Part shown: piece by piece, positions 1 through 64,000 of the stretch
How positions within the stretch are numbered: position 1 is the first letter of the stretch
How the letters are laid out: every line of letters starts with the position of its first letter
Assembly: GCA_963768835.1 (NCBI GenBank)
Contig: CAVYJB010000002.1
Location: forward strand, 136,230-200,229
Origin: an uncultured bacterium
Lineage (GTDB): Bacteria > Patescibacteriota > Minisyncoccia > UBA6257 > GWB1-50-10
Direction: 5' to 3'
Length of the DNA: 64,000 nt
The notes under the pieces: model-generated
The model's database searches: none
What the model was told of the DNA's origin: nothing
What the model saw: only the letters and a program-made list of their open reading frames with translations
Made by a program: the position numbers and the translations under genes

Positions 1-171
1 AAAGTCGGCGAGAAAGTCCAGTTCTTGGGCGCCACCACCAGCTTCGACGAAACCATCCGTTCCATGCAATACAACCATAAAGAAATTATGGAGGCTGCGA
101 AAGGGCAGGAGGTTGGTATCAAGGTGGGCGACAAGGTTCGAGAAGGTGACGAGGTGTACATTGCGGGGTAG
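1..171 (+). CDS. 3' end of an upstream CDS (partial); C-terminal beta-barrel-like tail, product unknown
   Basis: Open frame from window edge to TAG at 169-171 (…GIKVGDKVREGDEVYIAG*); resembles C-terminal domain II-like barrel of translation factors but not diagnostic. Confidence 0.35.
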   Translation, partial: KVGEKVQFLGATTSFDETIRSMQYNHKEIMEAAKGQEVGIKVGDKVREGDEVYIAG

Positions 172-187
172 CTTTACTAGTTCCCGC

Positions 188-1294
188 ATGCGATCCTATC
201 CGTTTGTTCTGGCCTCGTGTCTCTTGGCCGGGACCATACTCGGTGCGGGGATTTTCTCCCTGCCCTACGTCGTAGGGCGCGTCGGTCTTGTGACCGGCCT
301 TTTTTATTTGCTTGTTCTCGCCTGCATCTATGCCGTCCTGCATAGGATGTACGCTACGCTTTTCGAGGCTCGTCCCGGGGAACACCAATTTATCTATCTT
401 GCTCGAACATTTCTTCCTCCGTTCTACGCGACCGCAGCTTCTCTTGTGGTGTTCGGAGAACTCCTCTTCGTTATGCTTATCTATCTTACGCTTGTCCCAG
501 CGTTTGCTCTCGTCGCGTTTGGTGCGGCGCCCGCAGTAGCTTTTATTGGGTTCTGGGTCTTGGGTTCTCTTTTCATTTTTGCGCGCCTTTCCTGGATGGG
601 ATTCGCAGAGCTCATAGGAGTGCTCGGAATTGCGACCATCGTCGGAGCCGTGCTCCTGGCGGGAGGGGGGGCCCTGCACGTACCCGCGTTCCGTGCGCTT
701 GATCTAGAGAACGCTCTTCTCCCATTCGGCCCCATGCTCTTTGCGCTTGCTGGGTGGCCGGCAGTGGCAGGTGTTGTTGGTATATATCAGCGCGCGAAAC
801 GAGAAGGACGATCCTTCTCTCTCGCTGGCGCCGTAACCGTCGGAACATTTCTTGCAGCGCTTCTCGCGGGACTCTTTGTTGTGGGGGTTCTCCGTCTCGT
901 GCCGGAACCCTCTCCGGCAGCACTTCCAGGCCTCGCGTTTCTCCCTCCCGTCCTCTTCGCTTTCTTGGGGGGTCTCGGGCTTCTCACGATCTGGCTTTCT
1001 TATTTCGTAGTCGGTTCAAACCTTCGGGACATCCTGCGGTGGGACCTGCGAGTCCCTCCATTTCTCGCGGGTGCCGTGACTGTTCTCGCGCCACCACTGC
1101 TCTTTCTAGTAGGTTTCCGAAACTTCCTTAGTGCCGTGAGCTTCACGGGCGGCACTTTCTTGGCCCTTGAGGGCGCCTTTGTGGTCTGGATGTGGCGTCG
1201 AGCCTTTCCCACAAACCCTGCGCGGTGGGTAAGTCTCCCGCTTTTTGGCATATTTGCCATTGCGCTAATCCATCAAATAGCCTCTCTCCTATGA
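188..1294 (+). CDS. amino-acid permease-like polytopic membrane protein
   Basis: ~11 predicted TM helices; N-terminal GAGIFSLPY motif typical of APC/aromatic amino acid permeases; ATG at 188 chosen (longer ORF from 113 overlaps upstream CDS). Confidence 0.55.
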   Translation: MRSYPFVLASCLLAGTILGAGIFSLPYVVGRVGLVTGLFYLLVLACIYAVLHRMYATLFEARPGEHQFIYLARTFLPPFYATAASLVVFGELLFVMLIYLTLVPAFALVAFGAAPAVAFIGFWVLGSLFIFARLSWMGFAELIGVLGIATIVGAVLLAGGGALHVPAFRALDLENALLPFGPMLFALAGWPAVAGVVGIYQRAKREGRSFSLAGAVTVGTFLAALLAGLFVVGVLRLVPEPSPAALPGLAFLPPVLFAFLGGLGLLTIWLSYFVVGSNLRDILRWDLRVPPFLAGAVTVLAPPLLFLVGFRNFLSAVSFTGGTFLALEGAFVVWMWRRAFPTNPARWVSLPLFGIFAIALIHQIASLL

Positions 1295-2661
1295 AAAACA
1301 ATTGGAGTCCTCAAGCGTTTGTCCGGTGGATTACCTTCGCGCTCGTAGTAGTCATACCCCTAGGAACCAAGAAGTTTTTGTTCCCGTTCCCCCTTCCGTT
1401 CACCAATGTCTACGTGAACGAATACTCTGCCGCATTTCTCTTCGGAAGCGACCTCCTTCTTCTCGGGCTCCTTGGGGCTGTTCTTGTCTGGCTTCGTCCA
1501 GCATTCATTGCTCTCCTTAAGCGCTACTGGCTGCTTATCGCACTTCTTTGTATCGGGCTTCTCACGCTTTTGGAGGCGACGAACCCCGGATTAGGTTTCT
1601 ATGTTTGGATCCGTCTGGCGCTCGTGGTTCTAGGCGCGCTCGCAATCGCAAGTGCAGTAAAAGAGGAGTGGGTCAATCCTAGGATATTATTTGTGGGTCT
1701 TGCTCTGTCCGCTATCCTTGAGGCGCTCATCGGTATCCGACAGTTCTTGGTGAATGGAAGTGCGGGTCTCACAATCCTAGGAGAACCGGTTATCACATCC
1801 CTCACAAAAGGTGTGGGACGCGTGGTCGTCGCCGGAGGGGCGCTTCTTCGAGCCCAAGGGACCATGCCCCACGCGAACATCCTCGCGGGATTCCTGCTCA
1901 TGGGGCTTGGCGCCTTTTACTATCTTTTTTTGACGACGCCAGAGGACGCGCGACGAATCCATTTGGCAGCAATAATCCTCGGGATACTCACGCTCTCTGT
2001 GGGGCTCGCGGTCACCTTCTCGCGCTCGGGGTGGATCACGACGCTCGTTCTCACAACTGGAGTGCTTCTCTGGGGATGGCTACGGAAGGGACGCAGACGG
2101 CGCACGTTGGAACTTCTGGCAGTGCTCGCAGGCACATCCCTTTTCCTTTTTGTGGTGCTCGGGTGGGCTATCGGTGCCCGCGCCAGTCTTTCGCCCACAG
2201 AGGGTCCTGTCGCGGATCGCGTGGCGTATGACCATATTGGTCTTGAGATGATCGGGGCGCATCCCTTGGGTGTAGGCATCGGAAACCAGCTTCTCGCGGG
2301 CGTCCACGAAGGATTTTATCAGAGACACAATATCCCAGAATGGTGGCGCTGGCAGCCGATTCACAATATTTATCTCCTAATTGGTGTCGAGGTAGGCCTT
2401 CCCGGTCTTGTAGCGTTCCTCTGGTTTCTTATGCTCGTGATGCGTTCGGCCCTGCCTCACCTCCGCCGGGGAGATCCTGACGCATGGTTCCTGCTTCTCA
2501 TTCTTGTTGCGCTCCTAGGATTCGCCCTCGTGGATCATTTCCTTTGGGATTTAGAGAATGGAAGGTTGATGTTGTGGGTCATTTTAGGCATACTGATGGG
2601 CGCAAGCGGACGCCCCCATCGTTCAATGGATAGGACGCTGGCCTCCGAAGCCGGAAATTGA
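1291..2661 (+). CDS. O-antigen ligase/polymerase family (Wzy_C-like) membrane protein
   Basis: Polytopic membrane protein with large periplasmic loop motif …HNIYLLIGVEVGLPGLVAF… characteristic of O-antigen ligase family; ATGA overlap with upstream gene at 1291; 3' 50 nt overlap tRNA-Arg. Confidence 0.6.
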   Translation: MKNNWSPQAFVRWITFALVVVIPLGTKKFLFPFPLPFTNVYVNEYSAAFLFGSDLLLLGLLGAVLVWLRPAFIALLKRYWLLIALLCIGLLTLLEATNPGLGFYVWIRLALVVLGALAIASAVKEEWVNPRILFVGLALSAILEALIGIRQFLVNGSAGLTILGEPVITSLTKGVGRVVVAGGALLRAQGTMPHANILAGFLLMGLGAFYYLFLTTPEDARRIHLAAIILGILTLSVGLAVTFSRSGWITTLVLTTGVLLWGWLRKGRRRRTLELLAVLAGTSLFLFVVLGWAIGARASLSPTEGPVADRVAYDHIGLEMIGAHPLGVGIGNQLLAGVHEGFYQRHNIPEWWRWQPIHNIYLLIGVEVGLPGLVAFLWFLMLVMRSALPHLRRGDPDAWFLLLILVALLGFALVDHFLWDLENGRLMLWVILGILMGASGRPHRSMDRTLASEAGN

Positions 2662-2683
2662 GGTTCGACTCCTCATGAGGGCA
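2612..2683 (+). tRNA. tRNA-Arg (anticodon CCG)
   Basis: Manual cloverleaf: acceptor GCCCCCA/TGAGGGC (one C.A mismatch at 5-68), D-arm GTTC/GGAC, anticodon stem CTGGC/GCCGG loop CTCCGAA, T-arm TGAGG-TTCGACT-CCTCA; resembles E. coli tRNA-Arg(CCG) D/anticodon arms. Confidence 0.7.
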
Positions 2684-2708
2684 CGAATAACGAAGACCCA
2701 CCATATGG

Positions 2709-3353
2709 GTGGATCGGATGCTCTATAATTCAAGCATGGGCAAGGTAGAGGAACTTAGAGAATTAGAGCAGGAAATAGCTTCTGATGCCGCACTCCCGCT
2801 TCAAGGAGCAAATCTCGTTTTCGGGGAAGGGAGCCCAGATTGCGACGTGATGTTTATCGGTGAAGCGCCGGGCATGACCGAAGACCAGCTCAAGCGCCCT
2901 TTCGTGGGGCGCGCGGGGCAGCTTTTAGACAAGCTTATTCAAGGTATCGGTTGGAAGAGGCAGGATGTCTATATTACAAATATCGTGAAACGACGGCCGC
3001 CAGACAACCGAGACCCGCTTCCGGAAGAGATCGAAGCGTACAAGCCCTATCTGGCTCGTCAGATACAGATCATTAATCCGAAGATCATAGCTCCCTTGGG
3101 GCGTTTCGCGATGAACTACTTTCTGCCGACTGCGAAAATCACGCGGGATCAAGGGAAGGTTTTCCGGGTTGGGGATCGTTTCGTAGCGCCGCTCCTACAC
3201 CCCGCCGCGGCCTTACGGGGGACTGGGGCAATGCAGTCGCTCGAAGGGGCATTTAAAAAACTTCCCCTCATCGTAAAAAAATACGAGGAACTTGCGGAGA
3301 GGGTTGCTCCAGCTTCGGGGCCTTCCAACGCTTCCCAAACCAAGCTTTTCTAG
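2709..3353 (+). CDS. udg: uracil-DNA glycosylase, family 4
   Basis: GEAPG…FVGRAG motifs and overall family-4 UDG architecture. Confidence 0.8.
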
Positions 3354-3360
3354 GGATTAT

Positions 3361-3395
3361 TGACAAATATGTGTTAATATGCTATTCTATTACCA
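3361..3395 (+). promoter_or_regulatory. sigma70-like promoter (TTGACA-17-TATTCT)
   Basis: TTGACA at 3361-3366, 17-nt spacer, TATTCT; GGGAG RBS before ATG 3437. Confidence 0.5.
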
Positions 3396-3436
3396 GATCG
3401 TGAACAATTGTTCCACTAGCCAAAAAGGGAGTTCCT

Positions 3437-3796
3437 ATGGAACCCTCGATAGTTCTCGGCTTTATTTGTCTCGTTTCACTCGCAGGAATCATTCTCACTT
3501 CCGTCCATCTGGTCCGGCTGTTTCGGACGGTGCAGAGCGAGAAACAAGTGGGCCGCTTTCGTGTCCACTACCTGCGGAACGGCAAGGACATTGAACTTCC
3601 TCCCTATCTGAGTGTCTTAAAAAGGCATCCGGCTGTACTCTTTGTCCGATGGAGTGAGCCGGAACCAGGCATGCCCGGGTTCTACCGGTTCTGTACCTGG
3701 ACACAGATGACGCAGAAGGAGACGAAGTCCAAAAGCATTCACATGCAGAGAGATGAGGAATTGATTGCATATCCGAAAAAAGGAGGTGCGCAATGA
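3437..3796 (+). CDS. small membrane-anchored hypothetical protein
   Basis: N-terminal TM helix, strong RBS (AAAGGGAG), preceded by consensus promoter. Confidence 0.55.
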   Translation: MEPSIVLGFICLVSLAGIILTSVHLVRLFRTVQSEKQVGRFRVHYLRNGKDIELPPYLSVLKRHPAVLFVRWSEPEPGMPGFYRFCTWTQMTQKETKSKSIHMQRDEELIAYPKKGGAQ

Positions 3797-4092
3797 TCGA
3801 AGTTCTTACACGAATCCAGATTGAAGCCACATATATCGCGGCGTCCGTTTCCCTCACCATTCTCCTGATTCTGGCGGGTCTGGCGACCGTACCGCCATTC
3901 CGGTTCCAGAAGACCGTTGCGACCATGATTCCCGCTCTCCTCCTGTTCCTGTGGTGGGAGAGAATTATCCCGCTTTCCCATTGGGGAGAACCAAGACTTA
4001 CCTGGCTGGTGGTTATCGGAGCTGGGGCATTCTTCGTCGCCTCCGCTTTCAACGACCTTAAAGGACTCCTCCATCAAGGAAGATTCCCTTGA
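3793..4092 (+). CDS. small membrane hypothetical protein (3 TM)
   Basis: ATGA start-stop overlap with upstream gene, RBS AAGGAGG; hydrophobic. Confidence 0.55.
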   Translation: MIEVLTRIQIEATYIAASVSLTILLILAGLATVPPFRFQKTVATMIPALLLFLWWERIIPLSHWGEPRLTWLVVIGAGAFFVASAFNDLKGLLHQGRFP

Positions 4093-4105
4093 GGTTCAGC
4101 TATAC

Positions 4106-4141
4106 GCCGGCAACGCAAAATAACGCGTTGCCGGCTTTTCC
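4106..4141 (+). terminator. rho-independent terminator
   Basis: GCCGGCAACGC…GCGTTGCCGGC hairpin followed by TTTTCC. Confidence 0.7.
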
Positions 4142-4167
4142 TTACTTTTCCGTGCCGACAAGGTATA

Positions 4168-4521
4168 ATGAGTCCAATGTTTAGGGCCCTGCTCTATCTC
4201 AGCGAGCATTTCTTTTATCATATTATTGAATTCCTCCGCCACTGGTACGTAAAGAGCGCTAAGCTCTATGCAAACTTCGTCCTGAACAGACTTGAGGCGC
4301 TTGATTACTATCTCGCGTGGCGCATCACGGCGAAAAACCTCTTCGAGCCGCTTTATAAGGATTATTCGGTGATTGGGCGGATGCTCGGGTTCGTTTTCCG
4401 CTCCATTCGCCTTATCGTTGGCAGTGTAGTTTACGCATGCCTCTTTGCAGTAGCCATCGCCCTCTATCTGGTTTGGGTCGCAATTCCGCCCTACCTCGTC
4501 CTAAAGGTTATCTCTGGCTAA
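4168..4521 (+). CDS. small membrane hypothetical protein, translationally coupled to ClpB-like gene
   Basis: C-terminal TM helices; stop at 4521 one nt before ATG 4523. Confidence 0.5.
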   Translation: MSPMFRALLYLSEHFFYHIIEFLRHWYVKSAKLYANFVLNRLEALDYYLAWRITAKNLFEPLYKDYSVIGRMLGFVFRSIRLIVGSVVYACLFAVAIALYLVWVAIPPYLVLKVISG

Positions 4522-4522
4522 C

Positions 4523-7048
4523 ATGGCACGTCTTTTATTCCGCGATGAACGATTTCTCCTGCCTGCGTACGCGGAGTTCTTCGTGCGGCTTATTGTCTAC
4601 TCCTGGTACGTTGTTTTCGGGGTTATAACACTCCTCCTAATCCTTTCCGCTGTCTTAGCGCACCCCCCCGCGTTTAACGGTTCTTTGGCTCTCGGATTGC
4701 TCTTCGCTCTATTTCTTGGTGACCGACTCCTCCACTACGGGGAGGGGGAACATCCTCTCTATGAGCTCAATCGAGGAGCTGAGGTGAATCTGGCGGTTGC
4801 CCTCACGCCGTCTGCTTTTCGGCTCGTGCACCGTTCGTTCCGAAAAGCGCTCGGCACGCACGAATCTTTTGAACTTCTGCTTCTAAAGGAGCTTGTGGAG
4901 CGAGGCGATATTCGGGAAGCGCTCCGTCGGCTTGATGTCCCTGCCAAAGATTTTCTGGCGAAAATCGAAGAGTACCTAGGGCGGGAACGGAGTGCAGCTC
5001 AGACGCCAACACGTGCCGATCTCTTAACGATCATCGGAGCTCTTGTAGAAGCGGCCTACCAGAACGCTGAGGGTGCCAGCGAGAAATTTATTGAGCCACG
5101 GAACCTTCTCTTTGCGTTGGGGAGCATTCCCAATCCTTCTATACAAAAACTCTTTGAGCTTTTCAATATCACCGCGGCGGACATAGGAGAAGCTATCATC
5201 TTTGGGAAGTGGGGCTCCCGCTTCGCGCGCTTGCGGAGTCTCCCGGCTACGCTTGGAGGGTTTGCCAATCATCGGATGATGCGCCACCGCGTGATGAATC
5301 GCGCTTGGACGGCGCGTCCCACGCCCACCCTGGACCGTTACAGCGCGGACCTAACCGACCTCGCGCGGGAAGAGTCTATAGGGTTTCTGATTGGCCATAC
5401 CAAGGAGTATGACCACCTTCTTCAGGTTGTGTCGCGCCCCGGGATGCCGAACGCCATCTTGGTAGGCGAGTCGGGTTCCGGGAAGTCCTCTCTCGTCGCC
5501 CACCTCGCATATCAGATAGTGAAAGATCAGGTTCCGCCCGTACTCTTTGATAAGCGGCTCGTATCGCTTCGCATCGCCGACCTTACCGCAGACGCGCCCG
5601 CGGAAGTCCTTACTGGGCGACTCGAGAAAATAGCGGATGAGATCCTTAAGGCGGGGAATATCGTATTACACCTTCCGAACATGCACGATCTCTTCCGCAC
5701 CGGGGGGACACGCGGGCTGGACGCTATCGATATCCTACTTCCCATCATTAAGAGCACTGCGATTCCAGTCATCGGAGACACTTTTCCGCGCGAGTTTAAG
5801 CAATATATTGAAACCCGTTCGGATTTCCTCGAGCAATTTGAAGTGGTTCCGGTGGAGGAGATCTCAGAAGCTGAGGCGCTTCGATTTCTTATCTATTCCA
5901 GCCTGATGCTTGAGAAGGAATACAAGGTCCTCATCACCTTCCGAGCTCTTAAGAAGGCGGTTGAGGTCGCGCATCGCTATTTTAAACCCAAGCTCCTCCC
6001 CGGGAGCGCGGTTGATCTTGTAAAACAAGCACTTGCGAAAGCTTCCCAGGAGCATCTCGTAGCCGTGAATGAAGACGTGGTCGTGGCTGTCGCGGAGCGG
6101 CAAAGCAAAATCCCTATCGAAAGGGCGGGAGCTGCCGAAGCGGAGAAACTCTTAGATCTCGAGAGCACCATTCATCAACGGCTTGTGGACCAGGAAGCGG
6201 CCGTTAAGGCTGTTGCGCAAGCTCTCCGCGAGTATCGGAGCGGCCTTGCGCGACGAGGTGGTCCCATCGCCACCTTCCTTTTCGTGGGGCCTACGGGCGT
6301 AGGGAAGACAGAACTCGCGAAAATCCTTGCGGAGACCCAGTTTGGTTCGAAGGACGCGATGACACGTCTCGATATGACCGAGTACCAAGATAAGCAGAGC
6401 ATCTTCCGCCTTATCGGAAATCCCGACGGATCCAGAAGCGGAGCTCTAACCGACGCGGTCCTCGCACGGCCCTACTGCCTCGTGCTCCTGGACGAGTTTG
6501 AAAAAGCGAGCCCCGACGTTCTAAATCTTTTCCTGCAGGTTTTCGATGACGGGCGTCTCACCGACAGCCTGGGGCGCACCGTGAACTTCGAAAACACCAT
6601 TCTCATCGCCACCTCGAACGCACACTCGGACTACATCAAAACTGAGATTGAGAAAGGACGCACCAGCGAGGATCTCGAGGAGGACATTAAGCGAAAACTG
6701 ACGGACTACTTCAAGCCGGAACTCCTAAACCGTTTCTCAAACATTATCGTGTTCCGGTCCCTCAAACTTGAGGAGATCCACACTATCACCAAGCTTCTTC
6801 TCCAAGAGATTGCCATGATACTTTCTGATACGCAGGGCATTACTCTCGAGGTGGACGAGGATGCGGTCAAACGCATTGCCGAGCTCGGCTACAGCCCCGC
6901 TTTCGGTGCCCGACCTCTCCGACAAACCATATCAGAGAACGTAAGAAGCGCTCTTGCTGAGAAAATTCTCCGGAAAGAGATCGGTCGGGGCAACACCATA
7001 CGCCTTGTCTACGCGGATGGCCGGTTCGATTTCAAGCTCATCGCCTGA
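4523..7048 (+). CDS. membrane-anchored ClpB/ClpC-like double AAA+ ATPase (NBD1 Walker B degenerate)
   Basis: N-terminal 2 TM helices; NBD1 Walker A GESGSGKSS but Walker B replaced (VLHLPNMHD instead of hhhhDE); NBD2 GPTGVGKTE, LLDEFEKA, GAPPGYVG-like RLIGNPDGSRSG; short linker instead of ClpB M-domain; no IGF/IGL ClpP loop seen. Confidence 0.75.
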   Translation: MARLLFRDERFLLPAYAEFFVRLIVYSWYVVFGVITLLLILSAVLAHPPAFNGSLALGLLFALFLGDRLLHYGEGEHPLYELNRGAEVNLAVALTPSAFRLVHRSFRKALGTHESFELLLLKELVERGDIREALRRLDVPAKDFLAKIEEYLGRERSAAQTPTRADLLTIIGALVEAAYQNAEGASEKFIEPRNLLFALGSIPNPSIQKLFELFNITAADIGEAIIFGKWGSRFARLRSLPATLGGFANHRMMRHRVMNRAWTARPTPTLDRYSADLTDLAREESIGFLIGHTKEYDHLLQVVSRPGMPNAILVGESGSGKSSLVAHLAYQIVKDQVPPVLFDKRLVSLRIADLTADAPAEVLTGRLEKIADEILKAGNIVLHLPNMHDLFRTGGTRGLDAIDILLPIIKSTAIPVIGDTFPREFKQYIETRSDFLEQFEVVPVEEISEAEALRFLIYSSLMLEKEYKVLITFRALKKAVEVAHRYFKPKLLPGSAVDLVKQALAKASQEHLVAVNEDVVVAVAERQSKIPIERAGAAEAEKLLDLESTIHQRLVDQEAAVKAVAQALREYRSGLARRGGPIATFLFVGPTGVGKTELAKILAETQFGSKDAMTRLDMTEYQDKQSIFRLIGNPDGSRSGALTDAVLARPYCLVLLDEFEKASPDVLNLFLQVFDDGRLTDSLGRTVNFENTILIATSNAHSDYIKTEIEKGRTSEDLEEDIKRKLTDYFKPELLNRFSNIIVFRSLKLEEIHTITKLLLQEIAMILSDTQGITLEVDEDAVKRIAELGYSPAFGARPLRQTISENVRSALAEKILRKEIGRGNTIRLVYADGRFDFKLIA

Positions 7049-7053
7049 TCCTA

Positions 7054-7724
7054 TGCGTATACGAATGGATCTAAAACTGAATATCCGCGAGCTCTCCATA
7101 AACCGCATCGTCCGGTACCTAGTCGTTGTAGACCTAATGCTCTGGGGCGGTTGGGGGCTTTTCGCGCCCATCTTTGCTGTCTTTATCCTCGATCGGATCC
7201 CGGGCGCCACCCTTATCACCATCGGGGCTGTTTCCGCCCTCTATTGGACCGTAAAATCCATCATTCAGATTCCCATTGCTCTCTTTTTAGATCGTCGCGC
7301 CGGAGAACGGGACGATTTCTATACCGTGATAATGGCACTGATTCTTGCGGGTTTCACCGCTATCAGCTTCCTCCTCGTGCATACCATCCCTGGCCTTTTC
7401 CTTGTTACGTTCTTGCAAGCCGTCGCTTTCGGTATTTATATTCCCGCTTGGTCGGGCATTTTTTCACGCCACCTCGATAAAAACCATTACTCGTTTGATT
7501 GGTCCCTCGACAGCACGAGTGTGGGTTTTGCCTATGGTGTGACGGCGCTTGTGGGCGGAAGCCTCGCCGCACTTCTAGGGTTCGAGACTGTTTTTATCCT
7601 CGCAAGCGTTATTTCTTTCACGAGCGCCGTAGTGCTTTTCTTCGCTCCGAATCTTATTCTGCCCAAGCCAATCGTGAAGTCGATAGCAGAACGCGGTGTT
7701 CCACTGTCGGAACACCCGCAGTAA
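7054..7724 (+). CDS. 6-TM membrane protein, MFS-like half transporter (hypothetical)
   Basis: Hydrophobic 223-aa protein; ATG 7054 immediately after clp-like stop; longer upstream ORF start 6954 overlaps preceding gene. Confidence 0.45.
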
Positions 7725-7733
7725 ACTTAAAGC

Positions 7734-8267
7734 ATGGTGGAGCGGACGATAAAAGAAGTTTCGGCGGGCATCGTTATTTATCGGAGGACCAAAGAAGGTC
7801 CCCGATTCCTCATTCTCTATCACGGTGGACGCTACTGGAATTTCTCCAAAGGAAAGCTTTCTGAGGGTGAAAAGAGTTTCCGCGCAGCGCTCCGCGAGGT
7901 GTGGGAGGAAACTGGTTTGAGCGAACGCGACCTGCAGTTCAAGGACTGGTTTCGCGTGCAGGATCATTTCACCTATACACGTAACAAGCAAAAGATTTTC
8001 AAGACGGTTACCTACTATCTTGCTGAAACTACCAACACCAACGTGCGCGTGCAGGAAGTGGACGAGGAGAAAGAAGGGGAGCGCTGCTACGGCTACGGAT
8101 GGTTCCTATACCCCGACGCGCTCCGCGTCCTTATCCACCGAAACCTACGCACTATTCTGAAGCGTGCCCACGATACGGTTCTGCACGGAAAAAGCATGCC
8201 TGCTAATAGACCAGCAGCCCGCAGCGGCGGTCACGAGCGTCAGAGCACCCCACCCAATCGGCGGTAA
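7734..8267 (+). CDS. NUDIX hydrolase
   Basis: Nudix box …EGEKSFRAALREVWEETGL…. Confidence 0.75.
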   Translation: MVERTIKEVSAGIVIYRRTKEGPRFLILYHGGRYWNFSKGKLSEGEKSFRAALREVWEETGLSERDLQFKDWFRVQDHFTYTRNKQKIFKTVTYYLAETTNTNVRVQEVDEEKEGERCYGYGWFLYPDALRVLIHRNLRTILKRAHDTVLHGKSMPANRPAARSGGHERQSTPPNRR

Positions 8268-8281
8268 GGCGCCGTCTATCT

Positions 8282-8617
8282 ATGAGAAAGAAAAGATCGG
8301 GGCCTAAGGAAGGGGAGTTGCCAAGGTTCTATAGCCTGGTTTATCGTATCGCCCGCGGTGTTCCTCGCGGAAAGGTTGTCACGTATCAGCAGCTCGCACG
8401 CGCGGCTGGAAACCCTCGTGCGGCTCGAGCCGTTGGGAGCGCCATGAACCGGAATCCCTTTGCTCCCAAGGTGCCCTGCCATCGTGTTATCCGTTCTGAT
8501 GGATCTGTTGGAGGGTTTGCTCGCGGAACCCCGGAGAAAATCCGGATGCTCGAGCAAGAAGGCGTTATTGTGCAAAGAAAGCACATAGACCTTCATCGCT
8601 TCGGGTGCAAGATATAA
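8282..8617 (+). CDS. MGMT-family protein (O6-alkylguanine-DNA alkyltransferase DNA-binding/catalytic domain, PCHRV motif)
   Basis: …NPFAPKVPCHRVIRSDGSVGGFA… with active-site Cys; 111 aa. Confidence 0.7.
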   Translation: MRKKRSGPKEGELPRFYSLVYRIARGVPRGKVVTYQQLARAAGNPRAARAVGSAMNRNPFAPKVPCHRVIRSDGSVGGFARGTPEKIRMLEQEGVIVQRKHIDLHRFGCKI

Positions 8618-8645
8618 AAACCCGGGGTCCTTTCGGCCCCGGGGA
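8618..8645 (-). terminator. hairpin with T-run on minus strand (terminator-like)
   Basis: CCCGGGG…CCCCGGG stem; on minus strand followed by TTTTTAT. Confidence 0.4.
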
Positions 8646-9092
8646 AGGCAGGCCCCATCCATAAGGGCCGCTTCGGTTTTCGCGCCGGTCGTTATCCGCT
8701 GGAGAATGCGTTCATGCTCATAAACGCATTCATAGACATCACCCCCTTCCAGAGTAATCCCGGTTGTATGTAAACGATCCAGTTATCCCGTCGGCGAGCC
8801 CCTCCTGCGATGGGCATTCGTAAGGCCTGCGCCGAGATTCCATCGTATCACGCACAAAATTTGTTTTCAAGAATATAAAAGAATAGAGGGTGTCCAATAA
8901 TGAACACCCTCATGTGAGGCCCCATGGTTAGGGGTAAAAAGGATTGGTACTTTCGTACCGGGTATTTCAAGGAGCTTGCGTTAGGCTCGTGCGGATGTTT
9001 CTAGATTACTACCATTGCCTAACACTTAAATTGTAAATCTCTGCCGCGCCGCGTCAAAGAGAGTTATCCACATATCCACAGTTAGCAAAAGC

Positions 9093-9115
9093 CCCCGTTT
9101 ACGGGGGCTTTCTCT
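9093..9115 (-). terminator. rho-independent terminator of rplT operon
   Basis: GCCCCCGTAAACGGGGGC hairpin followed by TTTT on minus strand directly after rplT stop. Confidence 0.7.
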
Positions 9116-9116
9116 G

Positions 9117-9461
9117 TTATTGGACAAACTCCACAACTTTTTTGAAAACCGCAGGATGGTTCTTTGCGAGGTCTGCGAGTGTTTTTCGATCCAGCTTCAC
9201 GTTCTTCAGTTTGAGTGCGTGAATAAGTTTCGCATACGTAGTGCCTTCATTGCGCGCCGCGGCATTCACCTGGACATTCCACAGGGCGCGGTAAACCCGC
9301 TTTTTTTCTTTTCGTCCCTTGAACGCGCGACTCCACGCATGAAGCAATGCTTCTTTCGCGGCGCGTTCCTTGGATTTGCGACCCCACTTGAATCCCTTTG
9401 TGTACGTGAGGAGCTGCTCTCGCTTACGATGTGCTCCCGTACCTCGTTTAACGCGTGTCAT
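9117..9461 (-). CDS. rplT: 50S ribosomal protein L20
   Basis: MTRVKRGTGAHRKREQLL… canonical L20. Confidence 0.9.
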   Translation of the reverse strand: MTRVKRGTGAHRKREQLLTYTKGFKWGRKSKERAAKEALLHAWSRAFKGRKEKKRVYRALWNVQVNAAARNEGTTYAKLIHALKLKNVKLDRKTLADLAKNHPAVFKKVVEFVQ

Positions 9462-9463
9462 GG

Positions 9464-9640
9464 TTAGTAGAAGTAGTGTCGGATGGAATGCCCTCCGAAG
9501 TCAATGCCGCGGGAAAGCTTCTTACGTTTCATCTGGGTGGTGCGCTTGTTGGACCGGGAGTGGCCGAGGGCCATCGCCCGGCGGCGTATCTTGCCGGTCT
9601 TCGTGATGCGGATGCGTTTTCGAACGCTGTTCTGTGCCAT
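9464..9640 (-). CDS. rpmI: 50S ribosomal protein L35
   Basis: Manual translation MAQNSVRKRIRITKTGKIRRRAMALGHSRSNKRTTQMKRKKL… (58 aa), sits between infC and rplT as in the conserved operon; absent from ORF track (<60 aa). Confidence 0.85.
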   Translation of the reverse strand: MAQNSVRKRIRITKTGKIRRRAMALGHSRSNKRTTQMKRKKLSRGIDFGGHSIRHYFY

Positions 9641-9643
9641 GTG

Positions 9644-10270
9644 TTATTTCTTGGTAATCTGTGTGACAAACCCTCGTCCGCCTTGCCGCGGCGGCATCGT
9701 GACGGTGAAAGGAATCTTGATCATCTTTAGGAACTCACCGAGTTTCATGAGCCCCCACTCTTTGTTTCCTTTCTCCCGTCCCCGGAGGCGGAGATCAATC
9801 TCTACCTTGTGGCCTTGCCCCAGGAACCGCTCCGCACGGTCTGCCTTGACCTGGAGGTCATTGAGAGCCGCTCGGGGGGTGATTCGAACCTGTTTTAATT
9901 CCTTTACCCGCTGGGCTAACCGCTGCTTCTTAAACTCCTTCTCTTTTTGATACCGGAACTTGTCAAAACTGATAATGCGGGCGACGGGCGGCTTAGCACC
10001 CGGGGCGACCTCGATAAGGTCCAAGCCCCGTTCCACGGCCATCCGGAGCGCTTCCTCCTTCCGCACCACGCCTAGGTTCTCCCCCTCGGGGCCGATCACG
10101 CGAAGTTCCGCGGCGGCTATTTGGTTGTTGATGCGGTACGGTTGGATAGGGGAATGATAACAGCCGACCCACGGTATGTAAAGACCTGCGTTTAAAAGAA
10201 AGAGCCTGTCCGAAATTTTCGGGCAGGCCCTTGAGGTGTTCGCCGGTGTTAATCGCCGTGCGCACATCAT
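9644..10270 (-). CDS. infC: translation initiation factor IF-3 (true start probably non-AUG near 10177)
   Basis: …RINNQIAAAELRVIGPEGENLGVV…FDKFRYQKEK… IF-3 N- and C-domains; first in-frame ATG (10270) gives atypical Cys/Trp-rich 30-aa extension; an in-frame ATA at 10175-10177 would give a canonical ~178-aa IF-3. Confidence 0.8.
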   Translation of the reverse strand: MMCARRLTPANTSRACPKISDRLFLLNAGLYIPWVGCYHSPIQPYRINNQIAAAELRVIGPEGENLGVVRKEEALRMAVERGLDLIEVAPGAKPPVARIISFDKFRYQKEKEFKKQRLAQRVKELKQVRITPRAALNDLQVKADRAERFLGQGHKVEIDLRLRGREKGNKEWGLMKLGEFLKMIKIPFTVTMPPRQGGRGFVTQITKK

Positions 10271-10276
10271 TCCTTT

Positions 10277-12103
10277 CTAATAGATTATATTTCCGTTTTT
10301 ATCCACAACGACAACAACTACCGTCCAAGCTGCCCGCACGACTCCGCTGCGGTACGCCCGCGCTGTAAGCACCGTGGTCCGCGCGAAAAGGTCCGAGATG
10401 CCAGACGACTGTCCTTGAAGCGAAACGTCCGTCTCCGCACCGTTCTTCGAAGGCAATCCCTCGATTGTCACGCGGTCGGCGTTCCGCGATCCCCACGTGA
10501 GGTCGCTGGACCACAGAATACTTCGCACGCCCATCGCTTGATTCCCACCACCCGAGCCCTCGTAGACCACCGGGTTCGGATCGGCTTTAAGCCAAACCGA
10601 AACGGTAAGCGTATCGATGACCGGAGGCGGTGTCACGGGCGGACGGACATAAACGAATCTAGAATCCGTTGCCTGTGGCATAGCGGGGAATCCGTTCACG
10701 CGGTACAGGACTTCGTTTTGACCCACCGTGAAGAGCCGCATCGAGACCGGTCCTTGAAGAACCGAAGGTCCGAAGTAACTCAGGTCCGCCGATGTTCCGA
10801 CGCCTGACACGTCCACCTCGAAGAGCTCACCCCAATTCACCGTATCCGGAGCGCTCAAGATATGAGCCTCGGTGTTCGGGAATGGAGCGCTTTCTGTGAT
10901 GAAGTACCAGACGGGAGACCAATCTCCAAATCCTGCCTGGTTCTTGCCCCGAGCCCGCCAGTAATATACGGTGCCATTCTTAAGAATAGCGCCGTTCTGG
11001 AGGGTTGATGCCACCGAAAGTGTAGTTCCTCCTACGCTGTCCCGTTCGAACACAATAGCCGAGAAATCGGCTTTCGTGCTGACCTGGATCATCGAGGAAA
11101 TGGCGTTCGGAGTGAAGTTCCAGGCTAATGTTGGCGCGAGAGGCATACTAGGCGCGCCATTCGCGGGATAGATAAGCGTGTAAGCCGCTGGTGGTTGCTG
11201 TGTAATTGCTGGTGCCGTCGTAAAGGTCCATTGTTCGGACCATGGGCCCGTAACGCCGGAACTCGTAACACCCTGCACCCGCCATGACCACTGCTTATCA
11301 TATCCTGCCGTAAACTGGAACGTATTAGTCGTGATGCCGAAGACCTGAGGACTAGCTAGACCCGTTTTGGCATCCAAGATCTGCAGGTTATAGGTCGCCG
11401 AGTTCGGTTCCAAATCCCAAAGAAGATTAACGCTTATACCGAGGCCGTTCATACCATTTGTCGGGGCTCGGAGCACTAGTGCGCCGGGCGCCGGTTTGGA
11501 TCCTCGGACGTAGAATGTGATCTGGCGCACGATAGGTATCGTCGGAGCTCCATATCCTGTCACAACGACGGTCTCGGTATTCGGACCGATTGTTACCGCG
11601 AAGGTACTGTTTGGAGCCACTGTCCCTATTTTATTACAGACCACGAGCGTCGCGTTGGTGCTGTCAGTGATGTAGACCGAACCAGGATTCACGGTGTCTC
11701 CGTGGATGTCCTGGTCGCTCGTAAGTTTCATTGCTAGCGGTGTCGGTGGTCCTAGCGGAGCATTCTGTAGATACACAGTCACGGGCGGCGTCGGAAATCC
11801 CGCTTGCACCCTTGCCTCTGCATAAGAAGGGAGATATCCCATCGAATCCACTCGACAGATATAAGTTCCCTCGGTTTGCGGGGCGTAAACCGCCGGAGTC
11901 GTTCCCCGGAACACGGTGATACCAGCCACTGTAAGGAGCGTTGCATTTGCTCCCAGTGGATTTGAAATTACGAAGATCGTATCAAGCGTTGCCTGCTGTT
12001 CGGGTGGCGCAGTCGGCGAGAGGGGCAAGTCCTTCTTGGACATGCACCCCGCGAGAAACGCCAGGATCGCCAGGAAGGCGAACAACCATTTGCTTTTCAT
12101 CAC
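10277..12103 (-). CDS. surface lipoprotein with fibronectin-III-like repeats
   Basis: Signal peptide + lipobox LAFLAGC; repeated …W.WRV.GVTSSGV.GPWSE.WTFTT / …YYWRARGKN.AGFGDWSPVWYF.T FN3-like modules. Confidence 0.6.
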   Translation of the reverse strand: MMKSKWLFAFLAILAFLAGCMSKKDLPLSPTAPPEQQATLDTIFVISNPLGANATLLTVAGITVFRGTTPAVYAPQTEGTYICRVDSMGYLPSYAEARVQAGFPTPPVTVYLQNAPLGPPTPLAMKLTSDQDIHGDTVNPGSVYITDSTNATLVVCNKIGTVAPNSTFAVTIGPNTETVVVTGYGAPTIPIVRQITFYVRGSKPAPGALVLRAPTNGMNGLGISVNLLWDLEPNSATYNLQILDAKTGLASPQVFGITTNTFQFTAGYDKQWSWRVQGVTSSGVTGPWSEQWTFTTAPAITQQPPAAYTLIYPANGAPSMPLAPTLAWNFTPNAISSMIQVSTKADFSAIVFERDSVGGTTLSVASTLQNGAILKNGTVYYWRARGKNQAGFGDWSPVWYFITESAPFPNTEAHILSAPDTVNWGELFEVDVSGVGTSADLSYFGPSVLQGPVSMRLFTVGQNEVLYRVNGFPAMPQATDSRFVYVRPPVTPPPVIDTLTVSVWLKADPNPVVYEGSGGGNQAMGVRSILWSSDLTWGSRNADRVTIEGLPSKNGAETDVSLQGQSSGISDLFARTTVLTARAYRSGVVRAAWTVVVVVVDKNGNIIY

Positions 12104-12137
12104 TTACCATCCTTTCGTAGTTGGTATAAGGGTTAGC

Positions 12138-13118
12138 TCACTTCAATAATCGGTAGGAGAAACTAATCCCTCCAGCAAATCCGAGCTTTAACGGGTTGCT
12201 TGCGCTTCCCAGCTGGGTGTAGGTAGAGGGTTGAATCCCCAAGTTTCCAGTCAGAAGCAGGTTGTCCCCAATCCCAATACGGGCTGTGGGGCCGACAGTA
12301 AGACCTGGTGTGTCGCGAAGAAACTTGAATTCGTCCGCAATCGCCTCGTAAGCAATGGAGAATTTACCTTGGATACCCCACCAACTGGAGGTGGGATAAA
12401 TCTCAAGGCCGACGGAGAAGATTGCGTCCGCGAGACGCCCGTACGTGGGATCCTTCTGCTTGGGTCTCCAATGGCCGGCCAAGAGAATAAAAACCGGTTC
12501 TTTTCCGATGGAGAGCGAAAGCCCTGGAGCCCAGTAGTACATTTCAGGCGTCGAGACGCCTGCGATGCTAGCACCTAAGGAGATATTGAGATTTGAGGAG
12601 GATTTCCAAGAACTCGCAGCAACGTCCCTAATAGAACCCTTGGAGGTATCACCCAGAACCGTTGTGTAGTAGTTATTGATGGTCGAGGAGGGTATCTGTT
12701 GCGTCCGATGAACGCGCACCACCCTCAAGCCCCGTTCCCGTTTATGCTTCACAACTTCTCCCCGTGTTTCGCCGCGGCCAGCGCGAGCCTTGCCCGCATC
12801 GGCACGTTCGGCGGCGAAATCCCGGTTTAAGGGTCGCTGAAGCGCTTTCTCGAACTTGGAACCGGTCGAAAACTTTCGATAGACCGGCGTTGCCGAGTCA
12901 GCGGTTCCGATGAAAAGAAGCGTGTAGGAACTATCAGGTGTGGATGCAATAAATACATCCACAGCCTTCCAGCCACCCACAGGTTCAAGCGACTTCGGAT
13001 TGTTATACCGATAGGGTTGGAACCGTACGAAGAGCGTGTCCCCGGCCTCCGCGTCTTGCGGCAGGAGGAACGCGAGAACAACCAATACGACTATGGCACA
13101 GACTGCTTTCATGGCCAA
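12138..13118 (-). CDS. secreted hypothetical protein (signal peptide; beta-rich, OMP-like C-terminus)
   Basis: N-terminal signal peptide MAMKAVCAIVVLVVLAFLLPQDAEA; no recognizable catalytic motif. Confidence 0.45.
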   Translation of the reverse strand: MAMKAVCAIVVLVVLAFLLPQDAEAGDTLFVRFQPYRYNNPKSLEPVGGWKAVDVFIASTPDSSYTLLFIGTADSATPVYRKFSTGSKFEKALQRPLNRDFAAERADAGKARAGRGETRGEVVKHKRERGLRVVRVHRTQQIPSSTINNYYTTVLGDTSKGSIRDVAASSWKSSSNLNISLGASIAGVSTPEMYYWAPGLSLSIGKEPVFILLAGHWRPKQKDPTYGRLADAIFSVGLEIYPTSSWWGIQGKFSIAYEAIADEFKFLRDTPGLTVGPTARIGIGDNLLLTGNLGIQPSTYTQLGSASNPLKLGFAGGISFSYRLLK

Positions 13119-13309
13119 CTCCTTCTTTAAGGTTAGTGGTAGTTGTTTGTTGTCTCATATTCAGTTTTCAATGGACACTTTTGTATATACGTTCAAATCT
13201 CCGAATCGAGATTTTGGACGTCTACAATTGCGACCATATATTAGTTGAAATATGTATTTCTGTCAAGTACCAACGATGATAATCGTAGGTTAAGGAATAA
13301 TCTCACTGC

Positions 13310-15067
13310 TCATTCTGCGGGCAGCTCGTCACTCGCAATCTGTTGTCGCCAGAGGGCAGCATAGAGCCCTTTTTGTTCAAGGAGTTCGCGGTGCTTACCA
13401 ATCTCGGCGATTTTCCCATGTTCGAGGACCACAATGGAGTCCGAATGGACGACCGTGGAGAGACGGTGCGCGACGAGAACGGTGATAAGACCGGGGCGTC
13501 CATTCCGAATGTCGCGAATGGTTTTCGTGATCTCCTCCTCGGTCAAGGAATCTAGACTTGAGGTTGCCTCATCAAAAATAATGAGGTCGGGGTCGCGGAG
13601 GAGCGCTCGGGCAATGGCGAGGCGTTGTTTTTCACCACCGGAGAGTTTTAGCCCACCTTCCCCGATACGGGTTTCAAGTCCTTCGCCACCCCGCGAGAGT
13701 ACTTTCTCGGCTGCGGCTGCGCGCATGGCCTCGCGACACTCGTCGTCCGAAGCTCCTGGATGTGCGAAGAGGAGATTCTCGCGGATAGTACCTGCAAAAA
13801 GTTGTGTATCCTGAGATACAAGACCGATGCGGGCGCGAAGCGCCTCTAAATCAAGCCGAGTAAGCGATACACCATTCATTCGCACCTCGCCTGTGGTTGG
13901 GGGGTAAAGACCAACAAGAAGCTTCACGAGCGTGGTCTTGCCTGAACCCGAGGGCCCCACAAATGCGACAGTTTCTCCAGCTCTGATATGGAGGGAAATA
14001 TCTTTTACTGCGGGCGTCTGCGAGGTTGCGTAGCGGAAGGAAACATTCTCAAAGGTCACTTCCGCGAGTCGGCCGACCGTCTCCGGATGTTCCGGTTTCT
14101 TCTCCACGGGCGTCTGGAGGATCTCATCCAACCGGCCAAGGCTCGCCCGCGCTTCCTGGTAGTTCTGTGCCACGGTGCCCAAGTCCCCGAGTGGTTGGAA
14201 AATAGCGAAGGAGTAGAAGAAAAGACTGAAGAGGTGCCCAAGCGACATCAGATTACTGAAAACGAGCCAAAGCATAAGGAGGAGCAATCCGGAGCGTAGC
14301 GCATTAATAAGCGTTCCTTGGATGAAGGAAAGCTTCCGAACGAGCTTCACTTTCGTGAGTTCGAGTGTGAGAATAGCGTCGTTTGTGGTGTTCAGTCTTT
14401 TAATTTCCTGTCCTTCGAGCCCCAGACTCTTCACAAGCTCGACGTTTCGTAAGGTTTCCGTGGTCGAGCCTGCGAGTGCGGCGGTTTCTTTGTTGATGCG
14501 CTGCTGTGCCGTCTTTATCTTCCGACTTATGAAGAAGGTGGCAGAACCCAGGGTCGGGAGGATGAGAAGATAAGTAAGGCCGACCGTCCAATGGACCGTG
14601 AAGGCATAGATAACGACGAAAAGAATACCAACCATGGAGAGGAAGACGGTATTCACGCCGCTCTGGATGAGGGTCTGGGCATCCAATCGAGCTTTCTGGA
14701 GCTTCTGAAGGAATTCGCCCGAACGCTGGTCCTCAAAAACCGCGTACGGGAGAGAAAAGGAGTGCTCTACGCTGTGGGCATACATTGCGGTGCCCACTCG
14801 TTGCATGATGACGTTTACGTGGTAATCTTGGAAGTTTTTTGCGACTCGCGAGATAAAAGCGACGCTTACGGAGGCAAGAAGGAGGACGCCGACGCCGCTC
14901 AGAAACTGCTGCGGGGTGAGAGAACCAATCTTCGTGGCATAGTTGTCCACAATGCGCTGGAAGATTTGCGGGTCAAGGAGGGAGAAAACCTGGTTTATGG
15001 TTGCAAGGACGAGCGCAAGGACCAGTGTCTTTCGATATTGATTGATATAATTCCAAAGGAGTTTCAT
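13310..15067 (-). CDS. ABC transporter, fused permease/ATP-binding (type I exporter, MsbA-like)
   Basis: 6-TM N-domain; Walker A GPSGSGKTT, signature LSGGEKQRLAIARAL, Walker B IIFDEATSSLD. Confidence 0.85.
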   Translation of the reverse strand: MKLLWNYINQYRKTLVLALVLATINQVFSLLDPQIFQRIVDNYATKIGSLTPQQFLSGVGVLLLASVSVAFISRVAKNFQDYHVNVIMQRVGTAMYAHSVEHSFSLPYAVFEDQRSGEFLQKLQKARLDAQTLIQSGVNTVFLSMVGILFVVIYAFTVHWTVGLTYLLILPTLGSATFFISRKIKTAQQRINKETAALAGSTTETLRNVELVKSLGLEGQEIKRLNTTNDAILTLELTKVKLVRKLSFIQGTLINALRSGLLLLMLWLVFSNLMSLGHLFSLFFYSFAIFQPLGDLGTVAQNYQEARASLGRLDEILQTPVEKKPEHPETVGRLAEVTFENVSFRYATSQTPAVKDISLHIRAGETVAFVGPSGSGKTTLVKLLVGLYPPTTGEVRMNGVSLTRLDLEALRARIGLVSQDTQLFAGTIRENLLFAHPGASDDECREAMRAAAAEKVLSRGGEGLETRIGEGGLKLSGGEKQRLAIARALLRDPDLIIFDEATSSLDSLTEEEITKTIRDIRNGRPGLITVLVAHRLSTVVHSDSIVVLEHGKIAEIGKHRELLEQKGLYAALWRQQIASDELPAE

Positions 15068-15124
15068 GGCGTAATGATGCGGATTATACCATGAGGTGAG
15101 GAATTTCCCTATGATGCCGCCCCC

Positions 15125-15640
15125 ATGGGAGTATGCTACACTCTTCCAATGACCAACAAAGAGTTTTTCCTAAAGACGTTCGGTTCGGAGAAGAAGGTGT
15201 TCAGTCGAGTGTTCGCGGCGGTCCCTGCGGATCACCAGGATTACAAGCCCGACCCCAAGTCGAAGACAGCAGTGGAGCTCGCAGCGACCATCGCCAGTGA
15301 ACTGATGGGGCTGTCCCAGGTGATAAAAGCGGGGACACTCGATTTCTCGAAGGGGATGCCGCCGATGCCTAAAGCGATGCCTGAGATCGTTAAGATACTT
15401 GACCAAGGCGTGTCAGCGCTCGAAGCAACGGTTGCGGCCGCGTCAGACGTCGAGTGGGAGACGAAGACGCTCACTATGATTTACCCGCAAGGAAAATGGG
15501 AGTCGAAGATGATGGATATGTGTTGGGGACTCCTTTTTGACGTAGTCCACCACCGCGGACAGCTATCGACCTACCTCCGCGCGATGGGCGGCAAGGTCCC
15601 CTCGATTTACGGTCCGTCCGCCGACTCAACGGGGATGTAG
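15125..15640 (+). CDS. DinB/YfiT-like (DinB_2 superfamily) protein
   Basis: …VVHHRGQLSTYLR… motif; alternative start ATG 15149. Confidence 0.5.
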   Translation: MGVCYTLPMTNKEFFLKTFGSEKKVFSRVFAAVPADHQDYKPDPKSKTAVELAATIASELMGLSQVIKAGTLDFSKGMPPMPKAMPEIVKILDQGVSALEATVAAASDVEWETKTLTMIYPQGKWESKMMDMCWGLLFDVVHHRGQLSTYLRAMGGKVPSIYGPSADSTGM

Positions 15641-15766
15641 GACGGGACGTTCTACCTATTTCTAATTATACGCAAACCCCGCCGGTGAGGCGGGGTTCAG
15701 CTTGCGTTCAGTGAAGGTAATACAGTAGGTTGTCTCTAGAAAACAACCTACCGTTTTACTCAACTG

Positions 15767-16084
15767 CTATTGGCGATTACATGGTGGGTCATACTTATCC
15801 CGCAGTTCCTTCTCAATCGCCCTTCGATTGTCGGCTGTGTACCGGTCAGACGGTGTCGAGAGAACAGCAACATACAGTGAGCCGTTACAGCTCCTTTTCC
15901 AGCAGGCCGCTCGCTCGTGGTTTGAAAGGCGAGTTCCTAGCTGGCCGGTCTCTCCGATATACACAGCTTCATAATTCGCGTCACTGTGACGGCAGAGAAT
16001 TACATAAACAGCGGCGTGATTGATGAAATCCGTTCCGCTCAGCAACCACGGGCCCTCGAAGCCGTACTTTCCAATTGTTATCAT
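15767..16084 (-). CDS. stand-alone GIY-YIG nuclease domain protein (105 aa)
   Basis: AVYVIL…(11 aa)…VYIGETGQLGTRLSNH …AIEKELRDKYDPPCN matches GIY…YIG…R..H…E…N spacing of GIY-YIG catalytic domain. Confidence 0.5.
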   Translation of the reverse strand: MITIGKYGFEGPWLLSGTDFINHAAVYVILCRHSDANYEAVYIGETGQLGTRLSNHERAACWKRSCNGSLYVAVLSTPSDRYTADNRRAIEKELRDKYDPPCNRQ

Positions 16085-16235
16085 TGGCGTCTTGCTCCGT
16101 CGACCCGTTGGGGTATAGTTATATACGACCCAACGGGTTGTGGATTAATCGGTGCGACTTTTTGAAGGGTTTTCACCGACTCCACGTTTCTTGTCCAACA
16201 GTCAGGGCCCCAAGCCCTGGCTGTTTGATATTGAG

Positions 16236-16985
16236 TTAACCACCGATTTCATTTTCAGATTCGTTGTCCCTCGTTACGGGTAGGCACTCTCTTTCGAATT
16301 CATTAATGGCATCCTTCACTCTCTTTAGCTTCCCCTCCAACATTCCATCAATCGCTGTTTGAGCATTGGGGATCTTGAGCTCTACACCGCCAGGGAAACG
16401 AATTGTAGTGAAACCCTCATCTTTCTCACGCAACTCCTTTAGATTGGATTTATTTGTTCGGGAAGCACTACTCGCGTTTGCGCTGTTTTTACCTATTCGA
16501 GTATTATTCGCAGCTCGTTTCCTGGGCTGGAGAGATCCTTCTTTAAGTCCCGCCTGCTCACACAGCCACAAAAATGCAGGAACGGCGGCTCCAACTACCC
16601 GGGGAGTGAGGTTGTAACGAAAGGTAAATTCATTCTTTAGCTCGGCCATCTCAAGTTTATGTGGCTCCGCGACCGCGCTGAACAACGAGGAATAAGCATT
16701 TCTTACCATTGCCTCTATTTCCTTTTTCCTCGCGTCGCCCTGAAGGTGAAACTTCTTCGCAAGTGGGGTTGCCTTTCCGGTCGCATCTACGATTCCGAGG
16801 AAACGCAAGGCGCCCATCGCTAGATAAGAATCGCTGTAACCGAACCCCTGTGCCTTAAGATACCCACCGGTAATCTCCGTGAGGCTACGGGTCGAGAGAA
16901 GTCCTAGCAGCTTTTCCAGGCCTGGGAGGGCAAGGTATGGGGGAGTGCCGGTCTGATTTCCAGCCTCCGTTGTGATGTCTGACAT
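16236..16985 (-). CDS. hypothetical protein
   Basis: 249-aa ORF in low-GC block next to tmRNA; no motif recognized. Confidence 0.4.
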   Translation of the reverse strand: MSDITTEAGNQTGTPPYLALPGLEKLLGLLSTRSLTEITGGYLKAQGFGYSDSYLAMGALRFLGIVDATGKATPLAKKFHLQGDARKKEIEAMVRNAYSSLFSAVAEPHKLEMAELKNEFTFRYNLTPRVVGAAVPAFLWLCEQAGLKEGSLQPRKRAANNTRIGKNSANASSASRTNKSNLKELREKDEGFTTIRFPGGVELKIPNAQTAIDGMLEGKLKRVKDAINEFERECLPVTRDNESENEIGG

Positions 16986-17449
16986 ACTTCTGCGTTTGTT
17001 TAGTATCCGGCCGACCTTGAGTGAAACCCAACACCGGAAGTTCTATTTTAGCAGAGCGCCCATAGAAGTCAAGCCCCAGAATACCATGACTGAATTATCC
17101 TTTAAATACATATATAATATATGTATCATGAATCTAGAGTGTTCTGGGAGATATGTTACGTTTTTTTGAATCATAGTCATGACCATCTCATCTTCAAGGA
17201 AAGATTGACCATTTACCATCCCATTTTCCAGTTCTCCTCTGGTCGCCAACCCTAGCCATAAATAAAACGCCCCGTCATAAAGATGCGATGTTCTACTCTT
17301 GTGGAAACCAGTGGTCCACGTTGGACTTTGGGGAGTACCTGCGGCAGCTGCCGGGGTTGATGAATAAGGAGGTGATTGTCTTCTGGTGAAATAAAGAAGC
17401 CGCCACGTACTGTGACGGCCCCGAATAAGACAACAAGACTCTCTCACGC

Positions 17450-18079
17450 TTATGAACCTCTCAAGCGGTCCAGCTGCTTGAACAGCGGTACCACCTCCAC
17501 CACACGGTTTTCACCAGTATAGTCTGTGAAATTTTGATACACCGTGAATCCCGCCCTCTTGCATATTCCGTGAAATTTCCAGAAGTCCTTTTTTGCAAGG
17601 CCAAGCTGATGCCGAGCGAGACCGACATCTTCCTGGAGTGATCTGTATCGCTCAGCCTTCTCACCCGGTTCAAGCGAGGCACTGCCTTTTGTGAGCTTCT
17701 CAATTGCGGTGCAGGCCTTACGCTCACGCATGTCCGCGGACGCAAATCCACGAGCGAGAACCGTGAGCCGCTTATTCACATCCGGCTGTAACAGCTGGAT
17801 CAGGGAGGAATCCCCTCTGATTTCGCTGAGAGTGATTTTGTTTGTTACAACACACCCCCACTCTTCCTCGTCCTCGGACATTCGTTTCCGGTGAGCGGCG
17901 AGGTCTATGGTATGTGCTGCGCTTGCAATAAATAAGAGGCAAACAAAAAAACTTACGCCGACGAACACCGACCCCATCATGGGACTAATGAACATCACAG
18001 CAATCGCAATCACTGTAGCAATTGCGAGGATAAGGCATGTGATGAAATGCCCCCGTGCATATTTCCATGCGGTTTTCAT
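17450..18079 (-). CDS. membrane-anchored hypothetical protein (2 N-terminal TM)
   Basis: Two N-terminal TM helices then soluble domain; low-GC block. Confidence 0.45.
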   Translation of the reverse strand: MKTAWKYARGHFITCLILAIATVIAIAVMFISPMMGSVFVGVSFFVCLLFIASAAHTIDLAAHRKRMSEDEEEWGCVVTNKITLSEIRGDSSLIQLLQPDVNKRLTVLARGFASADMRERKACTAIEKLTKGSASLEPGEKAERYRSLQEDVGLARHQLGLAKKDFWKFHGICKRAGFTVYQNFTDYTGENRVVEVVPLFKQLDRLRGS

Positions 18080-18364
18080 CGAACCTCTCCTTTCGTGCCG
18101 TTCTGCGGCACATTAGGCGAGCTGTTCTTCAGCTCGAGGTTTGCCATACGACGCAGATTGGTGCTGTTCATAGCAGCCCGTTTTCTCGCGCCCATTCCCT
18201 GATTTTCAAGGAACACTTATATTATATTCTATTTTGTTATAAAAGTCAATAGCGATTGGTTTCGGTTCAACTCCACCCGCCTATTAGGAATTTTGACTCC
18301 GAAAAAGGGAAAACAACGCTCAAAAAGCGTTGATTTTCCTAGCGTCCCAACATGCATAGAACTG

Positions 18365-18673
18365 TGGAGATGGCCGGAGTTGAACCGGCGTCCAAAGCGC
18401 TGCCCATGAACCTTCTACATGCTTAGATCTCTTGCGAGAACGAATTTTGGTTCTATTTTTAGTTCAAGCGTCCGAACCAACTCCGCTTAAACGATCCTAC
18501 GATATGACACCAGGCATCCTCTAGTAGGCACCGAGGGCTGATGCTACGCTACGCGTATGCGAGCGCAGGAACTGCAGTTTTGTTGGCAGTTATCGGTTGT
18601 GACCGGATTTACGAGACGATCAGCTCGGCGTGCCAACCCATTGGCGGGCGCTCTGTCGAAGCCCAACATCCCC
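18365..18673 (-). ncRNA. ssrA: tmRNA (ssrA)
   Basis: Minus strand 5' GGGGATGTTGGGCTTCGACAGAGC… and 3' …GGACGCCGGTTCAACTCCGGCCATCTCCA form tRNA-like acceptor/T-arm; internal frame GCC AAC AAA ACT GCA GTT CCT GCG CTC GCA TAC GCG TAG (tag ANKTAVPALAYA, inferred); directly downstream of smpB. Confidence 0.8.
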
Positions 18674-18692
18674 ATGTGTAGTTGACAAGAAA

Positions 18693-19133
18693 CTATAAAC
18701 TGCTGGCTCTCCGGATTTCGCGCTCAGTCTCGCGTTTCTTAATAACTTCCCGCTTGTCGCTTTTTTTCCTCCCCTTCCCGAGTCCGAGCTCTAACTTCAC
18801 GAATCCGCGGTGAGTATACGCCTTGAGAGGTACGAGCGTCAAACCAGACTGGATCTTGCCTATAAGATAAGAGATCTCAGTCCTTTTTAGGAGAAGCTTT
18901 CGCGTCCGAGTTGCATCATAGTCGGACGGTATATTTTTGGGCTGGAATGATTGAATATTCGCCCCAATGAGGTAGAGTTCGCCCCCCCGGATAATGACAT
19001 GGCTCCCCGCGATATCGAGCCGGCCCATCTTTGCCGACCTCGTCTCATGGCCGGTAAGCACAAGACCGGCATCGTATTTCTCTACGACATCGTAGTCAAA
19101 TGTGGCACGCCTATTAAGCGAAAGTTCTGTCAC
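18693..19133 (-). CDS. smpB: SsrA-binding protein SmpB
   Basis: …LVLTGHETRSAKMGRLDIAGSHVIIRGGELYLIGANI… canonical SmpB; adjacent to tmRNA. Confidence 0.9.
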   Translation of the reverse strand: MTELSLNRRATFDYDVVEKYDAGLVLTGHETRSAKMGRLDIAGSHVIIRGGELYLIGANIQSFQPKNIPSDYDATRTRKLLLKRTEISYLIGKIQSGLTLVPLKAYTHRGFVKLELGLGKGRKKSDKREVIKKRETEREIRRASSL

Positions 19134-19183
19134 AGGTGATTTCAGGTTAGCATATTTGCCATGCTTCTGCTTTAATAAACTCG

Positions 19184-20770
19184 ATGCGAGATCGAATCAG
19201 CGCGGTACTCAAAAAACTAGTCCCAGAGGACTTGGTTATCGCGGTCTCGGCGCCTGAAAAAGCGGGACAGGGCGATTATGCGACGAACGTTGCCTTTGAG
19301 CTTGGGAAGCTGCGCGGGAAACCGCCGATGGCAGTCGCCCAAGAACTCGCTGCGGGAGCATTCGAGGCAGCGCCCGACTTTCTCCTCAGGGTAGAAGCTT
19401 CGAAGCCCGGCTTCGTGAACTTCTGGATCAAGCCAGAAGTGTTGAAAGCCGAGCTTGGAAACATTCTCAAGGCGGGCAAGATGTACGGGGTCTCACAAAC
19501 CGCGGTGCCTCAAAAAGTGCAGGTAGAATTCATCTCTGCTAACCCCACGGGGCCTCTCACGCTCGCGAACGGAAGAGGGGGGTTTTTGGGGGACGTCATC
19601 GCGAATGTTCTTGAAGCGGTCGGCCATGTGGTGGAACGTGAATATTACGTGAACGATACCGGGAACCAGATCGCGACGCTCGGGAAATCCCTTCTCGCTG
19701 CGCGGGGGTTCATCCCGGATGAGGAGACGTTCTATAAAGGAAACTACATCAAGGTTTGGGCGGACGCGCACGCAAAAATTGTTGAAAAACACCAGGGCGA
19801 TCCTCAGGAGCTGGGAAGTGTCGCTGCGAAAGATTTTCTCGAGGCCATCAAGGGCGTTGTGGAGGGTAAGGCGGACATTCTCTTCAGTCGCTATACATCT
19901 GAGCGGGATGATATTCGCGCAAAAAGATACCCCGAGAAAGCCCTTGCACTTTTCCGGTCTAAGAAAGTGGTGTACGAGAAAGACGGCGCCACGTGGCTCC
20001 GTACGACAGAGTTCGGTGACGACAAGGACCGAGTGCTCCTCACGAGCGCGGGCGGACCCACGTACCTATTGGCGGATGCTGGGCACTACCTTGAGACGGT
20101 GGAGCGTGGGTTCGACCGGAAAGTGAACATTTTAGGGCCCGACCACTATGGCTACGTAGCGCGTATCCAGGCGGCTGCGAAGCTGGTAGGGCTTAAGGAT
20201 TCCACGGTTCTCATCACCCAGGCGGTGCGCCTAATGGAAGGCAATACCGAGGTCAAGATGTCGAAACGACGGGGGACGTTCGTGACTTTTGACGAGCTCG
20301 TGGAGGAAACAGGCCCCGACGCCGCGCGGTTCTTTTTTCTCATGATAGCGCCAGAATCGCACCTCGATTTCGATCTTGCGCTTGCCAAGGAGCGTTCGGT
20401 GAAGAATCCAGTCTACTACGTGCAGTATGGGTTTGTACGAGCCACAAATATCATTGAAAAGGCAGGCGGTCCCTCTGCCGGACACCCCGACCTCTCAAGC
20501 CTATCGACACCGGAAGATTTGAGGCTCATCCGGAAGATGGTGCAGTTCCCAGAGGTCCTTCAAGACATCGCGGCCGACTATCGCGTGCACCGCCTCACGC
20601 GATACGCGACGGAGCTTGCGAGCGCTTTCCATGACTGGTACGAGAAGGAACGGGTGGTAGGGGAGGAGCACTCTATAGCGCAAGCTCGCCTCGCGCTGGT
20701 TTCTGGAACCAAAGTCGTTTTTGGGAACCTTCTCCGTACGCTCGGTATCCACGCCCCGGAGAAGATGTAG
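19184..20770 (+). CDS. argS: arginine--tRNA ligase
   Basis: Class I aaRS; ISANPTGPLTLANGRGG HIGH-region, DALR anticodon-binding C-terminus, typical ArgRS N-terminal Add-1 domain. Confidence 0.9.
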   Translation: MRDRISAVLKKLVPEDLVIAVSAPEKAGQGDYATNVAFELGKLRGKPPMAVAQELAAGAFEAAPDFLLRVEASKPGFVNFWIKPEVLKAELGNILKAGKMYGVSQTAVPQKVQVEFISANPTGPLTLANGRGGFLGDVIANVLEAVGHVVEREYYVNDTGNQIATLGKSLLAARGFIPDEETFYKGNYIKVWADAHAKIVEKHQGDPQELGSVAAKDFLEAIKGVVEGKADILFSRYTSERDDIRAKRYPEKALALFRSKKVVYEKDGATWLRTTEFGDDKDRVLLTSAGGPTYLLADAGHYLETVERGFDRKVNILGPDHYGYVARIQAAAKLVGLKDSTVLITQAVRLMEGNTEVKMSKRRGTFVTFDELVEETGPDAARFFFLMIAPESHLDFDLALAKERSVKNPVYYVQYGFVRATNIIEKAGGPSAGHPDLSSLSTPEDLRLIRKMVQFPEVLQDIAADYRVHRLTRYATELASAFHDWYEKERVVGEEHSIAQARLALVSGTKVVFGNLLRTLGIHAPEKM

Positions 20771-20819
20771 GTATAAAAAGTTTATCCCGAGGCACAGAAG
20801 CGTGCCTCGGGATGATGAT

Positions 20820-21170
20820 TCAGTAGAAATCCCACGGATTTACCTCGATTGGTTCCACCCGATCCGATTGGACCGTGCGAGTGATGCCGTGGGTGACCCG
20901 ACCCGTGGATATTTCTCGGGCATCAAACGTTACCACGGCTGTATATGGTTGGCTGGCGGACAACCATGACTGGTCGAGCACTCTTGCTTGGAACTCGAAT
21001 GTATATGAGTCTCCGGGATTTTCGCGGCCGATCTCCGTTCCGTTCGCATCGCACGCGATATCCAATGTATCGTGGGTGATGAAATTCGCCTTGAATGTCG
21101 CTTCACGATCGCATCCAGCGAGCAGCAGCAGGGCTAAGCCAGCAAGTGGCAGCAACAACGAGTGTCGCAT
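20820..21170 (-). CDS. small lipoprotein, hypothetical
   Basis: Signal peptide with lipobox LLLAGC. Confidence 0.5.
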   Translation of the reverse strand: MRHSLLLPLAGLALLLLAGCDREATFKANFITHDTLDIACDANGTEIGRENPGDSYTFEFQARVLDQSWLSASQPYTAVVTFDAREISTGRVTHGITRTVQSDRVEPIEVNPWDFY

Positions 21171-21270
21171 GATTCTCTCCTCTAATTGTTGGGAATGCTG
21201 TTTTAATATTACTATAAATATAGTATTTTGTCAATAGTTTGTGAGAATGGAGAAAAAGCTCCGTTTTTCT

Positions 21271-21305
21271 TTGCGAAAACACCGCGGTTTAGTTAGAATA
21301 GAAGC
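21271..21305 (+). promoter_or_regulatory. sigma70-like promoter upstream of ileS (TTGCGA-17-TAGAAT)
   Basis: Hexamers with 17-nt spacer ~10 nt upstream of ileS ATG; leader too short for a T-box. Confidence 0.4.
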
Positions 21306-21314
21306 ACTTTCAAC

Positions 21315-24300
21315 ATGCTCAAGAAATTCGAGGAATTCTCGCTTCCTAAGCTAGAACAGAAGGTTTTGGAGTTCTGGGATACCAACCAGATATTCCAAAA
21401 ATCCCTTAAAAATCGGGCGAAACGGAAGAAGTTTGTTTTCTATGAAGGGCCCCCGACGGCGAACGGCCGGCCGGGCATCCACCATATCCTCGCGCGGGCC
21501 TTTAAAGATGTCATTCCGCGGTACCGAACAATGGCTGGCGCCTACGTTCCGCGCCGAGGAGGTTGGGACACCCATGGGCTTCCCGTGGAACTTGAGGTAG
21601 AAAAGAAACTGGGGCTCACCTCAAAACGGGACATCGAGCGTTATGGCATCGAAAAGTTTAATGCGAAGTGTCGTGAATCGGTCTGGCAGTACCGCACCGA
21701 ATGGGAGAGCCTGACGCGGCGGATCGGGTTCTGGCTCGATATGCGGGATCCTTATATCACGTACGAGAATTCCTACGTCGAATCGCTCTGGGCTATTCTC
21801 AAGGAGATTGCGAAAAAGAAACTTCTCTATAAAGGCCACAAGGTGGTACCGTGGTGTCCGCGCTGCGGTACCACGCTTTCGTCCCATGAGCTCGCGCTCG
21901 GATATCGCGAGGTGGAGGAAACTTCAGTCTATCTTAAATTCAGGTTGAAGAAAGGGCAGAAGTTTGGTGGGGGGTTCACCACTGACGGTCGAACCTTCAT
22001 TCTTTCCTGGACCACGACCCCCTGGACCCTTCCCGGGAATGTTGCCTTAGCCATTGCGCCAAATGTAGAATACTCGCTCGTAGCGGTGGGAGACGGAGCC
22101 ACGCGGGAGACCTACATCCTCGCGACGCCGCGTCTTAGCATCCTTCCTGAGCCGCGCGAAATCCAGGGCACGGTCAAGGGGCGGGATCTCGTGGGTCTAG
22201 AATACGAGCCGCTTTTCGATATCAAGCCGCTCAATACCAAAACCTCCTATAAGGTATACCCCGCGAAGTTCGTGACAACTGTGGACGGTACGGGTGTGGT
22301 GCACACCGCCGTGATGTACGGAGAGGATGACTACAATCTCGGAAAAGAGGTTGGATTGCCGCAGGTTCATACCGTGGACCTCCAAGGACGCTTTCTCAAA
22401 GACGTTCCAGGGCTTGCGGGGCTTTACGCCAAAGATCATGGGACGGAAGGGAAAATACTCAAGGTTCTCCAGACAAACGGGAACCTTCTCCGGACCGAGC
22501 CCTATAAGCACGATTATCCTTTCTGTTGGCGGTGTTCTACGCCACTTCTCTACTACGCCCGGGATTCCTGGTTCATCGCCATGAGCCGGCTCCGGCCGGC
22601 GCTCCTGCGGGAAAATAAGAAGGTGAAGTGGGTTCCGGAATCCGTGAGAGACGGTCGGTTTGGAGAATGGCTTCGGGAAGTAAAGGATTGGGCTATTTCC
22701 CGCGAACGTTATTGGGGGACGCCGCTCCCTATCTGGCAATGCGAGAAGTGCGACCGGATTCATGTGGTAGGAAGCTACCAAGAACTTTCCGACCTTCAGG
22801 GCGGCCCAGCGAACCGCTACATCCTCATGCGTCATGGGGAGTCCATTTCGAATCTGAAAAATGAGATTAACGCACGGGCGAAAGACAAGAACGAGTTTGC
22901 GCTGACCTTACGCGGGCGGGTGGAAGCCGAGAAAGCCGCGAAGGCACTAAAGAAAGAAAAGATCGATCTCATTGTGGCGTCGGATTTCCGGAGAACCCGA
23001 GAGACGGCGGAGATCGTCGCGAAAGCCGTGGGCGCGTCGAAGGTTCTCCTCGACAAGCGGTTCCGCGAGATCAACACCGGCATTTTTGAGGGATGCCATG
23101 CGAAGGAGTATCGAGAATTCTTTTCTAGTTATCTTGAGGTGTTTACCAAGCGCCCACCGAAAGGGGAGGCGCTTCGGGACCTCGTCGCACGTTCTTTTGA
23201 GGGGCTTCAGGAGCTTGAAAAAAGGCACAAAGGGAAAACCATCCTCATCGTAAGCCACGAATATCCCATTTGGGCTCTCGAAACCGCGATGCGGGGGTGG
23301 AGCATGGAACAATCCATACGGGAGAAAGAAGCTCGCGGCGAGGACTTCATCGCGACTGCCGGTTGGCGCCCCGTTCCTGCACTCCGTCTCCCGCGAGGAG
23401 CTGAGCATTTTGCCGATCCCCACAAACCTTTCGTGGATAGCGTTGCATTTCCCTGTTCCTGTGGCGGGACGATGCGTCGGATTCCAGAAGTGGTAGATGT
23501 CTGGTTTGATTCAGGGGCCATGCCATTCGCCCAAAACCATTGGCCTTTCCAAAAGACCGCCATCGATTTCCCTGCAGATTATATCTCCGAGGCGGTGGAC
23601 CAGACACGCGGGTGGTTTTACACGCTTCTTGCCGAGGCCGTGGCGCTTGGGAAACCCGCACCTTTCCGGAACGTGATCTGTCTCGGCCTTATTATGGACA
23701 AGAACGGCCAGAAAATGTCGAAGTCCAAGGGTAATATCGTGGATCCGTGGGCGATGATAGAGAAGTACGGAGCCGACACGGTACGCTGGCATCTCTTTAC
23801 AGTGAACCCGCCCGGCGAGCCTAAAAAGTTTGACGAAGCTGACCTTGGAAAGACTCTCCGGCAGTTCATCCTGATGCTCTACAACTCCTTCGTCTTTTAC
23901 GAAACCTATGCGGTGAAACCCGGGAATCCCAGTCTTCCCCCGAAAACGAAGAACATTCTGGACCGATGGATTCTTGCCCGGCTTGTGGATACCACGGTTG
24001 CGGCGACCCGAGGCCTAGCATCCTATGACATCGGAGGGGCCGCTCGTGTACTCGAGCTTTTTGCCCAAGATCTTTCGCGCTGGTACATTCGCCGTTCGCG
24101 CCGCCGGCTCCAGAAACCCGAAAGCGCAGCGGACCAAGAGGCAGTTTCTCGGACCCTTGGATACGCACTCTTGAACCTCGCGGGTCTCCTCGCGCCCTTT
24201 ATGCCATTCTTTTCAGAAGCTCTATATCGATCAATTGTGAAGGAAGGAGGACGCCACACGCTGCCAGAATCTGTGCATCTCACCGACTGGCCGCGGGTGC

Positions 24301-24860
24301 CGAAAACCTTCGCAGATCCCAAGCTCCTCAAGGCAATGGAGGAGGTGCGGACCTTTGCGGGCCTTGGTCTCGCAAAACGGGCGGAGGTGGGCATTAAGGT
24401 TCGCCAGCCCCTCGGGATGTTCCGCATCAAAACCAAAGATCCCTACCTCCTTCATTCCAAGGAACTCCTGGATCTTCTGCGCGATGAGGTAAACGTCAAA
24501 GACGCGCATGTCGACAATGACATCCGTCGCCCCGTGGAGCTCGATATACGACTGAGCCAATCCCTCAAGGAGGAGGGGTATGTGCGGGAACTCGTTCGGA
24601 TGGTGCAGGATCTCCGGCAAGATGGGAAACTCGAGCCTAAGGACCGCGTGGTGGTACGCCTGGAAATCCCCAAAGAACTCCTCCGAGTTATCGAAACCCA
24701 CGAGGCTTTTCTCAAGACAGAAGTAAATGCCCGCTCCGTGGAGTATCGGCGCTCGCCTAAGTTCACAATCGAGCTCGAGACAAAACTTGACGCCTCGCCC
24801 CTCGCAAAGGATAAAGGTGAGGGATGGCCGGTCTGGATAGGTCTTCAGAAAGTTTCTTGA
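21315..24860 (+). CDS. ileS: isoleucine--tRNA ligase (type 2) with inserted histidine-phosphatase (PGAM-like) domain
   Basis: PPTANGRPGIHH (HIGH), KMSKSKGN, CP1 editing and Zn-ribbon CSCGGTMRR; residues encoded ~22797-23400 form LMRHGESISN…RRTRETAEI…IVSHEYPIWAL histidine phosphatase signature inserted between …IHVVGSYQELSDL and …DPHKPFVDSVAF. Confidence 0.85.
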   Translation: MLKKFEEFSLPKLEQKVLEFWDTNQIFQKSLKNRAKRKKFVFYEGPPTANGRPGIHHILARAFKDVIPRYRTMAGAYVPRRGGWDTHGLPVELEVEKKLGLTSKRDIERYGIEKFNAKCRESVWQYRTEWESLTRRIGFWLDMRDPYITYENSYVESLWAILKEIAKKKLLYKGHKVVPWCPRCGTTLSSHELALGYREVEETSVYLKFRLKKGQKFGGGFTTDGRTFILSWTTTPWTLPGNVALAIAPNVEYSLVAVGDGATRETYILATPRLSILPEPREIQGTVKGRDLVGLEYEPLFDIKPLNTKTSYKVYPAKFVTTVDGTGVVHTAVMYGEDDYNLGKEVGLPQVHTVDLQGRFLKDVPGLAGLYAKDHGTEGKILKVLQTNGNLLRTEPYKHDYPFCWRCSTPLLYYARDSWFIAMSRLRPALLRENKKVKWVPESVRDGRFGEWLREVKDWAISRERYWGTPLPIWQCEKCDRIHVVGSYQELSDLQGGPANRYILMRHGESISNLKNEINARAKDKNEFALTLRGRVEAEKAAKALKKEKIDLIVASDFRRTRETAEIVAKAVGASKVLLDKRFREINTGIFEGCHAKEYREFFSSYLEVFTKRPPKGEALRDLVARSFEGLQELEKRHKGKTILIVSHEYPIWALETAMRGWSMEQSIREKEARGEDFIATAGWRPVPALRLPRGAEHFADPHKPFVDSVAFPCSCGGTMRRIPEVVDVWFDSGAMPFAQNHWPFQKTAIDFPADYISEAVDQTRGWFYTLLAEAVALGKPAPFRNVICLGLIMDKNGQKMSKSKGNIVDPWAMIEKYGADTVRWHLFTVNPPGEPKKFDEADLGKTLRQFILMLYNSFVFYETYAVKPGNPSLPPKTKNILDRWILARLVDTTVAATRGLASYDIGGAARVLELFAQDLSRWYIRRSRRRLQKPESAADQEAVSRTLGYALLNLAGLLAPFMPFFSEALYRSIVKEGGRHTLPESVHLTDWPRVPKTFADPKLLKAMEEVRTFAGLGLAKRAEVGIKVRQPLGMFRIKTKDPYLLHSKELLDLLRDEVNVKDAHVDNDIRRPVELDIRLSQSLKEEGYVRELVRMVQDLRQDGKLEPKDRVVVRLEIPKELLRVIETHEAFLKTEVNARSVEYRRSPKFTIELETKLDASPLAKDKGEGWPVWIGLQKVS

Positions 24861-24958
24861 TCCTAAAACCCTCGCCCGGCGGGGGTTTTGACAGATAACC
24901 CTCGGTATAGTAAAAAACACTCAGTACCAGATTCGAAAACATCGGGAAGGAGCGCGAG

Positions 24959-25273
24959 ATGAAGAGGATCACCGAGGAGAGAGCCCGGGGCCTGAAGTTT
25001 AGAAACTTTGAGAAAGCCAATATTTTCTGTGTTGGCAGAGTTCTGCCAAAGCGTGGAGCGTCCTACTATGCGACATTCGCCTCGCCCAAAGATTTAGGAA
25101 GGGCGAAAAGGAAAAACCGCGGGATTGAAGTTATTGCCCAGTTCTCAACGCGGTTCTCGCCCAAAAACGACCTCGGCACATCTCAGGCGAGAGATAGGAG
25201 AATCGCCAAAGAAAAGAGCAAGGGGAAGGTGACATATCTTCCGCCAGGCGAAGGAGAAGGAACATTTATGTAA
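24959..25273 (+). CDS. small basic hypothetical protein
   Basis: Strong RBS GGAAGGAG 7 nt upstream of ATG; flanked by hairpin terminators; no homology recognized. Confidence 0.4.
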   Translation: MKRITEERARGLKFRNFEKANIFCVGRVLPKRGASYYATFASPKDLGRAKRKNRGIEVIAQFSTRFSPKNDLGTSQARDRRIAKEKSKGKVTYLPPGEGEGTFM

Positions 25274-25330
25274 CTCAGTGCACGCGCCCAGCAAAAAGCC
25301 GTTCGGCACACCACCGAACGGCTTTCTCTT

Positions 25331-26176
25331 TTAGTATGCAAATGTCCGGAGGTCCTCCTGCATCACGCTAAATGCTCTGTCGCGAACCCCCGTATCCTCA
25401 AGTTGTAATTTCTTGTCGTCGTAAATCTCTTCCACCATAAGTCGTGTGCGTTCGTATTCTTTAGCAAGCTCGAGCTTGTGTTCCTGCTGCGCGTAGGCCT
25501 CGAAAGCGGTAAGTTGCATAATAATTTCCTCAAGGATTTGGAACTGGATAGGATGCTTCCCCAGTTCCCGCTTGCTACCCTCCAACCACAGATTCGCGAG
25601 TTCGTTCACGGTGCGTCCATCGGCGCCGATGACGATACGGGGGACGTTATGGAGGGGCCCCGGGTCGGTGGTATCCGAAGCGAAATATTTTACCTCCGCC
25701 ATGCGTCCCTCGCGTATTTCCTGCTTGATACGATCGAATTTCTTCTCGATACTGCCGCTCATCGCGACATCGATAGCAAGCGCGAGGTGTGTGGTCGAGC
25801 GGTCCGGTTCTTCGAACTCTACGATGGTATCTACGCCGTTCTTGATGTCGTCGTATCGGGAGGATTTTATGGTCTGCGCTTCTGGCCCCGGCCACTCCGA
25901 GAGCTCGGCGTTCTCGTGGATGACCGCTTCGAAGATAGTTGAGAGTTTCCGCGTGTTTTCCTCTTCGGGAGCTATTCCTCGCTCAATGCTTACTTCGAGA
26001 TTGCGTACCTCCTCGGTGTCTAGATGTACAACCCCCTCGCCGTATCCCGGGACGTTACGAAACCGATCTAGTTTGATAGCATCCTTCGCAAGCCGAAGCC
26101 GAGCCTGCTTATAAGCCTGGTTGAGATCTATGGCTTCGAAGAGATTGTTATCCCCGATGCGCTCTGGATTCCACAT
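25331..26176 (-). CDS. hypothetical cytoplasmic protein, co-transcribed downstream of trpS
   Basis: 281-aa acidic protein; 4-nt gap after trpS stop. Confidence 0.5.
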   Translation of the reverse strand: MWNPERIGDNNLFEAIDLNQAYKQARLRLAKDAIKLDRFRNVPGYGEGVVHLDTEEVRNLEVSIERGIAPEEENTRKLSTIFEAVIHENAELSEWPGPEAQTIKSSRYDDIKNGVDTIVEFEEPDRSTTHLALAIDVAMSGSIEKKFDRIKQEIREGRMAEVKYFASDTTDPGPLHNVPRIVIGADGRTVNELANLWLEGSKRELGKHPIQFQILEEIIMQLTAFEAYAQQEHKLELAKEYERTRLMVEEIYDDKKLQLEDTGVRDRAFSVMQEDLRTFAY

Positions 26177-26179
26177 AAC

Positions 26180-27202
26180 CTACGCGAGGCCAATGCGCTT
26201 CTTCACCTCCTGGAGCTTTTTCGATGCCACCGCGTCCGCCTTTCGGTTGCCGGCCGCAAAGACCCTCTGGACCGCTGCGGGTTTCTGCGCGAACGCATGT
26301 TTCTTTTTCTGGAATGGCGCGAGGAACTTCACTGTCGCCTCCGCGAGATCTCTCTTGAACTCCCCATAGCCCCTTCCTTGATATTCTTTTTCCAGTGCTC
26401 CAACGGTTTTTCCGCTCACGCCGGCGTAGAGCATCAGGAGGTTTCCGATGGCGGGCTTGCCCTCAATATCCGCCCGTATCTCCTTGCCGGAGTCCGTGAC
26501 CGCTCTCATGATTTTCTTCCGAATAATCTCCGCCGCATCATCAAGGAAGAGGCAGCCCTCGGGTCGAGACTTCGACATTTTCTTCGTAGGTTCGTCTAGG
26601 CTCATTACGCGGGAGGTCTCCGTGAGAAGAGGTTCTGGTTCAATGAATACCTTGCCGAATTTCTTGTCGAATTTTCGGGCAAGTTCGCGTGTAAGTTCTA
26701 GGTGTTGGAGCTGGTCGTCTCCTACTGGCACCACTTTTGCATCGTAGAGAAGGATGTCTGCCGCCATAAGGACGGGGTAGGAGAAGAGACCAACATTTGC
26801 GCTCTCGGCTCCAGATTCCGATTTCTCCTTGAACTGCGTCATCCGGCGAAGCTCACCCATGGGAGTCAGAGTGTTTAAAATCCAAGCTAGGTCGGTATGC
26901 GCAGCAATTGCCGACTGTACGAAGAGCACCGACTTGGTTGAGCTAAGCCCTGCCGCGAGGAAATCCGCTTCCAGGGCGAAAATCTGTTTTCCCTTTTCGG
27001 CGGGCGCATAACTTTCCGTGAGGGAATGGTAGTCGGCGATGAAGAAATAGCACTGGTATTTCCCAGAATTCTGGAGCTTCACGAAATTTCCCAAAGCGCC
27101 CAAGTAATTTCCGATGTGAAGCTTTCCGCTCGGCTGGATGCCCGAGACGAGAACGGGTTTCATATCATCCAGTATAGTATTTTTTAAATCGTCTGGAAAC
27201 AA
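26180..27202 (-). CDS. trpS: tryptophan--tRNA ligase
   Basis: …PSGKLHIGNYLGAL… HIGH and KMSKS (KKMSKS) motifs, ~340 aa. Confidence 0.9.
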   Translation of the reverse strand: MFPDDLKNTILDDMKPVLVSGIQPSGKLHIGNYLGALGNFVKLQNSGKYQCYFFIADYHSLTESYAPAEKGKQIFALEADFLAAGLSSTKSVLFVQSAIAAHTDLAWILNTLTPMGELRRMTQFKEKSESGAESANVGLFSYPVLMAADILLYDAKVVPVGDDQLQHLELTRELARKFDKKFGKVFIEPEPLLTETSRVMSLDEPTKKMSKSRPEGCLFLDDAAEIIRKKIMRAVTDSGKEIRADIEGKPAIGNLLMLYAGVSGKTVGALEKEYQGRGYGEFKRDLAEATVKFLAPFQKKKHAFAQKPAAVQRVFAAGNRKADAVASKKLQEVKKRIGLA

Positions 27203-27233
27203 AAACTCCCGCCAAAAGCGGGAGTTTTTCCGT

Positions 27234-28991
27234 CTAGATCTCTATAATCACCGGGAGCACCATTGGCCGACGCTGTGTCTTGTTGTACAGGTATTGGCCG
27301 ATTTGGTCGCGGATAAGGCCCTTCACGTAGTCCGCGTCAGGAGACTGGTGATGTGGTATGCGCCCTAGGATGCCACGGATTTTCCGACGTATCTCGTCCA
27401 GGAGTCCTTGGTTTTCCTTGAGGTAGATGAATCCACGCGAGATAATATCGGGATTCTTCAGCACCTTCCCAGAGGCCCGATCCACCGTCGTGATGATGAC
27501 GAGCATGCCCTCTTGAGCCAGCGCCAGTCGGTCGCGGAGGACCACTTCGCCTACGTCGCCCACACCCAGACCATCTACCATCACGTAGTAAGCGGGTACT
27601 TGCTCATCCGTCACTCGTGCGGAGTCCTTCCGGAGCTCCACTACGAGGCCGTTGTCGGCGAGAAGCGTGCGCTCAGGCGGGAGCCCGAGAACCTCCTGCG
27701 CATGCTTGGTGTTCCGCTGCCGCATGAAGTAGTAGCCGTGGATGGGGAGAAAGAAGCGAGGGTGTATAAGCTTCATCACGGTCTTTAGTTCCTCCTGCGG
27801 GGCGTGACCAGAGGAGTGGATGTCGAGCATCTTGTAGTGGTAGATGGTCGCACCCTGCCGCGCAAGGTTATCCTTCAGGTTCTGGATGCTTCGCTCGTTC
27901 CCGGGGATGATCGAGGAAGAAAGGATAATGGTATCCGTGGGCTTTACCTTGATGTGTTTATGCTCGCCGTTTGCGACGCGCATAAGGGTTGCCTTCGCCT
28001 CACCCTGTGCGCCCGTGCAAAGAAGCATCAGCTTTTCGTCGCGGTACTTATGGATGTCCTCCAGCGGGATAATAGTGCCCTTCTCGTGCTTCATGTAGCC
28101 CAGCCGTTCGGCAATCTGGACATTGTTCTTCATTGAGAAGCCGGAAAGTGCCACCTTTCGGCCGAGTTTCTCAGCTATCTTAATGATCTCGTTCAGACGG
28201 TCGAGGAGTGAAGCGAAGGTGCCAACAATAATCCGGCCCTTGGCGGTACGGAAGAGCTTTTCAAGCTCCGCTTCCACAACACGTTCCGAGAGCGCATATC
28301 CTGGCGTTTCGGCGCCCGTCGAATCGAGCATGAGCGTGTGGATACCCTGCTTTCCGACGTTCTCCCACACCTCGAGGCCTCGCGGCTTTCCGTCGTGCCC
28401 GTAGTCGAACTTGAATTCGCCCGGGTGCACGACCTTCCCGATGGGCGTCGTGATAACCATCCCGAAGCCGTCCGGAATGTTGTGGATGACGTCAAAGAGC
28501 TCCACGGAGAAATGCTCCGAGATTTGGACTCGGTCCCCGCCCTTCACGATCTGGAAAATGGGCTTAGGGGAATTCGGAAAATCTTCCTGGCGTCGAAGGA
28601 CGATCTCTTTCGTGAGACGCGTGGTGTAGATCGGCGGGTTCCCGAGCTTCCCCAGGAGGTAGGGGATTGCGCCGATGTGGTCGTAGTGGCCGTGGGTGAT
28701 GAAGATCCCCTTGATGTTCTGCTTCTTGGCCTCGAGGTAAGCGACATTCGGGATAATGTAGTCGATGCCCGGCGTCTCTTCCTCGGGGAACTGGAGACCG
28801 ACATCGATGATGAAGATCTCGTTCTTGTACTCGAAGAACATCATGTTGCGTCCGATCTCCTCGAGACCGCCCAACGCAACCCAGCGCACCACGGGCTCGC
28901 CCGTGTCGCGCGTCTCGACCTTTACTGCTGCCGGTTTTAGGGGCTGCCGGCGCCCCATCTTTGACCTTGCGGTCATGGTTCGTGGAACCAT
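27234..28991 (-). CDS. rnj: ribonuclease J (beta-CASP metallo-beta-lactamase)
   Basis: ITHGHYDHIGAIPYLL MBL motif, beta-CASP region, ~585 aa RNase J architecture. Confidence 0.85.
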   Translation of the reverse strand: MVPRTMTARSKMGRRQPLKPAAVKVETRDTGEPVVRWVALGGLEEIGRNMMFFEYKNEIFIIDVGLQFPEEETPGIDYIIPNVAYLEAKKQNIKGIFITHGHYDHIGAIPYLLGKLGNPPIYTTRLTKEIVLRRQEDFPNSPKPIFQIVKGGDRVQISEHFSVELFDVIHNIPDGFGMVITTPIGKVVHPGEFKFDYGHDGKPRGLEVWENVGKQGIHTLMLDSTGAETPGYALSERVVEAELEKLFRTAKGRIIVGTFASLLDRLNEIIKIAEKLGRKVALSGFSMKNNVQIAERLGYMKHEKGTIIPLEDIHKYRDEKLMLLCTGAQGEAKATLMRVANGEHKHIKVKPTDTIILSSSIIPGNERSIQNLKDNLARQGATIYHYKMLDIHSSGHAPQEELKTVMKLIHPRFFLPIHGYYFMRQRNTKHAQEVLGLPPERTLLADNGLVVELRKDSARVTDEQVPAYYVMVDGLGVGDVGEVVLRDRLALAQEGMLVIITTVDRASGKVLKNPDIISRGFIYLKENQGLLDEIRRKIRGILGRIPHHQSPDADYVKGLIRDQIGQYLYNKTQRRPMVLPVIIEI

Positions 28992-29143
28992 ATAGGAAAA
29001 ATCAAATATCAGATATTAGGAACCGAGAGGCGTAAGTACGCGAAGCGTGATTAGTCCCTAGTTCCCGTTCTGCATTTGAATGTGCGGAGTCGATTCAATA
29101 CCGACCCCGTTTCGACTGTGTAAGAGTTCTTTCAAAACCCTTG

Positions 29144-29226
29144 TGGGCGAGAGAGGAGTTGAACCTCCACGACCTTGCGGTCACTAGGCCCTGAACCTAG
29201 CGCGTCTGCCGTTTCGCCACTCGCCC
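29144..29226 (-). tRNA. tRNA-Leu (anticodon CAG)
   Basis: Minus strand GGGCGAG…CTCGCCCA acceptor, anticodon stem CTAGG/CCTAG loop TTCAGGG, long variable arm, T-arm GGAGGTTCAACTCCTC. Confidence 0.8.
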
Positions 29227-29352
29227 ATCGTTTTTAATACGTCGGTTCTCGCACCAATCGACCATCACTTCTTGCAATATTCTTGATTACCTAACAGTAA
29301 ATTCCTTAGTGTCTTGCTGTATGTTCGATTGGTGCGGGAACCCCACCTCCTT

Positions 29353-30357
29353 CTATTTTCTTCTCAGAAGAACCTTCATTTCCTCAATAACTTTCGTTTC
29401 AAGCGGATTCATCCCCAAACCTTGGGCTAAATAGAGAGCCGTCCAGTGGGCGAGGAGAAATCCACTCCATAACTTGATCTCTGGGCTGGATCCCTTGAGC
29501 GGCACTCCCAGCACCCGAACTCCACGGGCAGAGAGTGTGCGTTTTAAGATAGTTGTTTTCTTGCGGATTTCGGCGCGCCCGCTCGCGTCCTCCAGAAATA
29601 CCGCTACGAATTCCTTGCCGCTGCGCTCGAACCCGGCGATCTCATTATGGCTCATCTCGGGTATGACGTTCGCGAACGCAGGAGTCTTTGCGGTCTCGTT
29701 CAAGCTGATCTTCCAGATATAGCCCAAGGCTTGATGGGAAGCGCTGGTGTAGACGAGAGGAACCCGTCCCTTGAGGCTTCGCGCAAGCCGCTGCCCCGCC
29801 ACCTCAAAAACCCCTGTTCCAGGGAGATGCGGCTGTTTTACAGGCCGAATCTCCGGGAAACGAATCCGAAGGAGAGCGATGCAACTGCCGTAAGTATACC
29901 CTAACGCCTTCCTTGGTGTCAAGCCCCCTCCGGGGAAGCGCACGTAAGCAATCCCTGCCTGTTCAGCGAGACGCGCAAGCTCACCTCCTGACGTCACAGC
30001 CGCCACCATAGATCCTTTTTGTTTCACGACCTCTCGGAATCCTGAAAGCACCTCCTCGGTGTTGCCAGAAAAAGAAACGAAGAGGTGGAGAGGGTTTCGA
30101 AAATGGGTGGAAGGAAGCCCGTAGTTTTTCCAGACGACCACTGGGACGGGGATGCGAAGCGTGGCCGCAAGTTCCTTAATAACCGAGCCGGCGAGGCCCG
30201 AGCCGCCCATGCCGAAGATAATAATGCCGTCGTGCTTCCCACCCCCTTTTAGACGATTCGCGTTCCGGACCAAGAACCCTTCTCGCGGGAACTGGGCAGA
30301 GAAGTTCCGAAGGGCGCGCCGATACACCTCAAATGCATAAGAATTTCCGGGTTTCAT
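29353..30357 (-). CDS. bifunctional phosphoglucose/phosphomannose isomerase (SIS domain, archaeal-type PGI/PMI)
   Basis: …IIIFGMGGSGLAG… SIS motif and overall ~330-aa PGI/PMI family similarity. Confidence 0.65.
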   Translation of the reverse strand: MKPGNSYAFEVYRRALRNFSAQFPREGFLVRNANRLKGGGKHDGIIIFGMGGSGLAGSVIKELAATLRIPVPVVVWKNYGLPSTHFRNPLHLFVSFSGNTEEVLSGFREVVKQKGSMVAAVTSGGELARLAEQAGIAYVRFPGGGLTPRKALGYTYGSCIALLRIRFPEIRPVKQPHLPGTGVFEVAGQRLARSLKGRVPLVYTSASHQALGYIWKISLNETAKTPAFANVIPEMSHNEIAGFERSGKEFVAVFLEDASGRAEIRKKTTILKRTLSARGVRVLGVPLKGSSPEIKLWSGFLLAHWTALYLAQGLGMNPLETKVIEEMKVLLRRK

Positions 30358-30367
30358 GAGTAAGGGA

Positions 30368-32011
30368 TTATTTCAGGACACGGGCCTTCGCGATATACCA
30401 TTGCGATACGTTTTGGAAGCGATCTGCAGGAACCACCACAGGGTTCGTGGTAAACCCTCCGAGGCGATCAGTGTGGAGATATTCGTAGGGGAGCGTAAAG
30501 AGAGGTATGGCAGGGAGGTCGCTCGTGAGGATTCCATCAAGTTGCGCTACCCGAGAAGCGTCCGTGGAGCGATCCGGGCTCTGCCGCAGGTCCTCCATTA
30601 GTTTATCCGCATCTAGATTTTGGTACAACGCCAGGTTAAGGCCGGGATAGAAACGTTCCGATGAGTGCCAGAAGGGGAAGAGATCGAGCGGGTTCTCGAG
30701 CACGTCCCCGAAGAGTAGCACCTCGTAGCTGCGGCTCTGGAGCGCCTCCTCGAGCGCGGTTGGGTCAAGCGTCACAATATTCACCGATTTGATGCCAATG
30801 GCCTCCCACGCGGTTTTGACCTCGGCTGCGGCACGCTCCAGGAAATCCACCTGCGGCACAGAGAGGGTGATGGTCACGTCCCCCTCCTTTAAGCCCTGCA
30901 CGAGTTGAGACGCTTGGGTCGGGTCATAGGGGTAGCGGGAGCTCTGGCTTAAGTCCACGCTCCCAAACCCCGTTTCTCCAGGATCTACCATGGATTGGAT
31001 AAGGGAAGGAAAGAACGGGGAATCCACCACGGTTCCAGCACCCCCCGAGGCGTCGCGAGTGATCGTCGCTTTGTCGAGCGCATCCGCGAGTGCGTATCGG
31101 GCGTTCCGATCCTTGAGAAATGGGTTCGCAACAGGGTTCAGGAACAGCATGTAGGAGCGCGGCATCGGGTACGATTCCGTCACGGTGTGGGCGATGCTCG
31201 TGAAGTCAGAGGAGAGGGGCGTGAGACTTCCGTAACCCTGTACTTGCCGCGTGAGCAGTCCTTCCTGAAGATCGCTGGCGCGCTCATAGAACTGGAATGC
31301 GAAGGTTTGGATATAGGGATGAGGACCGGCGTAATTCTCGTTCGGCACTAGGGTGTATCGTGTGATAAAACCATCCTTCCGCTTCTGATAATCGTGGAAG
31401 CGGTAAGGGCCGTCCCCGACCGGCTCGAGATTGTAGGTCGAAAGGCGAAGATTCTGAATGGGTATCGCCCCGAAAATATGTTTCGGGATAATCGGGAGCC
31501 GCTTCAGATCCTCTCCGAGGAACACATAAGGGGTAGGGAGTGAAAGACGCACCTGGATCGAGCTCACGCGCTCCGCCTGAACGCCTTCCCAGGCTTTTGC
31601 GAATGGGGAGTGAGCCTCCGGATCTTCCACGGTCTGCAACGTGAACAGTACGTCATCGGAGGTTAAGGGCTGCCCGTCGTCCCATGTGAGGCCTTCTTTG
31701 ATCTTCAGCGTGTAGTGTAGGGTATCCGTCGAGACATCGTAACCCGTGAGGAGGCTGGAGAGAGGGGCATAGAGAAGCGCTCCGAGGTCTTGATCCACGG
31801 GGTTCGTAGAGACGATAGGATTCACCATGATAGGTTGTCCCACCGCACCTTCCACATAGGTGCCGCCCGCGACTGGCACATAGGTACTTCCCGCCGCGAC
31901 GGCGAGAGCGGCAAGAGCAGCTCCGCTCACAATGGCGCTCCCGAGAGCTACAAACATCCACGCGCGCTCTTTGGGAGTGAGCGCCTTAAGAATCCGTTGG
32001 GGCGTGATCAT
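30368..32011 (-). CDS. ABC transporter substrate-binding protein, family 5 (Opp/Dpp-like), membrane-anchored
   Basis: N-terminal TM anchor then SBP_bac_5-like domain. Confidence 0.65.
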   Translation of the reverse strand: MITPQRILKALTPKERAWMFVALGSAIVSGAALAALAVAAGSTYVPVAGGTYVEGAVGQPIMVNPIVSTNPVDQDLGALLYAPLSSLLTGYDVSTDTLHYTLKIKEGLTWDDGQPLTSDDVLFTLQTVEDPEAHSPFAKAWEGVQAERVSSIQVRLSLPTPYVFLGEDLKRLPIIPKHIFGAIPIQNLRLSTYNLEPVGDGPYRFHDYQKRKDGFITRYTLVPNENYAGPHPYIQTFAFQFYERASDLQEGLLTRQVQGYGSLTPLSSDFTSIAHTVTESYPMPRSYMLFLNPVANPFLKDRNARYALADALDKATITRDASGGAGTVVDSPFFPSLIQSMVDPGETGFGSVDLSQSSRYPYDPTQASQLVQGLKEGDVTITLSVPQVDFLERAAAEVKTAWEAIGIKSVNIVTLDPTALEEALQSRSYEVLLFGDVLENPLDLFPFWHSSERFYPGLNLALYQNLDADKLMEDLRQSPDRSTDASRVAQLDGILTSDLPAIPLFTLPYEYLHTDRLGGFTTNPVVVPADRFQNVSQWYIAKARVLK

Positions 32012-32058
32012 AGAGTTCAGCGAGCGGCTCCCTGCGGAGCGCAGGCGAGAGCGGCGTC

Positions 32059-32277
32059 CTATTTAATAACCAGGTGCAGAATCGCAAGGACCGCAAACGC
32101 GATACCCGCCACGATAGTGGCGATAAAGATGAGCTTCTCGAGGCCGCGGCGAGTTTGGTACGGAGCCCCGCCGCTGCCCCCCAGGACAGGCGAAAGCCCG
32201 CTCGAGCGCTCCTGTAGCAGAATGAGTGCAATAAGAACGACAGAAATGACGATTTGTCCGAGAAGGAGAAGGTTCAT
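32059..32277 (-). CDS. secG: preprotein translocase subunit SecG
   Basis: MNLLLLGQIVISVVLIALILLQ…GGSGG… typical SecG; start at MNLLL rather than upstream ATG 32319. Confidence 0.75.
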   Translation of the reverse strand: MNLLLLGQIVISVVLIALILLQERSSGLSPVLGGSGGAPYQTRRGLEKLIFIATIVAGIAFAVLAILHLVIK

Positions 32278-32284
32278 GGGTATA

Positions 32285-32656
32285 TTACCGTCTGGAGAAA
32301 ATCTTGGCCCCGAAGCCAACGATGAGATTCACGCCCCCAATGATCAGGGTTGCGTAGAGAAGTGGAGCGTATCCCTGGATTGTAAGCGGCTGAATAAGGA
32401 TGTCAAGCAAGTAGAGCATCACCGCATTCACGATAATGGTGAAAAGTCCGAGGGTAAGGAGAATAAGCGGTCCGAAGAGAAGCCTGAGGAGAGGGCGAAG
32501 GATCGCGTTCAGGAGCGCAAGGATCGCGGCGGCTTCGAGAAGTGCTAGGAAGTCACCGGTGAAAATAAAACCAGGGACAAGCTGCGTAGCCGCATAGAGT
32601 GCGACTAGGTTTGCGAATGTATGAAGGATGAATCCACCGATTAACCTCATGCGCAA
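32285..32656 (-). CDS. DUF360 / phage_holin_4_2-family membrane protein
   Basis: 4-TM 123-aa protein matching DUF360 family pattern. Confidence 0.5.
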   Translation of the reverse strand: MRMRLIGGFILHTFANLVALYAATQLVPGFIFTGDFLALLEAAAILALLNAILRPLLRLLFGPLILLTLGLFTIIVNAVMLYLLDILIQPLTIQGYAPLLYATLIIGGVNLIVGFGAKIFSRR

Positions 32657-32674
32657 AAGTATTGTACCACGCCT

Positions 32675-34222
32675 CTAATGAAGCTGGGGAAGGAGCGATT
32701 CCCCTGTCATTTCCGGGGGTTTGGGGAGTCCCAAGAGCTCAAGAATTGTCGGAGCCACATCTGCCAGAAGGCCGATGGTTTCAAGACGTCGTGCTCTAGG
32801 AACGGGGCGCGCAAACTCCTTCCCTATCAAATAGAAAGGCACGGGGCTGGGGTCGTGTTTGGTTTGCGGCTCGCCAGTCTGGCGATCAATGAGGCATTCT
32901 GCGTTCCCGTGGTCCGAGGTCACCAAAAGAACATGACCGCCGTCCAGCACGACTCGCATCAACCGTCCCAATTCTCTGTCCACGGTCTGTACGGCTCGCA
33001 CCGTTGCTTCGAAATTTCCGGTGTGCGCGATCATATCCGCATTCGCGTAGTTGAGAAGGATAAAATCGACTCCTCCCTCTTGTAGGGAGGCCAGGGCGCG
33101 GTCGGTGATGGGAGTTGCCATCATTTCGGGGTGGTCCGCATGTGAGGCCTCCACGCGGGAGGGGACAAGGATTCGGTACTCATTTGGGAACGGTTCTTCC
33201 CGGAGACCATTAAAGAAGTAGGTTACGTGGGCATATTTTTCAGTTTCGGCAACCCGGAGCTGCACCCTTCCTTTATCGGCGAGGACCTGCCCCAACGGGT
33301 TCGGTATCGTCTCACGCGAGAAGATTTCAAATCCGGGGAGCTCGCGGTTATATTCCGTGAAGGTTGCGAGGAAGAGATTGGGGATAGGGGAGAGCGGAAA
33401 GGATTTAAAAGCGGGGTCGAGGAAAGCTGAAGATATCTGGCGCATGCGATCTTCCCTGAAATTGAAGAAGACAACCGCATCGTTCGCTTGGATAGGATGA
33501 GGCTCGCCTGGGATGGTGGGCTCAACATACTCATCGTTATAGCCGCGATCGTAGGTAGCCCGAAGGGCTTCTGCGAGTGACCGATGATTTCCTTCTCCGG
33601 CCACGAGAAGTCGGTAAGCTCTCGCGGTACGGTCCCAATTCCGATCCCGGTCCATCGCATAGTACCGTCCAACAAGATCTGCGATTGTCCCCACCCCCTT
33701 CTCGTCTAGGAGCTTTTCAATGCGTGCTGTAAGCATGGCCGCCGAGTGCGGGTCGCTGTCGCGGCCATCCGTGAAGAGATGAAGGTAGACCGCCTGGGTC
33801 CCCTCGCGTTTTGCCATCTCGAGGAGGGCCACAATGTGGTCCATAGAGGCATGCACCGTCGCGCCGGTGAGAAGCCCCACTAGATGCACGGCGCCTCCGC
33901 TCTGCTTAGCGTGGTCGAACGCCGCCTTTAGGCGAGGGAGAGTGAAAAATGAGCCGTCACGGATAGCGCCCTCAATTCTTTGAAAATGCTGGAAGAGAAT
34001 ACGGCCAGCACCAATAGTAAGATGTCCTACTTCGCTGTTTCCCTCTTCGTTCCAGGGGAGACCAATGGAGGTCCCAGATGCCTGCAGGGCTCCTGCGGGG
34101 AAATTCGCCTCGATAGATGGGATGATCTGTAAACCTGCGCCATAAATAGGGTTCGAGGCGTCGTCCGGGCCGATCCCCCAACCATCCATGATCACGAGTA
34201 CACAAGTGCGTTTCATCTGCAC
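32675..34222 (-). CDS. gpmI: 2,3-bisphosphoglycerate-independent phosphoglycerate mutase
   Basis: N-terminal …VLVIMDGWGIGP… and metalloenzyme domain; ~515 aa. Confidence 0.9.
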   Translation of the reverse strand: MQMKRTCVLVIMDGWGIGPDDASNPIYGAGLQIIPSIEANFPAGALQASGTSIGLPWNEEGNSEVGHLTIGAGRILFQHFQRIEGAIRDGSFFTLPRLKAAFDHAKQSGGAVHLVGLLTGATVHASMDHIVALLEMAKREGTQAVYLHLFTDGRDSDPHSAAMLTARIEKLLDEKGVGTIADLVGRYYAMDRDRNWDRTARAYRLLVAGEGNHRSLAEALRATYDRGYNDEYVEPTIPGEPHPIQANDAVVFFNFREDRMRQISSAFLDPAFKSFPLSPIPNLFLATFTEYNRELPGFEIFSRETIPNPLGQVLADKGRVQLRVAETEKYAHVTYFFNGLREEPFPNEYRILVPSRVEASHADHPEMMATPITDRALASLQEGGVDFILLNYANADMIAHTGNFEATVRAVQTVDRELGRLMRVVLDGGHVLLVTSDHGNAECLIDRQTGEPQTKHDPSPVPFYLIGKEFARPVPRARRLETIGLLADVAPTILELLGLPKPPEMTGESLLPQLH

Positions 34223-34356
34223 TCATTCTAACGCATGCCTCTCGGGGCGTACAGAAACGGAAATTGTCTCTAAAAAATTGACCCCGCTGCCGTCTCCGGC
34301 GTATAATTCAAAGGTTAGAAAAGTCGAAATGTATCTAACAATCCATCTAAATTGCA

Positions 34357-35880
34357 ATGGGAAACACCACCTGGTTAGCAGGCGGTCTGGCACTCGTGGG
34401 TCTTGTGGCGGGGTATTACCTCCGCCTCTGGCTCGCCAAGCGATCTCAGACCTCGCTAGAGAGAAAGACCGAGAAGGAACTCGAGAACGCTAACGCACAG
34501 TCGAAGGAAATTGTTCTGGCGGCGAAGGACAAGGCCGCATCGATCCTCGTCGACGCACAGAAAGAGGCTCGCGAGCGCGAGCAGGAGCTTCGGCGTCTGG
34601 AGGAACGTCTTCTCAAACGGGAAGACTCCTTGGAACGCGATCGCGGGCATCTAGAAACCGAGACCGCCCGGGTTCGCAAGGAAGCGGACGCCGTCGTCGA
34701 ATATGAACAGCGCGTGAAAACGCTCGAGGAGAAGGCTGTCAAGGAGATCGAGGGAGTTGCCGGGCTCTCCCGAGAAGAAGCTAAAACAAAGCTTTTCCAG
34801 GAGATTGAGGATTCTTCCCACAAGGAGCTCGCAGAAACTCTTATACGGCTTGAACGTGAACGCCGAGATGAAATAGAGAAGAAGGGCCTCAACATTATGA
34901 CTTCCGCTATCCAGCGATACGCACGCGACTACGTGGCGGATGTGACGACAAGCGTAGTACCCATTCCGAACGACGAACTCAAGGGGAAGATCATCGGGCG
35001 CGAGGGCCGGAACGTCCGCACCTTCGAACGTCTGACGGGTGTCGAGGTCATTGTGGACGAGACTCCCGAAGCTATCGTTCTGTCTTCTTTCGATCCATTG
35101 CGTCGCGAACTCGCGAAGATTGCCCTCGAGAAACTTATCAAGGACGGACGTATCCAGCCCGCAAAGATTGAGGAGAAGGTGGAAGAAGCCCGGGCTCAGC
35201 TTGATGACCAGATCCGGAAGGTCGGCGAAGAAGCCGCCTATGAGGCCGGAATCCTCGATTTACCTAAGGAAATCAACTATCTTTTGGGACGGCTGAACTA
35301 CCGCACCAGCTATGGGCAGAACGTTCTCCAGCACTCGCTCGAGATGACGTATATCGCGGGGATGATCGCTGCAGAGCTCCATTTGAACGTCGCGGTGACG
35401 AAGAAAGCAGCGCTCCTCCACGATATTGGGAAGGCCATTGACCACGACGTGGAGGGTACGCATGTGGAACTTGGTCGGAAGCTTCTCAAGAAGTACGGCA
35501 TCGAAGAGGTGGTGATCCAGGGGATGGAGGCTCACCACGAAGAATTTCCGTTCGCAACTCCGGAGTCTTATGTTGTTGCGGCAGCCGACGCCATCTCCGC
35601 GGCGCGTCCCGGAGCTCGGCGTGACACCCTAGAAAAGTACCTAAAGCGCCTTGAGAGCATTGAAAAAGTGGTCGGCGAGTTTGAGGGCGTCAAACAAGCC
35701 TATGCGGTTTCGGCGGGGCGGGAGGTGCGTGTTTTTGTGGTGCCTGAAAAGATTGACGATTTCGGGGCACTCGAATTAGCTAAGAAAATCGCGGGTAAAA
35801 TACAGTCTGACGTGGAATATCCCGGTGAGATCAAGGTTACCGTTATAAGGGAAACAAAGGCGGTAGAGTTCGCCCGTTAG
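34357..35880 (+). CDS. rny: ribonuclease Y
   Basis: N-terminal TM, coiled coil, KH domain (GKIIGREGRNVRTFERLTGV), HD domain (LLHDIGKA). Confidence 0.9.
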   Translation: MGNTTWLAGGLALVGLVAGYYLRLWLAKRSQTSLERKTEKELENANAQSKEIVLAAKDKAASILVDAQKEAREREQELRRLEERLLKREDSLERDRGHLETETARVRKEADAVVEYEQRVKTLEEKAVKEIEGVAGLSREEAKTKLFQEIEDSSHKELAETLIRLERERRDEIEKKGLNIMTSAIQRYARDYVADVTTSVVPIPNDELKGKIIGREGRNVRTFERLTGVEVIVDETPEAIVLSSFDPLRRELAKIALEKLIKDGRIQPAKIEEKVEEARAQLDDQIRKVGEEAAYEAGILDLPKEINYLLGRLNYRTSYGQNVLQHSLEMTYIAGMIAAELHLNVAVTKKAALLHDIGKAIDHDVEGTHVELGRKLLKKYGIEEVVIQGMEAHHEEFPFATPESYVVAAADAISAARPGARRDTLEKYLKRLESIEKVVGEFEGVKQAYAVSAGREVRVFVVPEKIDDFGALELAKKIAGKIQSDVEYPGEIKVTVIRETKAVEFAR

Positions 35881-35965
35881 GGCTCCAGCGCCAAGCTTCG
35901 CGGTTTTGCTATAATTTTGGTATACTGTACCAGAAGGAAAGGTCGATTTTGCCTATACTCTACCT

Positions 35966-36241
35966 ATGAAAAAAGACGGTATCGTTGAAGCGGTGATGAA
36001 AGCAGCTGACATTGAGACAAAGAAACAGGCAGGCCTTGCTGTCGAAGCGGTATTCGACACGATTGTAAAAACCCTGAGCCGTGGTGAAGAAGTAGCGGTC
36101 GCCGGCTTTGGAACCTTCCGCGTTGCAAAGCGCGCGGCCCGCATGGGACGGAATCCTAAGACTGGTGAGGCGATCCAAATTGCTGCGTCCACGAAGCCCA
36201 AATTTAGGGCCGGAAAGCTTCTCAAGGAGGCAGTAAAATAA
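35966..36241 (+). CDS. hup: DNA-binding protein HU
   Basis: …AVAGFGTFRVAKRAARMGRNPKTGEAIQIAASTKPKF… canonical HU. Confidence 0.9.
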   Translation: MKKDGIVEAVMKAADIETKKQAGLAVEAVFDTIVKTLSRGEEVAVAGFGTFRVAKRAARMGRNPKTGEAIQIAASTKPKFRAGKLLKEAVK

Positions 36242-36275
36242 CGCCAAAGCCTTCGAAAAGAGCACGAAGGAACGA

Positions 36276-36303
36276 AAAACTCCCGCTAATACGGGAGTTT
36301 TTC
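36276..36303. terminator. bidirectional rho-independent terminator
   Basis: AAAAACTCCCGCTAATACGGGAGTTTTT. Confidence 0.75.
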
Positions 36304-36319
36304 TACTATCCAGAAGCTT

Positions 36320-37360
36320 TTACTGGAAAAGCCCCCGTGCTACCGTGCTCATTTCCAAAAAGGTTTGATAGGCCTTTTGGAGTTTCCCTAAGGACTGATT
36401 TACAAGGGATTCAACGGATGGCGGAGCAACGGGGGATGTTGAAGTTGCCGTCGAAGTTGTGGTGATGGTTTCGAGTATAGACCCTGCAGTACTCGAGGTA
36501 TTAGTAGATGTGGCGGTTTCCGCTGTAGAGGTAGGGGTGGAGGTTGTAGTGAAGAAGAGTAGCTGTGTAGAAGAAGTGGTCGAAGTTGAGACCGAGAGAG
36601 ATGGAGTCGATGTGGCGGTGGAAGACGCTACGGCGGAAGTTTCTGAAGAGGTTGCGCTTGATGTGGCGACAGGGGGCAGAATATTCATGGCCCAGAAACT
36701 ATCATGGGCTTCCTGGTCTAGATTGCTCGCGTCCTGAATCAGCCCCCCAGCCGTTTTGAGAAGGCGGTTCAGGGTCTGGGCGCTTGTGGGCCGCAGTTGA
36801 CCTAGGGCGCTGATTCCGTCCCCGACCTTCTTGAGACGGTTCGAAGCGATAGCAATGGCCTGGGATTCCTGATCAATTAGGAGGAAATCTCGGATCTGCC
36901 CCGCCACGTCAATGAAGTTCGTATCGCGCCATGTCTTGAAGTCCTGGGCGACTTTCCGGATGCCGGCGAGATCTAGGGTATCGGCATAATCATTTAGCCA
37001 TTCCTTTTCCTTTTCATAGTAGTCGAGGGCGTTTTGCAGAGAGTTAAGAGCTCCGCTTTTCCACGCTCCCGCGGCGGTATCCCCGCCCTCGTCATAATTC
37101 AAAAGTTGCGTTTTGAGATCTTGGGCTTCTGCAGCCGAGAAATCGATAACCTTCCCAAATGTCTCGATTCGGAGGCCTACGTCATTCGAGGAGCTCTGAT
37201 CTTTTCCCACCACAAGATCGTCCAAGCTCTGTTTTACGGAATCCAAGACCTGCTGGACGGGGGAAGTTTGCTGAGCTTGTGCAATCGAAAAAAAACCGCC
37301 TACGCCGGTAGCGAAAAGAACGGAGAGAATCACGGCGGTCGTGCGACGGAGAGGCAGCAT
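36320..37360 (-). CDS. secreted protein with Ser/Thr-rich low-complexity region
   Basis: Signal peptide; ~90-aa S/T-rich tract (…TSSATSSETSAVASSTATSTPS…) suggesting O-glycosylated linker. Confidence 0.5.
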   Translation of the reverse strand: MLPLRRTTAVILSVLFATGVGGFFSIAQAQQTSPVQQVLDSVKQSLDDLVVGKDQSSSNDVGLRIETFGKVIDFSAAEAQDLKTQLLNYDEGGDTAAGAWKSGALNSLQNALDYYEKEKEWLNDYADTLDLAGIRKVAQDFKTWRDTNFIDVAGQIRDFLLIDQESQAIAIASNRLKKVGDGISALGQLRPTSAQTLNRLLKTAGGLIQDASNLDQEAHDSFWAMNILPPVATSSATSSETSAVASSTATSTPSLSVSTSTTSSTQLLFFTTTSTPTSTAETATSTNTSSTAGSILETITTTSTATSTSPVAPPSVESLVNQSLGKLQKAYQTFLEMSTVARGLFQ

Positions 37361-37363
37361 TCG

Positions 37364-37846
37364 TTAGAATATAACCTGGTTAAGCATCTGGTTGATGTCT
37401 TGGTCGGGGGTAGGAGCTTCCGCGGGGAGATTAAGTTTTTGTTCCTCGGACTCCAAAAGGGGTGGACTGAGGTGGTTGGTGTGGATGTCGGTAATCTCGG
37501 TTATTGCGGATGCCACGGTAGCATTCGCGGAGTCTTGGTAGCCGATCTTGGAAAGCTCGATATTAATAGGAAGGTTTTGGAACTCGGATGTGAGATTGTT
37601 AGTGTCCAGAGCTGCCACTGCGGTGGGCACGGGGGTAGGGAAAAGGTTGGGGATCAAGGCCGCAACAGCAAGAAAGACCAAAGCGGCGGCAGGGGCGGCC
37701 CACCGGAGAAAGATGAAGCGTCCCGAGGGCTGGAAGGCCTCCTCTTGGCGGTCCACCACGAGCATGCTTCGAGCCGCCGCCACCCAGGTCGGGTCCGGTG
37801 CGATAGCCTTAAGCCTCTTTAATTGTTGAAGTAGTTGATCCTCCAT
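37364..37846 (-). CDS. putative anti-sigma factor (single-pass membrane protein)
   Basis: Immediately downstream of ECF sigma gene, N-terminal cytoplasmic segment then one TM; start may be downstream of 37846 (overlap with sigma gene). Confidence 0.45.
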   Translation of the reverse strand: MEDQLLQQLKRLKAIAPDPTWVAAARSMLVVDRQEEAFQPSGRFIFLRWAAPAAALVFLAVAALIPNLFPTPVPTAVAALDTNNLTSEFQNLPINIELSKIGYQDSANATVASAITEITDIHTNHLSPPLLESEEQKLNLPAEAPTPDQDINQMLNQVIF

Positions 37847-38378
37847 TGTTGTTCAGGCTGATTTTGAGGAGCTTGAGGGCGCGGTGTTGGATAACACGGA
37901 TGGCTCCTTCGGTCTTGCCCAGCGCTTGGGCGATTTCCCGTGTCGTGAGATCGTCCACGAAACGCATCAAAATAACATTCTGCTGGTCTTCCTCGAGGTG
38001 TACGAGAGCGGTTCGGATTCGATTGAAGTCTAGCGCGTGCCCAAGGTCTTCCTCGAACCTCGCGGGCTGTGCAACGATCTCTTCCGGGACGGTCTCTAGG
38101 GGTTGCGTGCTCCGCGCGGTGCGGTAGTGATCGATGACGGCGTTCACTGCGATGCGATAGAGCCAGCTCGTGAAAGGAAACCCCTTCGCTTCGTAGTCCC
38201 CGACATGCTGCCAAGCATTCATGAAAACCTGCTGAGTAAGATCCTCGGTATCGTGTCGGTTCCCAACCCTCAGGAAAATGAACCGGTAGATACGGGTTAC
38301 ATACGCATCGTACAGTTTCCCGAACGCTTCCCCATCTCCTTTCTGCGCCTTTTCAATAAATGTACTGTCGTCCTTCAT
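37809..38378 (-). CDS. ECF-type RNA polymerase sigma factor
   Basis: Sigma-70 region 2 (…YRFIFLRVGNRHDTEDLTQQVF…) and region 4 HTH (…LTTREIAQALGKTEGAIRVIQHRALKLL…). Confidence 0.8.
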   Translation of the reverse strand: MKDDSTFIEKAQKGDGEAFGKLYDAYVTRIYRFIFLRVGNRHDTEDLTQQVFMNAWQHVGDYEAKGFPFTSWLYRIAVNAVIDHYRTARSTQPLETVPEEIVAQPARFEEDLGHALDFNRIRTALVHLEEDQQNVILMRFVDDLTTREIAQALGKTEGAIRVIQHRALKLLKISLNNNGGSTTSTIKEA

Positions 38379-38447
38379 AGATTAGAACGAAGCGAAGAGC
38401 CTCTTCGTTTCGTAACGCCCTGTAACACTTTGATTTGCAACATTGAG

Positions 38448-38518
38448 TGCGGGATACCGGGATCGAACCGGTGCCTTAACCTTGGAAGGGTCACGTACTG
38501 CCACTATACGAATCCCGC
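38448..38518 (-). tRNA. tRNA-Gly (anticodon UCC)
   Basis: Minus strand GCGGGAT…ATCCCGC acceptor, anticodon stem TGACC/GGTTA loop CTTCCAA, T-arm ACCGG-TTCGATC-CCGGT; D-stem only 3 bp. Confidence 0.65.
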
Positions 38519-38636
38519 GAATGGCTTTCGGGTGCCCCCCCATTAAACCATAGGTATCTCTGCTTGTCCCGTATCCTACGTGGGGCTTCAGGTTCTGCAA
38601 CGGTTGCTGGGTTTGAGCACTCTCGACCCTTCGTGT

Positions 38637-39263
38637 ATGATGGTACAACGTATGAAGTGGGAGAAAGCGTCCCGAAAACACCTGTGGTGGGGGGTTGGCG
38701 CGGCTGGCGTGCTTTTGGCGGCGGGCGCCGTGGTGCTCGTTGTCCGGAGCGCGGGCCCCGTGGTGCTTCCGCCTGAGTTCTTAGCGGCTCGCCGGAGCGC
38801 CGCTCTCACGAGCGCGCAGATCGTGAGCCTTACGAACCAGACGGACGATACGATTAAGCAGGTCAATTTCTCGGACCTTGGGGGTGACAGTACCCAAGCA
38901 CTCGCGCTTATCGAAAATGCACGTTCCGCCAACCGCGAGGCTTACAGCAAAGCCTTCGAGCTTACAGGGTATCTCCAAACCCTCGCGGGCTCACTTCAGG
39001 CAATTCCGCCCGGGTCCGGGCAGGGAGTCGCCTACGAAGCGGTATCGGTGGAACTTTCGCTCGTGAGTGAATTCATTCTCTATACCCAGCAATTGAACGG
39101 TTTTCTGGACGCTCTTGGAAAGGCTATCACATCGGGCACGCCCGCGGATCGAAGTGCTGCTCAGGCGGCGCTCGCGGGGGTGAACACGGAAGTAACAAAA
39201 ATCGACACCATTAACCAACAGTTTCTCTCGAAGATGCAGGAGTTCGATCAGTCTCTCCAGTGA
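38637..39263 (+). CDS. membrane-anchored hypothetical protein
   Basis: N-terminal TM (WWGVGAAGVLLAAGAVVLVV) then helical domain; longer ORF from 38580. Confidence 0.45.
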   Translation: MMVQRMKWEKASRKHLWWGVGAAGVLLAAGAVVLVVRSAGPVVLPPEFLAARRSAALTSAQIVSLTNQTDDTIKQVNFSDLGGDSTQALALIENARSANREAYSKAFELTGYLQTLAGSLQAIPPGSGQGVAYEAVSVELSLVSEFILYTQQLNGFLDALGKAITSGTPADRSAAQAALAGVNTEVTKIDTINQQFLSKMQEFDQSLQ

Positions 39264-39610
39264 ACGAATGGGGTTTAGAAAGCGCCGTGTTTGACGGCGC
39301 CTTCTGTTTTCGATACGGTGAGGGCAGCCAAGCTTTTATAACCACACAACAACGAGGAACCGTCATGGTCCCGACTTTGCAATCGATCGCCAGCGCCCAG
39401 AAGGGAAACCCGTCGAAGTGCCCCTCCTGTAATCAGCCATTCAGGCCACTCGATCCGATCTGGGAGCATAAGCCGACAGGAATCATTATCCACGAACCCG
39501 ATCCATTCTCCGAATACAGGTGTGTTGCGACCGCCCACGCCCCATTTCGGGAAATTCCCCTAGGGGAATGGAAGGTATGTCGTCGTTTCTTTCCTCCCGC
39601 GGGCGCATAA
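39260..39610 (+). CDS. small Cys-containing hypothetical protein
   Basis: ATGA overlap with upstream gene; CPSC motif; followed by hairpin terminator 39626-39655. Confidence 0.35.
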   Translation: MNEWGLESAVFDGAFCFRYGEGSQAFITTQQRGTVMVPTLQSIASAQKGNPSKCPSCNQPFRPLDPIWEHKPTGIIIHEPDPFSEYRCVATAHAPFREIPLGEWKVCRRFFPPAGA

Positions 39611-39736
39611 GGAGACCCCTTCGATTCAAAAGGGCCGTCAGCGATGACGGCCTTTTCTTATTATCCGTGAAAACAAAACCCGCCGGTGGAAGGCGGGTAA
39701 ATGAAGCAATAAAACAAAGAGACAGAAAAAGAGAGG

Positions 39737-40282
39737 TCACCTGCCGGGAGCGCAGTGGATGCAGGTGCAAACACTCGGATCCGCCATGAATCGTTCAAAA
39801 GGAATGGTCTCCGAGCGGCACTCCAGGCAAATGCCCTGAAACGTTCCTTCCTGTATCCGTCGCTTGTTGCGAAGGAGCTTTTCTAGTTTTTCCTTCTGCA
39901 CCCTCAGTTCAAGATCGGAGGCGTGCTCATCGTATCCTTCCATAGACGTGCTGTAGCGCGCCGGCCCTACGTCACGATCCATCCGATTCCCCTGCTGTTC
40001 TTCGAACATTTTGAGGTTAAATGCAGCCAGTTCAATTTCTTCTTCGATCTTCAATGCAATAATGCCTAGCTGTTCCGGGCCTAAGGGTTTCGGCTTTAGC
40101 TTCTGCGCCTCGGGCCTCGACTGGATGGTCGGTTTCAGTTGGGTCTTTATAAGACTGGGTGTTTTCGCAGCCGCTTTCCCCGCGTCGGCTCTTCGCATAG
40201 CAAGACACTCCTTATATAGGTGGGTTGATGGGTTGTGAAAGGACTTTGGAACCGCAGGGCCCATTATCCCACAAGAAAACAA
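39737..40282 (-). CDS. DksA/TraR-family C4 zinc-finger protein
   Basis: C-terminal CLECRSETIPFERFMADPSVCTCIHC (C-x2-C-x17-C-x2-C) and coiled coil; probable start at MRRADAG (~40196). Confidence 0.65.
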   Translation of the reverse strand: MFSCGIMGPAVPKSFHNPSTHLYKECLAMRRADAGKAAAKTPSLIKTQLKPTIQSRPEAQKLKPKPLGPEQLGIIALKIEEEIELAAFNLKMFEEQQGNRMDRDVGPARYSTSMEGYDEHASDLELRVQKEKLEKLLRNKRRIQEGTFQGICLECRSETIPFERFMADPSVCTCIHCAPGR

Positions 40283-40333
40283 CGGCCGTCAAACGGTCGG
40301 AGACGTTTCGTTATACAATCCTGTTTATCGGTG

Positions 40334-40404
40334 TCGGGCCGCCCGGATTTGAACCGAGACTAAATCCTCCCAAAGGACTCGTGCTACCGTTACACCACGG
40401 CCCG
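40334..40404 (-). tRNA. tRNA-Pro (anticodon UGG)
   Basis: Minus strand CGGGCCG…CGGCCCGA acceptor, anticodon stem AGTCC/GGATT loop TTTGGGA, T-arm CTCGG-TTCAAAT-CCGGG. Confidence 0.75.
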
Positions 40405-40484
40405 TTGCCCTCCAGTGTATAAGAGAACCATAGCAACCGCAATCGCTTGAAGAGTGCCAATGAGTCCGTTACCATTCAGCGAAG

Positions 40485-40558
40485 GCCCCCGTAGCTCAAC
40501 TGGATAGAGCAAGCGGCTTCTATCCGCTAGGTTCCAGGTTCAAATCCTGGCGGGGGCA
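40485..40558 (+). tRNA. tRNA-Arg (anticodon UCU)
   Basis: GCCCCCG TA GCTC AACTGGATA GAGC A AGCGG CTTCTAT CCGCT AGGTT CCAGG TTCAAAT CCTGG CGGGGGC A. Confidence 0.85.
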
Positions 40559-40574
40559 CTAGAGATTAGCATTT

Positions 40575-41342
40575 TTAACGACTCCGCTTGAGAAGCGAGA
40601 GCAGAAAGAAGAACGCGCTTACAAGGACGGTCGCGATGCCCGCTCCGATGGTAGTCGCAGCGCCGATGAAAAGCCCTGCGGTAAGAGCGGAAATCGCGAT
40701 AACGACGCTCCAAATAACGAAGCCACGGAAGTTCGAGGCAAGGTTCCGCGCGGTGACTGCCGGGATGATGGAGAGGGCACTCATAAGGAGAACGCCCACG
40801 AAACTAATACCTATCGAGATGGTGATGGCGATAAGGATAAGGAGCAGGAGCTCCATCCGGGGTTCGCGGGTGCGTTCCGCTGCGGCAAGATCCGGTGCGA
40901 TAGCCGTGAGCACTAAGGGTTTTAGGTAACGGGTCGCAACGAAGAGGATGACGAGCGCGATAGCGGACAGTGCTATGAGCTCGGGACTGGTGATACGCTC
41001 CACACTTCCGAAGAACGCTTCCAAAAGGTCCGTCTGGGGGATAAGGAGCGCTCCCACTGCGAGTGCGGTCACAAAGAGGACGCCGGTGATGGACTCGATG
41101 GCGAGCCGCGTTTTATGCTCGATGACCCAGATGAGGAGAACTCCGACGAAAAGGAACGCGACCCCGCCCCAGAGCGGCTGGAAATGGAGGACAACGCCGA
41201 GTGCGATGCCGGGAAGCGCGACATGGGAAAGGGCGTCCGAGAGAAGGGTCATTTTCCGGAGCACAAGAAGTGACCCCACAAGACCGCTCGCGGCAGCGAC
41301 GAGGACGCCGGCAATCACTGTAAGGGGAAGGGATTCAGGCAT
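40575..41342 (-). CDS. metal (Zn/Mn) ABC transporter permease, ABC-3 family
   Basis: 8-TM ZnuB/MntB-like protein adjacent to cognate ATPase. Confidence 0.7.
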   Translation of the reverse strand: MPESLPLTVIAGVLVAAASGLVGSLLVLRKMTLLSDALSHVALPGIALGVVLHFQPLWGGVAFLFVGVLLIWVIEHKTRLAIESITGVLFVTALAVGALLIPQTDLLEAFFGSVERITSPELIALSAIALVILFVATRYLKPLVLTAIAPDLAAAERTREPRMELLLLILIAITISIGISFVGVLLMSALSIIPAVTARNLASNFRGFVIWSVVIAISALTAGLFIGAATTIGAGIATVLVSAFFFLLSLLKRSR

Positions 41343-42048
41343 GGTCAGAAGGGCCTTGGAAATGATGGTGATGGAAGAAAGCGTGGTCTCCGTAGAGCTC
41401 CGAGAGCCGCGCAGTCGTAAGAGAAGACTCCGGTTCGCCGTAGCAGATCATTTTCTCATTAAGACAAACGACTCGGTTTGCATAGCGATATACGACATGG
41501 AGGTCATGAGAAACGATGAGGAGGGCCACATGGAGAGTGTCCTGCAGGTGATGGAGGAGGGTGTAGATAGAATCCTGGCCTACTACATCCACATTTTCTG
41601 TCGGCTCGTCAAAGAGAAGAACCTGGGGTTTATCAAAAATAGACCAAGCAAGAAGCACTTTCTGCAGTTGGCCGCTTGAAAGATGCGCGAGACTTCGCGT
41701 CGTCCAAGTCGCATCCATCCCTGCCAGCGTAAGAACTTCATGCAATGGGTACGATTGGAGAGGCTTCAGACGAAGGAACTCTCCAACTGTCATCGGAAGG
41801 TAGTGGTCCACATGGAATCGCTGGGGGAGATAACCAATCTTCGTGCCGGGCTTCCATGTTACACTGCCGGCGGTCGGCAGATAGATGCCCGCAAGAGTTT
41901 TGAGGAGCACAGATTTCCCGGCACCGTTTGGACCGATGATAGCGACAACCTCCTCTGGGTTCAGAACGAAAGTGACACCGTCGATGGCCACCTTGCCGTC
42001 GAACGCGACGGTGAGGTTTTGTATTGAGAGAAGAGGGGAAGCGTCCAT
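41335..42048 (-). CDS. metal ABC transporter ATP-binding protein (ZnuC-like)
   Basis: Walker A GPNGAGKS, signature LSSGQLQK, Walker B LLFDEPT. Confidence 0.8.
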   Translation of the reverse strand: MDASPLLSIQNLTVAFDGKVAIDGVTFVLNPEEVVAIIGPNGAGKSVLLKTLAGIYLPTAGSVTWKPGTKIGYLPQRFHVDHYLPMTVGEFLRLKPLQSYPLHEVLTLAGMDATWTTRSLAHLSSGQLQKVLLAWSIFDKPQVLLFDEPTENVDVVGQDSIYTLLHHLQDTLHVALLIVSHDLHVVYRYANRVVCLNEKMICYGEPESSLTTARLSELYGDHAFFHHHHFQGPSDHA

Positions 42049-42119
42049 TGGATTTGATTATAGCTCCTATAACATTACCACGCTCGTGTGATGAGACGAG
42101 CGTACAAAAGTTCCATACA

Positions 42120-42194
42120 TGGTGCCGCGGGAGGGAATTGAACCCCCGACGCCAGCCTCTTCAGGGCTGCGCTCTACCACTGAGCTACCGCGGC
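42120..42194 (-). tRNA. tRNA-Phe (anticodon GAA), CCA encoded
   Basis: GCCGCGG TA GCTC AGTGGTA GAGC G CAGCC CTGAAGA GGCTG GCGTC GGGGG TTCAATT CCCTC CCGCGGC A CCA. Confidence 0.9.
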
Positions 42195-42288
42195 GGTGTG
42201 GGATTTCAAACTGCAGGATTAATGTACACCAACGCCCGGACAGATTCAACGGTTTCCAGCGGTTTCTGTATGGTTTATACTTAGCTTT

Positions 42289-42621
42289 ATGGAAGATCTC
42301 ACCAAGAAAAAATGTGTGCCGTGCGAGGGAGATGCGATGCCTCTAGATAAGGAGCGGGCAGGTGGCTATCTCCGGATGGCACCAAGATGGACGCTTGACG
42401 TATCGGGGAAGAAGATCTACCGCGCATTCCCCTTCAAGGATTTTGCGGAAGCAATGGTGTTTGTGAACAAAGTTGCGGGCATTGCGGAGGGGGAAGGGCA
42501 TCACCCCGATATCTATATTTTCTACAACAAGGTGAACCTCGAGCTTTGGACCCACAACATCGGAGGGCTTTCCGAGAACGATTTCATCGTGGCTGCCAAA
42601 GTGAATGAAGTGATGCCGTAA
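42289..42621 (+). CDS. pterin-4-alpha-carbinolamine dehydratase (PCD/DCoH)
   Basis: …GIAEGEGHHPDIYIFYNKVNLELWTH… signature. Confidence 0.8.
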   Translation: MEDLTKKKCVPCEGDAMPLDKERAGGYLRMAPRWTLDVSGKKIYRAFPFKDFAEAMVFVNKVAGIAEGEGHHPDIYIFYNKVNLELWTHNIGGLSENDFIVAAKVNEVMP

Positions 42622-42736
42622 AAGTATCCGCGCACGTGAAGCAGGGACGGTGTTCACCCTTCCCCTATGCGGATGTGCTCCAAGTCAGGAACGTTTCCAA
42701 CAAAGCCCCGCACTGAGCGGGACTTTTATATGCCAT

Positions 42737-42878
42737 CCAGAAAACCACGGGCGTAAGCCCGTGGATGAAGGCACCCCGCGGTCTTCTTCAGCGCTACCTC
42801 TGCCTGCAGGAGAGGGAAGACCGCGGGCAAGCGAAGCTTGTACTCTCCTCCCAGAAACCACGGGCGTGAGCCCGTGGA
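42737..42878. repeat. two direct copies of a 28-nt hairpin unit flanking a 12-bp-stem inverted repeat
   Basis: CCAGAAA(A)CCACGGGCGTRAGCCCGTGGA at 42737-42765 and 42851-42878; central CCCCGCGGTCTTC…GAAGACCGCGGG; on minus strand each hairpin is followed by TTT(T)CTGG (terminator-like, downstream of dedA). Confidence 0.6.
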
Positions 42879-42881
42879 GTT

Positions 42882-43641
42882 TCATTTCAAAGGAGGGCGA
42901 GGAGGGAACGCAGGGGGTTTTGTGGGGGTGCCTACTTCAGGAGAGGCATTTTCATCCATAGATACATCAGTTTCCTCAATATTATCGTTTAAACGCTCCT
43001 CAAAACCGATAGCTCGGCCAAGGGCCCGTCTCAGGAAGTGCTCTCCGAGGAACACAAGGATCAAGATGACAACAATCCCGACCTCGACGTTCCGGAAAAT
43101 GCGCTGGGTTTTGAGGTAACTCAGACCCGTCATTAGGAAGTACGCTATGCCCGTCATCGATATGAACCATAGCAGTACCGTCCAGAGGTAGTTCTTGAAA
43201 AAGGTCGCGAACCGCACACGCGACCACCCCGTGAGGAGCAGCATCGCGAAGTTCATTGTGGGGAGGAACCGGACGATAAGAAAAAGCTTCCCGATATTCT
43301 TCTTCAGATAATAGGAATAGAGCTGGATGCGCCGATTGGGTTTCAGGCGCCGGTAGAATCGCCACCCGAAGCGCGTTACCCGGAGCGTGCGACCGATAAG
43401 ATACACCAGCGTCTCACCCACGAAGAGCGCGCCGAGAGCAGTCGCGATAAACTCGTTCCAGGAAAGGAACCGGTTGATGACGAGATAGACAGAAAGAAGG
43501 AGAGTCAGTTCTCCCTGGAGAAGGATACCGATACCGACGATGAGGTAACCCCAGGAGGGGTGTTGGCCCAGGAGTGTTCCTAGGGTGTCCACAAGATTGT
43601 TCACACGCCTATTATATCGTACAATCAATATGCGATTGCAA
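42882..43641 (-). CDS. DedA-family membrane protein
   Basis: …LVDTLGTLLGQHPSWGYLIVGIGILLQGE… DedA/VTT N-terminus; likely GTG start ~43641 (ORF-track ATG 43703 gives non-homologous extension). Confidence 0.65.
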
Positions 43642-44066
43642 TGCATATCGACGAAAACAACATAAAATTCAAGGCAGTTCGAGCGAGCGGCCCTGGCGGC
43701 CAAAATGTGAATCGGCGGTCCACCAAAGTTCAGATCTGGGTAGAGGTTGGGAAGCTTGGTCTCACAGAAGAGGAGGAAAAGCGGATTCGAGAAAAACTAG
43801 CTCATCGTTTAAACCAGCGGGATGAACTTGAGGTGGTCGTCGAAGACCAGCGCTCGCAAGAGGAGAACCGAGACATCGCCCTCGAACGATTGCGAACGAT
43901 GATAGAAGAAGCCCTTCGGGTCCCTCCGGAACGAATCCCGACCGAGGCGCCTCCGCATGTGGAGCGTGGTCGGGTTGTGCGAAAAAAAGCTACCGGGGCG
44001 AAGAAAGAAGAACGTACCACGCCATGGGAGGAGGTGGCAGAGGAAGAAGAAGGGAAACGGGCCTAA
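43641..44066 (+). CDS. arfB: alternative ribosome-rescue factor ArfB (peptidyl-tRNA hydrolase, GGQ domain)
   Basis: …VRASGPGGQNVNRRSTKVQI… GGQ motif plus basic C-terminal tail, ~140 aa. Confidence 0.8.
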   Translation: MHIDENNIKFKAVRASGPGGQNVNRRSTKVQIWVEVGKLGLTEEEEKRIREKLAHRLNQRDELEVVVEDQRSQEENRDIALERLRTMIEEALRVPPERIPTEAPPHVERGRVVRKKATGAKKEERTTPWEEVAEEEEGKRA

Positions 44067-44142
44067 TGGCTGTTCGCAGCGGTTTGAAAAGTCTGCTGTC
44101 GAGGGATAAGATGAGGCCACGGAATACGGGGGTATTCCGAAT

Positions 44143-44214
44143 GGTGCCTATAGTGTAGCGGTAACACAGGAGTCTGTGGCACTCCTATCACGGGTTCGAA
44201 TCCCGTTAGGCACC
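44143..44214 (+). tRNA. tRNA-His (anticodon GUG) with encoded G-1
   Basis: G-1 + GTGCCTA TA GTGT AGCGGTA ACAC A GGAGT CTGTGGC ACTCC TATC ACGGG TTCGAAT CCCGT TAGGCAC C; G-1:C73 pair. Confidence 0.85.
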
Positions 44215-45168
44215 CAAGAAGGGATTTTGCGAGTAGAGAACGGCCATTTGTCTTTTCTCCATCGCATTTTCCGGAGGTTCTAACCGCTCATGAATGGCTC
44301 TGACCTCAACAGCCGCCTCTTCGATGTAGTTCAGTGGTTTTACTAGGGAAACACTAAGCTTTCCGCCCATGAGGGAGAGGTTCGAACCAAAATCCGCCAG
44401 GATTGATTTTTTCGCCTGCCAATCATCCTTAGCCTTTTCAAACTTAGTTTTCGCGTCCCTTGCGAAGCTGAGGGCCTTCTCGGCTTTCTCAAGCCATTTA
44501 TCAACATTTCGATCCGCGTCGTTCAGAATCTCCTGCAACCGCGCCTTCTCGCCGAGTAGCCGCGCTTTTTGGTCCGCGAATTCCTTTTCATCGAGCTCCT
44601 TGTTTATCCGCATCTCGAGGAGTGATTCTAGTTTACGGACAACCTTATCGTATTCTCTCCGCTGATTGGTGAGGATCGTCTCTCTGTCCGCCCTCTCGTG
44701 TTCTGTCTCACTTTTCAAAACCTCGATAGCCCAGTCGTAAAAATCCCGTGGAATCTCGATCCGTCCGAGCTCGCGGACGATTTGCGTCTCAAGCTCTTTT
44801 TCGGGAATCGGTTTTTGGGAACAGAAACCTTTTCTCTTGGTACAGCGATAGTACGTGTAGCGGTGAACATTGCCGTTTACCTGGTGTTTTACCTTCTCCT
44901 CGGCGGTCACCATACAACCGCACTCTCCGCACCGTATAAACCCCGTAAACGCGAAATTATGCGTCTTGGGGCGTGGTTTGTTGGCGTTCCCGAGTATGTA
45001 CTGGGCCTCGTCGAACTCCCCCTTGGTGAGCATTCGGTCGTGTGCCCGAGACTGTAACGGAAGGGATTGTGAGCGGAATTGTTCCTGGCCCGATTTATAA
45101 AACCAATGCGGCGATTGACCACGGCAATTCCGGCGGTATCGCCATATTAAATAAGAATGATTGTTCAC
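44206..45168 (-). pseudogene. large serine recombinase, N-terminally truncated (recombinase-domain tail + Zn-ribbon + coiled coil only)
   Basis: …LTKGEFDEAQYILG…KTHNFAFTGFIRCGECGCMVTAEEK…YTYYRCTKRK… zinc-ribbon and long coiled-coil typical of large serine recombinases; no resolvase catalytic domain; 3' end overlaps tRNA-His. Confidence 0.65.
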
Positions 45169-45536
45169 TTGGCATCCCGACCTTGGGCGTTTCCGGTCTT
45201 ACGGCGGGAATCGGCTACATTCAATCGTATTCTCTTGCCAGCCAACCAATAATCTATTCACAACCCTCTGTTGCTCCCTCCACCCCTCCCGCCCCGGCCA
45301 ATCCAAGGCAATTCACTGTATTCGGTCAAGGCTTTTGCGCTGATACCGGTGGTGCAACTTTGACGATTGGCGGCACATGGGTCCCAGATAAATATATTCT
45401 TTCGTGGACCGACAATAGCATCACATTTGTAGTTCCAGATTCTATAGCGAGAGGGAACTACGATGTCCAAATCCTTGGGGCACGGGGCACTGCATATTGT
45501 CCAGCAGCCTCGGGAGGCAGAATCAATGTTCCATAA
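45042..45536 (+). pseudogene. N-terminally truncated trypsin-like (HtrA/S1C-type) serine protease fragment
   Basis: …TNAAIDHGNSGGIAILNKNDCSLGIPT… (GNSGG catalytic Ser region) without His/Asp-bearing N-terminal half; in-frame stop just upstream. Confidence 0.5.
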
Positions 45537-45596
45537 AGACGGGCACAGATCTGTTTACGGGCTTAAAAAAACTAAAGGCCGTATCCAAACAATAAT

Positions 45597-46091
45597 ATGA
45601 CTCTCATGAAAAAATTAATCGTATTGGTTTCGCTGGGCCTCCTATTGCCCTCCTTCGTCGTCGGGGCGACACTCAATCGCAATCTCTCCATTGGTATGAC
45701 CGGAACGGATGTATCTTGGCTTCAGCAATTCCTTACCTACGACGGTGTCTACAGCGGACCAATTACCGGGACCTTCGGTCTTCTCACGAGAAATGCAGTA
45801 GTCGCATTCCAGGTGCAAGAGGGTATTTCACCAACGAACGGCTATTTCGGCCCCCTCACCCGCGCCGATGAGATTAAGGTCCTAGCGGCTCACCCGGACT
45901 GGACGACGTCGCTCTCCAACGGCAACTCCTACTCGAATGTGAATGGAAACCCCGTCCACTCTCCTGCTTACTCCTCTAATGGGGTTCCAGCTGGCGCAAC
46001 CGCACAGTGCCGAGACCTAACGTATAGTTTTAGCCTGCATCGTAGCGGTACATGTTCTTATCACGGAGGTGTACTGCATTGGTTGTACTAA
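45597..46091 (+). CDS. secreted protein with peptidoglycan-binding domain (PG_binding_1) and DUF3761-like C-terminus
   Basis: Signal peptide; …DVSWLQQFLTYDGVYSGPITGTFGLLTRNAVVAFQ…; C-terminal …CRDLTYSFSLHRSGTCSYHGGV…. Confidence 0.55.
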   Translation: MTLMKKLIVLVSLGLLLPSFVVGATLNRNLSIGMTGTDVSWLQQFLTYDGVYSGPITGTFGLLTRNAVVAFQVQEGISPTNGYFGPLTRADEIKVLAAHPDWTTSLSNGNSYSNVNGNPVHSPAYSSNGVPAGATAQCRDLTYSFSLHRSGTCSYHGGVLHWLY

Positions 46092-46097
46092 AAATGG

Positions 46098-46373
46098 ATG
46101 AGTAGTTGGCTGAAAGAAAATTGGTTTAAAGCGGGAATACTGTCCCTTCTCCTACTGGTTACGATTGGTGGGTTCTTTTGGTATGAAGTTCGCCCGGCGA
46201 TAATCAGAAATGAGTGCTCTTGGACCGTCGAGCATGTACCGGCCATAACAGAAATCACTCCAGATGAAGCAAAAACTCTGCAAGAACAATGCTTAGAGGA
46301 GCAAAAAAACCAGGCGCCTTCAGGGAAATTTCTCAACTTGTTCCCCCCGGAGATGAGGCTGCTTCTTGTTTGA
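46098..46373 (+). CDS. small membrane protein (possibly frameshifted/pseudogene)
   Basis: One TM; overlapping alternative frame ORF 46289-46471 suggests disruption. Confidence 0.3.
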   Translation: MSSWLKENWFKAGILSLLLLVTIGGFFWYEVRPAIIRNECSWTVEHVPAITEITPDEAKTLQEQCLEEQKNQAPSGKFLNLFPPEMRLLLV

Positions 46374-46509
46374 ATAACAACCAACGAAGACCCGCGCAAG
46401 AAGCCAAGGATTTACCACGGAAAACGAGTGAGGACGAGTACAAATTTTGCATTCGTAACAAAGGACTGTGATCCCCACCCCACGCGAGGAGGTGATAGAA
46501 TGAGACCAC

Positions 46510-46998
46510 ATGGGCAGTACCCGCTTCTCACATGAACTAATTAAGGGGAAGATAGCGGAACTCATTTTCGAGCTGATGTTCCGCGAGTCAGGGAGATTCA
46601 CGACACTTCGGTTCGGTTATGAGTACACCCTCCCCGAGCTAGCGCAGTACCAGCATCTCGTTGAGGTTAAGAAGGTTTTGGATAATATCCGCAATGCGCC
46701 AGATTTCATCCTGATTTCGAACGCCACGGAGAAGAAAGCGGTTTATATTGTTGAGGTCAAATACCGGACGAGGCGTGACCCGAAGGAGATTAAGGAAATC
46801 GCCGAGAACACGCTCAAGACCTGGGACCCGTCATGGCTGTTTGTCGCTTCGCCAGACGGGTTTTTCTTCGAGCCCTGTCATACGGTGATGAAGAACGAGG
46901 GGAACATTGGTCCGCTATATGAAACGTGGGTTCCTAGGCCAATCATGAACAAGTACCTCGAACTGCTCAAGGACTTTGAGCACGGTGAGGACCGGTAG
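46510..46998 (+). CDS. PD-(D/E)xK-fold nuclease-like protein
   Basis: Helix E (…KIAELIFELMF…), …NAPDFILIS…(D) and …AVYIVEVKYR (E-x-K) in canonical order/spacing. Confidence 0.5.
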   Translation: MGSTRFSHELIKGKIAELIFELMFRESGRFTTLRFGYEYTLPELAQYQHLVEVKKVLDNIRNAPDFILISNATEKKAVYIVEVKYRTRRDPKEIKEIAENTLKTWDPSWLFVASPDGFFFEPCHTVMKNEGNIGPLYETWVPRPIMNKYLELLKDFEHGEDR

Positions 46999-47023
46999 GA
47001 GGTCGGAGTGATAGAATTTAACT

Positions 47024-47866
47024 ATGGCGAGACAAGGACACTCTCAGAAGGAAGATCCCTTCGAACTGTACCTTAGGGGGGTTTTCACCCTGGCTGTTCT
47101 GGGTTTAGGTTGGTACATTCTAGAGAATCCGAAGAAATCGGTAACCATATTAGTAGCGGTTCTCGTTGTCATCCTCCTGTTTGTCGTTTTGAGGATATGG
47201 TGGCGCAGAAAACACTTCAATGATCTATTAGAGAAACTAAGGAATTCCCCCGGACAAGAAGATGCTGTCAAAAGGTTTATCGCAATATCTGGCTCCGAGA
47301 AGGGGAGGGGAGAAGATTTCGTGAGCATCCGAGGCCATAAGTTCAGGAGGTACGACATTGAAGATCTGACAAACACGTTAAGAAAGAATGGCGTACCCGC
47401 AAGGGAGAAAGATGTTTCGAGGCTTCTTGAGCATTATATCCGAGAAAGAGGAGAGGGATTTATCAGTGGGCTCGGCAGTGTTTCTAAAGAGCCTCAGAGA
47501 TTCGCGAGTTTGTCTCCATACCAGTTCGAGCAGCTCCTCGTTCGCCTTTTCCAGGCGATGGGATATGAAGCCCGACACCAGGGTAGGCCGGGCGATCAGG
47601 GAGGTGACGTAATCGCTGTCAAAGGAGGTGAGAAACTTTTGATACAAGCCAAGCGTTATGGTGACCAAGACCCCACCGGGAATGCCGCCGTCCAGCAAGC
47701 GTTTACAGCGATGAGCATCTACAACTGCAATGAATCAATGGTGGTCACGACCTCCTATTTTACGCCAGAGGCCAGGGAGGCAGCCAAAACAACCCGGACC
47801 TATCTTGCCGAAAAGAAAGAACTGCAAAAATGGCTTCAAGAATATCTGAAGGAAGACTGGTTCTAA
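47024..47866 (+). CDS. membrane-anchored Mrr-like restriction endonuclease domain protein (Mrr_cat)
   Basis: Two N-terminal TM; C-terminal …FEQLLVRLFQAMGYEARHQGRPGDQGGDVIAVKGGEKLLIQAKRY…NAAVQQ… matches Mrr catalytic core (D…QxK). Confidence 0.6.
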   Translation: MARQGHSQKEDPFELYLRGVFTLAVLGLGWYILENPKKSVTILVAVLVVILLFVVLRIWWRRKHFNDLLEKLRNSPGQEDAVKRFIAISGSEKGRGEDFVSIRGHKFRRYDIEDLTNTLRKNGVPAREKDVSRLLEHYIRERGEGFISGLGSVSKEPQRFASLSPYQFEQLLVRLFQAMGYEARHQGRPGDQGGDVIAVKGGEKLLIQAKRYGDQDPTGNAAVQQAFTAMSIYNCNESMVVTTSYFTPEAREAAKTTRTYLAEKKELQKWLQEYLKEDWF

Positions 47867-47992
47867 ATCTCGACCGAGAAGGGTTGCCTGGGTAAGGCAT
47901 AAGACCGTTCGAATATTGTCCAGTCGACGAACCTGATACCCCTGAATATTGCTGCAATCGCCTTTGCGCAGGGGCGGTAGTTCCTAACTCCA

Positions 47993-48904
47993 ATGGAAAA
48001 CGAACCCGATAGAACTCAACAACCGGCCCCGGTTAAGACCAAAAAGAAGTGGAACCGAGGGCTTGGTGGATTTATTGTGAGTGGTTTAATTTACGCGTTT
48101 GCACAGGAGAGTTTCAACAAATCAGGAGTCGACGCGGCTATTATTCTTGCTGTTGCACTTGGAGCGTGGCCGCTATACTACTTTCTCAAATCCAAGATAA
48201 GAGAAAGTGAGTGGGTAAGAATCGTTGTCGCCTTTCTTATTATTGAAATAATCGCCGGGTTCTTGATTGGATTTTCTATTCGGATGACGGATAGATTTTC
48301 GGCAACTGCTGTTGGCGCTCCGAGTTTGGCGCCGACCGCGGTTAAGAAAGATGTTAATCAAGAAAGCCCTACGGCTCCCACTGGAACCCTTAACTATGAT
48401 GCCCTTATCAACGATGCCTTGTCTAACCTACAAACAAAGCAGGGCAACCTCGAAACTGTTTTGTCCACCAGTAAATATACTTCGTATAAATACAGCGCCT
48501 TGTTGGGACAGTTAGTATTTACCGATCCCTCAACGAACGACAGGCTAACCGCCGAAGTACAGGACATAGGCGGTTTGGCGCCCGACAAGGACGGCAAGGA
48601 AACATGGATGTGGTCTTGGGCTAATGACTCCGTGCCCTCCGATATGGCGAAAGATTCTTCAGGAGTTAAGCAATTTGGCACCATTCATAATCAAGAGATA
48701 AGAAACGCGCCAACCAACAAGGCGTTATTAGGTCGCAATCCTCTAACGGAGGGGGTATTTATTTCTGACGACGTAGACGCCCTTGATCTTACCGCTGTAA
48801 CACTCTACCTAGCTGGCGGTGAAGGAATCTACAAGGTGCCGTTTACTAACGATAATGGGAATGCGGTTGAATACTTATTAATAAAAGACTTCTTGGGTCG
48901 GTAA
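47993..48904 (+). CDS. membrane hypothetical protein
   Basis: 3 N-terminal TM then extracytoplasmic domain. Confidence 0.45.
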   Translation: MENEPDRTQQPAPVKTKKKWNRGLGGFIVSGLIYAFAQESFNKSGVDAAIILAVALGAWPLYYFLKSKIRESEWVRIVVAFLIIEIIAGFLIGFSIRMTDRFSATAVGAPSLAPTAVKKDVNQESPTAPTGTLNYDALINDALSNLQTKQGNLETVLSTSKYTSYKYSALLGQLVFTDPSTNDRLTAEVQDIGGLAPDKDGKETWMWSWANDSVPSDMAKDSSGVKQFGTIHNQEIRNAPTNKALLGRNPLTEGVFISDDVDALDLTAVTLYLAGGEGIYKVPFTNDNGNAVEYLLIKDFLGR

Positions 48905-48953
48905 GAAAGAATAGACTCGATCGAAAGGAACCCCCCAGCTGTCAACGAAACTA

Positions 48954-49020
48954 TGGTGAGTGGCATGGTGGGGTACCCCTAAAAACAGGTTCTAACGTCC
49001 TCCACCAGGGGCTGTCCTAC
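48954..49020 (+). repeat. cassette-associated repeat copy R1
   Basis: …GAGTGGCATGGTGGGGTACCCCTAAAAACAGGTTCTAACGTCCTCCACCAGGGG…. Confidence 0.7.
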
Positions 49021-49037
49021 CTGGACTATTCTATTCC

Positions 49038-49922
49038 TTAGTTGGACGAGGTCACCCTAAACCCGCCAAACTCGACATCCATGAAATCGGTTCGAATACC
49101 AACGTTACCGGGAACTGAGATTGGTTTGCCTCCATATTGAATACCGTCATCGGTGGCACTCAGGACCTCCTTCCAATTGCCGGTCCTTCCGATATCAACC
49201 GACAAGACAATGGTCACGCTTCCAGTAGCATTGTTGGTGACGTTGGTCCGGAGCCCAACCGATTCTCCAATGGGCAGTAGGTTCGGATTTCTAGTGCGGT
49301 CATACGTTCCTGGGAAGATGGCACGATACGCCATGGTGTAATAGACCCCATTCGCCTTCTTCTTAATCACCGCGGCACCATCCACACGGACGCCCACGTC
49401 ATAGAGATTGTTGGCATCCTGATAGCGATTGAGAAGGAACAAACCATTCGATTGGTTGCGGTTCGGGCTCGCGCTGAAATTATTATTCTTAATCAGGAAA
49501 TAGGTCTCTGCGGTATAATTCTGCCACTTCGATTGCGATATCAACCGAAAAACATTCTGAGGATGATAGCCTTCATCGGTATCAACTGGGTTATTCTGAA
49601 AATACCTCAGTCTCCACGCATCGCTGCTCGGCAGTGAGCCCATGATGGTCGATGCCACGCCGCTGGTCGCAACATAGAAATACCCTCCTGAACTGGGCCA
49701 CCAATCCGGATTGGCGCTCTCTGTCGAGCTTCCCACCTCTTGCAGTTCTCCTTGCACGGAAAGGAAGAGATTCTGGGCGGGGGTGGATGACGCGGCTTCC
49801 ATCGCAGTTCGTTTATTACTCAGCGGATGGGACGGGGAACGCAAGATAGTTCCCACCAGAGCAATCAGGAGAAGGAAGGCGATGGTCGTGAGAAGGAAGA
49901 AAATTATCTGGTGGTGCTTCAT
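49038..49922 (-). CDS. membrane-anchored extracytoplasmic protein, ConA/LamG-like beta-sandwich (hypothetical)
   Basis: N-terminal TM; shares beta-rich repeat pattern with C-terminal domains of adjacent deacetylase. Confidence 0.45.
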   Translation of the reverse strand: MKHHQIIFFLLTTIAFLLLIALVGTILRSPSHPLSNKRTAMEAASSTPAQNLFLSVQGELQEVGSSTESANPDWWPSSGGYFYVATSGVASTIMGSLPSSDAWRLRYFQNNPVDTDEGYHPQNVFRLISQSKWQNYTAETYFLIKNNNFSASPNRNQSNGLFLLNRYQDANNLYDVGVRVDGAAVIKKKANGVYYTMAYRAIFPGTYDRTRNPNLLPIGESVGLRTNVTNNATGSVTIVLSVDIGRTGNWKEVLSATDDGIQYGGKPISVPGNVGIRTDFMDVEFGGFRVTSSN

Positions 49923-52237
49923 TATTGGTAGGTGTTCTGTACGTCCGCACTCTCTACGATAATCTTACTGTTATTTGTCGTCGGGTCCCATGTGGTGAAT
50001 CCGATGCCGCCGCTGAAGGGCGGATTCATGGTATAACCGGTCGTACTCAACACGACGTGGTTATCGAAGGAACAGATACCCTGTGTGCCCTGCACCTGGG
50101 CATAGATGGTATGCGCAGACGAGATATCCGAGACGTTGTTGTCGGCGCCTTCCGCCAAAACGTACTCGACGCCGTTAATATATTGCTCTAATGCAATACT
50201 AACGGTTCCGGGAACGCTTCGGTCGAACTCGCACCGTACGTAATTATTATCATCCTTGTACCGCGCGATTATACCGAGGGTCTGACCGCGCACCCAATCA
50301 ACCGCCGCGCTGAACTTGTAATCCGTCCAACCCCCTGAGTTTGCCAATATCACCTCAGAACCGGTGGTGGAGGCATTCGCTTCCGTGCTTAGGAACCTTT
50401 CGGAGTCTATCACCATGGTTCCCCATGTCGTTCGCCAATTTCCGTCGTTTGCGAAATCATTCTCAGTGTATGGAATCTGAAGGTTGGGAACTGGCAATTC
50501 CGGGGAAGACGGGGGAGAACTACTCGGTGCGACAGCAACGATTTCTGCTGTGGACGTCGGGCTGGGAGCCACGGCTGAACTCGTTGCCACATCCGTGCTC
50601 TGCTTACTATCCGAAACCCCGCTACTCGGCATATCGGCCGTGGCAATGGCATTAATCGGCAATGGCGCGGCGCTCAGGCTCACAATCTCCAATTTCTTGA
50701 GGGTCGATTGCGCAACTACGTTCGGGTCCCATACGCTGAAACCAGCCGCACCCCTCGATAACGTTGTGGAGACTCCGTTGGTCAACGCTTTCCCGTCGAA
50801 CGAAACGGCGACAATGCCGTTATAGACGGACATGGTAATTTCCATTTCGTCTTTTCGGGGCAACGAGTATGCCGAAGCGAGCTCCCGTTCCTTCCCGTCC
50901 ACGCACTCTACTAGTCGCAGAGATGTGTCGCCCCAGTCCAGACTGATGTAATTCTGCTCGTCAACATAACGGGCCACGATAGATGCGGAACGGCCCGTTT
51001 CCCGAGCTATGGTTGCTCGAATACTGTAATTGTCCCATCCCGAATCTCCCAATAGCACGCGAGCCGCGTTGGACCCCGCCTTGGAGAGGAGCGTGAAGCC
51101 GTTTCTTGTGTCAAGCGTGCCGTACAACAACTGAGTATTCTGAAGAAACGATGTTGAATCGCCAGAGCTTGGCAAGGTGAGGGCGGGCGGTTTCGGGGCA
51201 AAATGTTCCAATGTTCGGAGCAAATTATCCGGGCCCATGTCCTTCACCTCGAGCCGCTTTAGCTCATTGTACGGGTTGGAGTCTTTATAGTTATAAAAAC
51301 TTTCGAACGCCCCGTTGCTATCGCTCATGGCTTCGACGAACGCGAGCTTGAAATAGCGGCGCGTGAGCCCGATGTTGAAATCTTTGGCACCGTCGTAGTT
51401 AGACAGGTCCAACGCCCCGAAGTGGTTGAGCGGCACCGCAAGGTACTGGGGGTCCGTTCCCAGATGTTCTTTTATGTCCGATATGCCGTTTATATAATCC
51501 GCCTCGACTCTTTTCTGATAGCTCTTGATGCTTTCTAGGCCTACACCCGGCGTATAGATGCGCGATGTCAGATACGACCCGGTGTTCCCATCCTTGTCTA
51601 TCACAACTTTTTCATGGGAACGCCTGCCGTGCGCCTCGATTTCCCAGCGCCCCGTGGCCTGCATCTTCGCCAGCTCATCCCACCCGAGGTAGAACGGGTC
51701 GTTATTGTTGGCCCTGATGGTGGCTACGAAAAGGGTTGCCTTGAATCCCAGCTTCTTCAATACGTCGTCGACGGGGTAGAAACTGTCCTTGCGTCCATCG
51801 TCGAACGTAAGAATGATGGGCTTGGGTGGCAACGTGAACTTTCCCTCCCTGAAGAGTTCGTACTCCCCGACCGATATGGTCTCATATCCATTCTGCTTCA
51901 GCATCTCCATCTGGGCGATAAAATTCGGACGGCTAGTGTTCGGGCCCACTGGACCGTTGCTTATGATGCCGTGATACATGAGGATGGGTACGGCTTGGCC
52001 CGGAGACAGTTTGGAGGTATCTTCCACTGTGAAATTCTTCGGCGGGGAGAAAGCATAGACATACGCATGAATGCGTATCGCCTTTAGTAAGCCGCTACTG
52101 GCCGGATATAGGAGGATAACCACCGTTCCTACGAATGCCACGATAATCAATAGATAAATTGTTTTCTTGAGTGTCATGGTTATCGTGTACCCCAATGTGT
52201 CTTCCGAAGCGTCAGAAGGGCGTAGGGCATCTGCCAT
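49922..52237 (-). CDS. polysaccharide deacetylase (NodB homology domain) with two C-terminal lectin-like domains
   Basis: N-terminal TM; …PIILTFDDGRKDSFYPVDDVLKKLGFKATLFV… NodB motif 1; duplicated ~130-aa beta domains at C-terminus. Confidence 0.7.
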   Translation of the reverse strand: MADALRPSDASEDTLGYTITMTLKKTIYLLIIVAFVGTVVILLYPASSGLLKAIRIHAYVYAFSPPKNFTVEDTSKLSPGQAVPILMYHGIISNGPVGPNTSRPNFIAQMEMLKQNGYETISVGEYELFREGKFTLPPKPIILTFDDGRKDSFYPVDDVLKKLGFKATLFVATIRANNNDPFYLGWDELAKMQATGRWEIEAHGRRSHEKVVIDKDGNTGSYLTSRIYTPGVGLESIKSYQKRVEADYINGISDIKEHLGTDPQYLAVPLNHFGALDLSNYDGAKDFNIGLTRRYFKLAFVEAMSDSNGAFESFYNYKDSNPYNELKRLEVKDMGPDNLLRTLEHFAPKPPALTLPSSGDSTSFLQNTQLLYGTLDTRNGFTLLSKAGSNAARVLLGDSGWDNYSIRATIARETGRSASIVARYVDEQNYISLDWGDTSLRLVECVDGKERELASAYSLPRKDEMEITMSVYNGIVAVSFDGKALTNGVSTTLSRGAAGFSVWDPNVVAQSTLKKLEIVSLSAAPLPINAIATADMPSSGVSDSKQSTDVATSSAVAPSPTSTAEIVAVAPSSSPPSSPELPVPNLQIPYTENDFANDGNWRTTWGTMVIDSERFLSTEANASTTGSEVILANSGGWTDYKFSAAVDWVRGQTLGIIARYKDDNNYVRCEFDRSVPGTVSIALEQYINGVEYVLAEGADNNVSDISSAHTIYAQVQGTQGICSFDNHVVLSTTGYTMNPPFSGGIGFTTWDPTTNNSKIIVESADVQNTYQ

Positions 52238-53520
52238 ATGAATACAGAAACGAAGAGTAGGGAGACAATTGGCATGTACATCCAGTTCTCCGCCTTGTGA
52301 TACACGCGCACAAATAAAGCGAATACGATCCCCAGCAAAATGAAGCCGGACATGAAAACGAGGAACAGTAGTGGATTGTGGGTCCGTATGCTGTTCACGA
52401 GTACGCTACCAGCTAAGATGGGGCCGAGAATTGGGAAGCTGAAGTTGGTATAAAAGGCGAAACTTGCCAGCGGGTGCACCTTCTTCCACATAAAGAGACT
52501 CGCCATGGTCCCCTCGCGTATCCATGATTTCTTCCACCTTAATTGTTGCCGCCAATAGACAGAGAATTTCTCGGGCACTATCGTCGTGGCTTCAGCCTTC
52601 GGGCAATACACAATGTCCCACCCTTTGAGCACGAAGTTTGTCAGCCCCCGGTCATCACCGAATGTCCCCTTCGTGCCCAAGAATTTCTGCCCTTTCCACG
52701 CTTCGACGAGCGGGAGCACCGCTTTCTTCCGGTACGCAGAGAAGCAGCCTGGGCAACAGGTAACGGAACGGTGCACGCTTTCGCTGGCCTTGTAGATATT
52801 GAACGAAACCGCGTATTGAATGGATTGCATACGCGTGAGCAGGTTCGCATTCGCGTTCTCTGCTTTCGTGTTCCCGGAAACCGCGCCAATCCGTTCATTC
52901 GCCATGAAATGTTCCACAATGTGATGGATGGCATCAGGGGCAAGAAAGCTATCGGAATCAACGAAGACAATAATATCGTGGCGCGCTTCGTTCATGCCTA
53001 CCGCCATCGCCTCTCTTTTCCCCCTATTCACAGGGAATGAGATAAGTCTCACCTTTCCTCCGTAATACTGCTCGGCTCTCAGAACTTCCTTCTTGGTACC
53101 GTCGGTAGACCCATCGTCAATCACGATGCATTCGATCTCCCCGGGATATTGCGACCCGACACACGTGGCAATGGTTCGGAATATACCATCCTCTTCGTTC
53201 TTCGCGGCGATGATAACGCTCACATTGGGATAAGCAGAATCCGGATAGATTGCTGTGTGGTCATCTTTGTGCAGGTAGGCATAGGGTATACGGGAGAGCA
53301 AAAACGTCGTCGCGATAATGCCGTAAAAAGTCCAGAACGAGACAGAAAACGACATACTTGCTATGAAAATTGCTTTATAAAGTAACAGCCCGGTAATCAG
53401 GACCATGAAACATACAAAAACCAACACGGATTTTACCGAGCTCGTCAGCGACTGCGAGGTAGTGTTCGAAATAGTTCTTGATGCGTCCATTCGAGTGAGG
53501 TTTAGCCAACCACCGACCAT
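52180..53520 (-). CDS. processive family-2 glycosyltransferase (PgaC/IcaA/cellulose-synthase-like, QxxRW)
   Basis: …VIDDGSTDGT… DxD, …QQLRWKKSW… QxxRW motif, TM helices flanking. Confidence 0.75.
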   Translation of the reverse strand: MVGGWLNLTRMDASRTISNTTSQSLTSSVKSVLVFVCFMVLITGLLLYKAIFIASMSFSVSFWTFYGIIATTFLLSRIPYAYLHKDDHTAIYPDSAYPNVSVIIAAKNEEDGIFRTIATCVGSQYPGEIECIVIDDGSTDGTKKEVLRAEQYYGGKVRLISFPVNRGKREAMAVGMNEARHDIIVFVDSDSFLAPDAIHHIVEHFMANERIGAVSGNTKAENANANLLTRMQSIQYAVSFNIYKASESVHRSVTCCPGCFSAYRKKAVLPLVEAWKGQKFLGTKGTFGDDRGLTNFVLKGWDIVYCPKAEATTIVPEKFSVYWRQQLRWKKSWIREGTMASLFMWKKVHPLASFAFYTNFSFPILGPILAGSVLVNSIRTHNPLLFLVFMSGFILLGIVFALFVRVYHKAENWMYMPIVSLLFVSVFIWQMPYALLTLRKTHWGTR

Positions 53521-53647
53521 TCTTTACCCCTGGTTAAAGCGCCGTAGTTATACAACAAAATGAAAAAATAAGCAAGCGGAGACTGAGCGAACGCCGCTTG
53601 CTGGGACGATTCACGAACCCCGAGCCTGGCACCTCAGCCCGACTCTA

Positions 53648-53695
53648 CTGTCTTCTGACATCGTGTTCGTCGCATTTGACCCCTGGGGTGTCCTG
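53648..53695 (+). repeat. degenerate cassette-associated repeat copy R1b
   Basis: ACTGTCTTCTGACATCGTGTTCGTCGCATTTGACCCCTGGGG – partial match to core (cf. R10 CTCTGACATCGTACAC). Confidence 0.35.
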
Positions 53696-53712
53696 GCAGT
53701 ACTTTACTGGAG

Positions 53713-54210
53713 ATGGATGCTAGTTCGACCGCGCATCTGATTGATTTGCTTGCCAAGCCCTTCCTATCCCTGCCATCAACCATAGGAGGAGGTCTACTAT
53801 CCCTGCTATCGTCTGCTGGAGGCCTTTATTGCCAAGCCGCGAACTCGGCTGCGAAATCGATTGCGAGTTGGTTCTGGACAGCGGTGGTCGCGCTCTGGCC
53901 CTGGTACTGGGCCGGAATAGTTGCGCTTTTGGTGTCCTGGACTCTCTATGAGATATTTTCAGGGAATGGGAGGTCGGAGAATGGTTTCTCTCCGGCATAC
54001 AACCGTGTTGTAGGGAGTGGCGTTTACCTACTCATTCAATCGGCGACCTACCCCTTGCTCCTGAAAACCTTCGGAGACTTGGCCTATTGTCGGCCGTTAT
54101 CCTTGGTGATTCACTACCTAGCTTTCTTTCTTACTGGCGGCTTCCTGCATGTAATCCGTTTCTGGCCGTATTGGAGGATACCCTTCGTCGGCAAGGTGAG
54201 GTTCCATTAA
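53713..54210 (+). CDS. polytopic membrane hypothetical protein
   Basis: 4-5 TM, no motif. Confidence 0.45.
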   Translation: MDASSTAHLIDLLAKPFLSLPSTIGGGLLSLLSSAGGLYCQAANSAAKSIASWFWTAVVALWPWYWAGIVALLVSWTLYEIFSGNGRSENGFSPAYNRVVGSGVYLLIQSATYPLLLKTFGDLAYCRPLSLVIHYLAFFLTGGFLHVIRFWPYWRIPFVGKVRFH

Positions 54211-54288
54211 GACCAGTTGTTCCGGTTTGATGGTCTAGGGCCTCCAAAACGTCCGACTCGAAGTCTGGCGTGGAGGTGTAGGAGAAAA

Positions 54289-54343
54289 GCGTACCCTAAG
54301 GGGCTACCAAACAGGTTCTAACATTCTCCACTAGGGGACCCTG
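54289..54343 (+). repeat. cassette-associated repeat copy R2
   Basis: …GCGTACCCTAAGGGGCTACCAAACAGGTTCTAACATTCTCCACTAGGGGACCC. Confidence 0.8.
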
Positions 54344-54358
54344 GTTAATCGAGGTATA

Positions 54359-54811
54359 GTGGGAATAATGGAAAGAAAGACGAAGGTTGTTGTTCTGGGC
54401 ATCATCTACAACGGCGACGGGAAAATATTCCTGACTCAGCGTTATGATCCTGACATCCCCGATGCCCATCTGCGGTGGGACGTGCCCGGAGGAACTAATG
54501 AATTCGGCGAACGTCTCGAGGACACCCTAAAGCGGGAAATCGCCGAAGAGACCGGCCTGGAAGTTACCATCGGAGACCTGCTCCCGAAGTGCGTCACAAA
54601 GACCTGGGAGCACAAGGATTACCTGCAACACACCCTTGTCTTGTGCTACAAGTGCTCTCTAATAAAGGAACATCTGCACCCAAAGGATCATAAGATAGCC
54701 GCGCTGAAGTGGGAGACCTTGGAGAATCTTGCAGCTTATGACTTTCTACCGACGACCAAGGTGTTTATAGACTTGATTAATCGGCCTGTGGGCTCAGAAC
54801 ACAGGTTCTAG
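54359..54811 (+). CDS. NUDIX hydrolase (MutT-like), cassette gene
   Basis: …GGTNEFGERLEDTLKREIAEETGLEV… Nudix box; stop codon TAG lies inside repeat R3 (TCTAGC variant of TCTAAC). Confidence 0.75.
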   Translation: MGIMERKTKVVVLGIIYNGDGKIFLTQRYDPDIPDAHLRWDVPGGTNEFGERLEDTLKREIAEETGLEVTIGDLLPKCVTKTWEHKDYLQHTLVLCYKCSLIKEHLHPKDHKIAALKWETLENLAAYDFLPTTKVFIDLINRPVGSEHRF

Positions 54812-54850
54812 CGTCGTACACTAGGGGACCCAACCCCGACGGACGGGTCT
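54801..54850 (+). repeat. cassette-associated repeat copy R3
   Basis: ACAGGTTCTAGCGTCGTACACTAGGGGACCCAACCCCGACGGACGGGTCT. Confidence 0.8.
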
Positions 54851-54973
54851 CTGCACCACCACATCCCCTGGGTGGAATTGTTGTTATAGAAACGCCCGGG
54901 CTCGTATCGAACCCGGGCATATCCCGATTTTCAATCCACACAGCGGACAGAACTAGAGAGTATGTAAACGCGC

Positions 54974-55300
54974 TCACCGCCGGGGAACGCCACGAGGAGG
55001 TCGCACACAACTCCACCTTGGATTTCTCCCGCATTCGGATCTGCCCCGCACGCCCTCCATGACATACTCGATAGCCTCGTGGGGGATGACGCCGCACCCC
55101 GTCTCGATGACGATGCCCGTTTGTTTCTCAAACAACGGATCATTTCCCTTGCGGAAATGGCCATCGGTGGCATCGACGTTGAAAGGGCCGGACCATACCC
55201 CCACCCGGTCGCCAACTTCTTTGGGTTGGGTGTCTTGGTTCATGACAATCATCGCATCCACGAGTGTTCGCAGCGGGCCGTACAGATCTATTCCGCTCAT
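54974..55300 (-). CDS. hypothetical protein (reverse-oriented cassette gene)
   Basis: 108-aa ORF filling the R3-R4 interval on the minus strand; no motif. Confidence 0.4.
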   Translation of the reverse strand: MSGIDLYGPLRTLVDAMIVMNQDTQPKEVGDRVGVWSGPFNVDATDGHFRKGNDPLFEKQTGIVIETGCGVIPHEAIEYVMEGVRGRSECGRNPRWSCVRPPRGVPRR

Positions 55301-55406
55301 CTCACGCCTCCTTATTTGGATTTATGAGAACGATTCTAGCCCAAGTGTAGACCACGATGGTCCGACCTCGCAAGTGGCGGCGGGGTATCTAGGACACGGA
55401 AGAAAA

Positions 55407-55470
55407 ACAGGCTCTAACTTCGTACACTAAGGACCCCGACGAGAATTTATCTTAACCCACTAGACATAGC
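55407..55470 (+). repeat. cassette-associated repeat copy R4
   Basis: ACAGGCTCTAACTTCGTACACTAAGGACCCCGACGAGAATTTATCTTAACCC. Confidence 0.75.
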
Positions 55471-55605
55471 GGGTGATTTCCGGTTCGGCCAAGCCTTCTT
55501 GACAGAGCGGTATAAAAATATTAAACTATCCTTGCATGGGATCCTTGTCCCAATGCCTTCAGCTCTTTTACAGAAGCAACAACCATACATGGAAGGAGTC
55601 TGTCG

Positions 55606-56493
55606 ATGAGAAAAATGTCGATCCTCGTTTTCGGTTGCGCATTCGTCGTGCTCTTGAGCATAGGATGCGTACAGCAGGGCAGTTCGACGCAGGAAATACC
55701 TTCCGGACAGGAAGTAACGACTGTCGCCGGGCCAAGCGAAGGGCTCGATCTACAAGCTATCGGCGGTCTGGTAAGGCAGGCGCGTGATGCCGCTAGTCTT
55801 GAAATGCTCATCAATGATCCGGCAAGCGGTATCAACAACCTCGATCTCGACCAGGATGGCCAGATTGATTATATCTCGGTCCACGAGTACATCACGCCGA
55901 CCGAAGGTAAGGGATTCTCGCTCATTGCTAATTTGAGCAGCAACGGACAGCAGCAACACGTCGCTGATATCACCGTGGAACGTGACCCTACGACAGACCA
56001 GATCACTCTGCAGACGCAGGGAGATGCCCAGATTTACGGGCCGGATTATTACTACACTTCTCGTATGGGCTACTCCGATGCCGTATTCTACGTGTGGCTT
56101 TTCGGTTCCCATCCGCTCTACGCTTCGCCTTGGTACTACAGGCACTACCCGAGGTGGTACCGTGCACATAGGCCGGTACCCTCCATGAGGTATCAGGAAC
56201 GTATGGCAGTACGGCATACTGCTATGATGGAGCATTCGCGAACGTCGGTTGTCCGGCCCGTGACTACCGTGCCGGTACCGAGGCGGCCCGCCGAGAGGGG
56301 CACAACCCTGTTCGTGTCCCCGAAACAGAATCAGCACTCGGGTCTTCCCCAGGAACGCGTCGTATCGAAACCGGTCGGAAATGGTGGGCCCATAAGAAGC
56401 GCCAATATAGGTACAAGAAGTACCCCTGTGGCGCCGAAGCCCCCCCCGCCTCCGCATCCATCAAGCCCGTCAAGTAACACAAAGAAGAAGTGA
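55606..56493 (+). CDS. lipoprotein with Pro-rich C-terminus (hypothetical), cassette gene
   Basis: Lipobox LLSIGC; followed by hairpin terminator 56519-56560 (CCTTCGGTGCGATTTTCCACCGGAGG + TTTTTAT). Confidence 0.55.
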   Translation: MRKMSILVFGCAFVVLLSIGCVQQGSSTQEIPSGQEVTTVAGPSEGLDLQAIGGLVRQARDAASLEMLINDPASGINNLDLDQDGQIDYISVHEYITPTEGKGFSLIANLSSNGQQQHVADITVERDPTTDQITLQTQGDAQIYGPDYYYTSRMGYSDAVFYVWLFGSHPLYASPWYYRHYPRWYRAHRPVPSMRYQERMAVRHTAMMEHSRTSVVRPVTTVPVPRRPAERGTTLFVSPKQNQHSGLPQERVVSKPVGNGGPIRSANIGTRSTPVAPKPPPPPHPSSPSSNTKKK

Positions 56494-56569
56494 GTGTGGG
56501 AAAGGATTAAATTGCCTTAGGCCTTCGGTGCGATTTTCCACCGGAGGCTTTTTATTACCCAAACTATAC

Positions 56570-56630
56570 TGAGTGGACTGGTAAGGTACCCCTGGAAACA
56601 GGGCCTAGCCCCGTATTCTAGGGAACTCTG
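56570..56630 (+). repeat. cassette-associated repeat copy R5 (divergent)
   Basis: CTGAGTGGACTGGTAAGGTACCCCTGGAAACAGGGCCTAGCCCCGTATTCTAGGGAACTCTGG. Confidence 0.6.
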
Positions 56631-56890
56631 GCAAAACAATCCGCGTGCTATGCGAGTTGTTTCTTTGTAACCCCGAGAGGAAATGGAATTTCTTAGACCC
56701 GAGTTTGGGGATGATTGTGTCGAAGTACCCCACGATATTTCCTTTGGGATTTTTCCCGATCGCTCTATTGACTTTCCAGGCCCCATGTAGCAGTATGTCC
56801 GCAGCAACAGCAAAAATTTATAGAAGAAGCAACTCGATTCAGTGCGGGAGAAAAACCACTATCAATTCACTTCTATTCGCAGGAGTGCAA

Positions 56891-57454
56891 ATGAAACGCA
56901 TCCCGGTCTTACTATTCGCGTTGTGTGCCCTACTTCTCTTGTCGTTACCGGGTTGTATGGGACAGAAGGGATCAGATGGATCGGTGTATCTTCGGTACAG
57001 CTGGACCAGCTATCTGTATACCTACGACGACAATACTCCGCTCCACAACATTCAGCAGGGCGTCGATTACGAGATCAGCCCAGGAGCGTACGAATATTCG
57101 TATGAGTGTCGAGAGTACTATACGAATGGCACCTATAGCTACTGTGATGTCTGGGGAACGTTCAGTCTGGTTGCAAACGAGGGTAAAGATGGAGGCATAT
57201 TCTGGCAGAAAGGCGATGACGGCGCTCCCAAGTATTACACATTGAGCATTGGGTGGGGGGGCGCGAGTCTTGAGAAGCCGAGTGCACAGCATGCAAAACC
57301 GCCCACCGAGTTGAACGGGTTGAAAGGTAAGGATTCTCTAACGAAGATCGATCGGAGTCTTGATAACACCCTTCCGGTGCAGGTGAGGACAATCACTACC
57401 GAGGGGTGCACGATCGTGTACCGATACAGAATGCAGGAGGGAGTAGGCAAGTAA
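56891..57454 (+). CDS. lipoprotein (hypothetical), cassette gene
   Basis: MKRIPVLLFALCALLLLSLPGC lipobox; Tyr/Cys-rich mature domain. Confidence 0.55.
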   Translation: MKRIPVLLFALCALLLLSLPGCMGQKGSDGSVYLRYSWTSYLYTYDDNTPLHNIQQGVDYEISPGAYEYSYECREYYTNGTYSYCDVWGTFSLVANEGKDGGIFWQKGDDGAPKYYTLSIGWGGASLEKPSAQHAKPPTELNGLKGKDSLTKIDRSLDNTLPVQVRTITTEGCTIVYRYRMQEGVGK

Positions 57455-57551
57455 GTCCTCTAACAAAGGGGTAGGAGAAAGCTGGAGGACAACCGAGAAA
57501 GGAGTTTCGCCGTCTGTACTTAACAGGCGGCACTTTTTATTTAACGATGGA

Positions 57552-57605
57552 ACAGGTTCTAACATCCTCCACTAGGGGACCCAAACCCAACGGACGGGTT
57601 TCTCC
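57552..57605 (+). repeat. cassette-associated repeat copy R6
   Basis: ACAGGTTCTAACATCCTCCACTAGGGGACCCAAACCCAACGGACGGGTTTCTCC; followed by TTGACA-17-TATTCT promoter 57613-57641. Confidence 0.85.
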
Positions 57606-57689
57606 TGAAGATTGACAAAGTAGCACGCAAGTGCTATTCTGTTTTCAGCATCAAGAAGTAACAACCAACCCACAGAAATCTCAGGAGGG

Positions 57690-58238
57690 ATGGAAATGGA
57701 GACACCAGTCAGCTACCTGCTCACAAAAGAGATTGCCAAGCGTGCGATCGACATGGTTCGTCCGGCGATTCTCGCTGCCGTTGAAGGGAAGATTCTGAAG
57801 CGAGGCGATCTGCATATCGTTGTCATGGATCCAGTGAAGGGGCCTTGGAATGTCGAACACGAAGACGAGGCTATTCTCCACGAAGAGTCGTTCGGAGACG
57901 TGGCGAAGTGGGCCAGTCCCTACGGTGAGATTGCGCGAGCAAAGGCAATCGAATCGTGGAGAACTGGTTTCCCTACCCACGTTATTCGCGAAACGATGCC
58001 CTATTTGCTCTATGCGAACGACGATTACTCCGACACTGTGTACTGGGGGAGCGCTGTCCTCCAAGGATTGACCGTCGGGGTCAGCGGCGTGCAGTCCTGG
58101 TTCGACGAATGGGTTGCGTACATGGTCGCGGCGGCCTGCAGAGCTCTCTGCATCGAAGCGATGCAGAAACTTCTGAAAGACAAGAACCGCGACTTCGTGT
58201 GGCAGCCGGAACTGGACAGCCACAGTGGTAGCCGGTGA
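57690..58238 (+). CDS. GlcG/HbpS-like (DUF336-like) protein, cassette gene
   Basis: …LTKEIAKRAIDMVRPAILAAVEGKILKRGDLHIVVMDPVKG… resembles DUF336 N-terminal pattern; weak. Confidence 0.4.
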   Translation: MEMETPVSYLLTKEIAKRAIDMVRPAILAAVEGKILKRGDLHIVVMDPVKGPWNVEHEDEAILHEESFGDVAKWASPYGEIARAKAIESWRTGFPTHVIRETMPYLLYANDDYSDTVYWGSAVLQGLTVGVSGVQSWFDEWVAYMVAAACRALCIEAMQKLLKDKNRDFVWQPELDSHSGSR

Positions 58239-58314
58239 ATGTTTAGGACCGAGCAGACCTACCTGCTCCCGTCACAGCAATGTGGCGGTTTTTCTTTACC
58301 CCACACAGGTTCTA

Positions 58315-58365
58315 ACTTCATACACTCTAGAGGACCCTGACGAGGATTTATCTGAATCTGCTAGA
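58315..58365 (+). repeat. cassette-associated repeat copy R7
   Basis: ACAGGTTCTAACTTCATACACTCTAGAGGACCCTGACGAGGATTTATCTGAATC. Confidence 0.8.
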
Positions 58366-58453
58366 TAGGACAGGTGCTTTTCAGTTCGAACAAGAAATTG
58401 ACAGCCGAACTCTTTTCATATAAAACGAATCCAGCAATCAACTACAACAATGA

Positions 58454-58900
58454 ATGGAGGGAGCTATGGAATCCCACGGTCCGATCCAAGTCGGCATTGG
58501 GCTCGAATCGCTAAAAGTCGGTGTTTTACAGGAGATGAAAAGGACACATGCTCTGTCCGCTTGCCCACTCTGTGGAGAACCTCTTGATCCAGCCACGTGC
58601 TCGTTTTGGGAAGTGATGGATCGGCATCGTTTGCCCATGTCCGGTCAGGAAGAGCCGTCGAATCTGGATTGGGCAACGTGCGCATCATGCATGATTGTCT
58701 GGAAGCTCTTTCTTCAGAACACCAGCAACGATAATCCCGGGAATCTGAATAATTGGGAGGGCCACCAGCTGTACCTTTCCGGCTATACCAATTGTTTCTG
58801 CCGTCAGCAGGTCCTGAGAGGCTCTTGGACGCTCATTCACGACACAAAGGATCGACACTCGCACATCCGAGAGGAATGTGTGGCATCTGAACGGCGCTAG
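58454..58900 (+). CDS. Cys-rich hypothetical protein, cassette gene
   Basis: 148 aa with CPLCG…C…C..C…C.C motifs (possible Zn-binding). Confidence 0.45.
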   Translation: MEGAMESHGPIQVGIGLESLKVGVLQEMKRTHALSACPLCGEPLDPATCSFWEVMDRHRLPMSGQEEPSNLDWATCASCMIVWKLFLQNTSNDNPGNLNNWEGHQLYLSGYTNCFCRQQVLRGSWTLIHDTKDRHSHIREECVASERR

Positions 58901-58968
58901 AGCAAGAGGCGACAATTGCTAGTTCCAGGCCACCCGGTTCATCCGTGTGGCCTTTTCCTTACCCCCCC

Positions 58969-59018
58969 ACAGGTTCTAACGTCCTTCACTAGGGGGCCCA
59001 AACCCGATGGACGGGTTA
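58969..59018 (+). repeat. cassette-associated repeat copy R8
   Basis: ACAGGTTCTAACGTCCTTCACTAGGGGGCCCAAACCCGATGGACGGGTTA; preceded by hairpin terminator GGCCACCCGG…CCGTGTGGCC TTTTCC. Confidence 0.85.
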
Positions 59019-59035
59019 CGAGAATGCAACGATTC

Positions 59036-59478
59036 TCACTGAGCGGTCGTCGTGCTATTACCTGAAGGGGTGGAGCAATTCGTATAAGTTTTCACATTAT
59101 TCTCCGTGATGAACGCTGTATCGCCTGTATTCCAGAATACAATTGATTCGCCCGCATTCGCGTAGCGTCCGCCGTCGGCCGAGATCGTATGTGGCAGGGT
59201 CATGCTGCGGCCGTCGCTTAGGGTTAAGGCAACGCTGCCGCCGGGTATCGGAGGCTGGTTCGGGTTGGTCGAGGGAGTACTTGTGCCCGCATAGAACGCG
59301 GCATTAATCACTTTTCCTCCGTCGCAAGAAAATGTTGCTGTTGCGATAAGCTGACCGGTTGGTTGCCCTCCAGTGGGAGTTGATACGACCGGTGGCCGTG
59401 TTTGAGGCCGCGCAATGATTGCGACGGCAACTGCTACCATTAGAATCAAAACCACAATAAGGATATTCCTTGTCTTCA
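59036..59478 (-). CDS. membrane-anchored secreted hypothetical protein (reverse-oriented cassette gene)
   Basis: Start chosen at MKTRNILIVVLILMVAVAVAIIA signal anchor; longer ORF to 59617 would overlap R9. Confidence 0.45.
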
Positions 59479-59539
59479 TATCTTTATATATAATATCACC
59501 ATTTTCAGAGCAAGGTTCTTGCAGTAGGGTGGTGGATGA

Positions 59540-59592
59540 AAAGATTCTAACTTCGTACTCTAGGGAGCTCAAACCCGGCGGACAGCTTCTTG
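59540..59592 (+). repeat. cassette-associated repeat copy R9 (divergent)
   Basis: AAGATTCTAACTTCGTACTCTAGGGAGCTCAAACCCGGCGGACAGCTTCTTGG. Confidence 0.65.
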
Positions 59593-59673
59593 GAACCCAG
59601 TTCCTGATTGACTTCAAAGGAGGTCAGTAGTAGTTTTGGTTCAGTTCACAACACAGTTCATTAGGAGGTCCCC

Positions 59674-60099
59674 ATGGTACGAAAGGAATTGCTTGGAAGG
59701 TATTTCTTTTCCTGCCAGTGGTGCCGGTTCGACGGGAGATGTGTTCTGAAACACCACGAGGTGCTCGGCTTGCCCGCCGGTCCCGGCGTAGATGCAACCC
59801 CCCACCCTGGGCATGAGCATATTGGGTGGGCTTACTCGGCTTTTCAGGAAAATATGTCACGGGGACGTTGCACGGGTCGCGTTCTGGCGACGGAGAGCAT
59901 ATTTTTCCCCCTCCAGTGCGAATGCGGCACGGTCATCGACTCGGAGTGTGCAAAGCTCGAGCCGAATAAGCAGGGCAAGCGGCGGTTCCGGGTTGCAATG
60001 CGCCTCAAGCGGAAGAACCGCGACGGCCGTACGCTGTCGCAGGAAACGCTTGAAGAACTGAACGCGATCTGCCCGCCGGACCCGACCTATCCTAGGTAG
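59674..60099 (+). CDS. Cys-rich hypothetical protein, cassette gene
   Basis: 141 aa; CQWCRFDGRC…C.C…C… pattern. Confidence 0.45.
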   Translation: MVRKELLGRYFFSCQWCRFDGRCVLKHHEVLGLPAGPGVDATPHPGHEHIGWAYSAFQENMSRGRCTGRVLATESIFFPLQCECGTVIDSECAKLEPNKQGKRRFRVAMRLKRKNRDGRTLSQETLEELNAICPPDPTYPR

Positions 60100-60183
60100 C
60101 AGAACGCTACGCCCCATCCCTTCTCTTCGAAAGAAGGATGAGGCTTTTATTTTTGGCGCCTTTTCGTCTTACGCCTCCGCCAA

Positions 60184-60240
60184 ACAGCCTCTGACATCGT
60201 ACACTCGAGGACCTAAAATCCAGCGGGCGGGTTACCCCTC
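60184..60240 (+). repeat. cassette-associated repeat copy R10 (divergent, last in array)
   Basis: ACAGCCTCTGACATCGTACACTCGAGGACCTAAAATCCAGCGGGCGGGTTACCCCTCC. Confidence 0.6.
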
Positions 60241-60594
60241 CCGGAGTTTCCCTGCTGTATTCTTCTTAACCCGTGCCCGGACAAGCTTCTGAATGAGCGC
60301 GATGGGAAGTTTTTTGTCTAACGGAAAGTGAACAGCCGATTTCGTGGTTTTGTACGCCGCCAGTTCATTTTTATATTCCTCCACGACTGGCGGACGCAGA
60401 TAGAGCCCAATGTGTTTCTTCATGAGACCGAACCAGGCTATGCGTCCCTTGTCGTAGCCGGGCATTCCGTAACTTATGCTTTCCACGGCATCCGGTGCGA
60501 CTTCTCTTATTGCTGCCCTCATCGCTTTAAGCTTGCCGCGCGTTTCTTTCCGAGCTCTCGCGATGTAAGCATCCACATCCCTGTATTTTTTCAT
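60232..60594 (-). CDS. DUF1801 (YdhG-like) family protein, reverse-oriented cassette gene
   Basis: …VDAYIARA…KLKAMRAAIREVAPDAVESISYGMPGY… typical DUF1801. Confidence 0.6.
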   Translation of the reverse strand: MKKYRDVDAYIARARKETRGKLKAMRAAIREVAPDAVESISYGMPGYDKGRIAWFGLMKKHIGLYLRPPVVEEYKNELAAYKTTKSAVHFPLDKKLPIALIQKLVRARVKKNTAGKLREG

Positions 60595-60767
60595 CCCCTT
60601 ATCATATCAAAAAGGAGCTCGCGAAAGGTTATTAGACCATCGCTTATAGGATTGGTCCTTAATAAAAAAACCAGACTCTTTATGTGGTCTGGTTATTTCT
60701 CGAGAAGTAAATACATCGGTGAGCCGATGACTACCCCCCCTTATTTATAAAGCGCCGTTCTACATCA

Positions 60768-60875
60768 TCATTTAGACGATGAATTCGCGCGCCCGTCCCA
60801 TATCAGCTCGATCAGACGAATGGCCGCGTAAGTCGCGACCGCCGTCAGGACCGCTTCACCGATGCGTACGAACAT
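60768..60875 (-). CDS. candidate 35-aa hydrophobic small protein
   Basis: Manual: GGAGG-6 nt-ATG TTC GTA CGC… MFVRIGEAVLTAVATYAAIRLIELIWDGRANSSSK*; below ORF-track cutoff. Confidence 0.3.
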   Translation of the reverse strand: MFVRIGEAVLTAVATYAAIRLIELIWDGRANSSSK

Positions 60876-61339
60876 GGAAACCTCCGTTGATGTTGATTCT
60901 CGTGGATGATCTGTTGTTCTGGATAGGCACCACGATATGCCCCTTCAGTCATTGCTAAACCAATTCAATCTTTCCGCCCCGGTCGGCCAGTTCGGCGCTC
61001 AAATTCCGCTTTCGGGAGCCAGCGTCCAGAGCGCTTCTTTTCAGAAACAGCTTCCTCGATGTACTGTCTACGCGCCCGCTCCTGATACTGAAGACCGCTC
61101 TCGCCACGCTTGCGTGTGTTGGCGAGATGACCAATTTTGCCCATATCACTCCTCCTATATGTGGTTATTAACTATACACTGCTAATCGGAGCATAGTGTT
61201 CTGAACGACACCTGTCAACGGGAGCAACGTACGCCCCTTTAGTGGTGGGATAACTCCAAAGTTCCATCGGCGGATTTCGTTGCCTTAAGGGGTTTTAGTG
61301 CTTTCTGCCGAGGAACCAATCGGGGGGTATAATTAAGAC

Positions 61340-61915
61340 ATGAATACCCCCTTCTTTACAGGGCGTGGCGATGGCGGGGAGAGCGCATACGGAGACCGGC
61401 GCCTGCGGAAGGACGATGCCCTCTTTGCGCTGCTCGGCGACCTTGACGAGTTGAACTCATGGATTGGTTTCTGTCGCGCGAAAGCTTCGGAGCTTGCGCC
61501 GAAAAAAGGAGCCGGAGTTCCCATTCTGGATTCCTTGGGGGACATTCAGGATACGCTTTTTACCGTGCAGGCAGAGGTCGCGGAAGTGGGGTTCGGATAC
61601 ACTTCCCGCGAACCGAAGCGCGTCACGCCCGCGCATACCCGGGCGCTTGAACAGACCATCGAGGCGATCGACTTGAAGCTGCCGCGTCTTTCCGCATTCG
61701 TTCTCCCTGGGGGCTCAGAACTCGCGGCCCGGCTGGATCTTGCGAGAACCGTTGCGCGTCGCATGGAGCGGGCCGCCGTCGCTTTCTCAGCGAAACACCC
61801 CCTTTCCGCAGAGCTTCTTAAATTTCTGAACCGTCTCTCGAGCACTCTCTTTGCGCTGGCGCGATACGCGAATCACTGTGCAGGAGTCGCCGAGAGTCAC
61901 CCGAAATATCAGTGA
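61340..61915 (+). CDS. ATP:cob(I)alamin adenosyltransferase, PduO-type
   Basis: N-terminal …TGRGDGGESAYGDRRLRKDDALFALLGDLDELNSWIG… PduO/MMAB family. Confidence 0.75.
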   Translation: MNTPFFTGRGDGGESAYGDRRLRKDDALFALLGDLDELNSWIGFCRAKASELAPKKGAGVPILDSLGDIQDTLFTVQAEVAEVGFGYTSREPKRVTPAHTRALEQTIEAIDLKLPRLSAFVLPGGSELAARLDLARTVARRMERAAVAFSAKHPLSAELLKFLNRLSSTLFALARYANHCAGVAESHPKYQ

Positions 61916-61939
61916 AAGCCAGGATGGTATACTGGGAAC

Positions 61940-62536
61940 ATGCCTGAGAAACTCGGTGAATCCCCGGAACAGCAACCGCCGCGATCGAAACTTTTCTCGC
62001 TTGGCGAGGAGTTGTCTGGAGATCCTACGGTTGACGCAGTCCGGAACGCTTTGGGGAGCGAGACGGAACCGACGCTGAAAGCGGCGGAGGGTATCCTTGA
62101 AGAGGCGGCGGATGAGGAAATCCAATACATGGAACAGGATCTTAGGGAACTTCTTGATAACCCCGAAGCCGTCCAAAAGCTCTGCGACCTGTTTCGCGAG
62201 AAGAGGGGTTGGGGGGATGGTGAGACGAGGGCGATGCTCGGAGTCCTTGAACACGCCCTTGTGGAACTAAACCACGGAACCACTCTTGTGGCTCCGGAGG
62301 AGACGGTGAAGGAGGCGGGGCCGGGAGGGAAGCGCTACCCTATGCCCTCAGGCGCGCGCGGGCTCGCGGAGACTCTTCGTTGGATCATCGCGCGGGACTA
62401 TAATCAGGATATGGCGTCGAAAGCGGGGGACCTCATCGGGCGATACGTCGGGGCGGCGGAGGAAAAAGTCCAGGAATACCGGCAGCGTGGCGCGCCGTCG
62501 AGCACCGCGAATGATTCCGAGGCGATAGAGGAGTAA
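61940..62536 (+). CDS. acidic hypothetical protein
   Basis: 198-aa ORF, no motif. Confidence 0.4.
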   Translation: MPEKLGESPEQQPPRSKLFSLGEELSGDPTVDAVRNALGSETEPTLKAAEGILEEAADEEIQYMEQDLRELLDNPEAVQKLCDLFREKRGWGDGETRAMLGVLEHALVELNHGTTLVAPEETVKEAGPGGKRYPMPSGARGLAETLRWIIARDYNQDMASKAGDLIGRYVGAAEEKVQEYRQRGAPSSTANDSEAIEE

Positions 62537-62545
62537 GATAAAGAC

Positions 62546-63058
62546 ATGTTTACCCTTGAAGAAATGCTCACGCGACTCGCGATAGCGATCGTTCTTGGTG
62601 CTATCGTGGGGGTTGAACGGGAAATTGCGGGTAAGGAAGCGGGGATTCGGACTGATATTTTAGTGGCCGGAGGCGCGACCATCTTCTCTATGGTAGCCCT
62701 TGCGCTCCCCGGCATTCTTGTAGCCGAGGGCGGAAATCTTGCGGATATTTTGGCGCACAATGGCGGGTTCCTTTCCATCATCGCGAACGTGGTGGTAGGG
62801 ATCGGTTTCCTTGGCGCCGGTATCATCGTGAAGCACGGCGTGCACGTGCGGGGGCTCACGACCGCGGCGAGCGTCTGGTTCGTAGCGGCGATCGGGGTGC
62901 TCGTGGGAATAGGTCTCCTGGAGTTTGCGACCATTGCGGCGCTGGGCCTCTCTCTGATTCTCGAGGTTCTCCGTCGCTTGAATGTCTATCGGTTTTTCGG
63001 GAAGAAGGGGGATGATGAGATAGACAGGGAGACGCAGGAGTCGAGCGACCCCGCGTGA
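62546..63058 (+). CDS. MgtC/SapB-family membrane protein
   Basis: …IVLGAIVGVEREIAGKEAGIRTDILVAGGATIFSM… MgtC motif. Confidence 0.75.
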   Translation: MFTLEEMLTRLAIAIVLGAIVGVEREIAGKEAGIRTDILVAGGATIFSMVALALPGILVAEGGNLADILAHNGGFLSIIANVVVGIGFLGAGIIVKHGVHVRGLTTAASVWFVAAIGVLVGIGLLEFATIAALGLSLILEVLRRLNVYRFFGKKGDDEIDRETQESSDPA

Positions 63059-63061
63059 ACC

Positions 63062-63646
63062 ATGGGGGACGCACCATTCATTCCAGAGCCCGGCGTGAGC
63101 TATTCCGCCGGTGTTGCGTATGTGGTTCTCCGAGGAAGCACGCCGCAGCTTCTTCTCGTGCTCCAAAAGTCAGGTGAGCAGAACGCCCAGAAGAGCGGCA
63201 ATGTTTTCGTGGAACCACGGGTATGGAAAATGCCAATGGGCCACTTCGACGCGACACGAGATGGGACGCTCTCCGAAACGGCGGAACGCGAATTCGCCGA
63301 GGAGACCGGACTCGAACTATCTGCAAAGGCTCTGGACCCGACGCTCTCGGTCGCGCTCCGTATCCCCTCGGAGCGGCCCGGTTCGAAGTATCACGAGGAT
63401 CGATTCTTTTTAGTAATCAGCAAGACGGCACCGCCCGCCGCAAAAGGGAAGAACCGCGATGCGATTATCGAGGACGCCAGGCTCTTCCCGCTTGGAGGAC
63501 TCCCGAATGGCGAAGGACCGAACGAGAAAGGGGCCGCGATGGCATGGGGACACCGGCGGAAGCTTGTGCGGCTCCTCGCCGCCTGCCGGGAGGATGCACG
63601 GGTTCGGCCTCTCATCGAGCTCATCAAGAGTATCGCCACGGCGTAA
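63062..63646 (+). CDS. NUDIX hydrolase
   Basis: …LSETAEREFAEETGLEL… Nudix box; followed by hairpin terminator 63655-63697. Confidence 0.7.
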   Translation: MGDAPFIPEPGVSYSAGVAYVVLRGSTPQLLLVLQKSGEQNAQKSGNVFVEPRVWKMPMGHFDATRDGTLSETAEREFAEETGLELSAKALDPTLSVALRIPSERPGSKYHEDRFFLVISKTAPPAAKGKNRDAIIEDARLFPLGGLPNGEGPNEKGAAMAWGHRRKLVRLLAACREDARVRPLIELIKSIATA

Positions 63647-63759
63647 TAAAAAATTCGCCCCTGCACGTCATAAAGACCCGCAGGGGCGATTTTGTGCCGC
63701 GGTTATACCGTGGCGGATTGGAGCTTCTGAAACATCGGGAGGAGATTGATGAAACCAAG

Positions 63760-64000
63760 ATGCGCCGGCTTCACATGGATACCTTCCAGACACGGATCCT
63801 CGAATTTCTCGATAGCGCCGTTGGAGCTCTTCTCCCGCGGTACCAACTCGATCTCCGCGATCGGATCCACGAAGCGCGCTTCCGTGACCTCCTCCGCGCT
63901 GTCCCGGATACGCTTCGGGACCTCCTGGGAAACTCCCGGGTAGACCTCGAGGTTTCCGGTGAAGACGAAGTGAAAATGTCCGTGCTTATCAACCGAGATC
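63760..64000 (+). CDS. 5' part of a CDS running off the window (product unknown)
   Basis: Open frame MRRLHMDTFQTRILEFLDSAVGALLPRYQLDLRDRIHEARF… continues to window end; start uncertain (GTG 63694 / TTG 63718 / ATG 63760). Confidence 0.35.
   Translation, partial: MRRLHMDTFQTRILEFLDSAVGALLPRYQLDLRDRIHEARFRDLLRAVPDTLRDLLGNSRVDLEVSGEDEVKMSVLINRD

Follow-up and report, generated by a model that had tools for sequence, protein, structure and literature searches.

Introduction

Sedentary chromosomal integrons and CALINs (attC clusters without an integrase) are arrays in which homogeneous repeats are co-oriented and each interval usually holds one small, heterogeneous and often ORFan gene, some of the ORFs being reversed. 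An ORF may run into the site and stop there, the adjacent integrase may be missing, and one site family can be common to several taxa that differ in their cargo. All of these traits recur in an array of a Patescibacteria bacterium, found within the 64-kb stretch of DNA that was analysed (hereafter, the window). However, attC sites are imperfect palindromes of 55–140 nt with R''/R' and L''/L' boxes and extrahelical bases, whereas the motif that separates the genes here is 28–32 bp long, unstructured and asymmetric. Additionally, each unit has its conserved block on the 5' side and brings its own promoter and terminator, no IntI was seen anywhere, and the Parcubacteria carry direct-repeat doublets of 55 bp. 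The array is laid out like an integron cassette array, yet it is not an integron.

The motif and its copies in the window

The motif, AACAGGTTCTAACRTCGTCCACTAGGGG, is contiguous and nearly unchanged across many ultra-small (Patescibacteria/CPR) bacteria. When a position weight matrix (PWM) built exclusively from 57 instances outside the window was run on the window, nine strong copies and one degenerate copy were recovered between 48984 and 60210 (Table 1). The strong copies scored 15.8–45.6 bits, against a maximum of 9.6 in shuffled windows, and the number of chance matches expected in a pattern search was 0. The degenerate copy, R5, reached 7.8; it was retained on account of its 3' extension, which matches a metagenomic subfamily, and of its 5' flank, which resembles the one of R1 (about 36 nt, 48948–48983). 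The PWM scan detected no copy on the minus strand or elsewhere in the 64 kb, which amounts to 10 copies in 11.3 kb versus 0 in 52.7 kb.

The initial annotation had described an eleven-copy co-oriented repeat, and ten of its copies are retained. Its 'R1b' at 53648 is a 12-nt half match (TTCTGACATCGT) without significance; the same applies to the weak copy that it placed at 47975–47995, where the best nearby PWM match was 4.7. Moreover, its starts for R1, R2 and R5 (48954, 54289 and 56570) take in upstream flank that does not belong to the motif. On the other hand, the PWM scan bore out that every copy lies on the plus strand whatever the orientation of the genes, and the two 3'-extension subfamilies, the three reversed ORFs and the single transcription unit in each interval from R2 to R10 were all recovered, the last also by independent gene calls on a Logan contig. 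The promoter TTGACA-17-TATTCT was located at 57612, and the stop codon reported inside R3 is that of the NUDIX gene (54809–54811).

Table 1. Positions in the window of the motif copies and of the features bounding the island
Feature	Position	Strand	Basis and remarks
tRNA-His, left edge of the island	44144–44215	+	ARAGORN, Rfam; co-oriented with every motif copy
Large serine recombinase remnant, 5'-truncated	44206–45168	−	Sole Pfam hit PF13408 (Zn_ribbon_recom), residues 74–134
R1	48984–49011	+	PWM 41.7 bits, repeat families D1 and D4; between convergent genes
Three-gene operon, R1–R2 interval	49038–53520	−	Pfam; unknown protein, polysaccharide deacetylase, GT2 chitin-synthase-like protein
R2	54310–54337	+	PWM 45.6 bits; then NUDIX gene 54359–54811
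R3	54800–54852	+	PWM, repeat families; 52-nt-type extension ACCCAACCCCGACGGACGGGTCTCT; next gene 54974–55300 reversed
R4	55406–55527	+	Extension of about 110 nt common to R7, with promoter TTGACA-17-TAAACT at 55499; then gene 55606–56493
R5, degenerate	56597–56673	+	Terminator-like hairpin extension, 77-nt subfamily
R6	57551–57603	+	52-nt-type extension; terminator upstream (57509–57531), promoter downstream (57612–57640); then gene 57690–58238
R7	58304–58333	+	2-nt insertion; R4-type extension; then gene 58454–58900
R8	58968–59020	+	52-nt-type extension; between convergent genes; MliC-domain gene 59036–59311/59617 reversed
R9, diverged	59539–59591	+	PWM; then gene 59674–60099
R10, diverged, last copy	60183–60210	+	PWM; next gene, DUF1801 (60232–60594), reversed
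PduO-type cob(I)alamin adenosyltransferase	61340–61915	+	Pfam, homologues, synteny

The 5' boundary of the motif is sharp, and similarity families run on only in the 3' direction, with set lengths of 52, 77 and about 87 nt; the 77-nt subfamily of R5 was also found in three metagenome loci (L009, L019 and L028). Strong intrinsic terminators stand just 5' of R5 (56519–56550), R6 and R7 (58269–58288). Within arrays, nearly every gap holds the motif.

Structure and tests of integron membership

The conservation of the motif resides in its linear sequence rather than in structure. When 66 single copies and 14 doublets were folded, no hairpin was found in the motif on either strand, RNAalifold returned no consensus structure for either strand, and folding z-scores were near 0 or positive, with the doublets less structured than their shuffles (z about +1.1). 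An R''/R' pair is absent, there being neither the R' partner GTTAGAA nor an imperfect palindrome, and the motif lacks the dyad symmetry seen in the core sites of tyrosine or serine recombinases. No intI was found in the window, no Rfam match to the motif was obtained even at E = 10, and searches for phage, plasmid or literature matches to the motif gave none. The canonical integron or CALIN was thus contradicted by the folding, R''/R' and intI tests. The initial annotation correctly set the repeat apart from canonical attC sites and noted the absence of intI, and its description of the layout holds, but its label of a sedentary chromosomal integron fails at the sequence level throughout, and no attC-like hairpin forms on either strand.

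It is scarcely credible, therefore, that this is the canonical cassette array of an integron, or a CALIN, with merely divergent attC sites: only the layout speaks for this (co-oriented repeats, one small gene each and some reversed ORFs, with stop codons in a TAAC-containing box resembling the R'' inverse core), whereas the missing R' partner, palindrome and folding on either strand, the linear conservation, the absence of intI and the position of the conserved block on the 5' rather than the 3' side of the units all speak against it.

The genomic island and its cargo

The array lies inside a lineage-specific island of 17 kb between tRNA-His and the gene for a cob(I)alamin adenosyltransferase (PduO), the first conserved core gene to the right. 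The distance from tRNA-His to PduO is 17.1 kb in the window versus about 2 kb in relatives, which retain the tRNA upstream of PduO and lack the motif; 0 copies were found in a total of about 110 kb from relatives and from other Patescibacteria loci. Abutting tRNA-His is the remnant of a large serine recombinase, in which the Zn-ribbon and coiled-coil are kept and the catalytic resolvase domain is missing, in agreement with the truncation noted before. Adjacent tRNA genes are co-oriented with the array in 5/5 loci, and the motif does not duplicate the 3' end of the local tRNA. Neither a tyrosine recombinase nor a transposase was found anywhere in the window, and no functional recombinase was found either there or adjoining any of the approximately five array boundaries examined. 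The window also encodes an ECF-type sigma factor, at 37809–38378.

The cargo labels NUDIX and DUF1801 were upheld and an MliC domain was found for 59036–59617, but the 'DUF336-like' product had no Pfam hit. Across arrays, the cargo consists of small heterogeneous accessory genes (Ham1, PgpA, DAGK, PAP2, TspO, Band7, amidase, MliC, DUF1801, NUDIX in four arrays and even two tRNA genes). Upstream ORFs repeatedly terminate in the TAA/TAG of the motif, as ORFs likewise end in attC inverse cores.

The motif in other genomes

Many metagenome contigs carry the same motif, as do MAGs of Colwellbacteria, Yanofskybacteria and Saccharibacteria. In each of 28 loci holding copies (about 14 of them independent), all copies lie on one strand, with 0 exceptions in which a copy is flipped along with a reversed gene, although neighbouring genes are co-directional with the motif in only about 60% of cases and about 37% of copies face a reversed gene. 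The gaps that hold the motif are tandem, divergent and convergent, and R1, R8 and at least six further copies lie between two gene 3' ends. When arrays of different organisms were compared, similarity was limited to the motif or doublet (the latter frequent in Parcubacteria) and promoter modules (85–93% over at most 120 nt), and the genes between motifs were unrelated. Thus, the site is conserved phylum-wide beside cargo that is not.

Lone copies were found in core-gene contexts at three other loci (L003, L010 and L039). In four lineages, a conserved gene for a 40-aa basic protein has the motif just upstream, and the copy at L039 is the only one in 20 kb. Additionally, GC skew is positive in the orientation of the motif in 13/14 independent loci, the opposite skew occurring in one locus family (F3, L004/L012). 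This agreement makes replication-linked or bulk-transcription-linked polarity an alternative source of the co-orientation.

Candidate explanations

The best explanation, held tentatively at a probability of roughly 0.35, is that the motifs are the recombination junctions of an attC-independent cassette array, served by a recombinase in trans or by RecA-mediated exchange. The array would then be a modular gene-cassette array within a tRNA-His-associated genomic island, each unit consisting of the 28–32-bp motif, a 3' extension that is specific to the subfamily and often includes a promoter, one transcription unit and, usually, an intrinsic terminator. Units would be gained and lost through recombination between motif copies. 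This would be the work of a site-specific recombinase whose gene lies elsewhere in the genome, or else of RecA-mediated exchange following natural transformation, in which case the conserved motif or doublet may serve as a portable homology anchor. Either route keeps the orientation of the sites, which would explain why polarity belongs to the array and not to the genes.

The anatomy of the array, the phylum-wide site beside variable cargo, the location in a lineage-specific island and the absence of attC structure are established; recombination at the motif, and the enzyme that would carry it out, are inferred. Pointing to a cassette array are the strict polarity, the copies in gaps where no promoter is needed, the conserved site with unrelated cargo, the sharp 5' edge, the ORFs ending in the motif, the small heterogeneous cargo and the island location, with the tRNA co-orientation and a recombinase remnant abutting the tRNA. 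Compared with the initial annotation, the cassette-like interpretation is newly supported by the island, by the same motif bounding different genes in other Patescibacteria and by a polarity that is a property of the array. No cassette gain or loss, presence/absence polymorphism, excision, circular junction or shared cassette with motif-delimited breakpoints could be demonstrated (records of the organism come from a single sample). This counts against a cassette array, as do the lack of a functional recombinase and of dyad symmetry or a hairpin, the lone core-context copies, the GC-skew agreement and the motif upstream of the 40-aa gene, an arrangement equally expected of a cis-regulatory element.

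It is a doubtful but serious possibility that the motif is cis-regulatory DNA, that is, an operator, an activator site or a promoter read by an alternative sigma factor of the sigmaB/SigF class (GGTT..A-N13-14-GGG.A), marking a regulon of small stress or house-cleaning genes upstream of the sigma70 promoter of each gene. In fact, many copies precede, by 20–120 nt, a co-directional gene that has a sigma70-like or extended −10 promoter, B-type copies keep a fixed distance from TGnTATAAT, protein-recognised DNA is likewise contiguous, unstructured and asymmetric, and motif-adjacent families recur across lineages (the 40-aa protein and NUDIX); the ECF-type sigma factor was also counted here. Due to this recurrence and the lone core-context copies, regulatory interpretations stay alive. 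However, the copies facing reversed genes, none of them flipped to match, and those between two 3' ends are not expected of such an element, and the distances from motif to promoter and to start codon vary from 16 to more than 200 nt. Furthermore, there is hardly any variation in the 'spacer' that would separate the −35 from the −10, variants such as CGACCCGGAGC and GTCCCTCGGAGC have other letters in place of the putative −10 (GGGG), copies are concentrated in one island, and the motif is wholly missing from some genomes that have the same small gene in a similar neighbourhood.

It is unlikely that the motif is a polar interspersed repeat (REP-, MITE- or NIME-like) or a functional polar chromosomal sequence that spread into the gaps between the genes of an accessory region already in place, with an orientation set by replication direction, for instance through single-stranded DNA insertion, or by some strand-specific role, as a roadblock or insulator for example. 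The discrete length subfamilies with defined 3' ends, the skew along the motif, the sparse or single copies at L036, L039 and L003 and the terminators on both sides of the 77-nt type, as if shielded from transcription, are consistent with it. Nevertheless, the motif has no terminal inverted repeats, hairpin or target-site duplication, no HUH or RAYT-type transposase was found in the window, the clustering is extreme with nearly all array gaps filled, and the skew of F3 is opposite.

An element acting at the RNA level is quite improbable, whether a processing or punctuation signal, an sRNA 5' module or a promoter for a single-subunit RNA polymerase, acting on plus-strand (or minus-strand) array transcripts. 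The 77-nt subfamily, motif plus terminator hairpin, does resemble a tiny self-contained transcription unit, and the CACTA-GGGGGAG stretch, which we take to resemble T7-class promoters weakly, was counted in its favour. A bottom-strand 5-bp stem (positions 0–4 with 18–22), compatible with A-type (G-U pairs) and B-type (A-U pairs) copies, can form in 84% of cells, but this pairing equals the column-shuffle expectation (83.9 vs 83.1%) and its covariation is marginal (25/500). RNAalifold and Rfam gave no support, the strong terminators directly upstream argue against a long array transcript, and no single-subunit RNA polymerase gene was found in the window.

Comparison with known systems

Besides integrons, several systems resemble the cassette-like array in part. 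The REP/BIME, Correia, NIME/dRS3 and ERIC families are short, conserved and extragenic, have length subfamilies and often adjoin terminators or promoters; however, they are palindromic or have inverted ends and occur in both orientations, dispersed genome-wide, whereas the motif is unstructured, uniformly oriented and clustered. The motif is contiguous and strand-specific and, as in tandem stress promoters, stands upstream of sigma70 promoters, and its GGTT..A-N13-14-GGG.A pattern presumably resembles the sigmaB/SigF consensus, as CACTA..GGGAG presumably does T7-class promoters. Unlike both classes, it has an invariant 'spacer' and a −10-like part that is replaced in variants, and 37% of copies point into reversed genes.

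Composite islands formed by serial site-specific integration, such as the SCCmec/SCC-like arrays at rlmH, which use large serine recombinases, and tRNA-targeted islands, differ in that the units here are just 0.5–1.2 kb, the 3' end of the local tRNA is not what is repeated, and one repeat stands beside different tRNAs, or none, in different genomes. They are alike in that a conserved anchor gene (tRNA-His in this case) precedes the array and has the same orientation, that heterogeneous segments are separated by direct repeats, that a large-serine-recombinase remnant sits at the anchor, and that segments without a recombinase could use one encoded in trans. Finally, dif-like sites have an 11-6-11 organisation with partially palindromic arms and alternate in orientation around the modules, whereas the motif has no such symmetry and its copies never alternate; in the XerC/D-dependent pdif modules of Acinetobacter plasmids and in IMEX arrays at dif, as in the array described here, short sites (28 bp in pdif/IMEX, where the recombinase is a host enzyme encoded elsewhere) bound unrelated small-gene modules.

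Motif Copies and Anatomy of the Array

A weight matrix (PWM) trained on 57 motif instances, all from outside the window, assigned scores of 15.8-45.6 bits to nine window sites, against a maximum of 9.6 bits in shuffled windows. Near-exact or exact copies were also found by pattern search, where 0 were expected by chance, and the motif family was recovered by a repeat finder. A tenth copy was accepted on two grounds: its 3' extension is of a metagenomic subfamily type, and on the 5' side it shares flanking sequence with R1. All ten accepted copies lie on the plus strand, as claimed in the initial annotation; the two extra copies that it placed at 53648 and 47975 were not significant, the former being a 12-nt half match only and the latter failing in the PWM search. 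No copy lies on either strand in the remaining 52.7 kb of the window. The Logan assembly of run ERR11594402, which breaks inside R2, is 100% identical to the window over 54338-62215, and since this assembly is independent, the array is not an assembly artefact.

The upstream flanks of R1 and R5 (48948-48983 and 56561-56596) are alike over approximately 36 nt (AAACTATRSTGAGTGG..TGGTRRGGTACCCCTRRA), and the shared part GCATGGTG..GGG..GTACCCC resembles a deleted version of the 77-nt subfamily tail. Such a flank may be left over from a tandem (tail-to-head) arrangement.

Coordinates of the motif copies in the window and of associated features (L numbers designate loci in other genomes and metagenome contigs)
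Feature	Locus	Position	Strand	Remark
R1	window	start 48984	+	PWM
R2	window	start 54310	+	PWM
R3	window	start 54800	+	PWM; 52-nt extension type
R4	window	start 55406	+	PWM; ~110-nt extension type including promoter
R5	window	start 56597	+	degenerate tenth copy, 7.8 bits; 77-nt extension type with terminator-like hairpin
R6	window	start 57551	+	PWM; 52-nt extension type
R7	window	start 58304	+	PWM; ~110-nt extension type including promoter
R8	window	start 58968	+	PWM; 52-nt extension type
R9	window	start 59539	+	PWM; 52-nt extension type, weaker
R10	window	start 60183	+	PWM; 52-nt extension type, weaker
tmRNA	window	18364-18673		
Isoleucyl-tRNA synthetase-like protein	window	21315-24860	+	1181 aa
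ECF-type sigma factor cluster	window	36320-38378	-	
198-aa ORF	window	61940-62536	+	
tRNA genes	window	2612, 29143, 38447, 40333, 40485, 44144		
Basic-protein gene	L001	7285-7407		
Basic-protein gene	L002	2671-2793		
Basic-protein gene	L028	10001-10135		
Basic-protein gene	L039	10001-10111		
Promoter module after tRNA-Asn	L004	3449-3489	-	tRNA-Asn at 3485-3557
tRNA-Leu(CAG) and tRNA called Phe (anticodon AAA)	L018	1292-1363 and 1585-1659		
ORF-poor intervals	L012	95-1075 and 3430-3977		same as L004 735-1715

The window copies are separated by 490-5300 bp, with genes within. It had been proposed that each interval from R2 to R10 holds a single gene, and a single transcription unit was indeed found in each of them (490-1191 bp), three being reversed, while by Pfam the R1-R2 interval contains a reverse three-gene polysaccharide operon and one plus-strand gene. 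The strongest intrinsic terminators of the region are located 15-45 nt upstream of R5, R6 and R7, and the sigma70-like promoters anticipated on the 3' side of the repeat were recovered after R4 and R6, so that the usual order is terminator, motif, (extension), promoter and ORF. The stop codon reported inside R3 is real, since the TAG of this copy terminates the NUDIX ORF, and the 3' extensions, already recognized as subfamilies, comprise three families in total. Regarding the cargo labels of the initial annotation, NUDIX and DUF1801 stood in Pfam; the remaining cargo had no Pfam match, except for an MliC-domain protein.

Distribution of the Motif across Patescibacteria

Exact-pattern scanning, with each species represented by a single genome, retrieved four Patescibacteria MAGs, including Colwellbacteria, Yanofskybacteria and Saccharibacteria, and the corresponding metagenome scan retrieved 16 contigs, with no match among viral contigs. 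Re-scanning of the first and later loci yielded 76 non-redundant motif instances, whose conserved block spans position -1 to about +31 (A, then AAYAGGTTCTAACRTCGTCCACTAGGGG(GAGC)), beginning abruptly on the 5' side and fading out on the 3' side. All copies of a locus lie on a single strand, without exception among the 28 copy-bearing loci (~14 independent), and motif direction equals that of the neighbouring gene in only ~60% of cases. Copies occupy tandem, divergent and convergent gaps, and the arrays contain ~25 reversed genes and 0 flipped motif copies. What weighs most is that polarity is a feature of the array rather than of its genes.

The Parcubacteria-type loci often carry a doublet, in which an A-type copy, a 27-nt spacer and a B-type copy are arranged at a fixed 55-bp pitch, the spacer itself being conserved between genomes. 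B-type copies have an extended -10 promoter (TGnTATAAT) at a fixed distance on their 3' side, and reversed genes often begin 10-25 nt from the 5' edge of A-type copies. Arrays of different organisms are alike only at these junction modules (85-93% over <=120 nt), and the genes between them are unrelated. An apparent indel between L004 and L014/L017 was rejected as a real difference, since it corresponds to a scaffold gap of Ns.

In the Yanofskybacteria array, several motif-delimited intervals, relatively GC-rich, contain no convincing ORF on either strand; they gave no Rfam match and may be unknown non-coding RNAs or decayed genes.

Genomic Island, tRNA Genes and Flanking Regions

The island is flanked on the right by the gene of a PduO-type adenosyltransferase. 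The PduO homologues retrieved are named Minisyncoccia, Paceibacterota, Jorgensenbacteria or Patescibacteria, which assigns the window to Patescibacteria. In two relatives whose PduO is 52-56% identical, the order is Pterin-4a dehydratase ... tRNA-His, two genes, PduO and MgtC, with tRNA-His and PduO separated by ~2 kb versus 17.1 kb in the window, and 20-kb windows of these relatives contained no motif. The extra DNA occupying this variable slot indicates that the array is part of a lineage-specific island adjoining a tRNA gene. It begins at the tRNA-His 3' end with the serine recombinase described earlier as truncated, which is in fact a 5'-truncated remnant of a large serine recombinase retaining the Zn-ribbon and coiled-coil only. 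PduO and MgtC are immediate neighbours in three relatives (L022, L024, L026), whereas in the window a 198-aa ORF with no Pfam match separates them; it is a second small lineage-specific insertion, with no motif copy.

Arrays adjoin co-oriented tRNA genes in all five loci with visible tRNAs. In tRNA-targeted islands, the direct repeats reproduce the 3' portion of the tRNA gene alongside. Here, the best motif-to-tRNA alignment score (11) equals the 95th percentile of the shuffled-motif null, and the right island border contains no attR-like repeat of the tRNA-His 3' end. A tRNA-targeted serial-integration island was rejected, since the repeat does not reproduce the 3' end of the local tRNA. The motif does contain pseudo-tRNA cues, namely a T-loop-like GGTTCTAAC and an acceptor-like ...GGAGC; ARAGORN called no tRNA-like gene at the motifs, and a pseudo-tRNA 3' end was likewise discarded because alignment scores do not exceed the shuffled-motif null.

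Further observations concern tRNA genes. In L004, the B-type promoter module (GAGCTCGTTAATAGGTTTCTGGTATAGT) is also found 3' of a genuine tRNA-Asn end (…CCCCGGAGC), where it is 95% identical to the module of a Colwellbacteria MAG, so that the tRNA end takes the position that a motif copy would have; this tRNA-Asn end is also similar to motif variants that end in ...CCCGGAGC. The L018 array has two tRNA genes among its motif copies, placed like cargo units. The window tRNA genes almost all lack an encoded 3' CCA, and the window tmRNA carries the tag ANKTAVPALAYA. The isoleucyl-tRNA synthetase-like protein presents an unusual domain insertion, a complete His_Phos_1 (histidine-phosphatase) domain at residues 503-666 that interrupts the catalytic domain of the class I synthetase. 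Next to tRNA-Gly lies a gene cluster for an ECF-type sigma factor (Sigma70_r2/r4_2), then a putative anti-sigma protein and a secreted protein rich in Thr and Ser; DUF5667 proteins occupy an analogous position near tRNAs in L003 and L004, with a motif copy 200 nt upstream of the DUF5667 gene in L003.

Possible Roles of the Motif

The array-level polarity and the presence of copies between convergent 3' ends argue against a gene-by-gene promoter or operator and favour an array-building process with intrinsic polarity. The leading reading, to which we assign a probability of roughly 0.35, is recombination at the motif, either site-specific by a trans-encoded enzyme or RecA-mediated. In the first route, units would recombine at the motif through an enzyme encoded in trans; in the second, naturally competent cells would use the conserved motif or doublet as a portable anchor of homology. 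Recombination at the motif would explain the polarity, the occupation of every gap and the placement in an island, as well as the sharp 5' edge and the pairing of a conserved site with unrelated cargo. On the other hand, no functional recombinase was found in the window or in five array flanks, the motif lacks dyad symmetry, and exact-protein look-ups for strain-level polymorphism recorded the candidate cassette proteins in the source sample (ERR11594402) only, in the same context.

A more radical version is advanced tentatively, in which the arrays form an attC-free cassette system of CPR bacteria, with self-contained mini-genes (promoter, ORF and terminator) captured, shuffled and exchanged at the motif across phylum-level lineages. 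Exchange would take place at an unstructured double-stranded site of 28-32 bp, often a 55-bp doublet, and would be performed by a trans-encoded recombinase or by transformation plus homologous recombination. Such a system would be an independently evolved functional analogue of integrons in ultra-small, naturally competent epibionts.

It is unlikely, albeit worth weighing, that the motif is a regulatory site or an alternative-sigma promoter. A 36-44-aa highly basic protein (MAKRDKGIVNYKK...; MAKRDKGIVNYKKSHSHKTKKRLEIKRLMLEAKAKKRR..) gave 206 matches at 68-93% identity and represents a family widespread and strongly conserved in Patescibacteria, without annotation. In four independent lineages a motif copy precedes its gene by 70-115 nt, and in one of them (L039) this copy is the sole one in 20 kb; the gene is also present in genomes without any motif. 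NUDIX genes recur in four arrays, and sparse or single copies occur in core contexts (L003, L010, L036). Against a regulatory role stand the reversed genes unaccompanied by any flipped motif and the copies between convergent 3' ends, where no promoter is needed. Additionally, a sigma-dependent promoter keeps a fixed orientation and distance to its gene and is conserved only in its -35 and -10 boxes, whereas the downstream gene is co-directional with the motif in only 40 of 63 cases, its distance varies from 16 to >200 nt, and all 28-32 motif positions are conserved, including the 'spacer'. The motif therefore departs from such a promoter in orientation, distance and extent of conservation.

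That the motif is a polar interspersed repeat is distinctly unlikely, even though GC skew read in the motif's direction is positive in 13 of 14 independent loci. Together with the basic-protein gene, the NUDIX recurrence and the core-context copies, this agreement keeps the cis-regulatory and replication-polar readings alive. An RNA element is improbable: searches of Rfam 15 with the window array, L013 and L018 gave no match at gathering thresholds and noise only up to E 10, and a possible bottom-strand 5-bp stem, drawn from A-type/B-type differences, pairs in 84% of cells, which equals the shuffle expectation.

Significance of the Motif

The genomes of Patescibacteria are tiny and few mobile elements are known from them; to our knowledge, their accessory-gene acquisition and variation are poorly understood. 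Here, a phylum-wide, sequence-defined junction motif orders small accessory genes in polar arrays, within an island absent from relatives. It offers a trivially searchable handle on accessory-gene turnover in the phylum, by which variable loci could be mapped across thousands of MAGs; profiling across genomes could point to a partner protein, and reads to cassette turnover. Should the motif prove to be a recombination site, it would be a further solution to the integron problem, structurally unrelated to the first, and a possible tool for gene insertion into CPR bacteria; if regulatory, it would be the first conserved regulon-type signal for the phylum. Either outcome would be new, since Rfam, phage and plasmid collections and the searchable literature contain no match to the motif; the literature also returned nothing relevant on integrons or attC in Patescibacteria or CPR. 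Short resemblances to 23S rRNA near the I-CreI site, Ter, the P1 C1 operator, boxA and DnaA boxes were noticed, which we take to be coincidental.

Comparison with Known Systems

The attC site is an imperfect palindrome in which R'' (RYYYAAC) is paired with R' (GTTRRRY), and as a single strand it forms a hairpin bearing extrahelical bases. The canonical pair is lacking here, as the initial annotation stated: an R''-like TTCTAAC is present and the R' partner is absent. The search for attC-like hairpins that it proposed, performed on both strands, revealed no hairpin and no consensus structure. In fact, RNAalifold returned an empty consensus on both strands for 66 motif instances, DNA-fold z-scores were ~0 for the window copies, and 14 doublets had mean fold z-scores of +1.1 and +1.2, being less structured than shuffles. 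A complete integron also carries an IntI-type tyrosine recombinase, attI and Pc at one array end. Pfam searches of essentially all window ORFs agreed that no intI or other tyrosine recombinase is present and detected no transposase, and inspection of array flanks in other genomes found no recombinase by the arrays of L002/L005 (FtsA-FtsZ-RNR), L004 (GATase/tRNA-Asn), L007 (R-M system), L012 and L019. A canonical attC site or integron was ruled out by the lack of a palindrome, of an R' partner and, in the window and these flanks, of IntI, and a divergent canonical integron is highly improbable on the same absences of R' partner, palindrome and, in the window, tyrosine recombinase.

In integron arrays, co-oriented sites are each accompanied by one mostly promoterless cassette ORF, and the cassettes are mobile. 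The co-oriented copies and the single unit per interval agree with the integron-like layout first proposed, but the units have promoters and terminators of their own and the site lies 5' of the unit. REP/BIME elements are hairpin-forming palindromes found in both orientations, dispersed genome-wide and associated with a RAYT transposase, whereas the motif has no hairpin, a single orientation and no copy outside the array in the window, where Pfam also detected no Y1 or HUH transposase. The dif/pdif sites are 28 bp long, with two 11-bp arms, an inner palindrome and a 6-bp centre, and pdif orientations alternate; the motif consensus, in contrast, has no arm symmetry in any 11-6-11 register and its copies never alternate. 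CRISPR arrays combine 23-50-nt repeats with unique spacers of similar length, unlike the gene-bearing intervals of the motif, and the single 27-nt 'spacer' of the doublet is conserved. The defining sequence features of integron/CALIN, SCC-type and pdif systems were each tested and are not those of the motif. In its organisation, however, the array is closest to integron cassette arrays/CALINs, then to SCC-type composite islands and then to pdif modules, and it is grouped with repeat-delimited cassette-like arrays.
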